Shown piece by piece: positions 1-64,000 of a stretch of DNA of 64,000 bases. Where the stretch lies: positions 1 through 64,000 of the IMG/VR virus record IMGVR_UViG_3300001279_000031. The stretch is one strand, 5' to 3'. Numbering within the stretch: position 1 is the stretch's first letter; the number at the start of each line of letters is the position of its first letter. The notes under the pieces were generated by a model. That model did not search any database, was not told where the DNA came from, and saw only the letters and a program-made list of their open reading frames with translations. This stretch comes from a virus. Made by a program: the position numbers and the translations under genes.

Positions 1-2
1 AT

Positions 3-200
3 AATATTAAGTTATTATATGTAAAATCAACAACTCCTCCGTCGTTGCTTGGTGATATTGGCGGATCATTAACTAATATATATGTTCCATCTGGATGTGC
101 TGCGGCATATCAAGCAGCTACTTACTGGTCTAATAAATCTAGTATTATTTCAGAATACACGTCAATACCATCAGAATATGATACGGTAAGTACATATTAA
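3..200 (+). CDS. 3' end of a BspA-like leucine-rich-repeat (LRR_5) surface/tail protein, partial
   Basis: Frame 3 is open to TAA at 198-200: ...KSTTPPSL...TNIYVPSGCAAAYQAATYWS..., the typical C-terminal cap of Bacteroidota BspA-type LRR proteins. Confidence 0.65.
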   Translation, partial: NIKLLYVKSTTPPSLLGDIGGSLTNIYVPSGCAAAYQAATYWSNKSSIISEYTSIPSEYDTVSTY

Positions 201-221
201 TAAAATAAAAAAAAATAAAAA

Positions 222-3065
222 ATGTTAACAATAGGAAAAAACGAAGCATCTTCGTATAAAAATAAAGGCTATGAGTATCTTGGTATTTGTAGTACTGATA
301 CACAACCAATAAACAAATACAATAAACGCGATAAAGTTTATTATTTATATAGTTCAACAATTGGTCAAAACACTTTTAAATACATCGGTATTGACTTTGT
401 TGCCGATAGTTCATCTTTATATGCTATTGCTTGGAATGGTAACTCTTGGGAATATGAAAAATTGCCAGGTGTATCGTCTAATGGTAATAGTACTCAGCAA
501 TATGTAGATCCAACAAATTATTTATATGTTGCAAAAAATGGGTTGGATACAAACAATGGTGCAGCAGAAACTCCGTTTCTAACAATATCAGCAGCAATGA
601 GTGCTGCTAGTTCTGGTACTACTATTTGTGTGTTCCCCGGTACATATACCGAAAATCTTACTTTTAAAGCAGGTGTAAACATAGACTGCCAAATTAAATT
701 TGGAGTTACTATAATAGGTAATCATATAGCAAATTTTAGTGGTACTGTTATACTTGACAATATATTACTTAATAGTACCAGTGGTAACACCTTGTCTATA
801 TCAGGTAGTAGTGCATCTAATCTACAATTAATAGGATCTTCGGTTTATTCTGCAACAGGTGATGCCATTAACTGGTCTAATACAAACAGTTCAAGTAAGT
901 TATATATAGAAGATTCCACCATAGTAGTGGCAACATCAGGTAGTTCAGCTAGAGCATTCTATTCCGCTTCAACAGCTGCAGGTTCTGTAATATTAAACAG
1001 AACTACGTTAAAATTAAATAGTGCAGCAAACGTATGTGTTGCTTTAAATGGTAGTATAAGTTTTATTCATACCTCTGATGTAGTTTATGGCGGTATTACT
1101 GTTGCAAATTCAGCTAGTTATGTGGGATAGTTAGTAGCTTTAACTGCTACTGGTATACCATGTATAACTACAAGTTCAACTGGTACTTCGATGCTATTTG
1201 CTTGCACTTTAACTTCAAACGTTACGCCTATTCAAGGTTCCGGAGCATTTGTTTATTCTGCACTAACTTATGGAAGTACAGGAGTAGGTGCGGCAAGTAC
1301 TTTAAATGGTGGTATTGGAGCTGTAGCATTACCAATGTCTCCAATGGCTTTAAGAGCAGCTACTTTAAAACCTACAGTTCAAGATGGATTACTAGAATAT
1401 GATGGGACAAATCCTTATTTTACAATAGGTACATCCAGAGCAACTATTAAAGAATTATTATTTAGGGACTTGTGGAATGATGTTTGCGGAACTTATGGTA
1501 AATACAATAATGTATCTGGTTATTATGAATTTAATGGAGTAACTAATCTTACTTATGCGCAAGCTGTTACTATTTATAATAATAGGATACAACCAGAGAA
1601 TGTGTTATCTTGTGGAGTACAATTTAATTTTGATTCTCCTGCAACAGCATTGACAAGGATAGGTAATGCTGATATTAAAGATGAAATATTTTCAACTTGT
1701 ATTAGACCTGTTACTTTAAATGATTCGGGTGTTGTAACTCAAGAATTGGCTACTAATATCAATTATAAGACTAATGGTCAAGCATCTGATCTAACAGGAG
1801 CAAGTGGGCAATGTATGGTTGGTATTAAGAAATTCTATATCAAAAGAACAACTGATACTCAAAATAGACTAACTAAACTTCAATTTTCTTTAGTTCCACT
1901 CCCTGGATTTACCTTACATGAAAAATTTACTTGGGGTAATGGTAGAGATGAGATTTTTGTCGGAATGTTCGAGGCGTCAATTTCGGGAACATTAATACAA
2001 AGTATCGTTGGAGGTTCTATTTATAATAATGTAACTTTAGCAACGGCTAGAACTAAAGCAGTAGCTAGAGGGACAGGATGGCACACGTATGATTTTTATA
2101 CACAAGATGTAATTCAGTCACTTTGGTATTTATATTTCGCTGAATTGAATTCACAAGTAAGTTTGCCGGGATATACAGAATTATCAACAGCTTATCCGAA
2201 TGCTTACTATAGAACTACAGGAAGAACAAAAGTACTTACAGGAATAAACGGTAGCGTAGCGGCTGATGCAACAAATGATTCTGATATTTATTCAGGAATT
2301 GCGGAACATGTAAGATTACCTTTTATAGCTGGAGTTTCTGTTAGTGGTAATATAGTAATCACATTAGGTACTTATGTAAATACTATTCCAGTAACCACAT
2401 CATATTCAACAGCGGCGTTGTTGGCAGCTTATATAGCCACTTTAACTTTTACAGGATATACGGTATCTTATACAGCAGGTAATACTTATGTAGATTTTAT
2501 AGCAACTACTATCGGAACAGTTAATACGCATACTTATGATGCAGGTACTACTGGAGCTACATCAGCTGGTTTTAGTTTTATCCAACCTGGACTTTCTTGG
2601 AACGATACAAATAAATATATAGCAAATAGATTTTTTTGGATAGAAAATGTGTTTGGTCATGTATGGACAATGATAGACGGTTGCTCTCCTGATGGAAGAG
2701 TAGCAGGATCAAAGCATATGTTCGCTACGCCGAATCCTAACTTATTCAGTTCAGATCAAGCAACAATATTATCTACTTATACTGACTTGGGAATTCCGAT
2801 GGCATCTTCTTCCAATGAATCCTATATGAGTTCTATTGGGGCATACGGTAATCCAATTACTTTAGAAGGAAGTTCATCTACTTATGTAACCGATTATGAT
2901 TGGTCTTATTTGGCTGATACCACTAGAGATTATTGTCGCCTGTTGCGCGCTGGTGGCGCTTTGAATAATTCGGCGCAGGCGGGTGTCGCGGCTTGTTATT
3001 CGGCTTACGACTTGGCGCTTGCGAACTCGATTAGCGGGTTTCGGCTTTGCTTTGAAAAGAATTAA
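222..3065 (+). CDS. Tail fibre / receptor-binding protein (947 aa with one TAG read through); beta-helix-like N-terminal half, C-type-lectin-like C-terminus
   Basis: ORFs 222-1130 and 1191-3065 are in the same frame, separated only by TAG 1128-1130. Motifs YVAKNGLDTNNG..PFLTISAA..PGTYTE, then IENVFGHVW and GG....GFRLCF. Confidence 0.8.
2932..3055 (+). repeat. Candidate DGR variable repeat (VR) at the tail fibre 3' end
   Basis: Abrupt GC rise (35/60 GC in line 2941 vs 22/60 in line 2821); encodes RAGGALNNSAQAGVAACYSAYDLALANSISGFRL, the CLec-type VR pattern. Confidence 0.55.
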
Positions 3066-3081
3066 ATAAAATAAAAAAATT

Positions 3082-3402
3082 ATGATAGGAAATAGCATTG
3101 AAAAGCCATCTAAGTCTGAATTTTTAGATGGTAAGTTCCAAATAAGATGGAACATACAGGAAGTGACAAAAATATTGGATGATGGAAGTACACGTACAGA
3201 ATATTCGTATGAATATAATACTCAATATATCATCACCGAGTTAACTAAAGATGAGATAATCAAAGCGATTATTGCTGAAAGATATTCTTATGCTGATGAA
3301 ATTAAATTAGCTTTTAATAGAGAAACTGATTCAGCTGAGAGATTAGTTCATGAAACTTTAGTAGCTAATTCTAAAGTATGGGCTGATGAAATATTAGCAT
3401 AA
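3082..3402 (+). CDS. Small tail-fibre-associated protein (chaperone-like)
   Basis: 106-aa ORF directly after the tail fibre; IIKAIIAERYSYADE pattern typical of Bacteroidota phage fibre neighbours. Confidence 0.6.
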   Translation: MIGNSIEKPSKSEFLDGKFQIRWNIQEVTKILDDGSTRTEYSYEYNTQYIITELTKDEIIKAIIAERYSYADEIKLAFNRETDSAERLVHETLVANSKVWADEILA

Positions 3403-3425
3403 CAATATTTAATTTAAAAAATATA

Positions 3426-3851
3426 ATGGAAATAAGTTATGATTGCTTGAAAGCAATAAAAAGGTTTGAAGGTTTCAAATCAAAAGCGTATAAATGTCCA
3501 GCTGGAGTTTGGACTATCGGCTATGGCCATACATCTGGTGTAAAAAAGGGTATGGTTGTATCTGATACAACAGCAACATTAACATTAAAACAAGATTTAG
3601 CTAAGCGTGAATCATTCTTAAACTAGTTAAATTTTAGATTAACTCAAGGACAATTTGATGCCTTAATAGACTTTATATTCAATATTGGTACAACTAATTT
3701 CTTAAATAGTTAGTTGTACCAACTATTAAAGTCTAAAGCTAAGTCAATAGACGTAGCTAAACAATTTAAACGTTGGGTTTATGCTGGTGATGAAGTATAG
3801 CCAGGATTAGTAGCTCGTCGTGATTGGGAATATAATAAATATATACAATAA
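3426..3851 (+). CDS. Phage lysozyme/endolysin (GH24), 141 aa, 3 in-frame TAG
   Basis: IKRFEG..AYKCPAGVWTIGYGHT continues through TAGs at 3624, 3711 and 3798 into LTQGQFDALIDFIFNIG and PGLVARR; ends TAA. Confidence 0.92.
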
Positions 3852-4474
3852 TGAAATTAATAAGTTCTATATCCAAATGTCTAAGTGCTATTACGCACAA
3901 TGAATATTTGGGTAAATTCTGTATAGCAGCTTCTGCTTTTTTATCAAGTTTCTTTTTACCAGTATTACCTGTTATAATACTTTGTTTTGTTGCTATACTT
4001 ATAGATTGCTATTACGGTATAAAAGTAGCATATAAGTAGAAAGCAAAGATAGAATCTAGGTTAAGTTGGCATGGGAGTATTTCAAAAATAAAAGAAACGT
4101 TTATTGTACTAGTATTAGCGCGTGCTATAGAATACTTCATATTTAAGCAAACCGGATTATACATACTAACTTGTGGTGCTGCTTTACTTATAACTTTAAC
4201 TGAAGTATGGTCTATATTAGAAAACATGAATACAATCAATCCCTATGGTCCATGGAAAGCGATAAGTACATTCTTACGTAAAAAGGGTAATGACTTCTTA
4301 GGTTTGGATATACAAGCATTGCAAGAAGGACAAATTAAAACAACAGCATATGTGGGTCTTAACAATAATCAAGAAATTACTACCAAAAACACTGAAGTTT
4401 CTAAAGCATCACCTATTTCTGATGCTCTCAATGGTACTTCTTTGCTTAACGGTATATCTATACAAGCAAAATAA
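3851..4474 (+). CDS. Holin (207 aa, 1 in-frame TAG)
   Basis: ORFs 3851-4039 and 4226-4474 joined across TAG 4037; about 3 hydrophobic segments and EVWSILEN motif; follows lysozyme with 1-nt overlap. Confidence 0.8.
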
Positions 4475-5021
4475 TAAACTAGTTACACAAGTTAATAATG
4501 CGACTTCAAACGTTGTAGCATATTAGGGTATTATAAATCAGCGTACTGATTCAAACCGTGTATTAAAATTATCAATTTCTGATTTATCTGAACAAAACGA
4601 TCTCCTGTTATAGAAATATGATAGCGTTCGTGCTGCACATAAAATAGACAGTGATGATATTACAACAGGTTCTATTTAGTCAACAAAGATAGATACTTTA
4701 TTTATAACAAAAATAAAGTCTGATACTACTTATAACAAAGATAATAGATGTAACTTTAAACAAACAATAGCACCTAACAAGTTAACATCAATTACAGTAG
4801 AATTAATAAATGATTCATTAAACGTTAAACTAGATATACATAATAATCAATATTTGTTTATATACAACAAGCGACAATATAAGCATAAAAAGAACTTTAT
4901 AAAACGTTTATTCACATTAGACTTTAAACGTATTACCATTACTTAGTATTAGATAGTCAATGATAATAAACTTATAAAAATAGATGATTCTAGAGTCTTT
5001 GAATCTACTAAAGAAAATTAA
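4350..5021 (+). CDS. Spanin-like (Rz-type) membrane-anchored protein, 223 aa, several TAG; missing from the ORF track
   Basis: MWVLTIIKK...FLMLSMVLLCLTVYLYKQ (N-terminal TM) then a coiled-coil-like region; only TAG interrupts until TAA 5019-5021; position in the lysis cassette. Confidence 0.65.
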
Positions 5022-5023
5022 CA

Positions 5024-5710
5024 ATGGAAATATTTTCATTAAACGCACTTATAGATGATATATTATTGACAGCACGAAATAATGCTATTAGTCAATCTGA
5101 AGATCTATCGAGGGCACAAATAGAAAGCTGGATACATCAGTATCGTGCTTTACTGATTAAATAGCAAATAGATAAAGGTTATGATATTGACAATAGTTAT
5201 TTATAGGAACTTGATAATGTTCAAATATCACAAATGCCTATAAATACTATTGATACTATATCTGATTCTAGTACTGATAGACCAGATTTCTATTTATATC
5301 GTAGTATAAATAAGATACCAAAACCTATAAACTTATAGGAACTTGGTAATGGTATAATCAGTGTACAAGATCTATATAACAATAACATATAGAAATTATC
5401 AGAACAACGTGTATCACTTTAGAAATATCGTAAATATACAAGTCAAGAATACACATTTCATTATTAGAAGCCATATATGTATATATATGGTCCAGATGCA
5501 CTCAGGTATATACGTATTCGTGGTGTATTTGACAATCCTGTTGATGCTGGCTTAGATCCAGATGATGTATATCCAATACCAATAAACATGATACCTACAT
5601 TAAAACAAATGATATTTACTAATGAACTAAAATTTATGTTTAGTTTACCATCAGATGATCGTAATGATGAAACGCTAGATACTATAAAAAATAATGGTGA
5701 AACCAAATAA
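5024..5710 (+). CDS. Conserved crAss-like structural (tail ring-type) protein, 228 aa, TAG-recoded
   Basis: MEIFSLNALIDDIL..QIESWIHQYRALLIK..; in frame with ORF 5477-5710 (IRIRGVFDNP..YPIP); gene order. Confidence 0.7.
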
Positions 5711-6140
5711 TAAGCAGTCTTATAGTTTACACGACTTTTACGATGTATACACAGTTGATTATACGCGATTTAAGGTACCATACAGGCTCTACAAGAGCGT
5801 TTTAGATCGTTTTAATACAATTATACTACAAAAACTTTTTAGTGGCTTAGAAGAGCTTAAAATGCCATTTGGACTAGGTTCTATTTGCATAATAAAGTAT
5901 AAGCCACTATACTTTGACGGGCGATCGTTATCAATAGATTATAAGTTATGTAAACAATATAATAAACTTATTTATTTTTTAAACGAGCACTCTGATGGTT
6001 ATAAGTATAGGTTATATTGGCAAAGAAAGTAGAAACCTACATACATAACGCAATATAGTCTGTCGCTTGTTAGGTAGAATAAACGCAAGTTAGCACAAAT
6101 TATAAAAAATAAAGAACACGATTTTATAGAATTAATATGA
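5694..6140 (+). CDS. IHF/HU-like protein conserved in crAss-like phages, 148 aa, 2 TAG
   Basis: ORF 5694-6032 extends through TAG to TGA 6138-6140; LKMPFGLGSICIIK..FLNEHSDGYKYRLYW; position before tail tubular gene. Confidence 0.7.
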
Positions 6141-6985
6141 TATATAAATATACTACATGCGAACCGATTATTGCTAAAATATTGTCTGATCAGGACATAT
6201 CGGATATTGGCTAGCGTACAACAGATATAAAAGAATGGATATTTGAAGCATTGGAAAAAATTGGTGCACCACAGCAATATGATCATAAAGAATCTAATAC
6301 TGAAAGTACACCACTTCTTCATATCGTTAATTATTAGGCTCAACTTCCTTAGGATCTTGTTAGTCTAGAATAGGTAGCATGCTCACGTTCAAATAATGGG
6401 CCATGGCGATCAATGTGGTTGTCTACTGGCTCATTTAAATTAAAACCAGATGCTGGTGATGCTGGTATGAGCGACTTTACTACTGATGAATCTAAATAGG
6501 GTACTATGAACGATGATGACGAATACCCGATACTAGTAAAGTTTCCTACTAATAAAAATACAACAAATTTTGCTGTAGACCCTCAATACTTTTTAAAACC
6601 AGGTTATATAGTAACTAACATCAAAGAAGGGTACTTGAAATTAGCTTATAAGGCAATATCAACAGATGATCGCGGTTATCCACTGATACCAGATTTAACA
6701 TCTTATCAAGAAGCAATATATTGGTATGTTGTAATGAAATTGAGTTGGCCTTTATATTATTCTGGTAAGTTACGTTCAGAAGTATACTATAGCATACAGT
6801 CGTCGTGGAACTTTTATCGTAAGCAAGCTTATGCTGAAGCGATGATGCCAAACGATGATCAAATGACTAGTATTAAGAACGAATGGCTTAAATTAGTACC
6901 AGAAATTGATGAAGAATTAACATTCAATTCAAACATAGGTAAACAACAAAAACTGTGGAATAACTATTATGGCAGAATCTACTAA
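6137..6985 (+). CDS. Tail tubular / ring protein, 282 aa, TAG-recoded
   Basis: ATGA overlap with previous gene; IKEWIFEALEKIG..GYPLIPD..YQEAIYWYVVMK..WNFYRKQA; in frame with ORF 6506-6985. Confidence 0.75.
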
Positions 6986-9900
6986 TCAACAACAATTACC
7001 ATAGCAAACCAATCAGTTTACTGGTGGTATGAATACAGATATCTCTGATCCATTGTTAAAAGAAACAATGTACAGAGACGCTGTAAATTTACGTCTGTTA
7101 ACCAATCAAGATAGTAACGGTTATTCACTGCATACCGTTGATGGTACATCGGATGCTATAACATTTGTTAGTCCAATTGATAATTCTACAGTAATTACAG
7201 TAAGTGGTAATATAATAGATCAAACAACAATACGTAAATATAATGTAGTTATATCAGTAGATACTAATAATAATTGGTTTGTATATAAATACGATACTAC
7301 TAGTAATTTAGGCACTGATTTAAATCCAAAATATGTTTTAACTTAGGTATTTGCTTGTAGTACTGGTACAAATTTGTATAACGATACTACTGGGTATCAC
7401 TTAAGTACTGTAACTAAATGGGAAGATGATGACAATATTAAGGTATATATTGCAGATGGTAATAATCCGATACGTATTATAAATATAGCAAAGACATATA
7501 CTACCACTACTGATAATTCTTTGTTTATATATCCATCAACTACATTCAATCCATTACAATTATTTGCAATAACAAACGGTAATCTTAAAGCTGGCACAAT
7601 TCAATACTGTTATCAATTGTATAGTAAAAATGGTAGTGAAACTGAAATATCACCTTTAACACAATTGTATCCAATTGCATTAGGTAATGCGTCTACTGAT
7701 GCTAAATATATTACTGGACAATATTATGATTATTCAACTAGTATTGGTATGACTGTGTCGTTAGATATAACATAGGACTATGTTAATAATTTTGATCATA
7801 TAAAGATAATATCTGTATTTTATACGTAGAATGGTCAATTACCTACTATATCGTTATTAACAGAGTAGTCTATATCTCTTGGTACTTTTTATTATACTAA
7901 TTATGATAACACAGCAATTAATACTTATACTTTAGATGAATTTAATGCATTAACTGGTATTAAATTTGTGCCAAAGTTGATAGAAACTAAAAACAATTAT
8001 CTTTTTGCCAGTAACATAAAGTATCGTGATAATCTATATGATGTTACTTATGATGCTAGAACATATCGCTTTATGTATCCTTGGTCTACTGAAGCACAAT
8101 GCATTGGTGATGGAATTTATCCAACAACTACTGTGTGTGTTAGTGATATGATAACTGATGTTTATGATGCATCTACAAACATTTATACTACGTTTACACA
8201 AGATCAAATCGGTTCGATAAATATAAATTCTACAAATGATTGTATAAATAAATATAATGATCTTAATGTCAATTGTACTTCTTTTTATTATTATCGATTT
8301 GCTAATGATCATACTAAAACCAAGTATGCTTATTATTTAAGTCCATTTACATATACTACTGAAGGTCCTGCTCATTAGACTATAACTATTACAGAAAACA
8401 GAATTACTTATGGCGGAATAGGACCTAATATACAATGGCGATTTACGGTTGGTGAATTAGCTGAAGATACTACTCCATCTCCGAATAAATTTTTGTATGG
8501 TTCAACCAGTGGCAACCGATTATATGGTTCAAAAGGGTGTAGTGAGGGTTCTTCGTATTTATATGATAGCAAAGCAGGATCTTTTTAGGGGGTGTGGTTA
8601 TGGAATGTACTATATGATGGCACATTAACAAACAGACACTTTTATAAACTTTAGGACTCTATTACGCAATCAACTAGGAATTATTCAAATCCGATTATAG
8701 CTTAGAAGTTAATGTCACTGCAAAGAGATGAAGTATATCGCTTTGGTATTGTGTTTTACAACAAATCTGGAATTAAATCTTAGGTTAATTGGATAGGCGA
8801 TATACGTACTCCATCTGCTTCAGAACTTGGTTTTGAGACGTTTATAGCTAACAAGAAAGTATCGTTTTTGGCAGATGAAAGTGACACTTTTGAATGCGGT
8901 TTAGTTACTAGACCATTAGGTATAGAGTTTTTTGTTTCTAATTTACCAACTGATGCTGTTGGATATGAAATTGTAAGGTGCAAAAGAACTAATAATGATA
9001 GAGCTACATTAAGTCAAGGTATAATATCAACAATTGCATCTAGAACTACAACTGATACTACAGATAGTTCAAAAACAATAACTTAGTAGTTATCACCTTC
9101 TATATTTCCTATATCTAGTCATCTTTACGAATCGACAGTTGGCGGTTTAAATGGTACTGATAACTATGGTACTATGCATTATTACACTTATGGTAATATG
9201 AATTATTATAATTTTTATTCCCCAGAAATATCATATGATTATGACAATTATAAAACATTATTAAATTACAACGAATTGTCATTATATCCATTTTCATATT
9301 TATTCAGTGCTAATGCTCAAGGTAATACCGCATCTCCAATACATTCTGCAGTTACTGATTTGTATTGTTATGATAAAACAAATCCAGTATCTACAAAAAC
9401 TACAGATTTGTAGGATTTTGAAACGGATGGAAGTGTAATAAATCCTGGTACTTTGTATATTTATAATTCTAAAAATCAAACTGTTTGTAACAATACCTTT
9501 GGTGATTCATCAACGTATATATCAAATTTTGGTAAATATGCAGTAAGCGCTAAGTTTTATGAGCAAACAGATAAATTAAATCATACTGATGACTATAGTA
9601 AATTATCAAGTACCGTATGGTCATTAACGGACTTAGCGTTTCCTTTAGAAGCAACTTGGTCTGATTATGAAAATAGGGATTCGTTTATTTCGTCATTAAA
9701 TGGTAATCTATACAATAACTGGATTAGAGGTTTATATACTAACAACACAGTAACTCCATCAGATACAAATACATTACAAGGACTAAATGGTAGAAGTATC
9801 GCTTTATCTATTACTGTTAGTAATACTTTCTTGACAACATATACATTAAATAGTAATAATAGAAAAGTAGCTACTACAGATGTAGTTGATTCTAGTATAA

Positions 9901-11492
9901 CAAGATTGGCAACATCATAGGATATAACAGATTATGAAACATATAATATATACCCAGAATCTAGAGCTGGAGTAATATTATGTAATTTACGTAGGCCTAT
10001 AACTCCTTATAGTGGATATGATTATAATACAAGATAGTATAGTACATATTATTCAAATGGTAATTATAATACAATAACTACATCATTTACACCATTATTT
10101 GTTGGTGATGTCTATATATGTAATTTTGATTGCGTTAAAATGCACAGATATCATTATAGTAGTACATCAAATGATTATAGTACAGAGTCTAGTACATGGA
10201 ATAAAGCTTTATAGCGTATGTGTGTAGACTTTGTAGTTCCTGTTGAAACTTTTATAAATTTATCATATGATCAAGGTCCAACGTATCATCGTTCTAATTA
10301 GACAGAAATACAACTATAGATATCAGATGTTAATAACTTATATCAACAGACTAAACCATTATATACTTATAATACAGTATATTCACAAATATCACAAGCT
10401 GTACCATTAATGCCAATAAACGATGAAGATAAATATAACAAAACCGTTGATACACGAACACTATATTCTAACAAAAAGACTAGTGACGAAAGTGTTGATA
10501 GTTGGTCAATATTTTAGTCAGCAAATTATTTAGATGCAGAAAGTAGATATGGTGAAATAACAGATTTACGATAGTTTAATAACGATTTAATCTTTTGGCA
10601 AAGAGATGCCACAGGACATTATTCTGTATTAGAAAAATCAGTAATCACTGACAATAGTCAATCACAATTAGTTCTTGGTACTGGCGAAGTATTAAGTAGA
10701 TATGATTATCTTTCAACGGTTAATGGTATGAAGGCTAATTAGCAATGTGACACATAGTCTGAAAATTATTTATATTGGTTTGATTATGACCGTAATGAAC
10801 TATGTATGTATAGTACAGGTAATGGTATAAATCAGATATCAAAATTATATGGTGTGTAGAATTATTTAAATAATATAAAAATAAGTGATTCACACGTATT
10901 AATACCATCACTGCAATATAATAATTATTATAACGAAGTAGTTGCTACTTTAGAAAACAATTACTCGTTAATATATAATGAAGCATTAAGATTATTTACA
11001 GGTAGAACATCATTAATTACAAATGAAGCATCTATTGTAAATAACGGTTATGCGTATTATGCTAATAATAATAATATTTATAGAGATATGCATTATCGTC
11101 GTACTCCTTTAAGAATATTAGGTAGTCGTAAAGATCCATCATTAAAATATTTAGTTAATTCTTATTATAACTTTGTGAAAACATTCGATAATGTTGAATT
11201 AGCATTAGGCTATAATAATAATAATCTTGCTGATTATACAGCATTGGATATAAGTTTTAGCACTGATTCATATACAGATATGAGTCAAAACGGTGTATTA
11301 CCTTCATTGAGTGGCGATTAGTTATCACGGCGTGAATATAGTTATCGTGGCGCTATTCCTAGATATGGTAACTCTGACTTGGGGAATAGATTACGTGGTA
11401 GAGTGCTATATTGTACTCTTACTTATAATACAGATATGTATGGTTTAGAACTACCGTATGTTTTAACAAAATTTAGAGTTTCAAATAGTTAA
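6969..11492 (+). CDS. Tail stabilization / muzzle protein, ~1507 aa, many TAG
   Basis: NQFTGGMNTD N-terminus, SLQRDEVYRFGIVFYN motif; ORF-track fragments 7029-11321 share one frame and end in TAG; final TAA 11490-11492. Confidence 0.82.
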
Positions 11493-11493
11493 A

Positions 11494-13281
11494 ATGAATA
11501 AAAATAAAAATCAAAAGTCTAAACGGCTTAAAAAATATGATGACGGTAAACTAGGTAATCTAGTTGCTGGTCAATAGAATACAACTACTGACGCGTTAAT
11601 GTAGTAGATGATGCAAATGCAAAAAACCTAGCAATTAGGTAATAATATCAATGGCGCATTATCTTTTGCATCAAATCTTTATGGTAATTTTAGCAAACCA
11701 TAGTTTACGACAGCGCAAACATCTACACAAACTAGTGGTCCTGTTTCATACAAGCAATACGATAATGTAGATTCATCGTAGGAAATGAGTAATTTAAACA
11801 AACAGAACACATCAAATGACATAAATTCTGCAACACAAGGAGCTTCTCTTGGATAGAGTATAGGTGGCCCAATCGGTGCTGCGATAGGTGGAGTTGCTGG
11901 TTTAGTTGGTGGCTTATTCGGTGGTGCATCTAGAAAAAGATAGATGAAAAAGATGATTGCTAATAAAAATCAACAAGTATAGAATACTAATAATTTTAAT
12001 GAAGGTGAAGCTGATACGTCATACTTATAGCAATAGTATGGTATAAAACATGGTTCTACACAAGATGATAATTTATTTAATAATGGTAAAAACGCTGATA
12101 CAAAAATTAACAGTAATATACCAAATTCACTTGTTGGTAAGGGTGAAACTATAGTAAATGGAGATAACGGTAATTTGTAGGAAGTTACTAATGGTTCTAG
12201 AGTTGGGACAGATGATGTTAAAGCCAGAATATTACCTCAAGATGCTGTTGCTGGTAATAAAATAAATTCAGAAACTGGTAAAACATTTGCTTAGGAAATG
12301 AGACCGTTATCTAGAATGGAAAAAAAGTTAGATAGGAATAGTGATAGAAATAGTAATATAATAGCACAAAATACAGCAGATATGGTTAAACGATATACGC
12401 AACCTATAGCACAATAGATATTAGCTTAGTAGGAATAGCAATTAAATAACAACAAAACTAATAAATACAGTAATGGTAAAGCATCTGATTATTTATCTGC
12501 TGGGTTAAATAATTTGGCTAATTTAGCACCATCAATATATAATATATTTAAAGGTAGCGAAGCTACTTAGACAGTATCTCCTTAGAACTTTTATACTGGT
12601 AATCCGTATCAATAGTAGGCTCTTCAAGCGTTATTATAGAATAAGTATAACATAAATCCAGAATTAGATGCAATACAAAGGCAATAGAGTATTGGTAAAT
12701 ATAATACTAGAGCATTAGGTAATGAATCTGGTATAAATAGAGCAATGGATGTTGAAAACAATATCGAAGGACAACGTTAGACAGCTGACTTGTTATCTAA
12801 GAAATAGCAAATAGATCAATAGAATATTACGAATTGGTCGAATGCAGCAATGCAAGCAGGTGCTTAGCAAGCAGCTCAATACAGTGACGCTGAACAAAAA
12901 GCATATGATATAAATATGAGAAATTCTGCTGCAAAGAACGCTTATACTGTTGCTGGTTTACAAGGTATGTCCGACTACAATTAGAATCAACAAAAGAATG
13001 CTAATCAAAATAAAATGGATATGTTCTAGTTGGGTCTTATGCAGCAATTATATGGTTTATATCATGCCGATTCTGTTTAGAAACAAGCGGCATCTGTTAA
13101 TCAACTTAATAATGTGACAAAGAAATATAATCCAGTCAATAATACTTCTAATTTAATATTCACTCCAAACATGTTATTATAGCCAACGCAATCAGCAGTT
13201 GGTAGTTCTTATTTACCTAATTAGGGTACTGTATGGAATGATTACAATAATCCATTTTCATTTAACAAATGGTCTAAATAA
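11494..13281 (+). CDS. Virion cargo/ejection protein, ~595 aa, Gln-rich with a glycine-zipper segment; missing from the ORF track
   Basis: Open from ATG 11494 to TAA 13279 apart from TAGs; GASLG*SIGGPIGAAIGGVAGLVGGLFGG; position after muzzle. Confidence 0.72.
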
Positions 13282-13298
13282 TACTAAAATTATATAAA

Positions 13299-15365
13299 AT
13301 GATAAATTATTACGATTAGCCAGCTTAGCAACCATATGTAGACACGCATGTGGATTTACCTACACAAGTAATGTCAATGCTAGCTGAGGCTTATAAAAAT
13401 AGATATGAACAAACATAGCAATAGTTTTAGAATTATATTTCTACGTATGGCAATTTTACATCACCAATACCATCTGATGTAAATAGTTATGATAAAGAAA
13501 CTGTTGGTAGGTTATAGAATACTTTATAGAATTTGAATGATCCTAATTGGTTAAAAACGCCAGAAGGATAGAGTGCTATAAACAATGTTATTGAAACTAC
13601 TGATTATTCTAAGTTAGGACAATTGTCGCAAAGTGCTTAGAATGCTCAAGCGTATTTAAAAAATGCACAAATACTAGCTGCTTAGGGTAAGTATAACTCT
13701 AATTGGGATAAATTGTCTGGTATGAGTCCGTCAAATTGGAATACATCCACACAAGGTGTGTTTAATTATACATCGCCAATAGAATATCAAACTCCTACTC
13801 AATTAAGTTCTCAATATTATCAGAATTTAAAACCAGGTACAATAGGTTATAAGTATGATAAAAATGGTCTTAAATATAGTATCACTGGCATAAGTAAATA
13901 GAATATATATGATATAGCAAATAGTTCATATAATGCTATAGCAAATACTCCGCAGGGCCAAATGTATTTAAAGTCTTATAAGGCATAGGGTATGAATGAT
14001 CAGCAAGCTGCACAACAATTTAAAAACGATATTGTCTCAGCCAATATGTCTGCTACAATGAATCCTACAGTTAAAGTAGATGAGGGTTCTCTAGCAGCTT
14101 GGCAAACAGAACAAAATGCTAAACTAGAAATGGCTAAATTGGGTGCACAAGAAAATTTTGAATTAAAATTAGCTGCTTTAAAGCAAAATGCTAAGAATGC
14201 TACAACTACTAGTAAAAATGCTTCGTCTACTGGATCTACCGGTTATAATGTACCGTATACTACTTTGTTACAAATGGATCAGAATAAAAGTAATATGAAA
14301 CAACTTGGTATGTCGCCACAACGATTTGCGTATAAAGTAGCATTGAATACTGTTAACAATCTAACGCATAACACTCAACGTCCTGTGGCATTTAGAGCTG
14401 CTATGGCTAGACCAATAACAATCGGTGGCATTACAACCACTCCGCAACAAATAATAAATAGTTATAATTAGTTTGCCAATGACTATAAAACATTACAAAC
14501 CAATAAGCAAGCACCATAGGAAACTTAGGGTAGATATGCTGCAAATTCAGCATTTCTTAGTAGACTTTCCAATTCGTTTTATATGGAAAAAGCTTATGCT
14601 AAAGCAAGTAACGGTTAGCATTCTAATATAATAACTAGTACATTTGATCCGTATACTCACACTCCCGATAGAGAAGCTTATAACAATACAATAAATGCAA
14701 TGGCAAATAGTATGTCAATTCCAGTTACTGGTATTGGCCAAGAATCTATCGCGAAAGCTTTATCTAATAATTAGAATGCTAATAAAAATGGTTGGTATTC
14801 AGTAAAGGGGTTACAAACGGTAATGCCTGAAAATATCATGAGTAATTTTGCCGGTTCTAATTTGTCTAAAACATATAATGACAATGGTAAGCCGATAACA
14901 AATCTTGGTGAACTAGTAGAAACCGGTAAATTAGGTCCTCACGCTGAATTTAAAGTAGGTAATAGAGCAATAAATTATTATGATAATTAGGGTAATCAGA
15001 ATATGGCTAACCTTGGTACAATACGCGTGCCATACGAAGAAATAGAAGGTAATTTGAAATCTAGATATGGTCATTATATTAGTGGTTTAAATCCATTAAG
15101 TAGTAATCAATTAAAACATCCGTTTACTGGTATGAAAGAATCTTTGTAGAAAGATTATGGTGTTACTTTTGGTGAAGAACAATCTGGTTCTGGCAAAAAT
15201 GCTACATCAAAAACGTATGTATATATTCCTGTTGGTATAAACGTACCTACTGGAGCTACAACAAATGAAGTGAATATGAATTATGCTAGTCACTTCTTAC
15301 CAAAGAAAGAATTAGGTGAAACATTTAATGCATATGCAATGGATGCAGAAGGTTTAATGCCATAA
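13299..15365 (+). CDS. Virion cargo/ejection protein, ~688 aa, TAG-recoded
   Basis: In frame with ORFs 13713-13901 and 13992-14471; ends TAA 15363-15365. Confidence 0.7.
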
Positions 15366-15383
15366 TAGTAATAATAAAATAAT

Positions 15384-18300
15384 ATGAGCAAAAATACATA
15401 TAACACCGACGCCTGGAATCTGTTCAGAAACTATAATAAACTACATAACACACTGCCAATGGGTGATTTAGATACTTATTCTAAAAGCATCACCAATGCA
15501 GCAGCTAGTTAGTTTGCAGCTTCACAAACTCCAGATGATTACGGAATGATACAATGGGCCAAAGATACGTGGCATGGGTTAGCATCAACTTATAATAGTA
15601 CAAATAGGGATACTGAATATGGTAATGCAACATATGATGATTCTGATATAAATGATCTTGATAAAGCACAACAGTATTTGCAAACAAAGAAATAGTTATA
15701 GGATGAAGAAAATGCTTTGACTTAGGCTATTGTAAAAAAAGATCCACAACAACAGCAAGCAGCAAAGAACAATATACATGCATTAAATACTAAGATATTC
15801 TCAGAAGGATTGAATACTGCATATCAAAAGATATTTATCAATAATGATTTTTTATCTAGTGATATAAATGCACAATTTGACCCTACCAAAGACCCTTAGA
15901 ATTAGATTGCTTAGATGTAGCAAGCAAAACAAGTTCTTGCTCAATAGCGATAGTAGCATATAGCCAATGGTAATGACTATTAGAAATCTGTTGATTACCA
16001 TACTGACTTAGAATCTAATTATTGGAAATACAAATCTTCATAGAATACACCATTTTCGTTTACTGATCCTGATACATACTTATATAAAATGCCTGGTATA
16101 ATAGGTGCCTTTGCTCAAGGACCATTATACCAGCTTGGTGGTTATATAGGTTCGTATTTAGCTACAGCGCTGGGTCCTTCAATGATAGCTGGTGCAGAAT
16201 CTGGTAGTATAGGCGGACCAATTGGTAGTACGGCAGGTACAATTGCTGGCGTTGCCACAGCACTTGGTGGTGCTGCATTAGCAGTTGAATCAAATATAAA
16301 GTCTCGTGGACTAATTACAGCTGCTAGGGCATATAATGATTATAAGTAGAATGTATTAAACAAAGCTACTGCCGCTAATGTAAACATGGATAATGTTTAT
16401 CAAGCAGTTCGTGATCAATCATATCAAAATACAGGTATACTTAATACTAGTGACAACGATAAATTATTAGACGATTTGTTACTTAATAAAGTAGCATCTG
16501 GTAATAGTGTTTTTGATCGTGCAAAAATTAATGCTTTTAAAGGATTAAATTATGATGTATCACGAAATAATGCATTAGCAGCTGCTGATGTAGCTAGTGA
16601 TGCATTAATGGTTACACCAGTTGGAAGATTAACTTAGTTGGCACGTAAAATACCTGGCGTAAATAAAATAGGAAATGTAGCTAATGGCTTAGGTAACAAA
16701 GTATCTGATAAAATAGACGACATACTAAGATTTGGTATATAGAATGTACCTGAAAACTTAAATAAAATAAACACCATAAAACGTGTTGCCAATATTGGTG
16801 GTAGAATAGCTCTTACTGGTGTAAATGCTGGTAATGAAATGGGTATATCATCAATGATTGCTAAAGACTATCAAAATGGTGAAACTGACGAAAACCCATC
16901 TTTGATAAAAAGTATTGGCTAGAACCTTATAGATGGTCCACGTTCTACAGTTGCTGCTTTTACACCATTTGATCCTCAATATTCAAGTGACCAATCGTTT
17001 ATAAATAATTATAAAAGTGGTATGTTAGGTGGTATGTTTGCTAGTGCTGTATTAGGAACACTTACCAATACTGGCGATTTCGTTGATCAGACCAAAATTA
17101 ATAAAGTTGTTGGCGATGCATTTGCAAATCAATATGCCGCTAAAGACTTTATAAATAGCAATATTCAATATTCGAAATCTGCTAAATATGGTAATGATGC
17201 CCGTGTTAATTCTGCATTTGACACATTAAAATCTATGAATATACCGGATTTAACTCCAGAATTATTCGAATCTGAAAAGAAGCAAGCAGCTGCTACAATG
17301 TCTTTTTCAAATAGATAGAGTGCTAAAGACTTTTCTAAAAATAGTTTAGGTATAGATCCTAAATCTGATGATTATGATACCTATGTAGCATTAAATATGT
17401 ATTATCGTCAACGTGCAGATATTGCTAGTAAAGATTTAAGTAATGCTACAAATAATGCAAATCAATCTGATGAATCTAAAGAAATATTTAACGACTTTCA
17501 GAACGAAATAAATAAGAATTCAGATAACAATTCTGATTAGCAAACAATAAATGAAATTTTAAAGCAAAAAGCATTAATCATTAGTTTATAGTAGGCAGCT
17601 GATAACCATTATGCCGTTAAACCAAACGATGATACTCGCGATGGATATAATAAAGTTGGCGCTGCTATACAGTCGAATACAAATTAGGCTATATCTGTAT
17701 TATCTGAGTTAGTAAATCAATTATCTTCTGATACTGATAAAAATCAGGTAAATGAATTATCAAACAAATATGCTTAGGATCTAAGTCAAGTATATACTAA
17801 AAATCATGTTTCTGATTACACTGTAGATGCTACTGTTGCTAATGCTGATGCAATACGTATGTCACCGTATCAGCAATCATCTTTAGTTTCTAGATTACCT
17901 AAAGATGAACAAAAGAATATTGCTGATGAAACAAATGAAGATCATGCTGCTTTTATTAAGTCAAATATAAAAAAATACAACGATACTGTTACTGCTGATC
18001 AAGCATTTGAATAGAATATTCATTATAAAGACGTTGGTGCACAAACAACAGAACCAGAGAATACGGTTAAACAAATTAGTTTACGCGATGGTTAGGATCA
18101 AGATTCTGAACCAATTCCAGAACAACCTATACAGCCTGTACCACAAGAAAAACAAAATCAACAATCTAGTCCAACTACAAATTTATAGTCTAATCCTATA
18201 AACGAACCAAAAACAGTATACGCTAGATCTATCTCCACTGATACATAGCCAATTACTAGTTCAACACAAGTAAAATCTACAAAGAATTAGCCAACGCACA

Positions 18301-21300
18301 TATATACTATAAATAAAGCCAAGGAAATAGCTACATCAGAAAAAGAAGTATAGTTTAATAATACTTCAAAATTAATTAGTTTATACGATTTAGCAAATTA
18401 CAGTAATGAAGGTAAACTGAATGATTTAACTGGCGATGAGTAGAAAGCAATAGCAAATAATTATAATATCATATCTAAAGATTAGGAAATAAAGGCGTAT
18501 CCTAAAAATGAAGACAGATTAAGTCAAATTAGTGATGCTTTTCCATTTGTTAAAGAAAATACATCAAATACAGCCGTAGAATAGTCCTAGGAAGCTCAGG
18601 GAAGCCCTGTAACGAAAGATAATACTCAAGATGAACAATCTATCCAGAATGAATAGAAAGTGCCTTAGAACGCTTCTAAAGAATAGGGAAATGAACAGCA
18701 AATATCTAATAGTAAAACTCAAATTGTATTAAATCCGGATCAAGAAGAATCGTACGATTAGGAAGACGATATAAAAAATAATAGATTAGATGATCAAAAA
18801 TAGTAGTTATAGGTAGGGGATAACGTGCAAACAAAACAAGGTGATATATTTTAGATAACAAAGATCAATGACAACAGAGTTACTGGTGAGAATGCTAATG
18901 ATATGTTTTACTCTTTTAATAAAGATGATTTACAGAAAACCGATAAGCCATTAATAAAAAAAGATTTAATACGAGAAAATTATGTAAAAAAGACGCCAGA
19001 GCAACGTAGACTTGGTGAAACTAAACTATTTATTAATGACAACTTTAAAAAATTAAATGATTCAAATTCAACTTTAAAAGATAAGTAGGAAGCACTAACT
19101 AATATTGAGAATGAAATACAAGTTCATTCGTAGCTAAACAGTTCACGTGATGAAAAGGAAGTGTTACATATATCAGATAGGTAGAAACAATTTTTAGATT
19201 AGTATCATAAAGAATTATTTAATGACGATCAGCCAGTCCCAATATAGCCAGAAGAAATTAAAACTTAGAATGGTAAAAGTGATAAGGCTATAGATACTGT
19301 TAAGCAACAAGTAAATAGTGCACAAGATACAAAAGACAATGAAGGTTATTTAAATTATATACACAATCATAATGATGTAGAAAATACTACCGATTTAAAC
19401 GAAATAAACGAAGATAATCAACAGCAAACTGAAAAAACTCCTGTTAACCAAAAACCAATTACTGAAGTTAAAGGCAAAACTATTTCTGAACAAACATAGT
19501 TGCCTTAGGAAAAAACAATACAAGAACAAACAGAAAATGGATTAACGCCAGAACGTATAAATAAAGAAGCCAATGATACATATAAATCAGTAGCTACACA
19601 AAATACAGATGGCATATCGCATAAATTAAAGTTTATAACATATGGACCGGCAAATACATATTCTGGTTTTGAGAAAGGGAAAATAGATCCTGTATTCAAT
19701 CATCCTTATGCTGATAGATGGGAAGCTGCTAAAACAATATCAAAATTAGACTTTATAACAAAATCTAAAGTACGTGTTCAATTATAGCCGTTTAAATATA
19801 GTGATGGCAGCATTTCTACTGCAATATATATATTATTTGATTATAATGATAAAACATATGTATCAGCTATAAATGCTGATATAGGTCACAATAGAAGTGT
19901 GTTAAATCTTGGTGATAATGAAAAAGCTAATCTTGTAAAAAATCACATAACTGCATTGCGCAATAAAATAATATATTTACACGATGCTGCCGTTACTAAT
20001 AAATTGGATGCCCAAATAGTACCAATTGGTATAAAACGTACTAATGGTAAGTTATTTACTTCTGGTGCTGATATTAAGGACTACAATTTAAAGGTAGATT
20101 AGACCAAAATAAACAATCAATCGGTACTTAATAACCCAGTATTTGGATTACCTAAAAATCCAATGGATATTGATCCAGATGATGTAAAGATTGGTATCGG
20201 TAGACAGGGTGGTATTACTTATAAGGGAGTTGTATATGCATCTAGGCAAGTTAATATGGGTAGTCCTTATATAATAATACCTGCTGAAAATACTCCTGGA
20301 AACTCTGCGACTATTGTTAGATTATTTGCTAAACAAATATCCGATGAACCAAAAGCATAGCAACCAAAAATAGCAGAACATTTGTTAAATTTATTGTTAT
20401 CTAACAGAAGCGATAAATACATGAACTATGAAGTTACTAATGGTTCTGTGTTAGATTTCTTAGTTAACAATGGTCCAAAAACATTAAACAGCGCATAGAA
20501 TGCAGATGGTACACCTAAGGGTGTAGATTTGCAAAAGAAGATATTCTCATTAACAAAGGATAATAATAACAATTATACTAAAGCAAACATATGTGGCACC
20601 ACTTATGATGTATCAGATTTAATAGATGATAGTGATATTAGATAGAAAGCTATAAACGACATCACGGAAAATATAGCATATAATATTGATAAAGATGCTA
20701 TCTGGTCACAATATTTTGGACATATACAAAGTGAACTAAATCCATTTAGAAATGTATTCTAGTAGATGGTAGCATCAAAAGATAAAAACACAACTTTTGA
20801 GTTAATACCTAATATATTATCAGTATCACCAGACGAGTTTGGTCTTAAATGGAATGATTCTAATAATAGATTTGAAGACAATCGTGAACATATACGTGGT
20901 ATATCTATGGTAGGATTTATGATGAAAAACGGTTGGCTAAAATCTGACCTAGATGTAGAAAATCCATTTGTAAAATCTGATATATACATAGATGATGCAA
21001 AGCTTCAAACAAAACAAGATACTGATCAAATAAAAGAATCCGTTAAAATAGCTAAAGCAGTAACTACATTAAATATAGAGCCAACCCCTAAATCTGATTT
21101 AACAATAAATGAAGCACTTGAGAAGTTTATGGGCGGTGATTTTGACGGATTTAATAAAGACGACGGCTTAACTGGAGCACCAAAGATAGAAATAAATCCT
21201 ACTTATACTAACAAACTTGCTGTTGATGATGCAAAGCAATGGATTGGAGCAACTTTAGGATTATCAACTGAAGATAATTCATTACAGATCGTTGATACGG

Positions 21301-24300
21301 TATTAGATGTAACAAGAGCTGGTGGAAAAGTTATGGGATTAAGCAAAATAGACTGTGTGATATTATCTACACAAGGTAGAAAAGGTATTTAGTATCACGA
21401 AGCTTGGCATAGAGTGTCTAACCTGCTAATCGATAATAAAACTAGGTAGAAAATATTTGATAGATATCGTAAACATATAAAAAATAATAATCTTACAGAT
21501 TAGTAGGTGGATGAAGGATTGGCAGATGCTTTTATGGAATTTATGCTTACTAAATCTCCAACAATTGATTATTAGACAAATAATTGGTTTAAACGTACAG
21601 TAAATTTTGCCAAAACTTGGTCTAAAACCGGTAATTACAAATTAGCTAAAGTTTATAATAACATAAATATAGGTAAATACAGAAAAACTACTACTAACAA
21701 TCAACAAATATTACGCTTTAGACAATTATATGGTAATTTGGGTGCACCGTATATGGTAAATGGTATTAAATTTAACAATTTAAATAATAGTGCATAGATA
21801 AAAAGTATAACGTAGTCTTTAATGAGTACTTTGTTGTTCACTACTAACAAATATAGTGATGTTAAGAAAATAGATTTTTCATTTACTAGGTAGTTGTTTG
21901 ATAATCAAATACAAAAATATAAAAAACTTGCTGAATCTGGAGATCCTATCGATGTAAACAGATATGAAACAGCAAAAGAAATATAGGATCATTTAGATGA
22001 TGTGTTTTTCCCAAAAGTAGAACAAATATTACGAACGTTAAAGATAAACCTTAAATAGGATGAAAATGATATTAGTCAACATATAAAAGCATCATACGAA
22101 TATTCTAAATTAAACAATGCTACAACAGCTATAAAATATCTATTTCAAACGATACCTGTTTATAAAGATAATGGCAATGGCACTTTATCGTTGGATACAG
22201 AACCGTTAACAGGATTACCTAGATTTTATGATCCTAATAAAGCATCGAACCGTATATTAAAAGATTTAAATAATTATACTAATATAAAAGATATGTAGGA
22301 TGCTATCACTAAATTGGGTTAGATAGATCCGTTTTATCGTGATCTTGCCAAACGCCTTGTTACAATAAGAGACGAGTAGACATGGACACAGTTTGAGACG
22401 TTATTGCATTCTGCTAAACATAATTTTATAACTTGTAAAATAGCTAAAGATCCACAAAGCCAGTTTGTAAAGATACAATTTGTTAATAATACTGTTGATT
22501 ACAAGGCTATGCAATATCCTAAAATATGGTCTTCAATGTTGTTTAACAATAACAATATATTGAATACAGAAAAATATGAAGATAGTAATTATCATACAAA
22601 ACTAACAACGCTTGGAAATAAAATAATAAGTAGAGCTACATCTTTATACAAATCTATAGACGCTGGTTTTAAAAGTAGCGATAAAAAATATGATATTATA
22701 CTTGTTGGCGGATAGAAATAGTAGATTGACTTAAATACGCACGAAGGAATAGAATATACTAAAGATCTTTTAGTAAAAATACTCAACAATGTCGGTATTA
22801 TGATAGATAAAGCTACCATAAACAATGCATTGTTGTCTAGTAATTATTATAATGCTACTCAATTAAGTGAGTAGTAGTTATTACATACATTTGTTACTGG
22901 TTCTGCTGGTAAGAATATAGGTGGATTACGTAATATATTTAGTCTATTAGAAGATGTACAAAAGCAAGCATTACATAACAATAATATAATAGACAATGTA
23001 CCTACTAGATTTTCTACATCGAATCGTATAAGTGCAAATAACATATATGGTGATAATGGTTTTATAAAATTTTTAGCACAACAATATTCTAAATCTTATA
23101 CGGATACTGAAGAAATGATGAGTTTGGGTGCTAATGGCAATAAACTATATCCTATAGCTGATAATAGTTTTGTATTTGATAGAGTAAATGAATTAAATAC
23201 AGATAAAGATGTTGTATCTAAATTAATGAACAATACATATTCTAAAGGTTCTTTAATATTAAATCAATTATTGTATAATAAAAATACCAAAATAAATACA
23301 GAAACCTTTGTTAATTTTAAAGAAGACCTATCAAACGATAAGGGTAGTGATTACTTCAAAATAACAGATAAAGAAGATTATATAGCAAAGTTATGTGCTA
23401 TGGAAAGTAATAGAATTGTATTTCCAACAATAGCAGATAAAAAAACATACTACTTTTTAACTGGCGTTGAATTGCCTCATATGCAAACGCAGTTCCATTT
23501 AAATGCCGACAATAAAATTATATTTGATTATGGTCAAGACTTTTTAAATCAATTTAATAAATATATTGATGATGATTATGCATCAGTAAAGCTTGGTATA
23601 AAACAAGTAGATGATAGTAAAGAAGGAAAACTAGATCCAGAATGGATATCACCAGAAAAGCGTATTAAAAATTATTAGACACCTAGTAAACTTACAATGA
23701 ATAATGGTACTACTAAAAAAATAGCACCTAATTGTACTAGGTTTAGATTTATAAGTGGCATATATTATCGAGATAATAAAGGTGAACGATTTGTTGATTT
23801 CAACAATTTAAATAGTACTCCGAAAGATAATTTATTATAGTTTGAAAACATGTTCTATAACACTGAGTATAAGAACGATATGATATCTACTATAATTGAT
23901 AAATTAATGACAGATGAATTGAACTATTGTAAAGAATTAGGTATTGTAGATTTTAAAATCAATCCTGCTACTAATAAACCAAATATAAACACTATAAAGA
24001 ATATTTTATTAGATCAATAGAAATTAAATTCTGTAATTTCAGTTTATTCTAATCACACAATACCAACAGTAAGTAATCATGCAGAAGCATATGCAGTATA
24101 TGACACTATAGCTAGATGCTTAATGAATAGTGTTATTTCTGTAAATGAAATAGAAAAATTATTTAGTGGTGATCCAGCATTTTATAAGTAGGTTGCTATT
24201 CAAAATAAACCATTGGATGTATCTATAGATAAAATAAAGCGTTTAGGTGCATTAACTTCCACTGGTACAAACAATAGACTAGATTTTGAAGCATATCCAA

Positions 24301-27300
24301 TAAATACAAAATATACTTGTGCTGAATTAAAAGATATCGAAGTAGGTTCTGATATGTATGAACAATTACGAGATACATTTGTAAACGGTGCAATTAACGA
24401 TCTATATAAAACTGGTGTTGTTACTCATAAAGAAAATGAACTAACTGAAAATGAGAAATCTTTAATTCAATAGGCTAAAACATTAGGTTAGTCTAGAGCG
24501 GATAGTTATAAATCTGGTATTAATGTCGCTGATGCTGCTGCTTATATATCTCCGAAGATGTATTATAATTTGATGCGTATGGTTGGTAACATCGACAACA
24601 AAACAGCATTAGGTTATAAGTTAATGACTGAAGAAGATAGATTGTATTTAAATACAAAAGAAGCATAGTACTTATTAAAATATGCCAACAAGTCAATACA
24701 AAAAGAAGGTGATAGATACTATATAGATGATCCAGCAGATAAGGTACTTTCCGATAAAGATTTGTATAAAACAGCAATGAATTCATCAATGTAGGTATTG
24801 AAATATATGGCATTTGGAAATAGAGATCAATAGAATCAAGATGGTTCTACTAATACGTTAATACCTTATTACAATAAAATGGCATTACAACCACTATTTA
24901 AAGGTATAGCTACAGGTTCTATTAAACCATTATATGATAGAATGACAGATAAAGATGATCCAATAGATATGATCATGTTTGAATCCGCTGTTAAATCTGG
25001 CTCACAAAATCCTATGGATTATTATTCTGATTTTAAGACAGGTTCTGTAAACGACCTAAATAAACTTACTACTTATCAGTAGTAGTTTAAATATCTCAGA
25101 CAATAGTTAAATACCGATCCACACGACGAATTAGAATCATAGTTTTGTACGTAGCCATTAAAGATTGCAATGTCTAACATGCAAGATGATGAAAGTTACG
25201 GTATTGGCGAAGACGTATTAAAAGGCAATGAAATAAAGTAGTAGGTATTTGATTCTGTGAAAGCATTGTCTGATATTGGTGCAAATGATATAAAAAAGAA
25301 ATTATTTGATAAAGAAGGTAATATCAACGATTAGAATTTTATAAATATGTTACGTGAGCAAGCTGAATAGTCTAATGCTGATGATAACATATTAAATGCG
25401 CTAATTGTAAAAGACGGTAAACCAACAATACCATTGGCTGCATTATCAGATAATGCGTGGCTTGAAAGTAGATTAATATCCTATATCAATAAACAAGTTA
25501 TAGACATTAAAGTAGCTGGTGTACCAATGATACAAAGATCTGATTTTGGTATAAAGAGTGATAGTAAAATCAAAACATTATCAGATAAAGATATCAATTT
25601 AGGTTATAAACTAAATATGTATAATTAGGATGGTTCAATGGATTGCATACCATCTATTAGTTTGTTTAGAAACATAATACCGAATTATAATATGATATCT
25701 TTTAATGAAGCTAAAAAATGGTTAATTGACGAACATATAATAGGTAATAAATCAAAAATTGGTGGAATATCATATCGTGTTCCTACATAGGCAGCGGCTT
25801 CAATATCTGCAATAAAATTTTGTGATGTATTACCAGCAATGACTGGCGATAGCATTGTATTCCCTGACGAATTTACTAAATTAACTGGTTCAGACTTTGA
25901 CGTTGATAAAGCATTTTTTGCAATATTTGAATATTCGAATATATTTGATCACACAATCGATGGTATTTCTCATGGAATACATAGAAAAGAAATTGATACT
26001 ACCAAGACACTAACTCAACAAGATCCAGGAGCACTTAAAAATAGAATATTACAGAACTTCATACGTATTCTTACAACAAAAAGAATACAAGATCAATTAA
26101 AATAGTCTATTGATAATCCTACTTAGTTGGTTAAGGGTTTATTAGCTGATATCGAATCATCAGATAATACCAAAGTTAATTTGCCACTATCTTAGTATTC
26201 GCTATCATATCAAGAGTCTAAAAAGTTTGAATACACTAGTGGTAAACTTGGTATAGGTCCAGTAGCATTGAATAATGCTAATCATGTACTAACATAGTTA
26301 ACGCATTTAGCCTTTGGTAGTGAATCAAAAGATTATAAATTATTGAATGCTTTAAATGCTACAAAACTAGATAGAGTATATGATATACCTGATGGATATA
26401 CAGTTCCAAATAGAATACTAGACTGGACATCTGCTATGATTAATGCTTTTGTAGATGTAGCCAAAGACCCATATATAGTTAAGTTAAACGTAATGCCTTA
26501 TACTTATACAATGGTTATGTATCTAATACGAAGCGGATTTGGTAAACGAACTTTTTATTTCATTAATCAACCTATTTTAAAGGATATAGCAAAAGCAGTA
26601 GAAAGAACTAAAGGTAAGTATGGTATTAATAAGTATAAAACTAGAAGTTAGATACAGCAAGATACTATTGATTAGATATTAAACAAATATGATCCAAATA
26701 GTAGAATACGTAATAGAATAATATCTGAACAAAAACATAACGATAATTTCATCAATAACAAAATATTAGATTTATTTAAAGTTAATGGCACAGAAAAAGA
26801 TACAAATGGTTAGTTACAACCAAACTGTGTGTTACGTTAGTTATTAGTAAACAGACAATAGTATGATAATGATGAATTTAATCAAAGACAAATAATTACA
26901 TACCTGGCTTTTTAGCGATTGTCATTGTATGCGAACGGTTTGTCACAGTTAGTTATGTCATCTAGAATCGACACAAAACGTACTGGTAAATCGATTGCAG
27001 AACAAACGTTATATACAAATAAACTAAACGAAGTTAAATTAAATCGTAATAATATATTTGATGGCGAATTATTAAAACGTTACTTTTCAGACACGTTCTT
27101 AAATAAAGAATTTGACAATAGTATTACTTTAGCAAATAGCATATTATAGGATCAATTGATAAGGACACAACCGGTTATTAAACAATTAGCTAATAATATA
27201 TTATTCACTCTTGGTAAGATAAATTATTGTAGTAATGAGACGTTAACTAAAATAAACAGATCAATAGAAGCAGCAGTTAAATCAGAGTTTTTTAATGATT

Positions 27301-28781
27301 ACGTTGTTAAAAACAATATGAATTTATAGGATATGTTTTATGGTGACAATACTATTGCTAAACGTGTATTGAAATTAAAGAATGATATATATAGTGGTAA
27401 AATACCAAATATGTTAAATCAAGATGGTTCTATTATAAATGATTTCTTATCTTACTTGTTACCAGAAATAAATGTAAATTCAGCAATAAGTAATGACCCA
27501 GATTTAATCAATACATCAAACCTATTATCTAGTGACGCCGCTGAAAATAACAATTTAATAAATCATTGGGCTGATATGCTAGAAAATGAAAATCCTGAAA
27601 TAAATTAGCTAGCAAAGGATTTAGCGGTATACGCATTTTATACTTCCGGTGACAATCCTGGATCTAATTCCTTTTTTAAGTACTTACCCAATTCGTTTAG
27701 AGAATCTATTGGCTATAATGATTTTATACGTAATAAAATGGAATAGCTAAAGAATGATTCTGGATTGCCTATATCAATATCTAAAGATGTATTACTTAAT
27801 AATTGGTATAATGATGATATAGTAAGACCAATCAAACTGATAGAATATGGTACATCAGTAGATAATGAAACCGGTATACTTAACAATCACACTCCTTCAA
27901 TGTTAATAACGTTGAATGCTAATAAAACTAAAGACGATCCTAATGGCACACCTATATTGATCTATGGTAAACGTAGTAATCATAATATTGGTAGTGATAT
28001 ACTTCCAGCTAGTTATGCCGCAGATGATTTAAAAAATAAAATACCAATATGGTCCCCATATATAAAAGTAAATTATGGTAGATCAAATGATCCTACTACT
28101 ACCTTAATATATCGTATTGTTGGTTATACTAGTGAGGAGAATAAAAATAATAAAGTTAAATCTTTTTATCCTATTTATGGTCTCACTAATAAAAATGGTA
28201 TGAAATATCATGGGCACACAATTGTTGAATATGGTCAGTAGTCAAATCTACTAAAAGCAAATCACTTATAGTCATAGATGTGTGCAGCAAACGAACTAAT
28301 GAATTATTCATCATTTTTAGATTATTACGATAATTATAAAACTATGTTTTCTGGCAATAATGCAACACAAATATAGTTCTTTAATGAATTATTGAAGAAT
28401 ATGAATACTATTGAAGATAATATAATAAATATAAATTCTTTTGAAAAATCAAATAATTATTTATAGCAAGCTATATATGATGATGACATAGAAGATTTAG
28501 ATCAATCTGAATATAATCAAGACCCTGATACTAAGTATATAGATACAGATAAAAACACAAATGATAGTCCGGTAACAACGCAGTCTACTCCGCCTACTGA
28601 TTAGATAGAAGATTAGACATCAATAGAAAACGATTAGGATTATTTAGATTATCTCTACAACAATGGCGCTACATAGAATGAAGCTGGTTTAGCAGAGATA
28701 AATAAGTATAATCAACAAGATTATAACATACTACATGATGATGAAAATGATAATAATGATGCATTTAAAAATTGTAAATAA
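15384..28781 (+). CDS. Giant virion-associated DNA-dependent RNA polymerase polyprotein (~4465 aa) with zincin domain
   Basis: ORF-track fragments 16089-28241 share the frame of ATG 15384. HEAWH at 21396-21410, YRVPT*A at ~25773-25793, catalytic GSDFDVDK (DFDVD 25893-25907). Not every codon was checked for TAA/TGA. Confidence 0.82.
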
Positions 28782-31700
28782 TGAATAACATGACTTCTTG
28801 CCCAGCATATACAAACAAGCAAGTAAAAGATGAATTTAATGAAATCATCAAAGCTTATGGTGGACAACCAATGAGCAATGAAGAGTTTAAAGATCAGTCG
28901 AAAAGAGATATCAGGACAGGTATCAATAGAAGTGCTATGATAGCGGCTTATAAGGTATGGGACTTAACACAAGGTAATGGTATACGTAGAACACCTCTAG
29001 GATAGCCCTCACAGCTATTTTAGAGCCTTCTAACGCACTTTAATGGTGACCTTGATAAAAGTATAAGGACTAAGGTTAACATGCTGTCAGACGGCTTTAT
29101 AAGCTCATTTGGGTTATACCTGAATGGCTAGTAGTCTACTAAATTAAAATTGGGTGATGACGGTGAACCAACATTTGATAGTTTAAATGATACTAGTATA
29201 TTACAGTCTGAAGAGATGGCCAAAAAAGCTACTAATAATTTTAAAGAAACATTCAAATTAGATAATAATAGTATTAATCAACATATGCTGGATAATACTC
29301 CTTTTACTTATTCAAAAGATATAATAAAATATGTTGTGGATAATCATAAGTTAACTCCGTTACAAAGCAAATACTATGATATGCTAAAAGATAGTAACAT
29401 ACCAATAATGATAAAGCCTCAAATTGGTTATACTACTATGTATACTAGCAGTGATGGATATATATCTTTATGTCCATTAGCATTATCAGAAACTGGCGTT
29501 AAAGATTTATTTGCTTAGGATTTCTTACACGAATTAATACACGCAACATGTTCTAATGCGTTACGGATGGATAATAAAAACGAGGCTCAAAAATAGTTCT
29601 TTAATGAGATAAGTAATCTAAAAAACGAAGCAAATAGAAGTATAAGTAATGAAGAAAAACAGGCATTTCCTGATGATACTTATGGACTTACTAACGAAGA
29701 TGAATTTTTAGCTGAATTTATATCCAATCCATCATTTCGTAACATACTTCGTACTCGTAATCTATTTTAGAAAGGTATAGATGCAATAAAGCATTTGTTT
29801 TTAAATAATGACGATATTCATACTGATTTAATAAACAAGCAAACAGATGAAGATATAAATAAATTTGTAACAGATTCAATAGTGTCATATGCATCTACTT
29901 ATAGAGAAATACCATCACAATATTAGATACCTAGAACAAGAACTGAAATAAATAATGCGAATCAAACAGAATCAAATCCAATACCAAAGAGTGAAATAGA
30001 TAATACATACAATAAGATAATAGATGGTTTAAATAGTATACTTAATATCTTAAAGAAAAGGGAAAATGTGTCTAAGGGTACAATTGATAATATGCGATTA
30101 ACCATAAATAGGTTATAGCGTATGGATGCTAAAACAGGTGTGGTTAAATTTGTTAATGATTTAGCTTAGGAAGTTACAGCGCAAGCATATAATATAGTCA
30201 ATGGTGATAAATTTAAAGATATATCTGCTTCTGAATTGATGAATTTAAGTAATAACTATTTGGGTTTCTATTCGCCGATGATCAAATCTATAAAACGGTT
30301 ATTGGATACTACTCATGACTTTGATGATGTACAAAGTATTAATCCTGATACAAGTTTAAATGATTTTACTAATACCGTAAATTTATTATAGATACGTGTA
30401 TCTACTATTCAAAATGCGTTTGATAATATGGTTAATACAAAAGCTAGACAATGGCTTTTGGATGCAGGTACCAAAAACAATGATCCTAATATCGACAAAC
30501 TGATAAATGATATGGATAATGGGGACAATGATATCAGTTGGATAGGATATATGGTAGGTATGACATCTGCATTAAATAGTACAGCCATTAAGGCTGTAGA
30601 TAATGCAGTTAGAAATTGTAATACCGATACACAACAAGAAACATTGAAATTTGGTAAAAAATTAGTATTTCAATATTCTAAATTACAGAAAAAACACGGT
30701 AAAAATTTTACTAAAATTTATTATGAGCTAGATAAAAATGGTAATCCTACTGGTAATTTTGTACGTGATTTAAATTGGGGACAACATACTATTGATTATA
30801 AACAACTAATGGCTGATTTAACAGGTAAATATAAACTAGAAAGAGATGCTGAAGGATATCCAATAAGACCTGTTTATGGCGATAAAAAATTTGATTAGTT
30901 TTGGAATGATGTTGATGATTGGCATGAAAAACATTCTATACGTAAATATTCAAAAGCATACTACAAACTACAACGTAAAATGATACCAGAAGCTAGAGAA
31001 GCTATCGATGAGATATAGATACGTTAGAATAAAATAATGTAGCATGTATTTCACGATAATGAATATCATACTGAAGAATTAACACAAAGTCAATCCAACC
31101 AATTAGAGGCATTAAAAAAGGAAAGAGCCTAGTTAATGTCTCCTATAAATAAATAGGGAGAATTTAAAACTGGTATAGAAAAGTAGATTTCTGATAATCT
31201 AATTTGGTATAACAAATAGATGACCAACAATCTAAAGTATATTACAGATACAGAAGGATATGAGAGCGCAAGAAAACAAATGGCTGATAAATATGGAAAG
31301 GATAGCGATAAATATAGAATGTGGCTATATCAAAACAGTAGAATGAAGCTTGATGATGACTTGTATAGTAATAATAAATCTGTATATGATTCTTTAGACC
31401 TTAGTGATCCAGTACAAAAAGAATTGTACGATTTAATACAACAAAAAAAAGCAATATTAAAGCCGTATAAAAAAGCATATTCTTTTGGTTATGATTATGA
31501 TATAATGCCACCAGAAAGTAGTCCTTTTAAGGCTAATTTAGGTGCGATAGAATCTAAAATAGATAAATTAAAAGATGTCCTACAAATAAAAGGTGACAAA
31601 TCATTTTTTGATAACTTTGATGTTATTACAGATGCTAGATTTAGTAAACAATACAATGAGGAATAGTTAAAAGCAAAAGCAGCTAAAGAGGATTTTTATC

Positions 31701-33853
31701 AAACTCCTTTTTATTTAAACAATACATATCTCGGATATCACAAAGGTACTGAAGTTCGTAAACTTTTATCAATCCACAAAAACTTAATTCCAAAAAATGT
31801 AAAAAAAATAAAACTAGCCCCTAATTCTGTATGGCAAAAATTAAATCCTGAATCTTTATGGGCAAATCCAAATTATGATCCTAATTCTATTGGTACATTA
31901 CCAAATAGAAAAGTGTATGATAATTCAAAAGCATTTTCACAAGTAAGCAAAAATTAGGAATTATTAGATTTTTATAATCATTTAATAGAATCTAAAAGAT
32001 AGGCAAACAGTTTTATAAGTTTTCTCACAAATGTAGACGATTATTCTATGCCGCAAATGTCTGGTAGATTATGTGCTACTTTAATACGTAATCATAATCA
32101 AATATTTAGTGGTTTAAAATATATGGCAGCTGACTATTTATGGAAAATAAAAGATGATGATATAGATTATATTGAAAAATACGATACTAGACCAGATGGT
32201 ACATCAATAAAATCAGTACCAACCAGATTTATACATCCACTGGAAGATCCTAGCAAAATTACTACTGACTTAATAGGTTCTATGATAGAGTATTATAATA
32301 TGGCTGATAATTTTAAGAACAAAACTAAAATAGCAAATGATTTAGAAGTTGTATTAAGTAAGGTAAAACAAACAAGTTATACCAAAAATGGTAAACATAA
32401 AAATGTTACAAATGCTGCTGCAAGATTAGAAAAGTATATGGATATGTTCGTTTATGGTAAAAGAACCGATGATATGGAAGTATCGATTGGAAGTCATAAA
32501 ATAAATTTATCAAAGTTTTTAAGCAAGGTTATTTCATATACAGGAACTGTTAATTTAGCAGAAAATGTATGGCCTATGGCTTAGAATATGCTTTCAGGTG
32601 GTACTTTATTAGCAATGGAATCTGCATTAGGAAGATATTTTCATATTAGAGATTTAAAGTTTGCAAAGAAAATATACAATGCATCATTACCAAATATGGT
32701 TTAGCATTTAGGTGATAAAACTCACATTAATAAATTATTAAGTGCTGTAGAATACAATAATATAAGTAGAGATACACAAGAGATATTTAGTAGACTTGAT
32801 TCTTCCCCATTATTAAGAGCTATAAACAGTCATTTTTGGTATAATGGATATAATATGGGAGATTACTTTATGAAATCATAGACTGTGGCATCAATATACC
32901 ACAGTTATAGGTTATGTACAAACAGTGATGGTAGTAAATAGTTTTTAAACGAAACATAGTTCATAGATAAAAATTATCCTACTAATAAAAATGAAGGTAC
33001 TAGAGTGTTTACGTCTTTTTAGACAACCCTTTGGGATGCATATGATCCCGATGAAACCAACTATTTTACAATTAATGAAAAATATAAGCAGTATATCAGT
33101 AGAGATTTCGAACATATGATAAAAAATAAATCAGAAGATTTATGTGGTAGAATAGATGGTAGTATACCAGAAACAGATAAAGCCACAATCCACGCAAATC
33201 CAATTGGTAAATTCCTTGTTCAACATAGAAATGTTTATGTAAACTTTATACACAATAGAATAAAACCAAGACAATTTAATTATAATACATAGGAAACAGA
33301 AGAAGGTACGTTTAGAACATTAGCACATTTTATTAGTAATTTATTTTCTAGTGGAAGATTTAATATAATAAAGTCTGGTATAAATAATTACTCTAAATTG
33401 AAATCTTTTGAAAAATATGCACTTCGTAAAGTAATGCTAGAAATGTCTGCTATTGCAGTAGCCGTTATGATAACAACATTAGGTTTAATACCTTGGGCTG
33501 ATGCTGATAAAGATAGTTGGAGTAAATAGGCATTATCTTATTTAGCACTACGTTCATCTTTTGATTTAATGACAATGTATAATCCTATAGATGTTGCAAA
33601 TACATTTTAGTCACCTACGGCATCAATAACATCTTTATCTAATTTATTTAGTTTTATTAAGTTGTTTTGGATACCTGGTTACTTTGCATAGAATACGCCA
33701 TTTTCAGAAGTATCCACAGGACCATACGAAGGATTACCAAAAATTGCTAGATCGTTTATAAAAGCTACACCAGTACGTGAACTTATAGAATTACCATATG
33801 CTGCAACGATTAGAGCAAAAAGAAATTATTTGGAGAACCAATTAATGTTCTAA
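28781..33853 (+). CDS. Large virion cargo protein (~1690 aa) with zincin-like metallopeptidase motif
   Basis: Fragments 28781-32584 in one frame; HELIH at 29528-29542 followed by YGLTNEDEFLAE; ends TAA 33851-33853. Confidence 0.78.
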
Positions 33854-33909
33854 TAAAATTCTATCTTGAATCCTAGATTTATAGGATAGCAAATAAAAAA
33901 TTAAATATT

Positions 33910-33944
33910 GCGTCTGAGTACAATTGTATTTGGACGCTTTTTTT
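33910..33944 (+). terminator. Rho-independent terminator of the late operon
   Basis: GCGTCTGAGTAC-AATT-GTATTTGGACGC hairpin followed by T7. Confidence 0.75.
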
Positions 33945-33949
33945 GTATA

Positions 33950-33980
33950 AAAGTAAAGCCCCATGATTTCTCATAGGGCT
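33950..33980 (-). terminator. Probable terminator of the converging replication operon
   Basis: Minus strand AGCCCTATGA-GAAA-TCATGGGGCT followed by TTACTTTT. Confidence 0.6.
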
Positions 33981-34026
33981 AAACTAATTATTAAATAAAA
34001 TATATACTATGGCAAATAGTATTTCT

Positions 34027-34500
34027 TTATACCATATCAAAAGCTATATCAGTTTTTTCATTAAAAATTGTAATATAGTCTTCAATAGGTAGAATATCTT
34101 TTTTTAATGGTATTGGTAAATGATAATGAAAATAATCACATATGTTATCACCATGATAAAAATATAATATGTGTGATTCTGACGAAGCACTTATATTTGG
34201 TATGCCATTTAAAATATTTTTTACATCTTGGCTATTTTCTAAATTACGTATAAAGGCATATTCTTTATACCATATACCTTTAATACATATATCATATTTA
34301 TTATAAAATGTTTTTAAATGTGTTAATATATTATCAACACAAAATGGTATATTTTTATATAATAGGAATATATGATTGTTTAAGTATGGTCTATTAATAT
34401 CTTCTAAATAAGCATTAACAAATCCGCAATCACTTTTAATGAATTCATTACTTATCGCTGAATCAACTATCGGTAGTATCATCTTTGTTATTATTTCCAT
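34027..34500 (-). CDS. Hypothetical protein
   Basis: 157-aa ORF overlapping the upstream nuclease gene. Confidence 0.65.
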   Translation of the reverse strand: MEIITKMILPIVDSAISNEFIKSDCGFVNAYLEDINRPYLNNHIFLLYKNIPFCVDNILTHLKTFYNKYDICIKGIWYKEYAFIRNLENSQDVKNILNGIPNISASSESHILYFYHGDNICDYFHYHLPIPLKKDILPIEDYITIFNEKTDIAFDMV

Positions 34501-35500
34501 AATCTAATTTTAATAATTCACTTCCATCGCCATCATAATATTCTTTTGTATGATCCCATTTATTATATTTTTGATGCCATGCTATTGCAGTAGTGGCATT
34601 ATTTATTATCGCAATTCTGTTGTCTAACTGCTTTTCTGTTATATCAAATACTCTAATAGTACCGTACAACGAACTTATTGCAATAATATATGTATTAAAT
34701 TTCCATTCATCTATATTAATATCTAATTTTCTAATATTTTTTAGATACCAAAATATAGCCATCCAATAATATGATAATTGTCTACAGTAATCGTAGGTTA
34801 CCATACTATGACCAAAATCATTTATATTTGATGTTGTCTTTAAATCAATTAATGTTATTTCTTTCTTAGATAAATTAAACAATACTCTATCTAACAAAGA
34901 TTTACACGGTAATGTATAATCAAGAGTTTTAATTGGTAAATCCCAATTTATTTGAAACTCATTATGTGCTTCTTCAAAATTTTTATCATTTAATAAATAA
35001 GAAGCTAATTTATGTTCAGATATATTAGTAAATATCTTATCTATTAATGTTTTAGTAGCAAAAGATATACTCTTTTTACTATCATTTAAACTATTTATAA
35101 AATCTTTTAATTCTATTTCTAGTTTTTTAGCCTTATCTAATACAACCTTATCTGTTTGTTTTGTTGATGTAGTATAAGCTAAATTATAAGCATTGATTAA
35201 TGCTTTATCGTGTATTATTTCTTTAGAGTTATTTAGTTCATCTACGAATATCTTCTGCTGATTTGACTTTGGTTTAGTAATATTTCTTACTTGATATGTT
35301 TTACTATATTCATTGGGTTGAAGTATAGCCATGTGAATAAGAGTACCGGTACTTAAATACGAAGTTTCAATATCAATGCCCTTACCAGTTAACATATTAT
35401 GTAAATAAGTTGGTCCATGTTTAATAAACCAACCTATATTACTATTACTTATCCGTGTCATATCTTCATAATACGGTATTGTAAATTCTTGTTTTTTCAT
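34463..35500 (-). CDS. PD-(D/E)xK exonuclease (RecE/ExoVIII-like)
   Basis: ISNS..GTLIHMAILQP..KSLLDRV..IDLKTT..YDYCRQLSYY. Confidence 0.8.
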   Translation of the reverse strand: MKKQEFTIPYYEDMTRISNSNIGWFIKHGPTYLHNMLTGKGIDIETSYLSTGTLIHMAILQPNEYSKTYQVRNITKPKSNQQKIFVDELNNSKEIIHDKALINAYNLAYTTSTKQTDKVVLDKAKKLEIELKDFINSLNDSKKSISFATKTLIDKIFTNISEHKLASYLLNDKNFEEAHNEFQINWDLPIKTLDYTLPCKSLLDRVLFNLSKKEITLIDLKTTSNINDFGHSMVTYDYCRQLSYYWMAIFWYLKNIRKLDINIDEWKFNTYIIAISSLYGTIRVFDITEKQLDNRIAIINNATTAIAWHQKYNKWDHTKEYYDGDGSELLKLDYGNNNKDDTTDS

Positions 35501-35763
35501 TTTACTGCTTTATCACTATCATCTTCTTCCGTGTTCATTGTATTTTCTATTATATCCTTAAATGTAGGATTTAAAAATACTCCATCTTCTATAGATAGAA
35601 GATTACCTTTTTCATCGTAAAATTCTTTATTCTTATAGCTACTTAAAAATTTATATACATCATCATTATCAGTTTCATCAATCATTCTAAGTAAGAATTC
35701 TTGATTAAAATAGCTATCTATTATTTCTTTTAATTTAATTGTATTTTCACTCATCTTTTTCAC
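35497..35763 (-). CDS. Hypothetical acidic protein
   Basis: 88-aa ORF with overlaps to both neighbours. Confidence 0.55.
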   Translation of the reverse strand: MKKMSENTIKLKEIIDSYFNQEFLLRMIDETDNDDVYKFLSSYKNKEFYDEKGNLLSIEDGVFLNPTFKDIIENTMNTEEDDSDKAVK

Positions 35764-36550
35764 TTGTTGATATATTCATATCAGTTAACAAATAATCTAA
35801 GTCTTGTTCTGTCATATTATCATGTTCAAATAGACGTATTTCTGTAGTAAAAGCCATAATATTGTCCATGCTTAATAATTTTATATTTTTTATCATAAAA
35901 TCTTTTACTATTTTATGATCTGTAACTATATTAGAATCATTTAATACATTATCTATAAACTTAATATTACTATCTAAACCATACTGTCTAATATAACGAA
36001 TGCGAGAACATCTATCAAACAAATAATTACTCATTCCATTTGAGTTGTTACTTGTCATAATAATTAATTTCTTCCCTGTACCTTGCATTCCATCCAAAAA
36101 TGATAATAAATCATCGCTTTTCCATTTATTATTGCTCTTATCGATTTCATCAAAAATTAATACAGTTTCGTCTGTTATTTTTTTGTAGAAATTTTTTAAA
36201 TTACTTATTTCAACATCTTCGTTTACAATTACTATTGGTAAATCAGAAGCCATAGCTAATTCTTTAGCCATTACTGTTTTACCAGTTCCCTTAATTCCAT
36301 TTAGCAATACACCTGTGGTTTGTGTAGTTGCGTTACGGTAGTAATGTAATACTCGATTTATAAATTTATCATCGTCTTCTTCCTTATACACTTTGTTTGG
36401 TAAATTCAATTTACCATCTTCGATTAAATAAACCGCTCCAGTCCACGGATTGCTTTTACAATCATATATTTTTTTGTTTTCTAACTTCACAAGTAACCCA
36501 TTAGGTTCCGGCGTTAATTTATTATCAACATTTATAAAATTTTGTTTCAT
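35747..36550 (-). CDS. AAA+ ATPase
   Basis: Walker A GIKGTGKT, Walker B LIFDEIDK, LLSFLDG, DRCSRIRY. Confidence 0.88.
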   Translation of the reverse strand: MKQNFINVDNKLTPEPNGLLVKLENKKIYDCKSNPWTGAVYLIEDGKLNLPNKVYKEEDDDKFINRVLHYYRNATTQTTGVLLNGIKGTGKTVMAKELAMASDLPIVIVNEDVEISNLKNFYKKITDETVLIFDEIDKSNNKWKSDDLLSFLDGMQGTGKKLIIMTSNNSNGMSNYLFDRCSRIRYIRQYGLDSNIKFIDNVLNDSNIVTDHKIVKDFMIKNIKLLSMDNIMAFTTEIRLFEHDNMTEQDLDYLLTDMNISTSEKDE

Positions 36551-36941
36551 GTTTGTTATTTTTTAGTTTTTGTATAACTTCATCAATTTGTTTATGATTT
36601 CTAACAATATATAATATAATGTTAGAATTTTGAAGATGCAAAGTATACTTAAATATTTTCCATCGTAATGGAAAGCTATCTGTTATATTTCCTTTACATT
36701 CTATTATAAAGTCCTTACCTACAAAATCAGGTTTATACGTCATTTTTCGTACATTTTCACCTTGATATTCAAATGCAGGTATTAATAGGAAAGATTTTGG
36801 TTCGTAATCTGCTATAATATTATTTAATTTTAATTGTTTATAGCAGTAACCTTCAAGTTTAGATTTAAATTTGATACCATCAATAATTGTTGGTGTCGCA
36901 TTTTTTACTTTTACGTTCTAATTCTTTTTCAGTTGTCTCAT
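36525..36941 (-). CDS. PD-(D/E)xK endonuclease (DUF1064 / T7 endonuclease I-like), 138 aa, TAG at codon 8
   Basis: MRQLKKN*NVKVKNATPTIIDGIKFKSKLE..YKPDFV..IIECKG; the ORF track shows only the 3' 72 aa. Confidence 0.72.
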
Positions 36942-37875
36942 CTAACCATTTTTTAATACAATCAAAGCCATTTACTTTAATTGCATCTGAAATATCTTTT
37001 GCATGATACTTCTTGTTAATAAATATCGCGTTTAAGCCTGTTTTAAAGCTCTGTAAGCGCGTTTCTCTTACTCCGGTAACATCTCTATCAAACAAGATAA
37101 AAACGTTGTTAAATCGCTTTAAAATGCGTTTTAAGACTATATCTGGTATAAATGTAGTTTCACTACTTACTGATATAGCGGCATAACCTAATTCATATAA
37201 TGCCATTACATCTTTTAATGATTTTGTTATAAACAGGATATTACCAGATTTAGGTAATTGTTTATAACCTTGAATATCATATTCTGTTAAATTATTACGC
37301 CATTTTGTTTTTTTATTAGCTAATGGTCTATATATCTTAAAATGATTATATACTTTATACGAATACATAGGACAATCATCGCGATATGTAAATTTAACTA
37401 TACCATTACATAAATAATATTTAATACTATTTACATTAAATTTCTTTAGTGTGTTTATAGATATATTAAACTGTTGCCAATATTTTATATCGATATCTGT
37501 AAATTCCTGTCTAACTACTCCAATCAATGATTCTGACGGTTGTTCATAATGTTGAATTTCATGATACTTTGGTCGTATATCAATATTTGTATCTTTTGAT
37601 ATACGATGTAGAATCTGTTTAAAATCTTTTATACCTGTTATTTTACTAACAAAAGATATTATATTACCACATTCACCAGTTCCATGATCTTTGTACATAA
37701 GATTCCCCCGTTTACCAACATATATGGCAAACGAGGGATTTTTGTCTTTTCTAAAAGGAGATCTATATAACTTACCAATCTGAAAATCTTTAAAATATGT
37801 TTTATATATGTCATATTCTGAGATTTTTGTTAGTATATCATTATATTCTAAATTTATATTATTTGTATCATACAT
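36880..37875 (-). CDS. dnaG: DNA primase (DnaG-like, Toprim)
   Basis: SPFRKDKNPSF..YKDHGTG N-terminal domain; ITKSLKDVM..LFDRDVTG..KDISD Toprim motifs. Confidence 0.82.
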   Translation of the reverse strand: MYDTNNINLEYNDILTKISEYDIYKTYFKDFQIGKLYRSPFRKDKNPSFAIYVGKRGNLMYKDHGTGECGNIISFVSKITGIKDFKQILHRISKDTNIDIRPKYHEIQHYEQPSESLIGVVRQEFTDIDIKYWQQFNISINTLKKFNVNSIKYYLCNGIVKFTYRDDCPMYSYKVYNHFKIYRPLANKKTKWRNNLTEYDIQGYKQLPKSGNILFITKSLKDVMALYELGYAAISVSSETTFIPDIVLKRILKRFNNVFILFDRDVTGVRETRLQSFKTGLNAIFINKKYHAKDISDAIKVNGFDCIKKWLDETTEKELERKSKKCDTNNY

Positions 37876-37884
37876 TTTATGATA

Positions 37885-38673
37885 TTAATAATTATAATAT
37901 TTTCTAAATTCTTGTACACTTTTTTTCTTATAATAATCCGCAGATACGGGCATACCGGGTTCACCAAATTGCTCTTTTATTGGTAGTTCCCATACTCTAT
38001 TCTAATATTTAGTAATACATTTATCATGTTCTTCATTCCATGCTTGATTATAAAACCCATCAGAATAATGTCCAACATCTATTTTATAAGTAGTACCTAT
38101 TTTTGCACCTAATTCTAGATTATCAATGCAGAATTCAACATCATAAAAATGGAATCCCTTTATCCAATCTTCATCATATTTAGTTTTTAACTATTTACGA
38201 TTTATCATCATAAAAAAACCATCAACACATACAGATGGAACTATATCTTCATGACGATAATTTGGAGCAAACATAACTATCATAGGTTTAGTCTTTTTAC
38301 GATGTAAATCGTTTTTTCTAAACTATATTAATCCACCTAATGGTATTCCACTTTTTCCTAACCAACTACCACAATCAAATTTATTACTACCCACAGCTCC
38401 TAATATTGCATAATCTGGATGTTCTGTAAATAGATCTTCGATTATTTTATTCCATCCATTAGTTAATAATATTATATCGTTGTGACATAATAATATAATA
38501 TCATTTGGAGATTCTTTTATAACTTCGTTATATGCCTAGCAAATAGTTTTACCATTTGATTTATTACAAATCTTTGGTATTATATTTATTTCACCATCTG
38601 CTGTCTACTTTAAATTGTCTAAAAATTCTGTATCTTTAGATAAATCTGGTGTACAAAACGCTACTGTTATCAT
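37885..38673 (-). CDS. Glycosyltransferase family 2-like protein, 262 aa, 5 in-frame TAG; missing from the ORF track
   Basis: IC*AYNEVIKES..IILLCHNDI..ILGAVG..VDGFFMM..GFHFYDVEFC..HYSDG; fills the gap between SSB and primase; ends TAA. Confidence 0.78.
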
Positions 38674-38687
38674 TGTTTTATTTATTA

Positions 38688-38722
38688 TGGTAGTATAGGA
38701 AGCGATCAAACTTCCTATACTT
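38688..38722 (-). other. tRNA minihelix-like hairpin ending in ACCA
   Basis: Minus strand AGTATAGGAAG-TTTGATCG-CTTCCTATACT-ACCA (11-bp perfect stem). Confidence 0.45.
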
Positions 38723-38743
38723 ATTATATTCTTAAATATTTAT

Positions 38744-39352
38744 TTAAAACGGTAGTTCTGATGCTTTAGTTCCATCAGTTGTCTCTGTCTTAATATCCTC
38801 GTTTACTTTTTCTTCTTTGTCTTCAACAATGGGGCGTTCAAATATATCAAAATCTTTTTTCTCGATAGTAGATGGATTAACAGACATTGGCTCAATGAAT
38901 GTATATTTACTACTATTTGGAAATTGCTTATAACCACGTTTGTTATAAACTATTTTAATACGTACAGGTACATTCTCAACAGTACCGTCAATTACATTGT
39001 TTAACAAATCACTTATCCATGAACATAATTCACTAAACGTACTTACGTTTATATTTAGTTTATCTTCTGAATAATAACATTTTAATATTTGTAATATTCT
39101 AGACAATTGTCTATTTTGACGATCCTGAAATGCAGTATCTGTTTGATTTGCAATCTTACGAGGTTCCCATTCGGTGTTTATAAATGTTGCACCGTCTTTT
39201 TCAAATGTAAATTCGATAAATGAATTATTATTAATACTTTTATCTACACGTACTTTCGATAATTTAACATTCTCTTGAATTCCTGCTGAAAGAAATAAAG
39301 AATTATCTCTTTCGTTATCAACTTGTTTTATTGCTTCTACTGAACTATACAT
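38744..39352 (-). CDS. Probable single-stranded DNA-binding protein
   Basis: Acidic C-terminal tail ending ELPF; adjacent to a Sak4-like ATPase. Confidence 0.6.
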   Translation of the reverse strand: MYSSVEAIKQVDNERDNSLFLSAGIQENVKLSKVRVDKSINNNSFIEFTFEKDGATFINTEWEPRKIANQTDTAFQDRQNRQLSRILQILKCYYSEDKLNINVSTFSELCSWISDLLNNVIDGTVENVPVRIKIVYNKRGYKQFPNSSKYTFIEPMSVNPSTIEKKDFDIFERPIVEDKEEKVNEDIKTETTDGTKASELPF

Positions 39353-39357
39353 AATTA

Positions 39358-40113
39358 TTAATTTAGATTTGGTTTAAATATTTTATCCCAATAAGTAGTG
39401 ATTTGTACATCACCATTCTCATTGATTTGTGACTCTGCTAGAGTTATTTCTTTTCCAGCTAAATGTGAAGCCCTGGCTTGTGAAATTAATCCACCGCCCT
39501 TAAAGCTAACAATAGTTTTATTATTTTTTCTATAAACATATCCAACAGCATCCGCTTCGCCTTCAACAATTCTAGCTAGTTTACCAACTAAGTCTAAATC
39601 CATTTTAGTGACTTCTTCGCCATCTTCATTTATATTTATATCTTTTGTATGACCAATTAATATAAATTCATCACACAAACCTTGAAATGTATGCAGCATT
39701 TCTTTAACTGCTGTTCTTATCCAAGGCCAACCACCACCATGTTCCATAGTACGAATGTCAGTACCTTTATAGTTTTTACCTTGCGGTGTTCGCCTATAAA
39801 GTTCTATTGCATAGTCCATACATATTTCTTCTAGTGCTGTAGAATTATCTATTGTTATACGTTTGTATACGTTATGCCCCGCTTCTTTATTTTTCAAATA
39901 TATAGCATTTGCTATTTCTTTTAAATGTTCAGCTGTTCTAGCTTGGACTGCTACTGCATCCATAAATTGAGAGCCACCTTCTAAATCTATAATTAAATTG
40001 TTATCTAATTTAGCAGCTAGCGTTGTTTTACCAGTTTTTGGTAAACCAAACAAAATCAAGAATCGAGGATTTTGTATTTTAGCCTTTATAGGCTCTGTTG
40101 GTAATATTAGCAT
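39358..40113 (-). CDS. AAA_24 / Sak4-like ATPase
   Basis: GLPKTGKTT, IIDLEGG, ITIDNST, ILIGH, ADAVGY. Confidence 0.82.
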   Translation of the reverse strand: MLILPTEPIKAKIQNPRFLILFGLPKTGKTTLAAKLDNNLIIDLEGGSQFMDAVAVQARTAEHLKEIANAIYLKNKEAGHNVYKRITIDNSTALEEICMDYAIELYRRTPQGKNYKGTDIRTMEHGGGWPWIRTAVKEMLHTFQGLCDEFILIGHTKDININEDGEEVTKMDLDLVGKLARIVEGEADAVGYVYRKNNKTIVSFKGGGLISQARASHLAGKEITLAESQINENGDVQITTYWDKIFKPNLN

Positions 40114-40164
40114 AATTTTATTTGTTTATTATTTATACTACCTTTGAAATTTTTGCTATATTTG

Positions 40165-40617
40165 TTAAATTATATAAAACGATTTGTGTTTTTTTATTTT
40201 AATTATAATGTCAATTACTTCACGATTTACAATACGATGATTGCTATTCATGTATAACGACATTGGAAAATATTTACGAGGAATTAGGTCATAACCTACT
40301 TGTACAAAATCACCACGATCTTTTACTGGTGTATTACCAAGCATAAAATCATAGTCGTCATGTCCTTCTGTAAAATTATTACCTTCAAAATAAATATATA
40401 AATCTTTATCTTTGTTTGTGGTCTTATGTGGATCACCGAAGATACCAATAATATCTTCTAAATTATATTTAGGAATTAAATTCATATTTTTATTAGTGTC
40501 CATATATGGATATTTATTAAATATATTTGTTAACAGCATTTCATTCAATGCGTTATTATCACTAATATTATTACTATTATTGCCTTTATTTTCTACTTTA
40601 AATGTATATTCTTTCAT
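40165..40617 (-). CDS. Hypothetical protein
   Basis: 150-aa ORF in operon. Confidence 0.6.
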   Translation of the reverse strand: MKEYTFKVENKGNNSNNISDNNALNEMLLTNIFNKYPYMDTNKNMNLIPKYNLEDIIGIFGDPHKTTNKDKDLYIYFEGNNFTEGHDDYDFMLGNTPVKDRGDFVQVGYDLIPRKYFPMSLYMNSNHRIVNREVIDIIIKIKKHKSFYII

Positions 40618-40642
40618 ATTGCTAAAATTTTTTAATTGGTAC

Positions 40643-41581
40643 TTATAAGTTAAGTTCTTCTTTTAGGTCATTGTAAGCTAAGTTGTTCTCGAATTGTAAG
40701 ATTGCTGGTTTTCCAGCATCTCTATTTTTAATAATGTGTAAAAACACTTTATTATCTGTTCTCCAATGATTTACTCCATAACTTGAAATGCCTAATATTT
40801 CAGGACGATGAATTACTATTACATAATCACTTGCTTGAAATATAGAATCTGCTGAACTTATATCACTTCGCATTGGGAAGTGCATTGCTGGATTATTAAC
40901 TCTATCTGGTTTTTCTATCTCTCGGTTCATTTGAGCTACTTGTATTATACTTGTTAACGGTAATTTCTTAACGTCAATAAATACTCTTTGCAACGAACTC
41001 ACAGTATCTAATACTGATCCTACTTGATTAGTAAGTAAGACATGGTCAAATATCACTATAAAATACTTTCCAGTATTTTCTACATGATCTCGATAGAAAG
41101 ACATAATTGTTTTTCTAATTTGGTCTGGTGTACCAGATTTATCACAATAATATATTGGATATGATTTAAATTGACTTGCTACTTTAATGACTGCACCGAA
41201 AGAGGCGTCATCAAGGTCCTCGTAGGCACTATACAATTCAGAAGTTGTCTTATGCAGTTTGCTTGTGATCTTTCTTCCAATTTGTCTATAGCTCATCATT
41301 TCCAAATTAAATGATAAAACAATTACTTCTTTATCAGAATTTTGTTCTATTAAATCAGTTTCAATCGTGTTCACAAATGAAGATTTACCACTACCAGATA
41401 TACCAGTTATGGTATATACAGTATTAGGTTCTATTCCACCCATACAATACTTGTTGAATTTATGCCAATGTGTCTTTAAAGACTCAATTGTATGTTCTTT
41501 ACGAGCTTTTACATAATCAATTAATTGTTGTGAAGCTGTAGATATATTATCTATTTTAAGTTCAGATGAGTTCTGTACCAT
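40643..41581 (-). CDS. dnaB: DnaB-like replicative helicase
   Basis: GISGSGKS, FNLEM, IFDHVLL, QMNR, SD..SADSIFQASD, IIKNRD. Confidence 0.88.
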   Translation of the reverse strand: MVQNSSELKIDNISTASQQLIDYVKARKEHTIESLKTHWHKFNKYCMGGIEPNTVYTITGISGSGKSSFVNTIETDLIEQNSDKEVIVLSFNLEMMSYRQIGRKITSKLHKTTSELYSAYEDLDDASFGAVIKVASQFKSYPIYYCDKSGTPDQIRKTIMSFYRDHVENTGKYFIVIFDHVLLTNQVGSVLDTVSSLQRVFIDVKKLPLTSIIQVAQMNREIEKPDRVNNPAMHFPMRSDISSADSIFQASDYVIVIHRPEILGISSYGVNHWRTDNKVFLHIIKNRDAGKPAILQFENNLAYNDLKEELNL

Positions 41582-42128
41582 AATCAGCTTTTTTTATAGG
41601 TTGAATAATATCTTCTTTCATTTGTTGTTCAGAAGTTTCCCATTCGTGGCTTGTTAGCCACTTGTACATAGTTTTCATATATCCTAATTTATTAGTCATC
41701 ATCTTATTATCAATTTCGTGTTGTAAACATTCCATAATATGATTATGCATTGCAACGCTTTTACCGATTGTTTGACGATATAATATACGACACCTATTTA
41801 CATTAGTTCTTAAATAACCACGAGTACCATCGGGTCTTTGAACTATAGCTGGGAATAAGTTGTAAAATTGTTCAAAAGGATCATCTATATTGCCTATCAA
41901 ATCCTTGAACTCTTGAGTTACCTCATATACACTTGTAGTATCATTTTTAGCACATGATACCAACTTTCTGTCTATTAAATCTTGTATTTCTTTATCTGCA
42001 ATAAGGCTAATTACAGACGTGTCTTTTTGATTATTAGTTGATTTATCTACTACAAGATTTAAGAACACTAACTGTTCTAATGTTAATCCTTTTATTTTTT
42101 TTAAATAACTAGTGTCTATATTAATCAT
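41562..42128 (-). CDS. Probable replication initiator / helicase loader
   Basis: wHTH-like N-terminus, FEQFYNLFP..YKWL C-terminal pattern; immediately upstream of the helicase. Confidence 0.5.
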   Translation of the reverse strand: MINIDTSYLKKIKGLTLEQLVFLNLVVDKSTNNQKDTSVISLIADKEIQDLIDRKLVSCAKNDTTSVYEVTQEFKDLIGNIDDPFEQFYNLFPAIVQRPDGTRGYLRTNVNRCRILYRQTIGKSVAMHNHIMECLQHEIDNKMMTNKLGYMKTMYKWLTSHEWETSEQQMKEDIIQPIKKADYGTELI

Positions 42129-42181
42129 ATTCTTACTATTAAATAGCTTGTTTATGTTTGTAGACTTTTGTTATGTTTGTA

Positions 42182-44107
42182 TTACCACAAGCTTAATTGT
42201 CGTGGTTGGATCTTTTCAATTATTTTACGTGCTTCACTTATATAATAAGCAAAGTTTATATTTTTTGGCATTTCTGTCGGTAATTTATTCAGGAGCGTTA
42301 CTCCTGAAGCGCAAACTATAGTTTCATAATTAGTTCTTCTACCATTAACGATTTCACATCTCTTTAAATATGCGCCATCAGTAGATGCATAAAATCTATT
42401 TATACGTTGAACTAATTCGTTATTGTATTCTACTGAAAATTTCTTATTTACTTTTTGGTATGTAAGAAATCTTCTAATATCTTTACAGGATTTTATTGTC
42501 TGCTCTATTGGTGTTCCAAATACCAAATAGTCTATAACAGCATCCTTTATAATAAGATATTCCATTCCCTTACCTAATTTGGTTTTGTTTATGAACATAC
42601 CTTTTAACTTAATTAGTTTCTTGTCACGTGATTCAGTAAAGCCTTCACTAACTGCTATATAATCATTTATAGCAAATTGATACATTGCTTCATACTTATC
42701 TTCTTCTAAATTAAGTTGTGTTAGCTTTTCCCATTCATTACATTTCTGTTTGAATAGTTCATATGTGCTCTTTTTTACAATAACAAACAAACCATCAGTA
42801 TTTGCTTGAACAATCTTTATACCAACGTTTACTAATTTTTCAACTAGCATCAATAGTAGTAATTGACCATTTATCCTAATCTTCATAACAGTTTCTGGGG
42901 AATATACCCAACTGTTCTCATTTTGAAGATTGCCAGACAGTCCATTTAAACAATATTTAAACGTTATATTCTTTAATTTTTCTCCATTATGCTTTGCTTC
43001 AATTCTTTCTTTTTTAATATTAGAATAAATCTTTACAAACACATTATTTAAATGTGGTGGACAAAAATTATAAGATATTAATAACGATGGATATAGTGAT
43101 TCTACATCAACATCTATTAAATATTCATCTACTTTGGGTTTAATAGTCTCAGGATTGTTCTGAGTATGAATACCACCAACCCCAACTGAATACTTACAAT
43201 GATCATAAATAAATTTATTATTGTAAGCCCTTCTTCCGGCTGATACAGTTTGTTCTTTCATTTCTTCAAGAACTTTTTTCAAAATTGGAGTATCAAATTT
43301 TATAAATGGCAAAATAATATCATTTAATTTTATAGTAGCTTTTGGACTACGTAAATCTTTTATATCTTCCCATTTTAAATGAGTACTCTGTAGGTACTTT
43401 TGTTTAAGAATTTCCATACCAATATTAACATCATCTCTAGATAAACAAGATATGTTATATGTATCTTCAATCCATATTCTTAAATCTAATTGTTCTTTAC
43501 AACGATTTAATAGTTCTATAGTAGCATTAACATCATTTAGATTATAAGCTATCATTTCATCTATTTTATTAATAGGTAAAAAATCATTGAAATCGCCATT
43601 AAATTCTTGTACATTATTAAAGTTCATAGTTACTTCCATTTCCTTTAATCCTGTTCTTAATTTAGATGAAAACAGCATTGTTAATAAATCAATACTTTCA
43701 AAGTATTGCATATATTTCCAATGCTTCCACATGTCTTGATTTTTCTCATTTATAATTATATCTGATAAGTTTTTAATACTATTACATATTCGTGTATATG
43801 GCGAATTTATAAGTATTGTACCATATTCAATTATATAATTAATAATAGGATTATCATAATGATGATTGTTATATCCTACAAAATAAGTATCTGTATGAAA
43901 TTTCTTGTGTAATTTATAATCATTCTCCCAACCACGTTGCTGGGGAATCCTTTTAAAGAATTTTATTATATCTATAATATCATTTTTTCGTTCTGATATT
44001 TCAAACATAACAATTTTCTCAGTTTCAGTATTCTTAATAGTAAGATGAAAAACATTTACAAACACTTCAATATCAAATACCCATAATGTTTTATCTCTTA
44101 TTATCAT
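42182..44107 (-). CDS. Family B DNA polymerase
   Basis: Exonuclease FDIE and GYNNHHYD, YNLNDV; polymerase DVESLYPS, KYCLNGLSG, ANTDG, KGMF. Confidence 0.9.
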   Translation of the reverse strand: MIIRDKTLWVFDIEVFVNVFHLTIKNTETEKIVMFEISERKNDIIDIIKFFKRIPQQRGWENDYKLHKKFHTDTYFVGYNNHHYDNPIINYIIEYGTILINSPYTRICNSIKNLSDIIINEKNQDMWKHWKYMQYFESIDLLTMLFSSKLRTGLKEMEVTMNFNNVQEFNGDFNDFLPINKIDEMIAYNLNDVNATIELLNRCKEQLDLRIWIEDTYNISCLSRDDVNIGMEILKQKYLQSTHLKWEDIKDLRSPKATIKLNDIILPFIKFDTPILKKVLEEMKEQTVSAGRRAYNNKFIYDHCKYSVGVGGIHTQNNPETIKPKVDEYLIDVDVESLYPSLLISYNFCPPHLNNVFVKIYSNIKKERIEAKHNGEKLKNITFKYCLNGLSGNLQNENSWVYSPETVMKIRINGQLLLLMLVEKLVNVGIKIVQANTDGLFVIVKKSTYELFKQKCNEWEKLTQLNLEEDKYEAMYQFAINDYIAVSEGFTESRDKKLIKLKGMFINKTKLGKGMEYLIIKDAVIDYLVFGTPIEQTIKSCKDIRRFLTYQKVNKKFSVEYNNELVQRINRFYASTDGAYLKRCEIVNGRRTNYETIVCASGVTLLNKLPTEMPKNINFAYYISEARKIIEKIQPRQLSLW

Positions 44108-44109
44108 TT

Positions 44110-44751
44110 CTATGCTGTTAAACTATAATGTAAATTTTCTTTATTTAGAATACATTTTTCTTTATAACTTTTATTTCCCATACTAATATAAAAACTTTCA
44201 TTATTTATATTATTATATAAAGTTATAAACTTATCATCTTTAATTTTTTTGGAAAATAGTAATGTTAATTTTTGTAAATCAGCTACATTTTTTGTAGAAT
44301 TGAAATATATTTTTCTTTGTAAATGTAACATTCCAGGATGATATTCTTTGATATCTACTCTATATTTATACTTATTATTTATTACTTTTTTTCCAAAATG
44401 TCTATGACTAGAACGAGGATCAGCCAATGTTTGTGCTAATCTAAGTTCTTGAATAGCTAAAGTTGCATCTTTTTTGTTTTCAGCTAAAAATTTTAACTTT
44501 TTTATACAACTATAACATATTCTATCACGATAATATTCAATTAATTTTTTATGATCAATCGATTTATTAATAGATTTTGGTTGTACTCTACGAAAAATAT
44601 TAAAATTGTGTTTACCACTTATGATTTCATACGCTATACCATTTTTAAAAACAATTTGTTTTTTAGGCTTATCGATATAAGCCTTTCCTTTAAAATCACG
44701 CCAATTATTTAATTGATGTGAATATTTCTTTAATACTTCTTTGTCTATCAT
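44110..44751 (-). CDS. Hypothetical basic protein; ends TAG, or TGA 44104 if read through
   Basis: 213-aa ORF in operon. Confidence 0.6.
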   Translation of the reverse strand: MIDKEVLKKYSHQLNNWRDFKGKAYIDKPKKQIVFKNGIAYEIISGKHNFNIFRRVQPKSINKSIDHKKLIEYYRDRICYSCIKKLKFLAENKKDATLAIQELRLAQTLADPRSSHRHFGKKVINNKYKYRVDIKEYHPGMLHLQRKIYFNSTKNVADLQKLTLLFSKKIKDDKFITLYNNINNESFYISMGNKSYKEKCILNKENLHYSLTA

Positions 44752-45314
44752 GCTGCTATATACAAATTTAGTTCTTCTTTCTTTACATCTAAATCAATAA
44801 AAGTACTATTATTATAATCTTCCATTTGCTTATTTACTTTATTTATTTTAAGTAATAAAGCATGTTTCATACGTCCAATAGCTTTACCATCAAATGTTTC
44901 TATTAATTTATGTTTTACTACAGTACCTTCAGTTAATGGTTTTAATGTATGAATTGTTTCTAAATGAGAAAGTTCTTCTTTCAATTCGCAAGCTTGAAAT
45001 ATTGTTTCAAAGTTTGTGTGTTTACTTATTAATGATAAGTCAATATGTTTGTTTTTATCAAACATACCAAGATTTATTGCTTGTAACATCATTTTTAATC
45101 TAACTCTTTTATTTGAAAGTTGATGTATAGTATTTAAAAGAGCTTTTAGATCATATCCTGATCCAACATTTGCTTTACTTTTATCATCACTCATAATATT
45201 TTCTGAGCGTATTACGCGCCAATATTTATTTATATCCGAATCTATGCGCTTACGGATTGATATAATGTCATTTGAATTTACTAACATATTTATTTTGATT
45301 TTAACATTAAACAT
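44748..45314 (-). CDS. Hypothetical coiled-coil protein
   Basis: 188-aa ORF; true start may be the second Met. Confidence 0.62.
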   Translation of the reverse strand: MFNVKIKINMLVNSNDIISIRKRIDSDINKYWRVIRSENIMSDDKSKANVGSGYDLKALLNTIHQLSNKRVRLKMMLQAINLGMFDKNKHIDLSLISKHTNFETIFQACELKEELSHLETIHTLKPLTEGTVVKHKLIETFDGKAIGRMKHALLLKINKVNKQMEDYNNSTFIDLDVKKEELNLYIAA

Positions 45315-45399
45315 ATATTAATCAAATTCGAGACATTAGAAAACAGTGTGAGTAGTATAGAAACCAATCTATAGCGATAAAAACGACTACTACCCTAAG

Positions 45400-45466
45400 T
45401 GGTAAGATAAGGAGTCAAACCTCATTCCACATTTCTGTGTGCATTATCATCAATGTTAATCTTACC
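45400..45466 (-). ncRNA. tRNA-like element lacking a canonical anticodon loop
   Basis: Acceptor GGTAAGA/TCTTACC+A, D-arm CATT/AATG, CACA-GAAA-TGTG arm, T-arm TGAGG-TTTGACT-CCTTA. Confidence 0.55.
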
Positions 45467-45538
45467 AAAAATATCGAGCTCCAACCATAGCTCTATATAT
45501 TATTATATTATATTCCAACCAAATAATAATCAAGAATT

Positions 45539-46042
45539 TTATTCAGGGATAATTTTTAACCTTATAACAGGTCCATAATTCTCCCCACTATTTAATCTGC
45601 ATACACCTTCAACAGTTTTACACTGTTTATTATTAATGTTAACAAATTTAGAACCAACAATATTACTTCCTCCACCAAAACGAGCATTATCAAATAATGC
45701 ATCAACTACAGTTATATAGTCATCATTTTCAATTGCTTTTTCTACAATAGTATTCACCAATCCATTAAATACTATTTTATTTTTATCTTTACCTACTCCA
45801 CTCAACACACGTGCAGCCTTAAATGCAAAATCAGAAAAAGTAAATTCTTTATAATCGCCAAGTAGATTTCCCCACCATTTTCCACCTGAGTTATTATAAT
45901 ATGCTACTATATTACCATTGTTTTGTATTACTATATTTCTTGGTAATTGATTGTTTTTATTTAATATACTAAGAATTGATGGATCGTCTAATAAATCTTG
46001 AATATGTCTTTTGTCACATTCTCTTAATTTACATTTGTCCAT
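45539..46042 (-). CDS. Hypothetical protein
   Basis: 167-aa ORF. Confidence 0.65.
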   Translation of the reverse strand: MDKCKLRECDKRHIQDLLDDPSILSILNKNNQLPRNIVIQNNGNIVAYYNNSGGKWWGNLLGDYKEFTFSDFAFKAARVLSGVGKDKNKIVFNGLVNTIVEKAIENDDYITVVDALFDNARFGGGSNIVGSKFVNINNKQCKTVEGVCRLNSGENYGPVIRLKIIPE

Positions 46043-46046
46043 ACCA

Positions 46047-46670
46047 TTATTCTACTGTTGTTTCTGAATGTATTCCTACATTTATTTCTAGTTCACTATC
46101 ATTACTATAATTATTGTATTTACGATAATCTTGTAATAGTAGTGAATTTTGTTCTGCTAATTGAGAATACATAGCTGCCATTCTAGTATATTCTTCAGCT
46201 ACTTTCTTTGCATCTTCAGCACTTGTTCGATTAAGAGCACTTACTTCGATTATTAATTTCTCCAAGTCAGAAAAATAAGTAGTTTTCTCACCTTTCGACC
46301 TATCAAATTCATCACATGCTTGTGCTACAGAGGCTGTATTTGGCATAATTATGTTTTCTGAAGGATCAGTAAGAGGAAATCGCAGTGCTTTTCCTTCTTT
46401 ACTATCAAAAATTATTACACCATGCTCATTAGCATCAATTTCTATGTGAGCTCCTAAAATAGGAATTCTACTAATAACTATTTGTTTAAACGGTCTTAGC
46501 ATTACATTCTCACCAGCTGCTCTACGTTTATTATAAGTAAGATCAGCATTTGTTCTGTTTACTGTATATAAATCACGAAAACAGAATTGTCCGTATTTAC
46601 GGAGAATTTCATTATTTTGATCATGTATTGCGGTAATACGCATTACATGTTCCGTTGATTGATTTTCCAT
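46047..46670 (-). CDS. Hypothetical protein
   Basis: 207-aa ORF with crAss-type AATTTATCAAGAATG start context. Confidence 0.7.
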   Translation of the reverse strand: MENQSTEHVMRITAIHDQNNEILRKYGQFCFRDLYTVNRTNADLTYNKRRAAGENVMLRPFKQIVISRIPILGAHIEIDANEHGVIIFDSKEGKALRFPLTDPSENIIMPNTASVAQACDEFDRSKGEKTTYFSDLEKLIIEVSALNRTSAEDAKKVAEEYTRMAAMYSQLAEQNSLLLQDYRKYNNYSNDSELEINVGIHSETTVE

Positions 46671-48507
46671 TCTTGATAAATTTATTTATTAATAATAATA
46701 GTTGTTATAGGTTTTCAATACTATTGGTAGTCATTAACTACGAATAGTCTCAAATCAATGAGTTACCCTAAACATTTACTACTTCAATGATTCTTTCAAA
46801 TCATTAATAGCTAGTAAGCTATTAAATGACTATTAATTATGATTTTTTGTAATTTTTTATGACTTTTGTAATTTTTGTATAAAAAGAATTTATAAAGTGT
46901 GATATACGATTAATTTTTAAACTAGTTATCGTGGTTGTTACCTTAATAACGGGATTCATTCCGAAGAATTGAATAGCTACGCCCATCTTTTAAAAACAAT
47001 GTACCTTGTTGTCATGAATTTCGGGTACATGACTACCAGTATAGCTGCCGGAATTACCCTCACCCACTATATGAAATTGTTTATACTGCATGAATATATT
47101 TCTATATTCTACGAATATCTAGGATTTCAACCTATTGCCAGAGTCTACAGGCTTGCTTCTGCTACCTTAACACATGTTAGTACGACGTACTTTGTGGATA
47201 TACTTATGACGGTTCAGCGCACATATTTTACCTTACATTTGTGCCCTACTAATAAGTTTAGATATATTTTTAGCGATACCGGTCGGCAGTTAAGTTAGTC
47301 TGACTTGTTAATTAAAACTATCAGGGGACTTCTAACTAAGACGAACTTTTGGTTATATTACTTTAGCTTCTTTAGCTATTTCATAATGAGTTTTCCTTCT
47401 CATGACACATACTAATATATTTATGTAAACTCTTCTTTCATTGTTTACCGTATTTAGTACTCTAGTCATATTTATACTTTCTCTTCTTATTGGATATAAG
47501 CGATGCTCACTATAAATACTTACATGTATTTTAATTGCTTGTAATTACAATAATTATTTAAAGACAGATAATTACTGCCAATGTATTTTATAAATATTAA
47601 TAAAACTTATCTTATCTTAAGAAATATATCGAATTAGTGATATAGCCCACTTGTTCGGCTTTTGTTTGTCATTTATTTTTGACTATAAACTTATTTTATA
47701 TTCCGCTTCGTTTACTATGCGGTAGTTCCGTAACATAATAGTAATTTTCTCAGCCAATGTTTATTATATTCTGCTCATTATTTATAAGTATAAGATAGGT
47801 TAGGCACAAAGTGATTAGCTATCTGTTCTTCCTACTTATAAGACATTGCTACCATCCCCTTAAACGGAGAAGTATGGGATTAAACCATTAATTTTTATAT
47901 AGACCCTGTATTTACCATACAGCTATAGTTCACAACTATAGTCCTTGTTTACTTTATTAAATGTTACTTCACATCCAAGCTTCATAAGTACAAGTTCTTT
48001 TATAATATAGTTTATTATAAACATGGACAATTTTACACTTATTTACAATATAAGTCATTAACCAATGCACTGAACACTCTTGTGATAATAATTTTTATAG
48101 TTACTTATGGACAGCAACTTTTCTACGTTATCTGTATTACAATGATAATATAAGTGTTGTTGGACTTTTTCACTTATTGCTACTCGTGTTTAGACTATAA
48201 ACCCTTTTTGATATTGTAATTGAAATTACTAACGGTTTATATTTATTGTCAAGGTTTCTTTCCATCTATTATCATTAATGGCGCTACATAGCGATGCCTT
48301 ACTATCATATCAGGATAGGTTTGCATAAACTGTTTATCCGATACCTTTGTAACATTAGGATTATTCTGTATATATCACCAATCGGTTCTCATATATACTT
48401 GCGTGCGTTACGTCCATTCACGCCTTATACATAGTTTTTCATACTATATATATTTCGTAGCTACTTTTGTGCTGTACACATATCTTACTACCCAGTTTGT
48501 TTAATTG
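46671..48507 (-). ncRNA. ~1.8 kb non-coding, hairpin-rich region; candidate large structured RNA
   Basis: No credible ORF in an otherwise gene-dense strand; several hairpins including a minus-strand cUUCGg (46954-46974). Confidence 0.4.
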
Positions 48508-48912
48508 TTAAATAGGCTCTTTAATGATACAAGCCCGTATTAATGAATCTAATCCAAGAGTATCCAAATTCTTGTTTATATCTATACTATCGTGTCGGTG
48601 TATAGAACGACTTACCGTTTTCCATTTTGTTATATAGATTGGAAAATATCTATATTTTGTTCTCCATCTAATTACCACTTTAGATAAAGAGTTATTATTC
48701 ACACTTACAGTGCGATTTAATGCATTCTGTACATTTACTTTACCTGTTCTCGATATATCTATATTGAGAGGTAATTCCAATTGATTCGGTGTAAATGAAG
48801 CTGTTTTTATTTCTACTGCATTTGCCGTAGAAGGTTTTGTTATTATATTACCAATAAAACTACCGGCTATTATAAAAACAATACATATTAGATAGGACTC
48901 AAACTTCCGCAT
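48508..48912 (-). CDS. Membrane-anchored/secreted hypothetical protein
   Basis: N-terminal hydrophobic segment YLICIVFIIAGSFIGNII. Confidence 0.65.
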   Translation of the reverse strand: MRKFESYLICIVFIIAGSFIGNIITKPSTANAVEIKTASFTPNQLELPLNIDISRTGKVNVQNALNRTVSVNNNSLSKVVIRWRTKYRYFPIYITKWKTVSRSIHRHDSIDINKNLDTLGLDSLIRACIIKEPI

Positions 48913-50450
48913 ACATCTTTAATTTTATTACGAAGTTTATCTATAAATGAAAAATCCTTATCAATTGTAGTTCGAGCATCTAATGGCTTAAAATAATTAG
49001 CAATTTCATTAAGTTTTTCACTTATTGATTTTTTATCATCTTCTGTTAAAGTGTTATTATCTAATCTATTTTTAACATCTTTAGGAAAATAAGTAGTCGT
49101 TAAAAGTCCTAATGTCATTTTGTCAGCTGCGACACTTGGATCTACAACACGATTTTTATCTTTATCATGCGTTGTAGCTTTTACATAATTTTTTAGCATC
49201 GTATCAACATCAAACAATGGATTTAATAAAAAATTCAATTCAGGCATTGCACTCATTTCATGCGATATCTCCTGTATGCTAGGTGTTGTTTTTATTTTTT
49301 CACCACCTGTTTGTGTATAAACAGGATCACCTGCTTTATCTTTTATTGCATTGCCATCTTTATCTTTTACTTCAGTTTTAACGATTGGAGTATATGATAA
49401 TTTTTCTATTGCTTTTTCTTTAGAACTAACTTCAACCAATGATGCTACTAAATCGGCTATCGTTTCATCTGAGGTACTTTTAGTTTGGAAGGCCTTTTTA
49501 ACAAGTAAAAATGAGCTGATTGGATTTTTCGCATTCTTAATATTTGTCCGAACAAGGCTGGACATACCGTTGATAAGAAAGGAAGTTCCAACAATTTTAC
49601 ATAATTCTTGTATCAAATCACCTATTGTAGCTTTTTTTGCTTCATCTTTTGCGTTTTCATCTTTTGCGTTTTGTACATCAAATGCTCTTAAAAAGGTTAT
49701 AGCGTCAAACAAAGTAGCACCATTCATATATTTACTACCATGTAATATTGCATTTAAACTATCAGGCAATTGCTCTTTAGTTATTTTCGTAGCATCTTTT
49801 GTTTCAATGCCATTAGCAATATCTGTTTTAGCTTTTTCATCTTTCTTTTCATCGGCCTTTGCTTCTTTTGCTAATTCTTTAGGAACTTTAACATCAGTAA
49901 ATTTTAGTTCTAACTGATCATCATTCTTATTTTCAAGTTGCTTCGGTGTCATATCTGGCAGTGTTACGCCAAATAAAGCACACGCATCCTTAAGAGCATT
50001 TGTAGTATGCTTATTTAATAATAATTTTGCTTCATAATCATTATTAACAGCGCCTCTTAATTTAATAAATGATAAAACCATAATCGGATCCATCATCGAA
50101 TCAGCCATTTCTACCAATTTAGCATCTGGCTTTTTACCACCTTTATCATTGTCCATATAACGACGTTGACTAACGTATGCTAGTCTTGATAAAGTATCTA
50201 AAGATATTTTACTATCTTCAATGCTTTTTTGTAGATCTGTCGTAACATTAGTACCAATACTGATTGGTGCTGGCAATGGTTTTTTTACTTCTTCTGCTTT
50301 AACAGTTTCAACTTTAACTGTACTAGTTTTAGGAGTACTTTCCTTTTTATCTACTTTCTCTACAATTACAGGTTCTTTTTCTGTATTATTTGCAGGAATT
50401 ATTTTAGGTGCATTGTTTTTATTAACGCCCTTGTTATGTTTCTTACTCAT
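48888..50450 (-). CDS. Hypothetical 520-aa Lys-rich protein
   Basis: Long ORF with phage-like codon usage. Confidence 0.8.
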   Translation of the reverse strand: MSKKHNKGVNKNNAPKIIPANNTEKEPVIVEKVDKKESTPKTSTVKVETVKAEEVKKPLPAPISIGTNVTTDLQKSIEDSKISLDTLSRLAYVSQRRYMDNDKGGKKPDAKLVEMADSMMDPIMVLSFIKLRGAVNNDYEAKLLLNKHTTNALKDACALFGVTLPDMTPKQLENKNDDQLELKFTDVKVPKELAKEAKADEKKDEKAKTDIANGIETKDATKITKEQLPDSLNAILHGSKYMNGATLFDAITFLRAFDVQNAKDENAKDEAKKATIGDLIQELCKIVGTSFLINGMSSLVRTNIKNAKNPISSFLLVKKAFQTKSTSDETIADLVASLVEVSSKEKAIEKLSYTPIVKTEVKDKDGNAIKDKAGDPVYTQTGGEKIKTTPSIQEISHEMSAMPELNFLLNPLFDVDTMLKNYVKATTHDKDKNRVVDPSVAADKMTLGLLTTTYFPKDVKNRLDNNTLTEDDKKSISEKLNEIANYFKPLDARTTIDKDFSFIDKLRNKIKDVCGSLSPI

Positions 50451-50522
50451 TATTTACGATTTTTTTTAAATTGATTTTAAAATGTTTATTAAAAAATGGA
50501 TACTCTTTTACTAACTAAGAAT

Positions 50523-50906
50523 TCATGATGTGTTAATGAACTTAGTTGGTTGATTACGCGCCATAGTTGACGTAGGAACTATTAATGTATTAAAAGCAAT
50601 CGTGTTTACTTTCACATTAAATGAATTAATCGCTGAATACAAAGATACAATTGTCTTATTATCTAATTTCTTATCAAATAAATCATATGTATCTACTACT
50701 AGTGCATTAAATGCATTACTAATAGGTATTTGTTGACTAGTAAGTTCTTCTTGCTTTTTTGAATTCCTACCTATGACAGTTCCAATAACTATACCAACAA
50801 CTAAGCAAAATAATAATTTCCAAAATATTTCATTGCTTCTGTTGATTCTAGCTATTACAAAACAGGCGACTAAACCTATTAAGACTAAAACCGTTTGTAG
50901 TAACAT
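50523..50906 (-). CDS. Membrane protein, two TM helices
   Basis: VLVLIGLVACFVIA and LLFCLVVGIVIGTVIG. Confidence 0.68.
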   Translation of the reverse strand: MLLQTVLVLIGLVACFVIARINRSNEIFWKLLFCLVVGIVIGTVIGRNSKKQEELTSQQIPISNAFNALVVDTYDLFDKKLDNKTIVSLYSAINSFNVKVNTIAFNTLIVPTSTMARNQPTKFINTS

Positions 50907-50913
50907 AATGTTA

Positions 50914-51459
50914 TTAATTTTTGTAATTTTTGAGAATTTTTCTTAATTTTGCTTTAGATCTACTTATGTCACTTTTTACAGTGCCAATAGGGATCCGCAT
51001 TAATTTACTAATCTCTCGATATGGTAGATTACTATAGTAGTATAATGTTAAAATCTTACGTTTAATAGGACTTAACTGGCACATACCTTTTTCTAGGAGT
51101 TCGCGTAACTCTAGATTTATTATATCAGCATCTGTATTATTACAAGATACTTCTATATCTCCTATATTATCATCAATATCAACATTACGATTGCTGTTTT
51201 TTAATGATCTAATATAATCTATGCATGTGTTTACTGCTATAGCTTTTAGCCAAGCTTCAAAACTTATATCATTTATATATGTATTTAATTTAAGCCATGC
51301 TTTTAAGAACGTACGATTGAGTACTTCATCTGTTAGACTAGTATCTTTCATAATATAACTAATGTTATTACGTATCTTATCTTTATACATATTATAAAGT
51401 TTTGTAAATGATATTTCATCTTTATTCTTAGCGTTTTCGATTAAGATTTTCTCATTCAT
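50914..51459 (-). CDS. ECF-type sigma-70 factor
   Basis: Region 2 TFLKAW..FEAWLKAIAVNTCIDYIR; region 4 YREISKLMRIPIGTVKSDISRSK. Confidence 0.9.
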   Translation of the reverse strand: MNEKILIENAKNKDEISFTKLYNMYKDKIRNNISYIMKDTSLTDEVLNRTFLKAWLKLNTYINDISFEAWLKAIAVNTCIDYIRSLKNSNRNVDIDDNIGDIEVSCNNTDADIINLELRELLEKGMCQLSPIKRKILTLYYYSNLPYREISKLMRIPIGTVKSDISRSKAKLRKILKNYKN

Positions 51460-51468
51460 TTAACTGTT

Positions 51469-51948
51469 TTAAAAAGGAAGATGTAGGATATTTGTAGCGT
51501 AATAATTACGCCACTCATATTCTGCATCTAAAATATTAAAATGTAAATTTGCCATTAATTGTGCTTTTTCATTGTGTGTCAATACTGGTAATTTACTTAC
51601 CATATTACATGCTATTTTTTCAAATACTAAATTTGTTTTTCTAGTATTTAAGTCAATACACAATGATATGTTTTTGTTAACAAAAGCACAAATATTCCAG
51701 AATTTATCTTTAATGAGGTAATTTTGATCACATAAAGATAATAGTTGTGTAATTGTAACTGTTTTATCTTTTTTATCATCGAAACATATATTACTGTTTG
51801 CTAAATAACGATACTCATTATATAATTCATTTAATGACATTGTAAAAAATCTAGCTGTAGTACGTAAAAATACATATTTATCAGCTAGATTTAATTGTGA
51901 AATATCTGGATATCCCTTCCAAAAATTCCTATAATCTTTAAACATCAT
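51469..51948 (-). CDS. Hypothetical protein
   Basis: 159-aa ORF. Confidence 0.62.
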   Translation of the reverse strand: MMFKDYRNFWKGYPDISQLNLADKYVFLRTTARFFTMSLNELYNEYRYLANSNICFDDKKDKTVTITQLLSLCDQNYLIKDKFWNICAFVNKNISLCIDLNTRKTNLVFEKIACNMVSKLPVLTHNEKAQLMANLHFNILDAEYEWRNYYATNILHLPF

Positions 51949-52438
51949 ACTCTTTATTATTTATGTATTTTTCCATTAAGGAAAATATAAAATCTGTAAT
52001 GCTTATAGACCAGCCATTATCTAATTGCATTCTATTTTTAATGTAAGATAATGGTAATTGTTCTTTTTTAAGAACTAAAAATTGTTTAATCCAAATATTG
52101 ATATCGTCCTGCGTTACTTTTTGTGGATCTAATTCATTATAATCTATAAATAAAGGTGATTGTGGTAATTCTATTCCTTCAAATAATGGAATAACGAATA
52201 TTTTCCTAGAAGTTTTGTCATTAAAATTGTAAGTTGATAACGCATCGATTTCTTCTTTTGTTAAGGCAACAATATTGCCCTTTAAAAATTCTCTAAAATC
52301 TATGCCATTTAATATTTTTAATAGAGAATTTCCAATTATATTTACTAAGAATATCCTATCTTGTAAATATATAATGTATTGTCCTTTATTCATTATGAAA
52401 TATTTTATAGAACTTTTTACTAATAAAAGACGCGTCAA
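51938..52438 (-). CDS. Hypothetical protein (start probably MNKGQY at 52393)
   Basis: ORF with overlaps to neighbours. Confidence 0.58.
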   Translation of the reverse strand: MTRLLLVKSSIKYFIMNKGQYIIYLQDRIFLVNIIGNSLLKILNGIDFREFLKGNIVALTKEEIDALSTYNFNDKTSRKIFVIPLFEGIELPQSPLFIDYNELDPQKVTQDDINIWIKQFLVLKKEQLPLSYIKNRMQLDNGWSISITDFIFSLMEKYINNKEYDV

Positions 52439-52568
52439 CTATATCTAAGTCATATGTACTTTGTATCGCTAAAGTAAATGTCGACTCGTTACTACATGAT
52501 TTAGCTAATTTTTTTAAGTTAGCTTTTTCACCAGGTTTATCAAAAAAGGTATATTTAATTACTTTCAT
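52386..52568 (-). CDS. Small hypothetical protein
   Basis: 60-aa ORF, ATGA-coupled to the upstream gene. Confidence 0.55.
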   Translation of the reverse strand: MKVIKYTFFDKPGEKANLKKLAKSCSNESTFTLAIQSTYDLDIVDASFISKKFYKIFHNE

Positions 52569-53086
52569 CGTACATTTTCTCTATAATTATCTACATCATC
52601 TATTATTTGACAATAATTTACTTTTAATTTTTTAAATTCATCAAATGCTATTGGACTTAATATTCCTACGGGATAATTATAATTAGTATATTCAAATAAT
52701 TTATTTATACGTGCAAATCTAGCATTTCTGATATTAGTAGATAGTAAAAATATGTTACTATATCTGTTAATATCTTCATATAAAATATTAACATATGCTA
52801 TATATACCTTTTGATTTTTTAAGGCATATATCCATTCTTCCGGCATCCGTTTCTTTATGTATCCACGAAAGCCTTGTTTGCTTATTTTCTTTGATCCAAC
52901 CATTTCTTTTTTATTTGATATTTCTAATTCATCAAGACTATAATATTTATGATTTGATAATGTTATACTTATATTATTATATAATTCATTACTACTAATC
53001 ATTTTAAGTACTATGCTAGTACCTATAACCTGTAAATATACAGGTTTTCTACTTATAATTATAGATATATACTCTTCATATGTCAT
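52565..53086 (-). CDS. Hypothetical protein
   Basis: 173-aa ORF. Confidence 0.6.
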   Translation of the reverse strand: MTYEEYISIIISRKPVYLQVIGTSIVLKMISSNELYNNISITLSNHKYYSLDELEISNKKEMVGSKKISKQGFRGYIKKRMPEEWIYALKNQKVYIAYVNILYEDINRYSNIFLLSTNIRNARFARINKLFEYTNYNYPVGILSPIAFDEFKKLKVNYCQIIDDVDNYRENVR

Positions 53087-53302
53087 AATAATAATAATAT
53101 TATTAATAAAATTAATATAGCACTTAAATACTAAAGATATACATGCTATATTAATATTTTATAATTTGATATTATGTAAAATATTGTAAGATTTTAATTT
53201 TAGTAGTGTGCGATCCAGTAGGACTTAACCATCAAGGGTCTCTACTAAAGGTTATTAATCTTAGATACTTAGGATACATCAATATCAAATCTTTTGATAG
53301 AT

Positions 53303-53881
53303 TTACCTATTTTTTCCAACATGATAACTTGCATTATTAGCTACACTTTCAGTGTTACTAGCTACACTTTTATCTGTAACATCGTGCAACTGTTGAGCGT
53401 CTTCCGGTAAGACTTCATTCTCAGTTTTACTTTTCCAACTGCTAAAATATGTAGCTACATCTTTCGAAGCAAACAATTCTTGCAATTGCGAAATTAACAA
53501 TGCTGTTTCTGTATTTAAATGATTTAAACCATTTGAATACACTTTTTTAATCTCTTCTGATTTATTATAATAATCTCTAACAGATAATGTACCTGTTTTA
53601 AAAGTTTCACCGAGCTCGGTTAGACTCTTTAAACGGATTTTAAAGACTGTTTCTTCACCACGTTTATATCTAAGTAAAATAAGTTGACGACATCTCTCAA
53701 ACTTATTTTCACTTAAAATCATAGAAGCTTGTTCAATCTTTATTTCTTGCTCCTTTTTTGTAATTTGTTCTGCAGCAGCTTTCAACGCATCCACATTCAT
53801 TAATGTTTTTTTGGTGATCTGCTCTTTTATATCACCATCAACATCTAAAGACATAAAGTCATTTGTCTTTTTTTCTTCCAT
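53303..53881 (-). CDS. Hypothetical coiled-coil protein
   Basis: 192-aa ORF with AATTATCAAAAATG start context. Confidence 0.7.
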   Translation of the reverse strand: MEEKKTNDFMSLDVDGDIKEQITKKTLMNVDALKAAAEQITKKEQEIKIEQASMILSENKFERCRQLILLRYKRGEETVFKIRLKSLTELGETFKTGTLSVRDYYNKSEEIKKVYSNGLNHLNTETALLISQLQELFASKDVATYFSSWKSKTENEVLPEDAQQLHDVTDKSVASNTESVANNASYHVGKNR

Positions 53882-53892
53882 TTTGATAATTT

Positions 53893-54078
53893 TTAATTGT
53901 TAATACTTTTATTTTGATAATATTGTTTTAATAATTTATTTTTAGAAATACCAAATAATTCACGTATAGTGGATGGATTTGTTTTTCTAATTTCAATTAT
54001 ATCTGCATTTTTTTTAGTAGCTTTATAGCTACTATATAAATGTGTTCTATCCTCTTTCAATTTTAATTTTTTTATCAT
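53893..54078 (-). CDS. Small basic hypothetical protein
   Basis: 61-aa ORF with AAATTATTAAAATG start context. Confidence 0.55.
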   Translation of the reverse strand: MIKKLKLKEDRTHLYSSYKATKKNADIIEIRKTNPSTIRELFGISKNKLLKQYYQNKSINN

Positions 54079-54113
54079 TTTAATAATTTTAATTTAAAAG
54101 TAAGCAGATTAGC
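54061..54113. repeat. 53-bp direct repeat, copy 1 (flanks leuS)
   Basis: 50/53 identical to 57076-57128. Confidence 0.85.
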
Positions 54114-54260
54114 CACCATCGGTTGTTACTTTATACGGTAATAGAAAGGTTGTCCAACCCAGTGCATAACTAACAAGACCTAATGTTATCAACAAATAGT
54201 CCCTAAATTCACGAAGGATAATAGTCTTACCAATTTTACTCATATAATATATTCTTATTT

Positions 54261-57053
54261 TCAGCCGACTACAACGTTCACAATCTTATTCGGAACAACG
54301 ATAATCTTCCTGATATTCTTCCCGGCAATCCATTTCTGTGAATCGTCATGCGCAAGTACCGTCTTTTCAATGGCTTCGCGGTCAATGTCGACAGGGAAAT
54401 CAATGGAGAAACGAGCTTTGCCGTTAAACGAGATTGTGTATTTAACGGAATCTTCTTTCAGATATTCTTCATTGCACACAGGCCATTGTGCATCGCAAAC
54501 GGATGCCGTATGTCCCAATGCTTCCCATAACTCCTCGGCAATGTGCGGGGCAAACGGAGCAATAAGCACAACCAAGTCACTCAACACCTGCTTGTTGTTG
54601 CACGTCAAAGCTGTGAGTTCGTTTACGCAAATCATGAATGCACTGATAGAAGTGTTGTATGAGAAACTCTCTATATCTCCGGTTACTTTCTTTATCAGTT
54701 TGTTAATGCTTTTCAACTCTTCTTTCGTGGCTTCACCGTCGACGGGGATAAACTCGTCGGCCTTGTTCCAGAATAAGAACCAGAATTTGCGCAAGAAACG
54801 GTGAACACCGTCTATTCCGTTAGTATCCCACGGTTTCGATTGCTCAACAGGCCCGAGGAACATCTCGTACATGCGCAGTGTGTCGGCGCCGTATTTCTCA
54901 ACAATCATATCGGGATTAACGACGTTGAACATCGACTTGCTCATCTTTTCAACAGCCCAACCGCAGACATACTTGCCATTTTCCAATACAAACTCTGCAT
55001 TGTTATATTCCGGTCTCCACTTCTTGAAAGCCTCAACGTCCAATATATCATTCGATACAATATTTACGTTAACATGTATTGGCGTAGTATCATATTTGTC
55101 TTTCAACCCGAGAGAAACAAAAGTGTTTGTATCTTTAATTCGGTAAACGAAGTTGCTTCGTCCCTGAATCATTCCCTGATTAACCAGTTTTTGGAACGGC
55201 TCTTCCTTAACCGAAACTCCTAAATCAAATAAAAACTTGTTCCAGAAGCGCGAATATATCAAGTGCCCTGTTGCATGCTCGGTACCTCCCACGTACAAAT
55301 CGACATTCTGCCAATAACGGTCGACCTTTTCCGAAACCAACGCCTTATTGTTATGCGGATCCATGTAACGAAGATAGTATGCAGATGAACCTGCAAAACC
55401 CGGCATAGTATTGAGTTCCAACGGATAACCTTCTTTTGTCTTCCAGTTCTTGGCGCGTCCCAATGGCGGTTCGCCGGTTTCCGTCGGTAAATATTTGTCT
55501 ATTTCAGGCAATTCAAGAGGCAGTTCGTCATCACTTAAAACATGAGGTATTCCGTCTTTGTAATACACCGGGAACGGTTCACCCCAATAACGTTGGCGAC
55601 TAAAGATGGCATCGCGCAGGCGGTAGTTTATCTTTACTCGCCCGAGATTATTCTCGGTTACGTACTTCTTTGTTGCTGCAATTGCCTCTTTTACTGTCAT
55701 GCCGTTGAGATTAAGTTGTCCTTCCTTCTCTTGTCCCGGCTTGGGTGAATTCATCATTATGCCGTCCTTGGCATCAAAGCTCTCCTCGCTGACGTCGCAT
55801 CCTTCAATCAGCGGACGAATTTCAAGGCCGAACTCTTTGGCAAAAGCATAGTCGCGACTGTCGTGCGCCGGTACGGCCATAATGGCTCCCGTGCCGTATC
55901 CTGCCAATACATAATCGCTAATCCAAATGGGAATAGCTTCATTTGTCAACGGATTTATAGCATACGAACCTGAGAATACTCCCGTAACCTTGCGGTCGGC
56001 AATACGTTCACGTTCGGTTCTTTTCTTTGTTCTTTCCAAATATGCCTTCACGTCTGTTTGTTGAGCCGGAGTAGTCAACTCGGCAACCAACTCACTTTCC
56101 GGGGCAAGTACCATGAATGTAACACCGAAGATAGTATCTGCACGCGTAGTGAAAATAGTAAACTCAACGTCGCTGTCTTTTACTTTGAACTGCATTTCAG
56201 TACCTTCGCTACGCCCTATCCAGTTACGTTGTGTCTCTTTAAGCGAATCTGTCCATTCGATAGTGTCCAATCCGTCAAGCAGGCGTTGGGCGTATGCCGA
56301 CATACGCAAGCACCATTGGCGCATCTTCTTCTGCACAACAGGATAACCGCCGCGCAACGAAATTCCTTCAACAACTTCATCATTGGCAAGCACCGTACCT
56401 AACTTCGGACACCAGTTAACAACCGAATCTCCAAGATAAGCTATACGACAATTCATCAAAGCATCGCTTTTTGCCTTTTCGTCCTTGGCTTTCCATTCGT
56501 CGGCAGTAAACAAAAGTTCTTCGCTGCAAGCAGCGTTAATGCCTTCAGTACCTGTGGTTTCAAACTTCTCTATAAGTTTATCTATCGGTTGGGCTTTGTC
56601 CAGGTCTTTATCATAATAACTGTTGAACATACGGATGAAAGCCCACTGTGTCCAGTGATAATATCCGGGGTCGCACGTACGTACTTCACGGTCCCAATCG
56701 AAAGAAAAGCCAATCTTATCCAATTGGCTGCGATAACGGTTTATATTGTTTGTTGTTGTAATTGCAGGATGTTGTCCGGTCTGAATGGCATATTGTTCTG
56801 CTGGAAGCCCGTATGCATCATATCCCATCGGATTAAGAACATTAAATCCTTGTAACCGTTTGTAACGGGCATAAATATCTGTAGCAATATATCCCAACGG
56901 ATGCCCAACATGCAAACCCGCACCGGAGGGATAAGGAAACATATTCAGTACATAGTATTTCTTCTTTGTTTCGTCTTCTACAACATGGTACGTTTTATTC
57001 TCGACCCATTTTTTTTGCCATTTCTTTTCAATCTCGCTGAAATTATATTCCAT
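54261..57053 (-). CDS. leuS: Leucine--tRNA ligase, full-length, Bacteroidales-type
   Basis: [14 protein letters not shown] (HIGH), KMSKS, CP1 editing motifs FTTRADT and [19 protein letters not shown]-terminal [12 protein letters not shown]; 930 aa; GC-richer than flanks. Confidence 0.97.
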
Positions 57054-57075
57054 GATGACCGTATTTTATTATCTA

Positions 57076-57128
57076 TTTTAATTTTTTTACCATTTTGATA
57101 ATTTTAATTTAAAAGTAAGCATATTAGC
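57076..57128. repeat. 53-bp direct repeat, copy 2 (flanks leuS)
   Basis: 50/53 identical to 54061-54113; contains an orphan start MVKKLK. Confidence 0.85.
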
Positions 57129-57307
57129 ATATTTGCATACCTTATTTTGCTAAATTCCCATGTCCTTCATTCAAATCACGTTTGAACATGATTGCCGTCA
57201 AATAGCTTGTATTATATATAATATAATATTAGGGGTCTGGAATGCTTACCAATTACTTTATTCATATGATAATAATTAATAATTATTTGTTAATGAAGAA
57301 TATTTCG

Positions 57308-57445
57308 TTATTCATCATCATTGTAGCGCATCTTTCTATCCTTTTTTTTAAAAGGATTTAATTTAGCATGTTTTGCTTTAGTGTGAAAAGTAGGATTATT
57401 ATCGTTACCACTTCTCTTTTTTTTGTCCTTAAAAGTTTTGCTCAT
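57308..57445 (-). CDS. Small basic protein (45 aa), below the ORF-track cutoff
   Basis: MSKTFKDKKKRSGNDNNPTFHTKAKHAKLNPFKKKDRKMRYNDDE*; fills the gap after 57463. Confidence 0.55.
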   Translation of the reverse strand: MSKTFKDKKKRSGNDNNPTFHTKAKHAKLNPFKKKDRKMRYNDDE

Positions 57446-57462
57446 GACACATAACTTTATTC

Positions 57463-58122
57463 TTAATACAGCATTAAATATTGAAAATATCCAAGTGACT
57501 TATGCTTAATAGCTTGTTTACAATCACCAAATATTGGTGAATTTATAACAGTCGCACCATCTTTTATAGCTCCAAGTAACTGTAAATATGTTAAATTAAA
57601 CTTAAGATCTGTAAAATTCTTATTCCATTCTACAATTTCTCGTGAAACGTTTCCAAATTCTGCTGGACGTGTTACTTTTATACTATCTATACCAACATAA
57701 TCACAAAAATACGAATATTTATTATTTCCATTAAAATTTGCATGAACTGAATATTCTATATAAAGAGTAATACAAACTTTATACTTTTTGCCATCTATGA
57801 TTTTTTCAATATTTTTTGAAAATTCTGCATGTTTGTCATCATTTATGGCAATTCGATCAAATCCCATTTTATAAAATACACCAAAATCTAATAAAAAATT
57901 AGTAGTTATAGTTTTTGGTGAATGCCAACGATGATTTATAAACAATCGTTGTTTAATCATTTCTTTATTAGAAAGCATAGCTAAATCAAGTGATAGATTT
58001 TCATTAAAATCTTTTACTATATTTGCACGTATACCTTCAATTGGATAAGGACATTGTTTGTATTTTACTAATTGTCCTTTGTTGATGGAAACCATACACT
58101 TATTTTTATCAACAATCCTCAT
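57463..58122 (-). CDS. Hypothetical protein
   Basis: 219-aa ORF. Confidence 0.65.
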   Translation of the reverse strand: MRIVDKNKCMVSINKGQLVKYKQCPYPIEGIRANIVKDFNENLSLDLAMLSNKEMIKQRLFINHRWHSPKTITTNFLLDFGVFYKMGFDRIAINDDKHAEFSKNIEKIIDGKKYKVCITLYIEYSVHANFNGNNKYSYFCDYVGIDSIKVTRPAEFGNVSREIVEWNKNFTDLKFNLTYLQLLGAIKDGATVINSPIFGDCKQAIKHKSLGYFQYLMLY

Positions 58123-58127
58123 AATTT

Positions 58128-58631
58128 TTATATTTTATAATTATTCCGTAGAATTATACGAAAAGTAAATTCATTTATTTGTTTAGAAAAGTTACTTTTC
58201 ATATATGCGATATTAAACGCAGTAGGATAATCGTGGATAAACAACAAAATATTTTTTATTAACATTTTTGTATCATCATCGTGCTCTTCGTTAATAAATT
58301 TTAATATTCTTAAAATATATATCCATTCTTTTGGAATAGATTTTGTAAACTCTTCTACGATTACAAGTGATTTTATTTTTTTATATAATTTATCCAACAT
58401 TGTATCAATCGTATTTCTTTCTGCAGTTGTACGATGTATCATTCGAATATGTCCGGATTCATCGATGCTGATGTTTTTTATTTCTCTAGCATCAAAAATC
58501 CTTATTGATCCATTTTTACCACGAAATTGTGTATTCGCGGTATTACTAATTGATTTAGCAGATTCATCAGTAATCGATTCTGCTGGTATTTGTGGATCGT
58601 CAATGCAAATTAAAACAAAGGCGCGTTTCAT
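58128..58631 (-). CDS. Hypothetical protein
   Basis: 167-aa ORF. Confidence 0.62.
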   Translation of the reverse strand: MKRAFVLICIDDPQIPAESITDESAKSISNTANTQFRGKNGSIRIFDAREIKNISIDESGHIRMIHRTTAERNTIDTMLDKLYKKIKSLVIVEEFTKSIPKEWIYILRILKFINEEHDDDTKMLIKNILLFIHDYPTAFNIAYMKSNFSKQINEFTFRIILRNNYKI

Positions 58632-58632
58632 A

Positions 58633-58992
58633 TTAATACGAATTATTTTTTCTTATTGATAATATACTATCTATATATTTATTTAACTTAGCATCATAAT
58701 CTACACGTTTATAGAATTTATAATGTGTTTTATAATTAGCAACAATAAATTGTTTTGTTATTGGTACTTTACTTTTTACCAAAGTATCAATTATAACTGC
58801 TAAACAGTTATTACTAATTGTATAATATACAGAATCTGTTAAAAACTGTGCTTTACTAGCATTTCTATCTAATATTGTAGATGAAATGATTTCTTTAGTT
58901 GTCTTTTTATGTTGGCAACTACTAAGATTAAATACCATTACAATTGCAAATATAGCAACTGTAAACATTAAGAATTTTCTAAATTTACTCAT
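58633..58992 (-). CDS. Putative lipoprotein
   Basis: Basic N-terminus, hydrophobic stretch, lipobox LSSC. Confidence 0.68.
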   Translation of the reverse strand: MSKFRKFLMFTVAIFAIVMVFNLSSCQHKKTTKEIISSTILDRNASKAQFLTDSVYYTISNNCLAVIIDTLVKSKVPITKQFIVANYKTHYKFYKRVDYDAKLNKYIDSILSIRKNNSY

Positions 58993-59342
58993 AATTTATT
59001 GATTAAATTAATAATTTTATAAAATCTAATAAAAGATAAGTATGAACTTTACTAATAGCATAACTTCTACATTATTAAACTTATTAATTGTTCATACTTA
59101 TCAGGATATATATATTAATAATTGAGGACTATTTAAAAGTATTACTATATTCACATACCATAATACTAAGTAGGTTATACAACTATATTCACCAACTTTA
59201 AAACGAATAATTATGTCAAACATTAGTCTGTTAAAAAACAGATTGTATTCACACACTATCTATTTATAACTAGTGCCCTTTAAAAACATATATAACAAAA
59301 TAGTTATTAAAAAACCATTCACGGTTAATTAACTTTTTAATT

Positions 59343-59639
59343 TTAATTTATTGCATTATCTTCATTTTCATTTACTAATTCTTTATTGATTAAAAAGTAA
59401 ATATAATTTATTGCAAATAATAGAATTATTGAAGATATAAATGCAATTATACTTATCATTAATATCAAATGAACATTTATTTGATTAAAAAAGTCCATTA
59501 AACATTTAAGATAAAAGCTACTAAATATTGACGTGATGCCAACTACTCCTGCACTAATTAATATTAATATAATAATATCTAAGCTTAAGAATAAAGATAT
59601 TAATAAAATAGTGTCAATAACTTGCGTTGTTATTTTCAT
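59343..59639 (-). CDS. Membrane protein
   Basis: 98 aa, two long hydrophobic segments. Confidence 0.55.
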   Translation of the reverse strand: MKITTQVIDTILLISLFLSLDIIILILISAGVVGITSIFSSFYLKCLMDFFNQINVHLILMISIIAFISSIILLFAINYIYFLINKELVNENEDNAIN

Positions 59640-59702
59640 TATGTAAATTTAATTATTATAAAATATACACAACTAATAATTATACATAGAATCATAAAAG
59701 CT

Positions 59703-59987
59703 CTAATCATTTTCACAATACTCAAAATTACTTTTGTTCCATTCCTTTGTGTCATAATTATATACTATACTTTTATCATTGATGTCTGTATTTTCATCAA
59801 TGGCAATACAAATAAAACATTTACTTCCAACATTACTATTTACTAATTTTAATAGATCAAAACACATACAATTACATTTATTTTTAAATATAGCGCAATC
59901 TTCACATTTTGTAAATGTACTATTAATTTTAAGTCTATATACTTTATTATTAAGTATAATTCTAGGCAATTTTCTAAATTTACTCAT
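59703..59987 (-). CDS. Cys-rich hypothetical protein
   Basis: CEDCAIF..CNCMC..CFIC. Confidence 0.55.
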   Translation of the reverse strand: MSKFRKLPRIILNNKVYRLKINSTFTKCEDCAIFKNKCNCMCFDLLKLVNSNVGSKCFICIAIDENTDINDKSIVYNYDTKEWNKSNFEYCEND

Positions 59988-59991
59988 AATT

Positions 59992-60228
59992 TTATCGATT
60001 ACGTCTATTAAGTTGTGCAGCTCTAGCTATACAATTATAATCAAGTTCTGATGTTTCATCATCGATATCAACTGTTATTGTTTTACCAATTAGTTTATTC
60101 GCTTGATATAATTTAAGTAATTGATTATCAATGGAATTAGTATTACCTTTATCAGTAATTATATGTAATACTTTCATACTACCGATATCTTCACTTGTTA
60201 CATTTATTATTTTTGCTGATGTTTGCAT
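59992..60228 (-). CDS. Hypothetical protein
   Basis: 78-aa ORF in a tightly packed run. Confidence 0.55.
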   Translation of the reverse strand: MQTSAKIINVTSEDIGSMKVLHIITDKGNTNSIDNQLLKLYQANKLIGKTITVDIDDETSELDYNCIARAAQLNRRNR

Positions 60229-60233
60229 AATAT

Positions 60234-60644
60234 TTATAATATATCATTATCTACAGTCTTTAAAAACTGTAATTTATATATAACTGTATATTCTGGATAA
60301 ATCAATGACAAGAATGCATCATTGTTCATACTTACCCATTGTATAGTACATAACTCATTATTACTATCTGTGCCTTTTTGTGTATATGTTATACATAACG
60401 TATTATGTATAGATGAATAACTTTTTACAGGTACATCGTAATTAATTGTTATAGGCTCTTTGCAATCAATATGTAGCATATTATTATCTAAATCAACAAG
60501 TATAATGATTTTGTTTACTTCCCAATTAGTAAATTGAGAATCAACAATTTTATAACATGTTTCTGTAGATTGCCATACATTGACTTGAGATTTTGCACAT
60601 ATACTTATCATACATATACAAAAAAATAATATAACTTTTTTCAT
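60234..60644 (-). CDS. Secreted hypothetical protein
   Basis: Signal peptide MKKVILFFCICMISICAKSQ, with Bacteroidota-type Gln after the cleavage site. Confidence 0.65.
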   Translation of the reverse strand: MKKVILFFCICMISICAKSQVNVWQSTETCYKIVDSQFTNWEVNKIIILVDLDNNMLHIDCKEPITINYDVPVKSYSSIHNTLCITYTQKGTDSNNELCTIQWVSMNNDAFLSLIYPEYTVIYKLQFLKTVDNDIL

Positions 60645-60646
60645 TT

Positions 60647-61447
60647 TTATAATTTTTTTATGATATCTCCTCCATATGAATCTTTAGTAATTTTAATAAA
60701 TTCATGGATATTCATATAATCATGCTGAAGATCAATTTCATGATCTCTAGCGAATGATTCTCTTCCAGCCTTGCAACTCCCGGTAAGAATATGATGCCAA
60801 ATAAATAATTCAGATACTGGATATTTCTTGTCAAAGTCGCTAAAATGCTTCTTAAACTTATCTATCCTTTCTTCCTCCGAGAAATCATCATATAGCTTTT
60901 CACGAAGTGATGCAAATGCTTTGTGCAAAGTTAATCCGTGAGCAAATTTATTATCTTCCTTTACTATAAAGCAAGGAATCAATGTCAGGTCATTTTGTAG
61001 TATACATCCTTTGGCTATATTATTTTTTACAGAAGTAATTATTGTTGGGAGGTTATCTATTCTATACACTTTATTATTATTTATTGAAACGATTCCATAA
61101 CTAGAGTAATTATTAACGATATCGCCATTACCATATTCATTACCACATCCATTACTATCGCCATTACCATAACCATTACTATAGCCATTACCATATCCAT
61201 AACCACATCCATAACCATTACTATCGCCATTACCATTACCATTACCATCACCTAAACCATCACCATAACCATTACCATAGCTTGAACCTTCTCCTGAACC
61301 GCTTCCTTTACCAAATCCATCAGTATATCCGGAGTTATAACCATTACCATAACCTGAATCATCATCATCATCATAAATATAGTTAGATTCATCGTTAGAG
61401 AAATGACTGTTGTTTGTTTTTATGAATTCATCTATTGTGCTGTCCAT
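60647..61447 (-). CDS. Protein with Gly-rich (GYGNG/GDG) repeats and conserved C-terminal domain
   Basis: Repeat tract then FAHG.T...A and WHHILTGSCKAGR. Confidence 0.75.
   Translation of the reverse strand: MDSTIDEFIKTNNSHFSNDESNYIYDDDDDSGYGNGYNSGYTDGFGKGSGSGEGSSYGNGYGDGLGDGNGNGNGDSNGYGCGYGYGNGYSNGYGNGDSNGCGNEYGNGDIVNNYSSYGIVSINNNKVYRIDNLPTIITSVKNNIAKGCILQNDLTLIPCFIVKEDNKFAHGLTLHKAFASLREKLYDDFSEEERIDKFKKHFSDFDKKYPVSELFIWHHILTGSCKAGRESFARDHEIDLQHDYMNIHEFIKITKDSYGGDIIKKL
61120..61356 (-). repeat. Coding low-complexity repeat (CCATTA/CCATAA units)
   Basis: Encodes (G-x)n: GYGNGYNSG...GNGD. Confidence 0.7.
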
Positions 61448-61767
61448 GGTTTAACACTTTCAATCGATTCTATTGCTTTTTCTGTACAAAGAATTGTCTC
61501 TATTTCATCCGATATTTCTACAGATGGGACATAAACTGTAAATTTACAATTATCTTTTTTCGATGTCCCATCAACAGCCAACTGGTTAATGGTTGCAGCA
61601 CCAGCCCAGTACCATATTTTACGGGCATTGGTTAATCTTGCATTATGACCATCTTTTGCTTCCAATGTTCCATAATATACGCCAGATCTATCTCCACGTA
61701 CTATAACTTTCTTTTCTAAAAAATTTGATTTCATAATTTTAAAATTTATAATAAATATTCTTTCCAA
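61432..61767 (-). CDS. DUF6948-like phage protein (start probably MKSNFLEK at 61734)
   Basis: KVIVRGDRSGVYYGTL..LTNARKIWYWAGA..QLAVDG; usual partner of the Gly-rich gene. Confidence 0.7.
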   Translation of the reverse strand: MERIFIINFKIMKSNFLEKKVIVRGDRSGVYYGTLEAKDGHNARLTNARKIWYWAGAATINQLAVDGTSKKDNCKFTVYVPSVEISDEIETILCTEKAIESIESVKPWTAQ

Positions 61768-62081
61768 ATTTCAATAAAAGTTTGGCTTCCTAAATAGAGA
61801 GCTGTTTCTTTATTAAAAGAGCCAAGCCAAAATCTAATAGATGAGTTCATAAATATTAAGTCATAAGAAAAGCGAGCTTCAGTACAAGCATTAAGATCTT
61901 TTATATTATTCCACCAAGGAAAATATATTCTTTCTTCTCTTGTATGTCCAATATTCAATGCTTCGCTAATTGTACATAACTTATAATAGGCTTGCACATT
62001 TTTTGGCATATTATCCAAATAACGTGGTTCATCTTTACCTAAAAGAGTGAGAGCCTTTTCATAACTTTTTACTTTTCTCAT
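61746..62081 (-). CDS. Hypothetical protein
   Basis: 111 aa; VKSYEKAL..AYYKLCTISEALN..YFPWW pattern seen in Bacteroidota phages. Confidence 0.65.
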   Translation of the reverse strand: MRKVKSYEKALTLLGKDEPRYLDNMPKNVQAYYKLCTISEALNIGHTREERIYFPWWNNIKDLNACTEARFSYDLIFMNSSIRFWLGSFNKETALYLGSQTFIEIWKEYLL

Positions 62082-62250
62082 TTTTATTTGTAATATATGT
62101 AAATATCATACAAATACCTTTTATTATAACGATAATGGATATAATTGAATCTATTATAAACCATTTAACATTAAGTATAAATAAAACACCTAATACAAAC
62201 AACAGTACTCCTATACATAGTATTGTTATTCCATTATTAAATTTTTTCAT
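62059..62250 (-). CDS. Small membrane protein
   Basis: 63 aa, two hydrophobic segments. Confidence 0.5.
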   Translation of the reverse strand: MKKFNNGITILCIGVLLFVLGVLFILNVKWFIIDSIISIIVIIKGICMIFTYITNKNEKSKKL

Positions 62251-62282
62251 ATCAAAATTATTTATATTTAAAAAGCTATATA

Positions 62283-62483
62283 TTAGAAAGGTTGTTTTGT
62301 TATGAATGTACGTTTACAGTGATTACACCGGCAAAGGAAATACTCACATTCTTCATCACCTTCAATGCTATGAACAATACTAATATCATCACTTTTACAG
62401 TAAGGACAACTTGTTTTTTTACATACTATCAATATTAAAAAAACAATACACATTACGAAGATTAACAATAATAAATACAACAT
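62283..62483 (-). CDS. Membrane-anchored zinc-ribbon protein
   Basis: N-terminal TM, CPYC...CNHC. Confidence 0.6.
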   Translation of the reverse strand: MLYLLLLIFVMCIVFLILIVCKKTSCPYCKSDDISIVHSIEGDEECEYFLCRCNHCKRTFITKQPF

Positions 62484-62584
62484 AATTTTCTATCTTTTTT
62501 GTTGATTAATAATTCTATCTCAATTCAAGATTTGTTGTTTACAGTAATGCAGTAAGTATTGTTACATACTCACTGCATTATTTA

Positions 62585-63208
62585 CTATCGACGTTGATAA
62601 CCATTTTGCGGTTGTCTCTGTTGTTGTTGTTGAGGTTGTTGTTGAGGTGCTATATTCTTAGCAGTTTCTTCAGCAATCGTATCTTCTTCTTTAGCAACAG
62701 CTGTACTTGCAAACTCACAGGACGAATTGAACAATCCTTGTGCAAGTATCTCTTTACTATTGCCACGTTCATAGACATACTTGCAAGCATCACTATCGTA
62801 GTACTGCTTACAAAATACTTCCAATGCATTATACAATCTATGACCTCCATTAAGATCATCGATGTAATCACCTTTATGATGCATGTTACCAGCGCCATCA
62901 ACCAAGTCTGACATATAACGTCTATAGAACGGTTTGTCATAAGTCACGACCTCAAATGTTCCATGCATTATACTCATCTCTTCCGGTAGTGGTTTATCTT
63001 CTTCAGCATCGCCACCTTTTTCTTGTGAAATATACTTCTTGAATGCATTTACTATACCAGCACTAAAGAAGTTTTGTTTCCTCTCATTTTCACTCCAAAA
63101 GTTGTCAGCATTCTTCAGAGTGACTTGCAAATATTCATTACCAGCGTTTGCATGCGCTGTAGCCGGAATCGTATTGATCTCAGCATCTATTACTTTAAAC
63201 TTTGCCAT
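62585..63208 (-). CDS. Hypothetical early protein with Gln-rich C-terminal tail
   Basis: 207-aa ORF ending PQQQPQQQQQRQPQNGYQRR, stop TAG-TAA. Confidence 0.75.
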   Translation of the reverse strand: MAKFKVIDAEINTIPATAHANAGNEYLQVTLKNADNFWSENERKQNFFSAGIVNAFKKYISQEKGGDAEEDKPLPEEMSIMHGTFEVVTYDKPFYRRYMSDLVDGAGNMHHKGDYIDDLNGGHRLYNALEVFCKQYYDSDACKYVYERGNSKEILAQGLFNSSCEFASTAVAKEEDTIAEETAKNIAPQQQPQQQQQRQPQNGYQRR

Positions 63209-63245
63209 TTTTTGTATTATTTTTATTTAATATTATCCTTTTTTA

Positions 63246-63997
63246 ATAGTGGTTGTTCATTTTTTATTTTATCCAAATTCCATAGACTATATACAATATT
63301 CTATCATGTAAAGTCTATCTTGTTTGGATGATTTCTATTCGTTTTATGATAGTTGTTGTTCATTTTTTATGTTACCAAAATCTATCATCTCTCATGCGAT
63401 TTCTATCCATTTTCATGTATAAAGTAGTATATACTGTGAATACTACATACTAGGACATCGTACAATGCCCCTCACACGCATTCTCGTGCGTTCTAACGAA
63501 CTTTCTATGCGAAATGGTATAACTATACCAGACGACATGAGATCGTGCGTTAGAACGCTTTAAAATGCATTTATTTAATTAAATAATACAGTCCCCTAAT
63601 CCGGGAACTGCATTACCATACTTGCGGCGATCTTCTCGAAAAAATCGCAATCAAGATCTTCTAATTCTATGACATCGTACAAATCAATGCCACGACTATC
63701 AAGCTCTTCGGCGAACTTGATATACTCTACGACAACCTCCTCACGGAAGTCTCCATCGTATTCATCAATTTCATCATAATCATTATACCTTCCTAGAGCC
63801 CATTTAATTGGGTTCCAGCCTTCGTCTAATATATGGCATACACCATCCATTAGACGATTATCATGACGACTTCTTGTAGCCATCATGGTATAAGCCTCCT
63901 CGATAGAAGCTTTTAATACGTTGTTCATAATTTTATTTATTTAATTGATTAATATTATCATACTCAAATAGTTGTTGTTCATTTTATATTCTATCCA
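63246..63997 (-). promoter_or_regulatory. Three copies of an upstream motif (63246-63275, 63349-63377, 63968-63997); candidate phage promoters
   Basis: Minus-strand consensus TGG(A)TA-N-AAAATGAACAAC(A/C)ACTAT upstream of the genes starting at 63208 and 63928. Confidence 0.45.
63596..63928 (-). CDS. Acidic hypothetical early protein
   Basis: 110-aa Asp/Glu-rich ORF. Confidence 0.68.
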   Translation of the reverse strand: MNNVLKASIEEAYTMMATRSRHDNRLMDGVCHILDEGWNPIKWALGRYNDYDEIDEYDGDFREEVVVEYIKFAEELDSRGIDLYDVIELEDLDCDFFEKIAASMVMQFPD

Positions 63998-64000
63998 TTT

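Follow-up and report, generated by a model that had tools for sequence, protein, structure and literature searches.

A conserved, structured non-coding locus in Suoliviridae-type crAss-like phages that probably encodes a very large RNA

A gene-free interval of 1837 nt in the window (the whole 64,000-nucleotide stretch of viral DNA analysed here, positions 1 to 64,000 of IMG/VR record IMGVR_UViG_3300001279_000031) is probably the local copy of a structured non-coding RNA locus conserved across the family of Suoliviridae-type crAss-like phages. The interval holds the same place in the gene order of related genomes, carries sequence islands common to these phages, is devoid of coding signal and contains helices with compensatory base changes. 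From these comparisons we infer that the element acts as an RNA, possibly as a single molecule, read from the strand of its neighbours, and most likely it is a very large RNA. The original prediction, made from the window by itself, had proposed an undescribed large structured RNA. A conserved structured non-coding element was borne out by synteny, conserved islands and five helices, whereas a single giant transcript found no support. The element and the genes that flank it are as follows.

46671-48507 (1837 nt), probably minus strand: gene-free element, defined by ORF lists under four genetic codes, stop counts and synteny
48508-48912, minus strand: gene of 134 aa directly upstream of the gap, from the ORF list
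46047-46670, minus strand: gene of 207 aa directly downstream of the gap; homologues follow the gap in other genomes

Each of the two flanking genes appears as an ORF of its own in the ORF lists. Between them no convincing ORF was found, either with table 11 or with TAG, TGA or TAA read through singly. The longest ORF in the gap (109 aa, table 11) lies on the opposite strand, and the maximum is 148 aa when TAG is read as glutamine; reading TGA as tryptophan brought no gain, and reading TAA as glutamine gave read-through artefacts only. The antisense strand has mechanical ORFs of 70-148 aa that interrupt the gap. Even so, when TAG was taken as sense and ORFs of at least 110 aa were counted, the largest uncovered stretch of the window fell in the gap (1092 nt; outside the gap none exceeded 656 nt), in agreement with the earlier claims that this is the genome's largest gap and that it holds no convincing ORF even with TAG read-through.

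It could nevertheless be supposed that small proteins, a recoded gene or a pseudogene are concealed here, given that small CDSs are annotated in the homologous gap of Dulem virus 42, cr109_1, cr10_1 and cr114_1, and that the late genes of this phage are open when TAG is a sense codon. However, read-through of TAG, TGA or TAA opened no frame, and each frame of the gap contains 34-71 stops in 612 codons, where ~40 would be expected by chance (an estimate from base composition). Codon periodicity was absent from all 35 gap windows compared between L006 and L015 (cr50_1), a pair at 80% identity; the periodicity chi-square was at most 5.2 in the gap windows and up to 24 in coding sequence of the same pair. 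The chance ORFs of the window are not conserved in its closest relative, L040, and the three largest gave no convincing protein match in the L040 gap (tblastn, best E 0.009). In three Loutivirinae genomes, ATG-led frames that follow the D1 module described below stop after 6, 10 and 24 codons (judged by eye). Conserved small ORFs, which had been named as the finding that would overturn the idea of an RNA, were thus not found by the periodicity test or by tblastn of chance ORFs against L040, and we regard hidden or decayed coding sequence as extremely improbable.

The gap is fixed in its genomic context. A syntenic gene-free gap of 1.85-2.5 kb was present in 16/16 Suoliviridae-type phage records, representing five subfamilies, and a gap in the same place was found at 27 of 32 IMG/VR loci, the remaining five lacking upstream DNA. 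The shared gene order comprises a sigma factor, a protein of ~120 aa, one of ~500 aa, one of ~130 aa, the gap, a protein of ~200 aa and, further on, DNA polymerase. The window carries the sigma/~500-aa/~130-aa block, the gap, the ~200-aa gene and the polymerase gene in this order on one strand, and the DNA polymerase gene lies 2.5 kb downstream of the gap in the replication arm. Two further genes of the upstream block are relevant here.

50914-51459, minus strand: ECF-type sigma factor (Pfam Sigma70_r2 and r4_2; PHROG 1740), which heads the syntenic block
48888-50450, minus strand: Lys-rich gene of 520 aa, from its translation; the syntenic ~500-aa gene of the block

The sigma factor, whose ECF assignment upstream of the gap was confirmed by these Pfam and PHROG matches, was homologous in 15 of 18 representatives. 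The 520-aa protein weakly matched its ~500-aa counterparts by tblastn, in L039 at E 1.6e-11 and in L006 at E 1.5e-4, and had no match in Pfam, PHROG or Atlas, and the 134-aa gene gave a single weak tblastn match, to L080, its product having no Pfam or PHROG family. The 207-aa protein, also without a Pfam or PHROG family, matched by tblastn the gene that follows the gap in L040 (55%), L039, L015 and L036, and a search of the representative library returned 39 relatives at E<=0.001. An AF2 model of its family (pLDDT 88.9) found no fold match (best Foldseek E 0.03, best VIA-align Z 4.0) and contained no recognisable RNA-binding fold. Across the neighbour proteins, the best PDB profile match had E 0.016, Atlas gave no usable match, and no hint of RNA binding emerged from Atlas, PDB profiles, Pfam/PHROG or fold searches. 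Single-protein scans of viral contigs with the 207-aa and 520-aa proteins, and of metagenome contigs with the 207-aa protein, returned nothing.

At the nucleotide level, a blastn search of the phage collection with the gap as query returned no match. Profile searches and comparison with L040 revealed conserved islands within the gap that are common to Suoliviridae-type phages, and the following domains were delimited in the window.

48166-48496, minus strand: D1, the 5' conserved domain, found family-wide by iterated nhmmer
47600-48010, minus strand: central core, the part best conserved with L040; it contains the hairpin at 47923-47941
47045-47400 (approximate, probable bounds), minus strand: D2, from alignment A1 to L040 1229-1601

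D1 was detected by iterated nhmmer in 14/14 representatives, the window included, and in 69 of 87 sequences; in 17 of the 18 misses the sequence upstream of the polymerase gene is shorter than 4.8 kb, and the eighteenth, cr118_1, has the gap but gave no D1 match. In the window D1 contains both the loop of hairpin M1 and the P-b/P-c module described below (nhmmer and model R1). D2 was found by nhmmer in 11/14 representatives, including L040. The window itself misses the E 1e-3 level, but its D2 aligns through L040, carries the family motifs CUGCCRACCG and GCUGA, and contains a T-loop-like hairpin that retains its pairing. The core is 76-93% identical to L040 over 47686-47982 (identity bins), and blastn aligned the gap to that of L040 at 74% over 555 nt, where the flanking genes are 65% identical. 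For L006 and L015 (cr50_1), parts of the gap differ at 8-20 positions per 180 nt; flanking coding sequence mostly differs at 40-87, although the gene just upstream differs at only 6-30.

Five helices were tested for covariation. In each, 66-96% of cells were paired, compared with 14-66% when the partner was slid, and compensatory changes were observed. With 500 shuffles per helix, none of the 500 reached the observed score for any of the five; given that the sequences are related, these counts are not probabilities. The helices were picked by eye, the alignments were anchored on motifs and the set for the GCAA-loop hairpin was picked by best complementarity; together the tested helices account for little of the 1.8 kb. 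The comparison was confined to short anchored segments because global MAFFT alignment with RNAalifold of the whole of D1 gave almost no consensus as a result of misalignment; these segments also replaced alignment A6, which had too many gaps for a hand-written structure. The principal hairpins are listed here.

48368-48398, minus strand: hairpin M1, an 8-bp stem with the 15-nt loop GAGAACCGNYUGGNG (alignment A3)
47120-47134, minus strand: T-loop-like hairpin of D2, a 4-bp UAGG/CCUA stem with the 7-nt loop UUGAAAU (alignment A5)

All 12 non-degenerate positions of the M1 loop were invariant in 22/22 sequences, including that of the window. Its stem was paired in 84.0% of 131 cells, compared with 51.4% after shuffling (0/500) and 34-56% after sliding; both sides change in 6/6 pairs, with a covariation of 0.804 set against values of at most 0.211. 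The T-loop-like hairpin, one of those originally proposed, was upheld by comparison: 94.7% of 76 cells were paired across 19 lineages (71.2% after shuffling, 0/500; 37-57% after sliding), with changes on both sides in 4/4 pairs. For this hairpin the ungapped A5 took the place of A4, whose gaps broke up the fourth pair. At 47128 a strain variant has A instead of G at loop position 3 of the same hairpin, where the family as a whole has R. The GCAA-loop hairpin was 95.8% paired, with compensatory changes in 8/8 pairs, in a set of 12 lineages to which the window's lineage does not belong. Loops that we take to be of RNA type lie on the element strand, namely GCAA, and UGGAAAU between GG and CC.

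Within the core, the 8-bp hairpin at 47923-47941 was likewise upheld, a U-A pair having become C-G in L040; the 9-bp hairpin proposed at 46804-46825 is not kept there. RNAalifold of the core from the window and L040 gave 76 pairs, 11 of them compensatory, at -66.2 kcal/mol; in 200 column shuffles the compensatory pairs numbered 4.4 +/- 1.9, never more than 9, and the energy was -24.2 +/- 4.3 kcal/mol.

By contrast, single-sequence structure did not distinguish the gap. Fold z-scores in sliding 150-nt windows ranged from -3.8 to +1.1 in the gap and from -5.1 to +2.2 in the coding flanks, and the inverted and direct repeats of the gap were short two-copy matches only. Since these folds and repeats resemble those of the flanks, they were not used as evidence, and the case for structure is comparative. 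The many pairings first put forward have to be read in this light: all six exist in the sequence but show no excess over chance by fold z-scores or repeats, such that the hairpin list behind the original idea is mostly no evidence in itself.

The strand of the element is weakly indicated to be that of its neighbours. G-U cells outnumber A-C cells by 28 to 18, and the core folds at -66.2 kcal/mol compared with -51.8 for its reverse complement, with 11 compared with 10 compensatory pairs. A sigma-70-type promoter scan gave 39 sites where 40.2 were expected, and no terminator was found inside the gap. The Bacteroidota -7 promoter motif is TAnnTTTG; of 14 gaps, 9 lack it on the element strand, that of the window among them. 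A reading by eye of D1 as an ECF-type GGAAC...CGT promoter was rejected, the spacing being short and the motif absent from the window. Given that no promoter or terminator bounds the element, it may simply be an internal part of an mRNA.

The weak strand signal also bears on whether the gap acts as DNA, as a replication origin or another site of single-stranded DNA hairpins or protein binding near the replication genes. The gap belongs to the replication arm, with the DNA polymerase gene 2.5 kb downstream of it, single-stranded DNA would also keep covarying stems, and an RNA-primed origin would unite the two readings. An origin had been the main alternative in the original prediction, but the compositional evidence did not favour it: the gap contains no iterons or tandem arrays, its G+C of 0.296 is similar to that of the flanks with no AT-rich dip, and cumulative GC skew turns at ~34 kb, where the gene arms diverge, and not at 46.7-48.5 kb. 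An element of ~2 kb in which many different helices and RNA-type loops occur also does not resemble the known phage origins. We therefore consider a DNA-level element very unlikely.

The remaining two tested helices form a module within D1 that recurs elsewhere in most lineages.

48186-48275, minus strand: module P-b/P-c, within D1 (alignment A2, model R1)
48234-48239 with 48198-48203, minus strand: helix P-b, 6 bp, enclosing hairpin P-c and the single strand AUAUCAAAAAGG
48225-48229 with 48216-48220, minus strand: hairpin P-c, inside P-b, with the loop UUCA
46721-46747, minus strand: possible degenerate copy of P-b/P-c at the 3' end, seen by eye upstream of the 207-aa gene as CUAUU-C-GUAGU-UAAUG-ACUAC-C-AAUAG

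Over A2 and a realigned set of 40 distinct rows, P-b was 94-96% paired and P-c 66-70% (95.7% and 69.8%, respectively, in the realigned set). Model R1 matched the window at 56.5 bits (E 1.7e-7) and had no other match there or anywhere else in the 86-kb record. In most lineages a second R1 copy lies at the start of the downstream ~200-aa gene, where the ATG follows 8-12 nt past an AAGG motif and the copy overlaps the ribosome-binding region and start codon. R1 did not detect a second copy in the window or in L040. That the module recurs where translation of the next gene begins suggests that both copies are binding sites for a common protein.

This arrangement is open to a more modest interpretation, in which the gap is a mosaic of several small RNAs and a long structured leader controlling translation of the ~200-aa gene and the replication genes. 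Conservation is indeed concentrated in separate domains (D1, D2 and the 3' module), and the stretches that separate these are poorly conserved. In most lineages the 3' module covers both the ribosome-binding region and the start codon of the gene that follows, no long-range helix was demonstrated between domains, and no promoter or terminator marks one unit. However, the domains keep their order and spacing in five subfamilies, with D1 and D2 ~1.0-1.2 kb apart, total length is held at 1.85-2.5 kb, and some inter-domain parts are more conserved than the neighbouring genes. We know of no precedent for a leader of ~2 kb, which also counts against a mosaic, and on balance we think this interpretation unlikely.

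If the gap is instead a structured RNA locus of the kind favoured here, it would share the strand of its neighbours and arise within, or by processing of, an early or replication-arm transcript. The product would fold as a modular RNA of ~1.8 kb comprising D1, a lineage-specific core, D2 and a 3' end that enters the start of the next gene, and might serve as a scaffold for one or more phage proteins. The P-b/P-c copy would then provide, in most lineages, a structured, Shine-Dalgarno-like start region for the ~200-aa gene. Ribosomal proteins bind a site in rRNA and also its mimic in the mRNA that encodes them, as in the L1, S8 and L20 operons. The present layout matches such mimicry, which suggests that the ~200-aa protein binds the large RNA and that, in excess, it may repress its own translation. 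In its strongest form, this scheme would make the element a single RNA of ~2 kb, the largest structured non-ribosomal class known in phages and the core of a dedicated ribonucleoprotein, with the conserved neighbour proteins, foremost the ~200-aa protein, bound at P-b/P-c and the latter also bound to the mimic at its own start under rRNA-style autogenous control; as a complete scheme this is speculative, and we consider it rather doubtful.

Suoliviridae are among the commonest phages of the human and animal gut, and the window, present in runs labelled wetland, extends the element to a distant lineage. Some 2 kb of non-coding sequence at one place across the five sampled subfamilies would represent a major unexplained investment in a densely packed genome, which current annotations leave blank or fill with spurious small genes. 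The position of the element between the sigma block and the replication genes raises the question of whether it controls the switch to replication, and further questions concern which protein binds it and whether it enters higher-order assemblies.

With respect to known RNAs, Rfam searches gave no match in the gap at the gathering score, none in 46000-49000 at E<=10 and none in the gaps of seven relatives at the gathering score; GOLLD, ROOL and OLE had no match in the whole window at that score. Group I and group II intron models gave zero matches in the gap; a group I intron found elsewhere in L002 indicates that the search works on these genomes. This outcome fits an undescribed RNA, as had been proposed. 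GOLLD, ROOL and OLE are ~600-800 nt long, such that the element, with a context fixed within one phage family, is 2-3 times their length and, if one RNA, would exceed the known ornate phage RNAs by that factor. In Kretsch et al. (PMC12286853), these three RNAs (RF01998, RF03087 and RF01071) are described as 'ornate' large RNAs; they resemble the element in being large and elaborately paired, in occurring in bacteria and phages and in having been found through covariation.

The likeness to ribosomal-protein autoregulation lies in the recurrence of a module of a large RNA at the translation start of an adjacent gene. It differs in that the downstream protein has no recognisable RNA-binding fold and that a second copy was undetected in the window.

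In main texts of the literature on crAss-like, Suoliviridae and Crassvirales non-coding RNA, no description of the element was found. Terms for such an element are absent from Yutin 2021 (PMC7886860) and a Crassvirales review (PMC10136315), and the available portions of PMC9226505, PMC12386605, PMC8145447 and PMC8375218 contain nothing relevant to it.

The closest precedent appears to be the early long non-coding RNAs of the crAss-like Cellulophaga phage phi14:2. This phage belongs to another family, Steigviridae, and neither its gene-free region nor its whole record matched the D1 or D2 profile HMMs, the motifs or R1. The available portion of the phi14:2 study holds no structure or conservation analysis of the region, but it reports early, abundant and persistent transcription of long intergenic regions upstream of the polymerase, at levels that exceed those of most genes already at the first time point (Drobysheva et al., 10.1101/2020.03.07.982082). 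Like the gap of the window, the phi14:2 region is gene-free (~1.7 kb, 2905-4601 of NC_021806) and co-directional with its neighbours; it belongs to the early arm, and the DNA polymerase gene follows a few kb downstream.

The full virus record is 86,339 bases, of which the window is a part, and the window DNA polymerase shares no more than 58% identity with its counterparts in crAss-like phages of the Suoliviridae (e.g. cr4_1, cr114_1 and cr10_1). The plus-strand arm (window 1-34000, late genes) has open frames only if TAG is taken as a sense codon, as in a 4465-aa ORF at 15384-28781 (+) with 117 internal TAG codons. From ∼34 kb on, the genes lie on the minus strand and use the standard code. 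The features relevant here are as follows:

46671-48507, probably minus strand: the gap, with minus-strand neighbors on both sides (a 134-aa gene and a 207-aa gene)
46047-46670, minus strand: 207-aa gene, whose family has 39 relatives at E ≤ 0.001
48166-48496: D1, the 5′ domain of the gap
48368-48398: M1, a hairpin in D1
48186-48275, minus strand: D1 module of two helices, P-b and P-c
∼47045-47400: D2, the second domain
47600-48010: central core

The original prediction that the gap lacks a convincing ORF, TAG read-through included, was upheld under the four codes tried: no credible ORF was found with table 11, TAG=Q, TGA=W or TAA=Q, and each frame contains 34-71 stops. The G+C content of the gap is 0.296, and its minus strand is purine- and A-rich, a composition like that of the flanking genes. 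Rfam returned no match in the gap, either at gathering score or with the cutoff relaxed to E ≤ 10, and ARAGORN detected no tRNA there and no tRNA gene anywhere in the 64-kb window. The proposal that the gap is a replication origin is not supported, since it has no iterons and no AT-rich dip, and cumulative GC skew turns at ∼34 kb, away from the gap; repeats within it are short matches of two copies each. The hairpins listed in the original prediction are present in the sequence but, taken alone, do not rise above chance, with 150-nt fold z-scores in the gap similar to those in coding flanks. Thus, the case for a structured element rests on comparison with relatives.

The order of genes around the gap was constant in 16 of 16 phage records examined (cr4_1, cr10_1, cr114_1, cr52_1, cr115_1, cr56_1, cr1_1, cr6_1, cr130_1, cr272_1, cr53_1, cr109_1, cr60_1, Dulem virus 42, cr131_1 and cr118_1), which span the Loutivirinae, Boorivirinae, Uncouvirinae, Bearivirinae and Oafivirinae. 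In these records, a sigma factor is followed by genes of ∼120, ∼460-570 and ∼130-150 aa (the last at times with a second one), a gap of 1.85-2.5 kb, genes of ∼185-210 and ∼180 aa and, after a further 2.5-3.5 kb, the DNA polymerase. Among 32 IMG/VR loci found via the polymerase, the gap was present in 27, and the remaining five lacked the upstream DNA. The sigma factor flanking the gap of the window has homologues in 15 of 18 representatives; the 207-, 167- and 188-aa proteins of the window have homologous counterparts in several, and the 520-aa protein weakly so. In most records, the homologous gap carries no annotation. Features annotated within it elsewhere are as follows:

L085 3123-5238 (Dulem virus 42), both strands: gap filled with many tiny “hypothetical protein” CDS
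L083 3389-3826 (cr109_1): one antisense CDS within the gap
L003 5396-5581 (cr10_1) and L036 4790-4951 (cr114_1): one small “hypothetical protein” CDS each, at the 5′ edge of the gap, overlapping D1

The small CDS of cr10_1 and cr114_1, which lie over conserved D1, are probably spurious.

Several other features were observed around the block. In cr10_1 (L003 1-192), cr114_1 (L036 1-212) and cr115_1 (L038 1-163), the annotation includes a tmRNA located a few genes ahead of the sigma factor; ARAGORN found none in the window. Rfam assigned a group I intron upstream of the block in cr4_1 (L002 390-641) and a tRNA between genes downstream of the gap in the closest relative, L040 (3188-3260), absent at that place in the window. 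At 54261-57259 (-), the window encodes a 930-aa leucyl-tRNA synthetase-like protein (Pfam tRNA-synt_1_2, tRNA-synt_1 and Anticodon_1) with a G+C content of 0.40-0.45 against 0.25-0.30 in its surroundings, and an Rfam RAGATH-9 match (57114-57259; 75.4 bits, gathering score 75.2) lies just upstream of its start. The five sequencing runs found to contain window DNA (X1-X5; 46000-49000) are all labeled wetland metagenome; feces of humans, macaques, pigs and lemurs are the source of the annotated relatives.

Gap sequences are too diverged between subfamilies for blastn. Iterated nhmmer, by contrast, recovered shared domains: D1 in all 14 representatives and D2 in 11 of them. Across 87 sequences, D1 was found in 69; of the 18 without it, 17 are contigs that extend <4.8 kb beyond the polymerase on its upstream side, and the other is cr118_1. 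L040, a metagenome contig with a polymerase 80% identical to that of the window, contains the entire gap, likewise ORF-free. By blastn, these two are 74% identical over 555 nt of the gap core, 65% in neighboring genes and 78.5% in the polymerase, with bins of 47686-47982 reaching 76-93%. The window copy is a divergent, shorter member representing a new lineage. Between loci L006 and L015 (cr50_1), the gap is 80% identical overall, with 8-20 mismatches per 180 nt in parts of it, compared with 40-87 for much of the coding flanks and down to 6-30 in the gene just upstream. Three-base periodicity was seen in 0 of 35 gap windows (chi-square ≤5.2) of this pair, compared with values up to 24 in coding flanks. 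Hidden coding sequence is excluded as far as the tests of codes and periodicity reach.

Helices were picked from the alignments by the analyst, and pairing was counted against shuffles and slid partners. For the M1 stem (22 sequences, loop GAGAACCGNYUGGNG), 84.0% of cells were paired and all six pairs changed on both sides; shuffles gave 51.4% and slid partners 34-56%, and 0 of 500 shuffles reached the observed value. As the sequences are related, such shuffle counts are not probabilities. The helices counted cover only a small part of the element. P-b and P-c were 94.4 and 66.3% paired in 18 sequences, and 95.7 and 69.8% in 40 distinct rows realigned to the covariance model, the innermost P-c pair being open in most rows. 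The T-loop-like hairpin (window 47120-47134) was 94.7% paired in 19 lineages, with four of four pairs altered on both sides. A GCAA-loop hairpin in D2 was 95.8% paired, with eight of eight pairs so altered, in 12 lineages excluding that of the window, a count flattered by choosing sites for best complementarity. In the central core, RNAalifold predicted 76 pairs for the window and L040, 11 of them compensatory; 200 column shuffles gave 4.4 ± 1.9 (maximum 9). DNA contigs of run X4, from a second study, carry a window variant ∼98-99% identical, with a change at 47128, the third nucleotide in the loop of the T-loop-like hairpin, where the family has G or A. Other contigs of run X1 have only short islands in common with the window, including the M1 region (48369-48423) and core (47691-47768).

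The element is probably read on the gene strand, given that all neighbors are co-oriented, the purine bias is gene-like, and the GCAA and UGGAAAU loops are RNA-type motifs. Cells with G-U outnumbered those with A-C by only 28 to 18. Folding is less favorable for the reverse complement of the core (-51.8 versus -66.2 kcal/mol), which still has 10 compensatory pairs.

A covariance model of the P-b/P-c module (R1), trained on D1 copies alone, gave a single match in the window (48186-48275, minus strand, E = 1.7e-7) and in the whole 86-kb record, and no match in phi14:2 or cr118_1. In most other lineages, a second copy lies at the extreme 3′ end of the gap, where single-stranded AAUCAAG(G/A)AGG precedes by 8-12 nt the ATG of the ∼200-aa gene, a placement matching the annotated starts in cr1_1 and cr6_1. 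Thus, the 3′ copy is the translation start region of this gene, with the spacer partly paired in P-b. The start codon is not conserved in the D1 copy; short Loutivirinae frames after it stop within 6-24 codons, inside a covarying hairpin (by eye). The module common to both places may be a shared binding site, to which the downstream ∼200-aa protein could bind, feeding back on its own translation. R1 detected no 3′ copy in the window or L040, and window 46721-46747 holds nothing more than a degenerate look-alike. The AF2 model of the 207-aa family is confident (pLDDT 88.9) and shows helices at the N terminus, one small beta-sheet and, at the C terminus, a helix of 50 residues, with no fold match in PDB searches.

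In summary, synteny, conserved domains, covarying helices and the lack of codon periodicity bear out the predicted structured non-coding element: on comparative grounds, the gap is conserved, structured and non-coding. Judged from sequence, the element is most likely a very large phage RNA. Less likely is a mosaic in which several smaller RNAs are combined with a long leader.

No Rfam family matches the gap of the window or those of seven relatives, and nothing in the literature searched describes the element. As a precedent, phi14:2 comes nearest: a preprint (bioRxiv 10.1101/2020.03.07.982082) describes two long intergenic regions upstream of the polymerase, transcribed early, strongly and persistently; homology to the gap was looked for, and none was found. 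In the phi14:2 record, 1.7 kb without CDS upstream of PolB (L088 2905-4601) corresponds to the transcribed regions as described there, and former small-ORF features within it were deleted in 2020. The nearest kind of RNA is represented by GOLLD, ROOL and OLE (PMC12286853).

Follow-up and report, generated by a model that had tools for sequence, protein, structure and literature searches.

Recent capture of a Bacteroidaceae leucyl-tRNA synthetase gene by an amber-recoded crAss-like wetland phage, probably as a near-neutral passenger

Classic morons, foreign genes that sit between phage genes, bring their own promoter and terminator. In the T4-type phages, variable early genes are associated with promoter/stem-loop sequences, the PeSLs (Arbiol et al. 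2010, PMC2839356; Comeau et al. 2014, PMC4122927). Aminoacyl-tRNA synthetases (aaRS) are reported from huge phages, in numbers of up to 15, and the accessible part of Al-Shayeb et al. 2020 (PMC7162821) calls them "distinct from but related to" host genes. A further setting is that of the Jade phages, which are TGA-recoded and carry a module consisting of a suppressor tRNA, TrpRS and RF1, as stated in the accessible text of Borges et al. (10.1101/2021.08.26.457843). Here we describe a leucyl-tRNA synthetase (LeuRS) gene, leuS, in an amber-recoded crAss-like phage. It is part of a contiguous 2.96-kb piece of Bacteroidaceae chromosome with a copy of a 54-nt phage sequence on either side. We read this locus, with a probability of about 85%, as the recent capture of a host gene by microhomology-mediated recombination, in which the gene is a near-neutral passenger and the phage is linked to its host.

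The phage is known from the IMG/VR record IMGVR_UViG_3300001279_000031, an 86-kb, 86%-complete genome from a wetland, of which the first 64,000 nucleotides were analysed (the window). Coordinates are those of the window, and all features of the insertion site lie on the minus strand. The phage is crAss-like and has undergone amber recoding. Its DNA polymerase is 55-58% identical to that of the crAss-like genomes named "uncultured phage cr*" (11 of the 12 rows listed), and its plus-strand late genes depend on read-through of TAG for open frames: ORFs of 1507, 4465 and 1690 amino acids (aa) appear only when TAG is a sense codon. The single tRNA of the phage is a suppressor with the anticodon CUA, at genome position 70408-70477. 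A tRNA mimic at 45400-45466 folds in a cloverleaf-like manner with a short variable region (z -2.1), and nothing ties it to LeuRS. The insertion site lies in the early-gene arm, with phage genes on both sides of leuS on one molecule, and leuS has the same orientation as the minus-strand genes for replication and regulation. Of ten neighbouring proteins compared with PHROGs, six had no family, among them those of both genes adjoining the insert. Megablast of positions 51500-59800 gave no match in the phage collection, and neither relatives of the two flanking phage proteins nor matches to the 54-nt repeat pattern were found in the viral contig collection, though records very near the window may be absent from both.

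The leuS gene (54261..57053), called as an ORF and by profile searches, is intact and encodes 930 aa; it starts with ATG, ends with TGA and has no in-frame TAG. Judged by its full-length profile match (918.9 bits; cut-off 548.4), the protein belongs to the bacterial-type NCBIfam family TIGR00396 leuS_bact. Pfam recovers the class I catalytic core, the CP1 editing domain (PF13603, residues 276-439, 197.6 bits) and the anticodon-binding domain (PF08264, residues 780-889), and the motifs HVGH (48-51) and KMSKS (703-707), which we take to be the HIGH-type and the second class I signature, are invariant in an alignment of 14 sequences. The preliminary description of this DNA had seen a full 930-aa LeuRS with HIGH, KMSKS and editing motifs, without TAG, co-oriented with the early genes and with a GC content of about 43% as compared to about 23% beside it, and on all these points it is borne out. 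By our count, the GC content is 0.444 in leuS and 0.251 and 0.240 in the 3-kb phage flanks, and no other GC island occurs in the 86-kb record. GC3 is 0.47 in leuS versus 0.13-0.22 in four phage genes, and TTA makes up 8 of 67 leucine codons in leuS versus 124 of 217 in seven phage genes. By these two measures, leuS shows no codon amelioration toward phage usage.

The source of the insert can be named. A metagenome contig, L084, matches the window in a single blastn alignment, which covers only 54114-57086 and shows 99.765% identity over 2973 nt, that is, seven differences, while the phage flanks are unmatched. L084 is bacterial. It has a GC content of about 0.42, and leuS (3091..5883 in its own coordinates) is accompanied by yitT (5901..6782), which encodes a full YitT protein of 293 aa (198.8 bits), as well as by a LytTR two-component pair, Ham1, RlmL and DPP-IV. 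The leuS-yitT order is found at all five bacterial loci checked, plus in the IMG/VR contig L001. L001 and a second IMG/VR contig, L002, whose LeuRS are 78% and 67% identical, were considered as further cases of phage-borne leuS and rejected on account of their GC content (0.36-0.54) and, for L001, of this bacterial gene order. Among 301 scored genomes, a sample of the Bacteroides cutis family, one reference genome matches all 2973 nt at 94%, and the next best reaches 77%; by this similarity, the donor lineage is assigned to the Bacteroidaceae. The donor-type bacterium occurs in the same sample as the phage and in other wetland samples. Both the very recent capture from a Bacteroidales host that had been proposed and the idea that the insert identifies this host are thus upheld by the search for the nearest bacterial leuS.

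At the protein level, the phage LeuRS differs from that of L084 at three residues, C202 for W, M251 for I and V577 for A, of which the first lies at a site that is aromatic (W or Y) in the 12 other aligned sequences. Six of the seven nucleotide differences are A or T in the phage, which suggests AT pressure, though the number is too small. We have not counted these differences as mutations since the capture, because they are few and because some are perhaps shared with the local bacterial strain, as is suggested by the additivity of depths in the metagenome run X1 (see below). A 923-aa protein from a 3259-nt contig shares the three residues of the phage type and has, in addition, Y88N and a changed N-terminus, and the latter may fit one extra A in a run of eight. 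Since it is known from the protein only, it was left out of the independent support for the capture.

The bacterium-homologous block (2973 nt, 54114..57086, as delimited by blastn to L084) consists of leader, leuS, spacer and a stub of yitT. It is larger than first described: the foreign DNA had been thought to start at the leuS stop codon and to end within about 10 nt of the ATG, and neither border is where it was placed. Upstream of the ATG there are 21 bacterium-unique nt, the native leuS leader (57054..57074), which is identical in L084 directly before its leuS ATG. This becomes 33 nt when the 12-nt microhomology AAAAATTAAAAT at the left junction (57075..57086) is included, which, in a three-way alignment of both phage repeat copies with L084, occurs in the phage target as well as in the leader of the bacterial leuS. 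At the other end, the block runs 147 nt further than the stop codon, through the native 17-nt intergenic spacer (54244..54260; the gap is the same in L084) and into the first 44 codons of the gene for the host's YitT-family membrane protein (54109..54243). The DNA of this stub equals L084 except for one base, and its match to Pfam PF02588 (profile positions 1-29, E 0.0022) is below the cut-off owing to its shortness; it is closed by a TAA that arises at the junction. The last bacterium-homologous position is 54114, phage sequence begins again at 54113, and the homology at this junction is about 1-2 nt as compared to the 12 nt at the left.

The 54-nt repeat on either side of the block occurs in two copies only in the window, and none is expected in shuffles. 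By alignment, its downstream copy (54060..54113) is continuous with a small phage ORF of 61 aa (53893..54078; an ORF call with no PHROG match), the 5′ end of which is the insertion target, and which was left intact because the target was duplicated. The upstream copy (57075..57128) has three mismatches to the downstream one and holds the leader, the ATG and six codons of this small ORF, which now stops at TAG (MVKKLK and stop). Directly upstream lies a RAGATH-9 RNA (Rfam RF03146, 57114..57259), which matches the full model (1-173) with 75.4 bits (gathering score 75.2) and an E-value of 4.7e-11. The 3′ strand of its outer helix falls within the upstream repeat copy, and a fold of the single sequence recovers this helix, though the fold is no better than those of shuffles. 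In the full-text library searched, no literature on "RAGATH-9" was found, and, by title and abstract, the RAGATH papers among the matches listed treat other motifs.

Metagenome runs were used to follow the joints; the evidence from them consists of contigs, and each depth is one figure per contig. Run X1 is the probable source sample, such that agreement there tests the assembler and not the sample. Its contigs enter the insert from both phage flanks. A contig of 11062 nt (depth 19.4) covers 52500-54151 and reaches 38 nt into the insert, and the left-flank contig of 16780 nt (depth 23.4) covers 57058-58700 and enters by 17 bacterium-unique nt plus the 12-nt microhomology, which puts 29 letters on the insert side, just short of the 31-letter bridging rule applied. 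Within the insert, pieces with phage-type letters have depths of 17.8-18.6, which is like the phage, shared pieces 28.6-30.6 and a variant piece 8.85, and loose ends run into the bacterial flank at 57086. No empty-site joint was seen among the X1 contigs. The empty site is found in run X5, from a different wetland sample and study, in one contig at depth 4. This contig of 731 nt runs over 53493-54107 and continues at 57123-57237. The 3015 nt passed over equal the spacing of the repeats exactly, and the contig has a single copy of the 54-nt sequence. The phage in question is about 97% identical to that of the window, and X5 shows gaps within leuS. In runs X4 and X6, the insert is covered and the phage flanks almost not at all, and the insert differs from the X4 bacterium at seven letters. 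An assembly chimera or artificial insertion had been named from the start as something to be excluded, and even coverage across the junctions and an empty site in related phages had been asked for as checks. Contigs of matching depth and an empty site are now at hand, and the independently built X1 contigs together with the X5 empty site argue against a chimera. The leuS insertion is genuine.

As to the route, we propose microhomology-mediated illegitimate recombination or template switching while the phage was replicating in its host. A growing phage strand with AAAAATTAAAAT at its end would have primed on the host leuS leader, and copying would then have run through leuS into yitT. A switch back to a phage template 54 nt upstream of the point of departure would have duplicated the target and thereby kept the small downstream phage gene intact. 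Between the repeat copies, 3 of 54 positions are mismatched, as compared to 7 of 2973 between insert and L084, and duplication of one template does not predict this, such that a switch between two variants, or later recombination or gene conversion, would be needed in addition.

Because the junction falls at the leuS leader, the native bacterial promoter would have been left behind; in L084, a -7-box-like TATCTTTG stands 3 nt upstream of the junction and may be the native promoter box. Without this promoter, leuS would have to be read from phage transcripts, which would cross the RAGATH-9 RNA and the duplicated leader into leuS. A scan found 20 sigma-70-like sites versus 10.8 +/- 3.1 expected, and no minus-strand terminator between 57054 and 57460; we regard it as uninformative, since promoters of Bacteroidota depart from the sigma-70 consensus. 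Translation would use the native leader of leuS, and the product would be almost identical to the host LeuRS. In one local phage population, the dominant genotype has the insert. The insert-bearing form alone was seen in X1, and a benefit to the phage would give the same pattern. Since the capture is recent, we infer near-neutrality. In all probability, the insert is a passenger that was acquired very lately and has almost no effect on fitness, a "moron in the making", and not yet an adapted phage gene. An established phage aaRS gene would be conserved among relatives and diverged from the host copy; leuS is 99.77% identical to its bacterial counterpart, and a close relative has the empty site. 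LeuRS matches in the phage collection are mostly short unannotated "phage" records that resemble fragments of host DNA, or else huge phages with an identity of about 30%. No crAss-named record was among the matches listed (the best 30 of 43 phage records), and a tally of all 43 by the first word of their names showed none other than three "uncultured", which are the three listed huge-phage records.

An artefact of assembly or library preparation that wrongly joined a bacterial leuS into the phage contig is very improbable, even though the composition changes sharply at the borders, the donor bacterium co-occurs in the sample, as the loose ends at 57086 show, and the evidence is at the level of contigs from the possible source sample. 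Two assemblies, the record and the X1 contigs, concur; junction homologies of 12 nt and about 2 nt are too short for a k-mer misjoin, and a misjoin would not yield a 54-nt phage duplication with three mismatches. Furthermore, X1 is without an empty-site path, the depth of the phage-type pieces is close to the 19.4-23.4 of the flanks, and the insert differs from both L084 and the X4 bacterium, at seven letters each. Given a real insertion, one may ask whether it came about as a one-off illegitimate event or by cassette exchange between pre-existing repeated regulatory modules, as with PeSLs. The duplicated unit is indeed a module of leader plus start, a shorter related leader, AATTAAAAATTATCAAAATG, stands before the next gene as well (53879-53898; three matches versus 0.12 expected), and two variant bases of the upstream repeat copy agree with this third leader. 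Nevertheless, we consider such an exchange quite unlikely. It would involve many dispersed module copies older than their cargo, but the 64 kb hold two full copies and one partial copy of 20 nt, and the single copy in the empty-site relative implies that the second one arose with the insertion. Moreover, the incoming DNA is chromosomal and without a module of its own, and one of its junctions is at a microhomology and the other within yitT.

The remaining alternatives to a near-neutral passenger concern what LeuRS might do for the phage. The roles first suggested, namely translation takeover, counter-defence and the charging of phage tRNA-like RNAs, receive no positive support from the analysis. 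It might be an adaptive auxiliary gene, kept because extra or host-independent charging of Leu-tRNA early in infection helps the phage, and this we regard as unlikely, as we do the particular scenarios of a TTA-rich proteome, a shut-off of host leuS or a host defence directed at LeuRS or tRNA-Leu. The gene is intact, with its native leader kept and no phage gene broken, the insert-bearing genotype is the sole phage form in X1 at about 20x, leucine codons are heavily used in the phage genes, TTA above all, and the huge phages provide a precedent. Against this, an enzyme in which 3 of 930 residues differ from the nearest bacterial allele offers nothing beyond the host enzyme save timing or dose, an aromatic residue has given way to C202, the gene is missing from a related phage, codon amelioration is absent and the phage has no tRNA-Leu. 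There is a small chance that we see the first step of a selected acquisition, in which a host-identical LeuRS is made from the earliest transcripts, downstream of RAGATH-9. If this were true, LeuRS would sustain leucine charging for TTA-rich phage genes when host synthesis is shut off or attacked, crAss-like phages, like the huge phages, would possess components of the translation machinery, and the moment of acquisition would be preserved with donor, empty site and junctions. Least probable is that LeuRS belongs to the code change and charges the amber suppressor tRNA, such that TAG means leucine. Leucine tRNAs have a long variable arm, and A73 is a main identity element for LeuRS. The suppressor, in contrast, has 70 nt, a short variable region and C as the discriminator (ARAGORN drawing). 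In favour of this idea, bacterial LeuRS is not known to read the anticodon. The phage is also TAG-recoded and carries the CUA tRNA, and the recoded Jade phages have TrpRS beside their suppressor tRNA, but TAG-to-Gln and TGA-to-Trp are the sole reassignments in the accessible text on them (10.1101/2021.08.26.457843). In such a module, the aaRS is cognate and adjacent to the suppressor tRNA; here, the tRNA is about 13 kb from leuS, and the recoding long predates the capture, since a 97% relative has the early-region site without leuS.

For an uncultured crAss-like phage from a wetland, the capture assigns a host directly at the sequence level, namely a Bacteroidaceae lineage of which a reference genome shows 94% identity. 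Captures are usually inferred long after their traces have faded, but here the full record is visible, with the donor allele, the empty site, both junctions, the 12-nt microhomology and the 54-nt duplication. It also constitutes a natural experiment, because tracking the insert through time in this wetland would reveal whether the phage keeps or purges a redundant translation gene.

The leuS capture is no new kind of system. Like a moron, it is a single foreign gene of deviant composition between phage genes, none of which is disrupted. Unlike morons, the block lacks its native promoter and breaks off within the following host gene, and its donor, its empty site and both junctions can be seen. 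The huge phages likewise carry bacterial-type aaRS akin to those of the predicted host phylum, Bacteroidetes included, in the accessible part of the description (PMC7162821). However, these are found in genomes of over 200 kb with many tRNAs and have diverged from the host, whereas the present genome has 86 kb and one suppressor tRNA, and its leuS is 99.8% identical to that of a co-resident bacterium. With the Jade module, as given in the accessible text (10.1101/2021.08.26.457843), the locus shares a standard-code aaRS in a stop-codon-recoded phage. In contrast to it, LeuRS is neither cognate nor adjacent to the suppressor and is not upstream of a lysis cassette, and the conserved module of the Jade phages stands against an insertion that would be days to years old. 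Finally, the locus resembles the variable genes in the early hyperplastic region of T4-type phages, which are bounded by repeated regulatory sequence in the accessible accounts (PMC2839356, PMC4122927). There, the PeSLs are many pre-existing copies of a promoter/stem-loop, whereas here the 54-nt repeat was created by the insertion itself.

The open reading frame at 54261..57053 on the minus strand encodes a leucyl-tRNA synthetase (LeuRS) of 930 aa, with an ATG start, a TGA stop and, as the preliminary description had stated, no in-frame TAG. The claim that the enzyme is intact also holds, since it scores 918.9 bits against the NCBIfam model TIGR00396 (leuS_bact; cut-off 548.4), carries the LeuRS editing domain, the class I core and the anticodon-binding domain (Pfam), and displays the motifs HVGH at residues 48-51 and KMSKS at 703-707. 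The contrast in base composition was likewise borne out: GC content is 0.444 in leuS as compared to 0.251 and 0.240 in the 3-kb phage flanks, and the leuS region is the only one to exceed 0.375 among the 1-kb windows of the 86,339-nt record. GC3 is 0.47 in leuS versus 0.13-0.22 in four phage genes, and TTA accounts for 8 of 67 leucine codons as opposed to 124 of 217 in seven phage genes; the codon use of leuS is unameliorated.

The nearest bacterial leuS came from a metagenome scan (best 80 of 583 relatives), which yielded L084, a contig of 22.9 kb. A blastn comparison of positions 52001-59500 to this contig gave a single alignment, 54114-57086, with 99.765% identity over 2973 nt, and no match for the phage flanks. 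L084 is bacterial, given its GC content of approximately 0.42 and its gene content around leuS (histidine kinase, LytTR response regulator, leuS, YitT, Ham1, RlmL-like methyltransferase, DPP-IV peptidase). Its YitT is full-length (293 aa, 198.8 bits), and the leuS-yitT order recurs in all five other bacterial loci checked. In a search across the Bacteroides cutis family that covered 401 genomes (301 scored, 100 unscored), 295 of the scored genomes matched the block, and a single Bacteroidaceae genome of 3.5 Mb, G035, matched all 2973 nt at 94%, with the runner-up among the 301 at 77%. This genome shares the lytTR-leuS-yitT-ham1 order, at protein identities of 93-99%. In a scan of genome contigs, the best among the matches listed reached 80%, in Phocaeicola and Bacteroides. 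At the protein level, the best 120 of 8000 candidates scored included one nominal 100% match (which in fact has three differences), one at 99%, one at 96% and one group at 86-87%; the named Bacteroides enzymes (B. sp. ET225, B. sedimenti, B. salyersiae) and uncultured Bacteroides lie at 79-81% among the matches listed. The 96% cluster is bacterial, since one member is found on a contig of 1.45 Mb. Two proteins of this cluster, P0004 and P0125, have 939 aa; compared with the 930-aa form, they carry 9 inserted residues where the editing-domain region ends.

The preliminary description had placed the borders at the stop codon and within about 10 nt of the ATG. This has to be revised, because bacterial homology extends from 54114 to 57086 and takes in a piece of yitT as well as a 21-nt leader. 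The stop codon of leuS is followed by a 17-nt spacer and a 44-codon ORF (54109-54243, minus strand) that matches positions 1-29 of the Pfam YitT_membrane profile (E 0.0022). This stub retains its own ATG and spacer, its closing TAA was made at the junction, and if translated, it could give a hydrophobic peptide of 44 aa. The native promoter region of leuS is absent from the insert. At the left junction, the phage side ends ...GTAAAAAAATTAAAAT and the bacterial leader reads GCGAAAAATTAAAATAGATAAT..., such that 12 nt are common to both, followed by the 21-nt native leader and leuS. At the right junction, bacterial homology stops within yitT at 54114 (...GGTG), and from 54113 on the sequence is phage (GCTAAT..., the start of a repeated 54-nt unit), with an overlap of at most 1-2 nt. 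A 46-nt sequence is found at 57075-57120 and 54060-54105, with no third copy in the window and none expected by chance, and together with 8 further bases it makes up a direct repeat of 54 nt (57075-57128 and 54060-54113) with three mismatches. An intact phage ORF of 61 aa (53893..54078) has its leader, ATG and first codons in the downstream copy, and the upstream copy holds the same ORF start, which runs into a TAG after six codons. The phage has thus gained 3015 nt in total, namely 2961 nt unique to the bacterium and one additional copy of the 54-nt unit, and no phage ORF is broken.

The preliminary description had cautioned that an assembly chimera must be excluded. Parts of the stretch occur as contigs in 12 runs, all of them wetland, soil or wastewater metagenomes and none an RNA run. 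In one of these, X1, possibly the source sample, coverage across the borders could be followed at the level of contigs, which enter the insert from both flanks. A contig of 11,062 nt (depth 19.4) spans 52500-54151, including 38 nt of the insert, and one of 16,780 nt (depth 23.4) spans 57058-58700, its insert side consisting of 17 bacterium-unique nt plus the 12-nt microhomology, i.e., 29 letters where the bridging rule is 31. The end points of these contigs match a 31-mer graph in which phage-borne and bacterial copies coexist. Insert pieces that are identical to the window and shared have depths of 28.6-30.6, and at variant sites the depths are 17.8-18.6 for the window letters and 8.85 for the other letters, which fits a phage copy at approximately 19x and a bacterium at approximately 9-10x. 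Loose ends at 57086 lead into the bacterial upstream flank, showing that the bacterium is present in the sample. No empty-site joint was seen in the X1 contigs, though a minority form of this kind may exist, since there is one depth per contig and contigs drop rare variants. That a k-mer misjoin linked leuS to the phage is unlikely, because the sequence common to both sides is just 12 nt at one junction and about 2 nt at the other, a 54-nt phage duplication with mismatches is not a misjoin product, and two assemblers concur. Overall, an assembly artefact is very unlikely.

An empty site in a related phage was found in X5, a run from a different sample and study. There, a 731-nt contig of depth 4 aligns to 53493-54107, where 15 letters differ and 3 gaps occur, and resumes at 57123-57237 with 4 differing letters. 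It omits 3015 nt, which is the exact spacing of the repeat (6 letters fit either side), and hence represents a phage of about 97% identity that lacks leuS and has the 54-nt unit once. To judge from where the joint falls, the start of this unit is of the downstream type at the first variable position. Bacterial leuS is found in X5 as well, in pieces whose loose ends at 54114 and 57086 lead into bacterial flanks. Two further runs, X4 (a 17,394-nt contig, 7 other letters) and X6 (10,530 nt, 49 other letters), hold the block in bacterial context only.

The proposal of a very recent capture from a Bacteroidales host is upheld, as the insert differs from L084 at only 7 positions. Six of these lie in leuS, three synonymous (codons 122, 454 and 692) and three nonsynonymous (C202 in the phage for W, M251 for I, V577 for A), and one lies in the yitT stub; the phage letter is A or T at six of the seven. 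In an alignment of 14 sequences, position 202 is W or Y except in the window protein and P0003, and the changes to M251 and V577 are conservative. Contig depths suggest that the local bacterium in X1 carries the window letters at 55324, 56448 and 56688; in that case, L084 would be more distant than the actual donor. P0003 itself is a near-identical LeuRS of 923 aa on a 3259-nt contig, with the three phage-type residues, Y88N and an altered N-terminus that would fit a +1 frameshift in an A8 run at codons 13-15, and may represent either a copy in decay or an error of sequencing.

Capture may have taken place while the phage DNA was replicating, through microhomology-mediated template switching or illegitimate recombination with the host chromosome, with a return point that would lie 54 nt behind the point of departure. 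Between the two 54-nt copies, 3 of 54 positions are different, a divergence far above that of insert and donor (99.8% identical). A switch back onto a second phage variant, later recombination between strains and gene conversion between leaders are all possible explanations. At two of the three variant positions, the upstream copy has the base of a related leader, that of the next early gene (53879-53898), a hint that phage variants may have recombined or that leader modules may have undergone gene conversion.

The virus record is linear and an estimated 86% complete. On the plus strand of 1-33853, long ORFs of 1507, 595, 688, 4465 and 1690 aa exist only with TAG as a sense codon, and the minus-strand genes of 34000-64000 are open in the standard code. 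This latter arm has genes for a DNA polymerase, a DnaB-like helicase, a primase, an exonuclease, a Sak4-like protein and a sigma factor, and the polymerase shares 55-58% identity with those of genomes named 'uncultured phage cr*' (96-104 kb, human faeces; 11 of the 12 matches listed). No tRNA was found in the 64-kb window, and the only one in the whole record, at 70408-70477 beyond it, has the anticodon CTA, a length of 70 nt and a short variable region, and represents the amber suppressor to be expected from the TAG-containing late genes. From the polymerase, the TAG-dependent ORFs and this tRNA, the phage is crAss-like with amber-recoded late genes.

Within the standard-code arm, leuS is promoter-proximal, and it is from this position that we call it early. 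Its expression would have to rely on phage transcription. Immediately upstream of the insertion target, in what is now the position ahead of leuS, lies a RAGATH-9 RNA (Rfam RF03146; 57114-57259, minus strand), the only Rfam match at gathering level in the window (75.4 bits versus a gathering score of 75.2, full model); no paper on RAGATH-9 was found in the literature searched. The 3′ helix strand of this RNA falls within the upstream 54-nt copy, such that leuS now occupies the former place of the small ORF behind it. The sigma factor gene (50914-51459, minus strand; phrog_1740, E 3.8e-27) lies downstream of leuS and is transcribed in the same direction.

There is no support for a role of the LeuRS in charging the amber suppressor: this tRNA has a short variable region and, as drawn, a discriminator C, it lies approximately 13 kb from leuS, and the capture is later than the recoding of TAG. 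A tRNA-like fold at 45395-45472 (minus strand; MFE -16.5 kcal/mol, z -2.1) is cloverleaf-like, with a GAAA tetraloop in place of the anticodon loop; it is not called by ARAGORN, and its tRNA-like part at 45400-45466 has no long variable arm. Since the host already has virtually the same enzyme and a sister phage does without it, leuS is most likely a near-neutral passenger, and a selected function in the phage is improbable.

With respect to known systems, no crAss-named genome was found among the 30 listed of 43 phage records with a LeuRS match, and a tally of the first organism word across all 43 gave no candidate for one other than three 'uncultured' entries, which are the three huge-phage records listed. 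Literature searches found nothing relevant on LeuRS capture in phage genomes, and nothing on LeuRS in crAss-like phages in the titles and abstracts of the matches listed. [quoted passage not shown] In TGA-recoded Jade phages, a TrpRS is reported in a code-change module, and according to the same report phage synthetases that match suppressors are rare, with only Gln and Trp reassignments seen (10.1101/2021.08.26.457843); a 2026 preprint on an amber-recoded Crassvirales genus restates the module concept (10.64898/2026.08.21.746148). The leuS capture is a clean and unusually fresh case of a known process rather than a new mechanism, and it adds a new, host-linked member to the class of phage-borne aminoacyl-tRNA synthetase genes.
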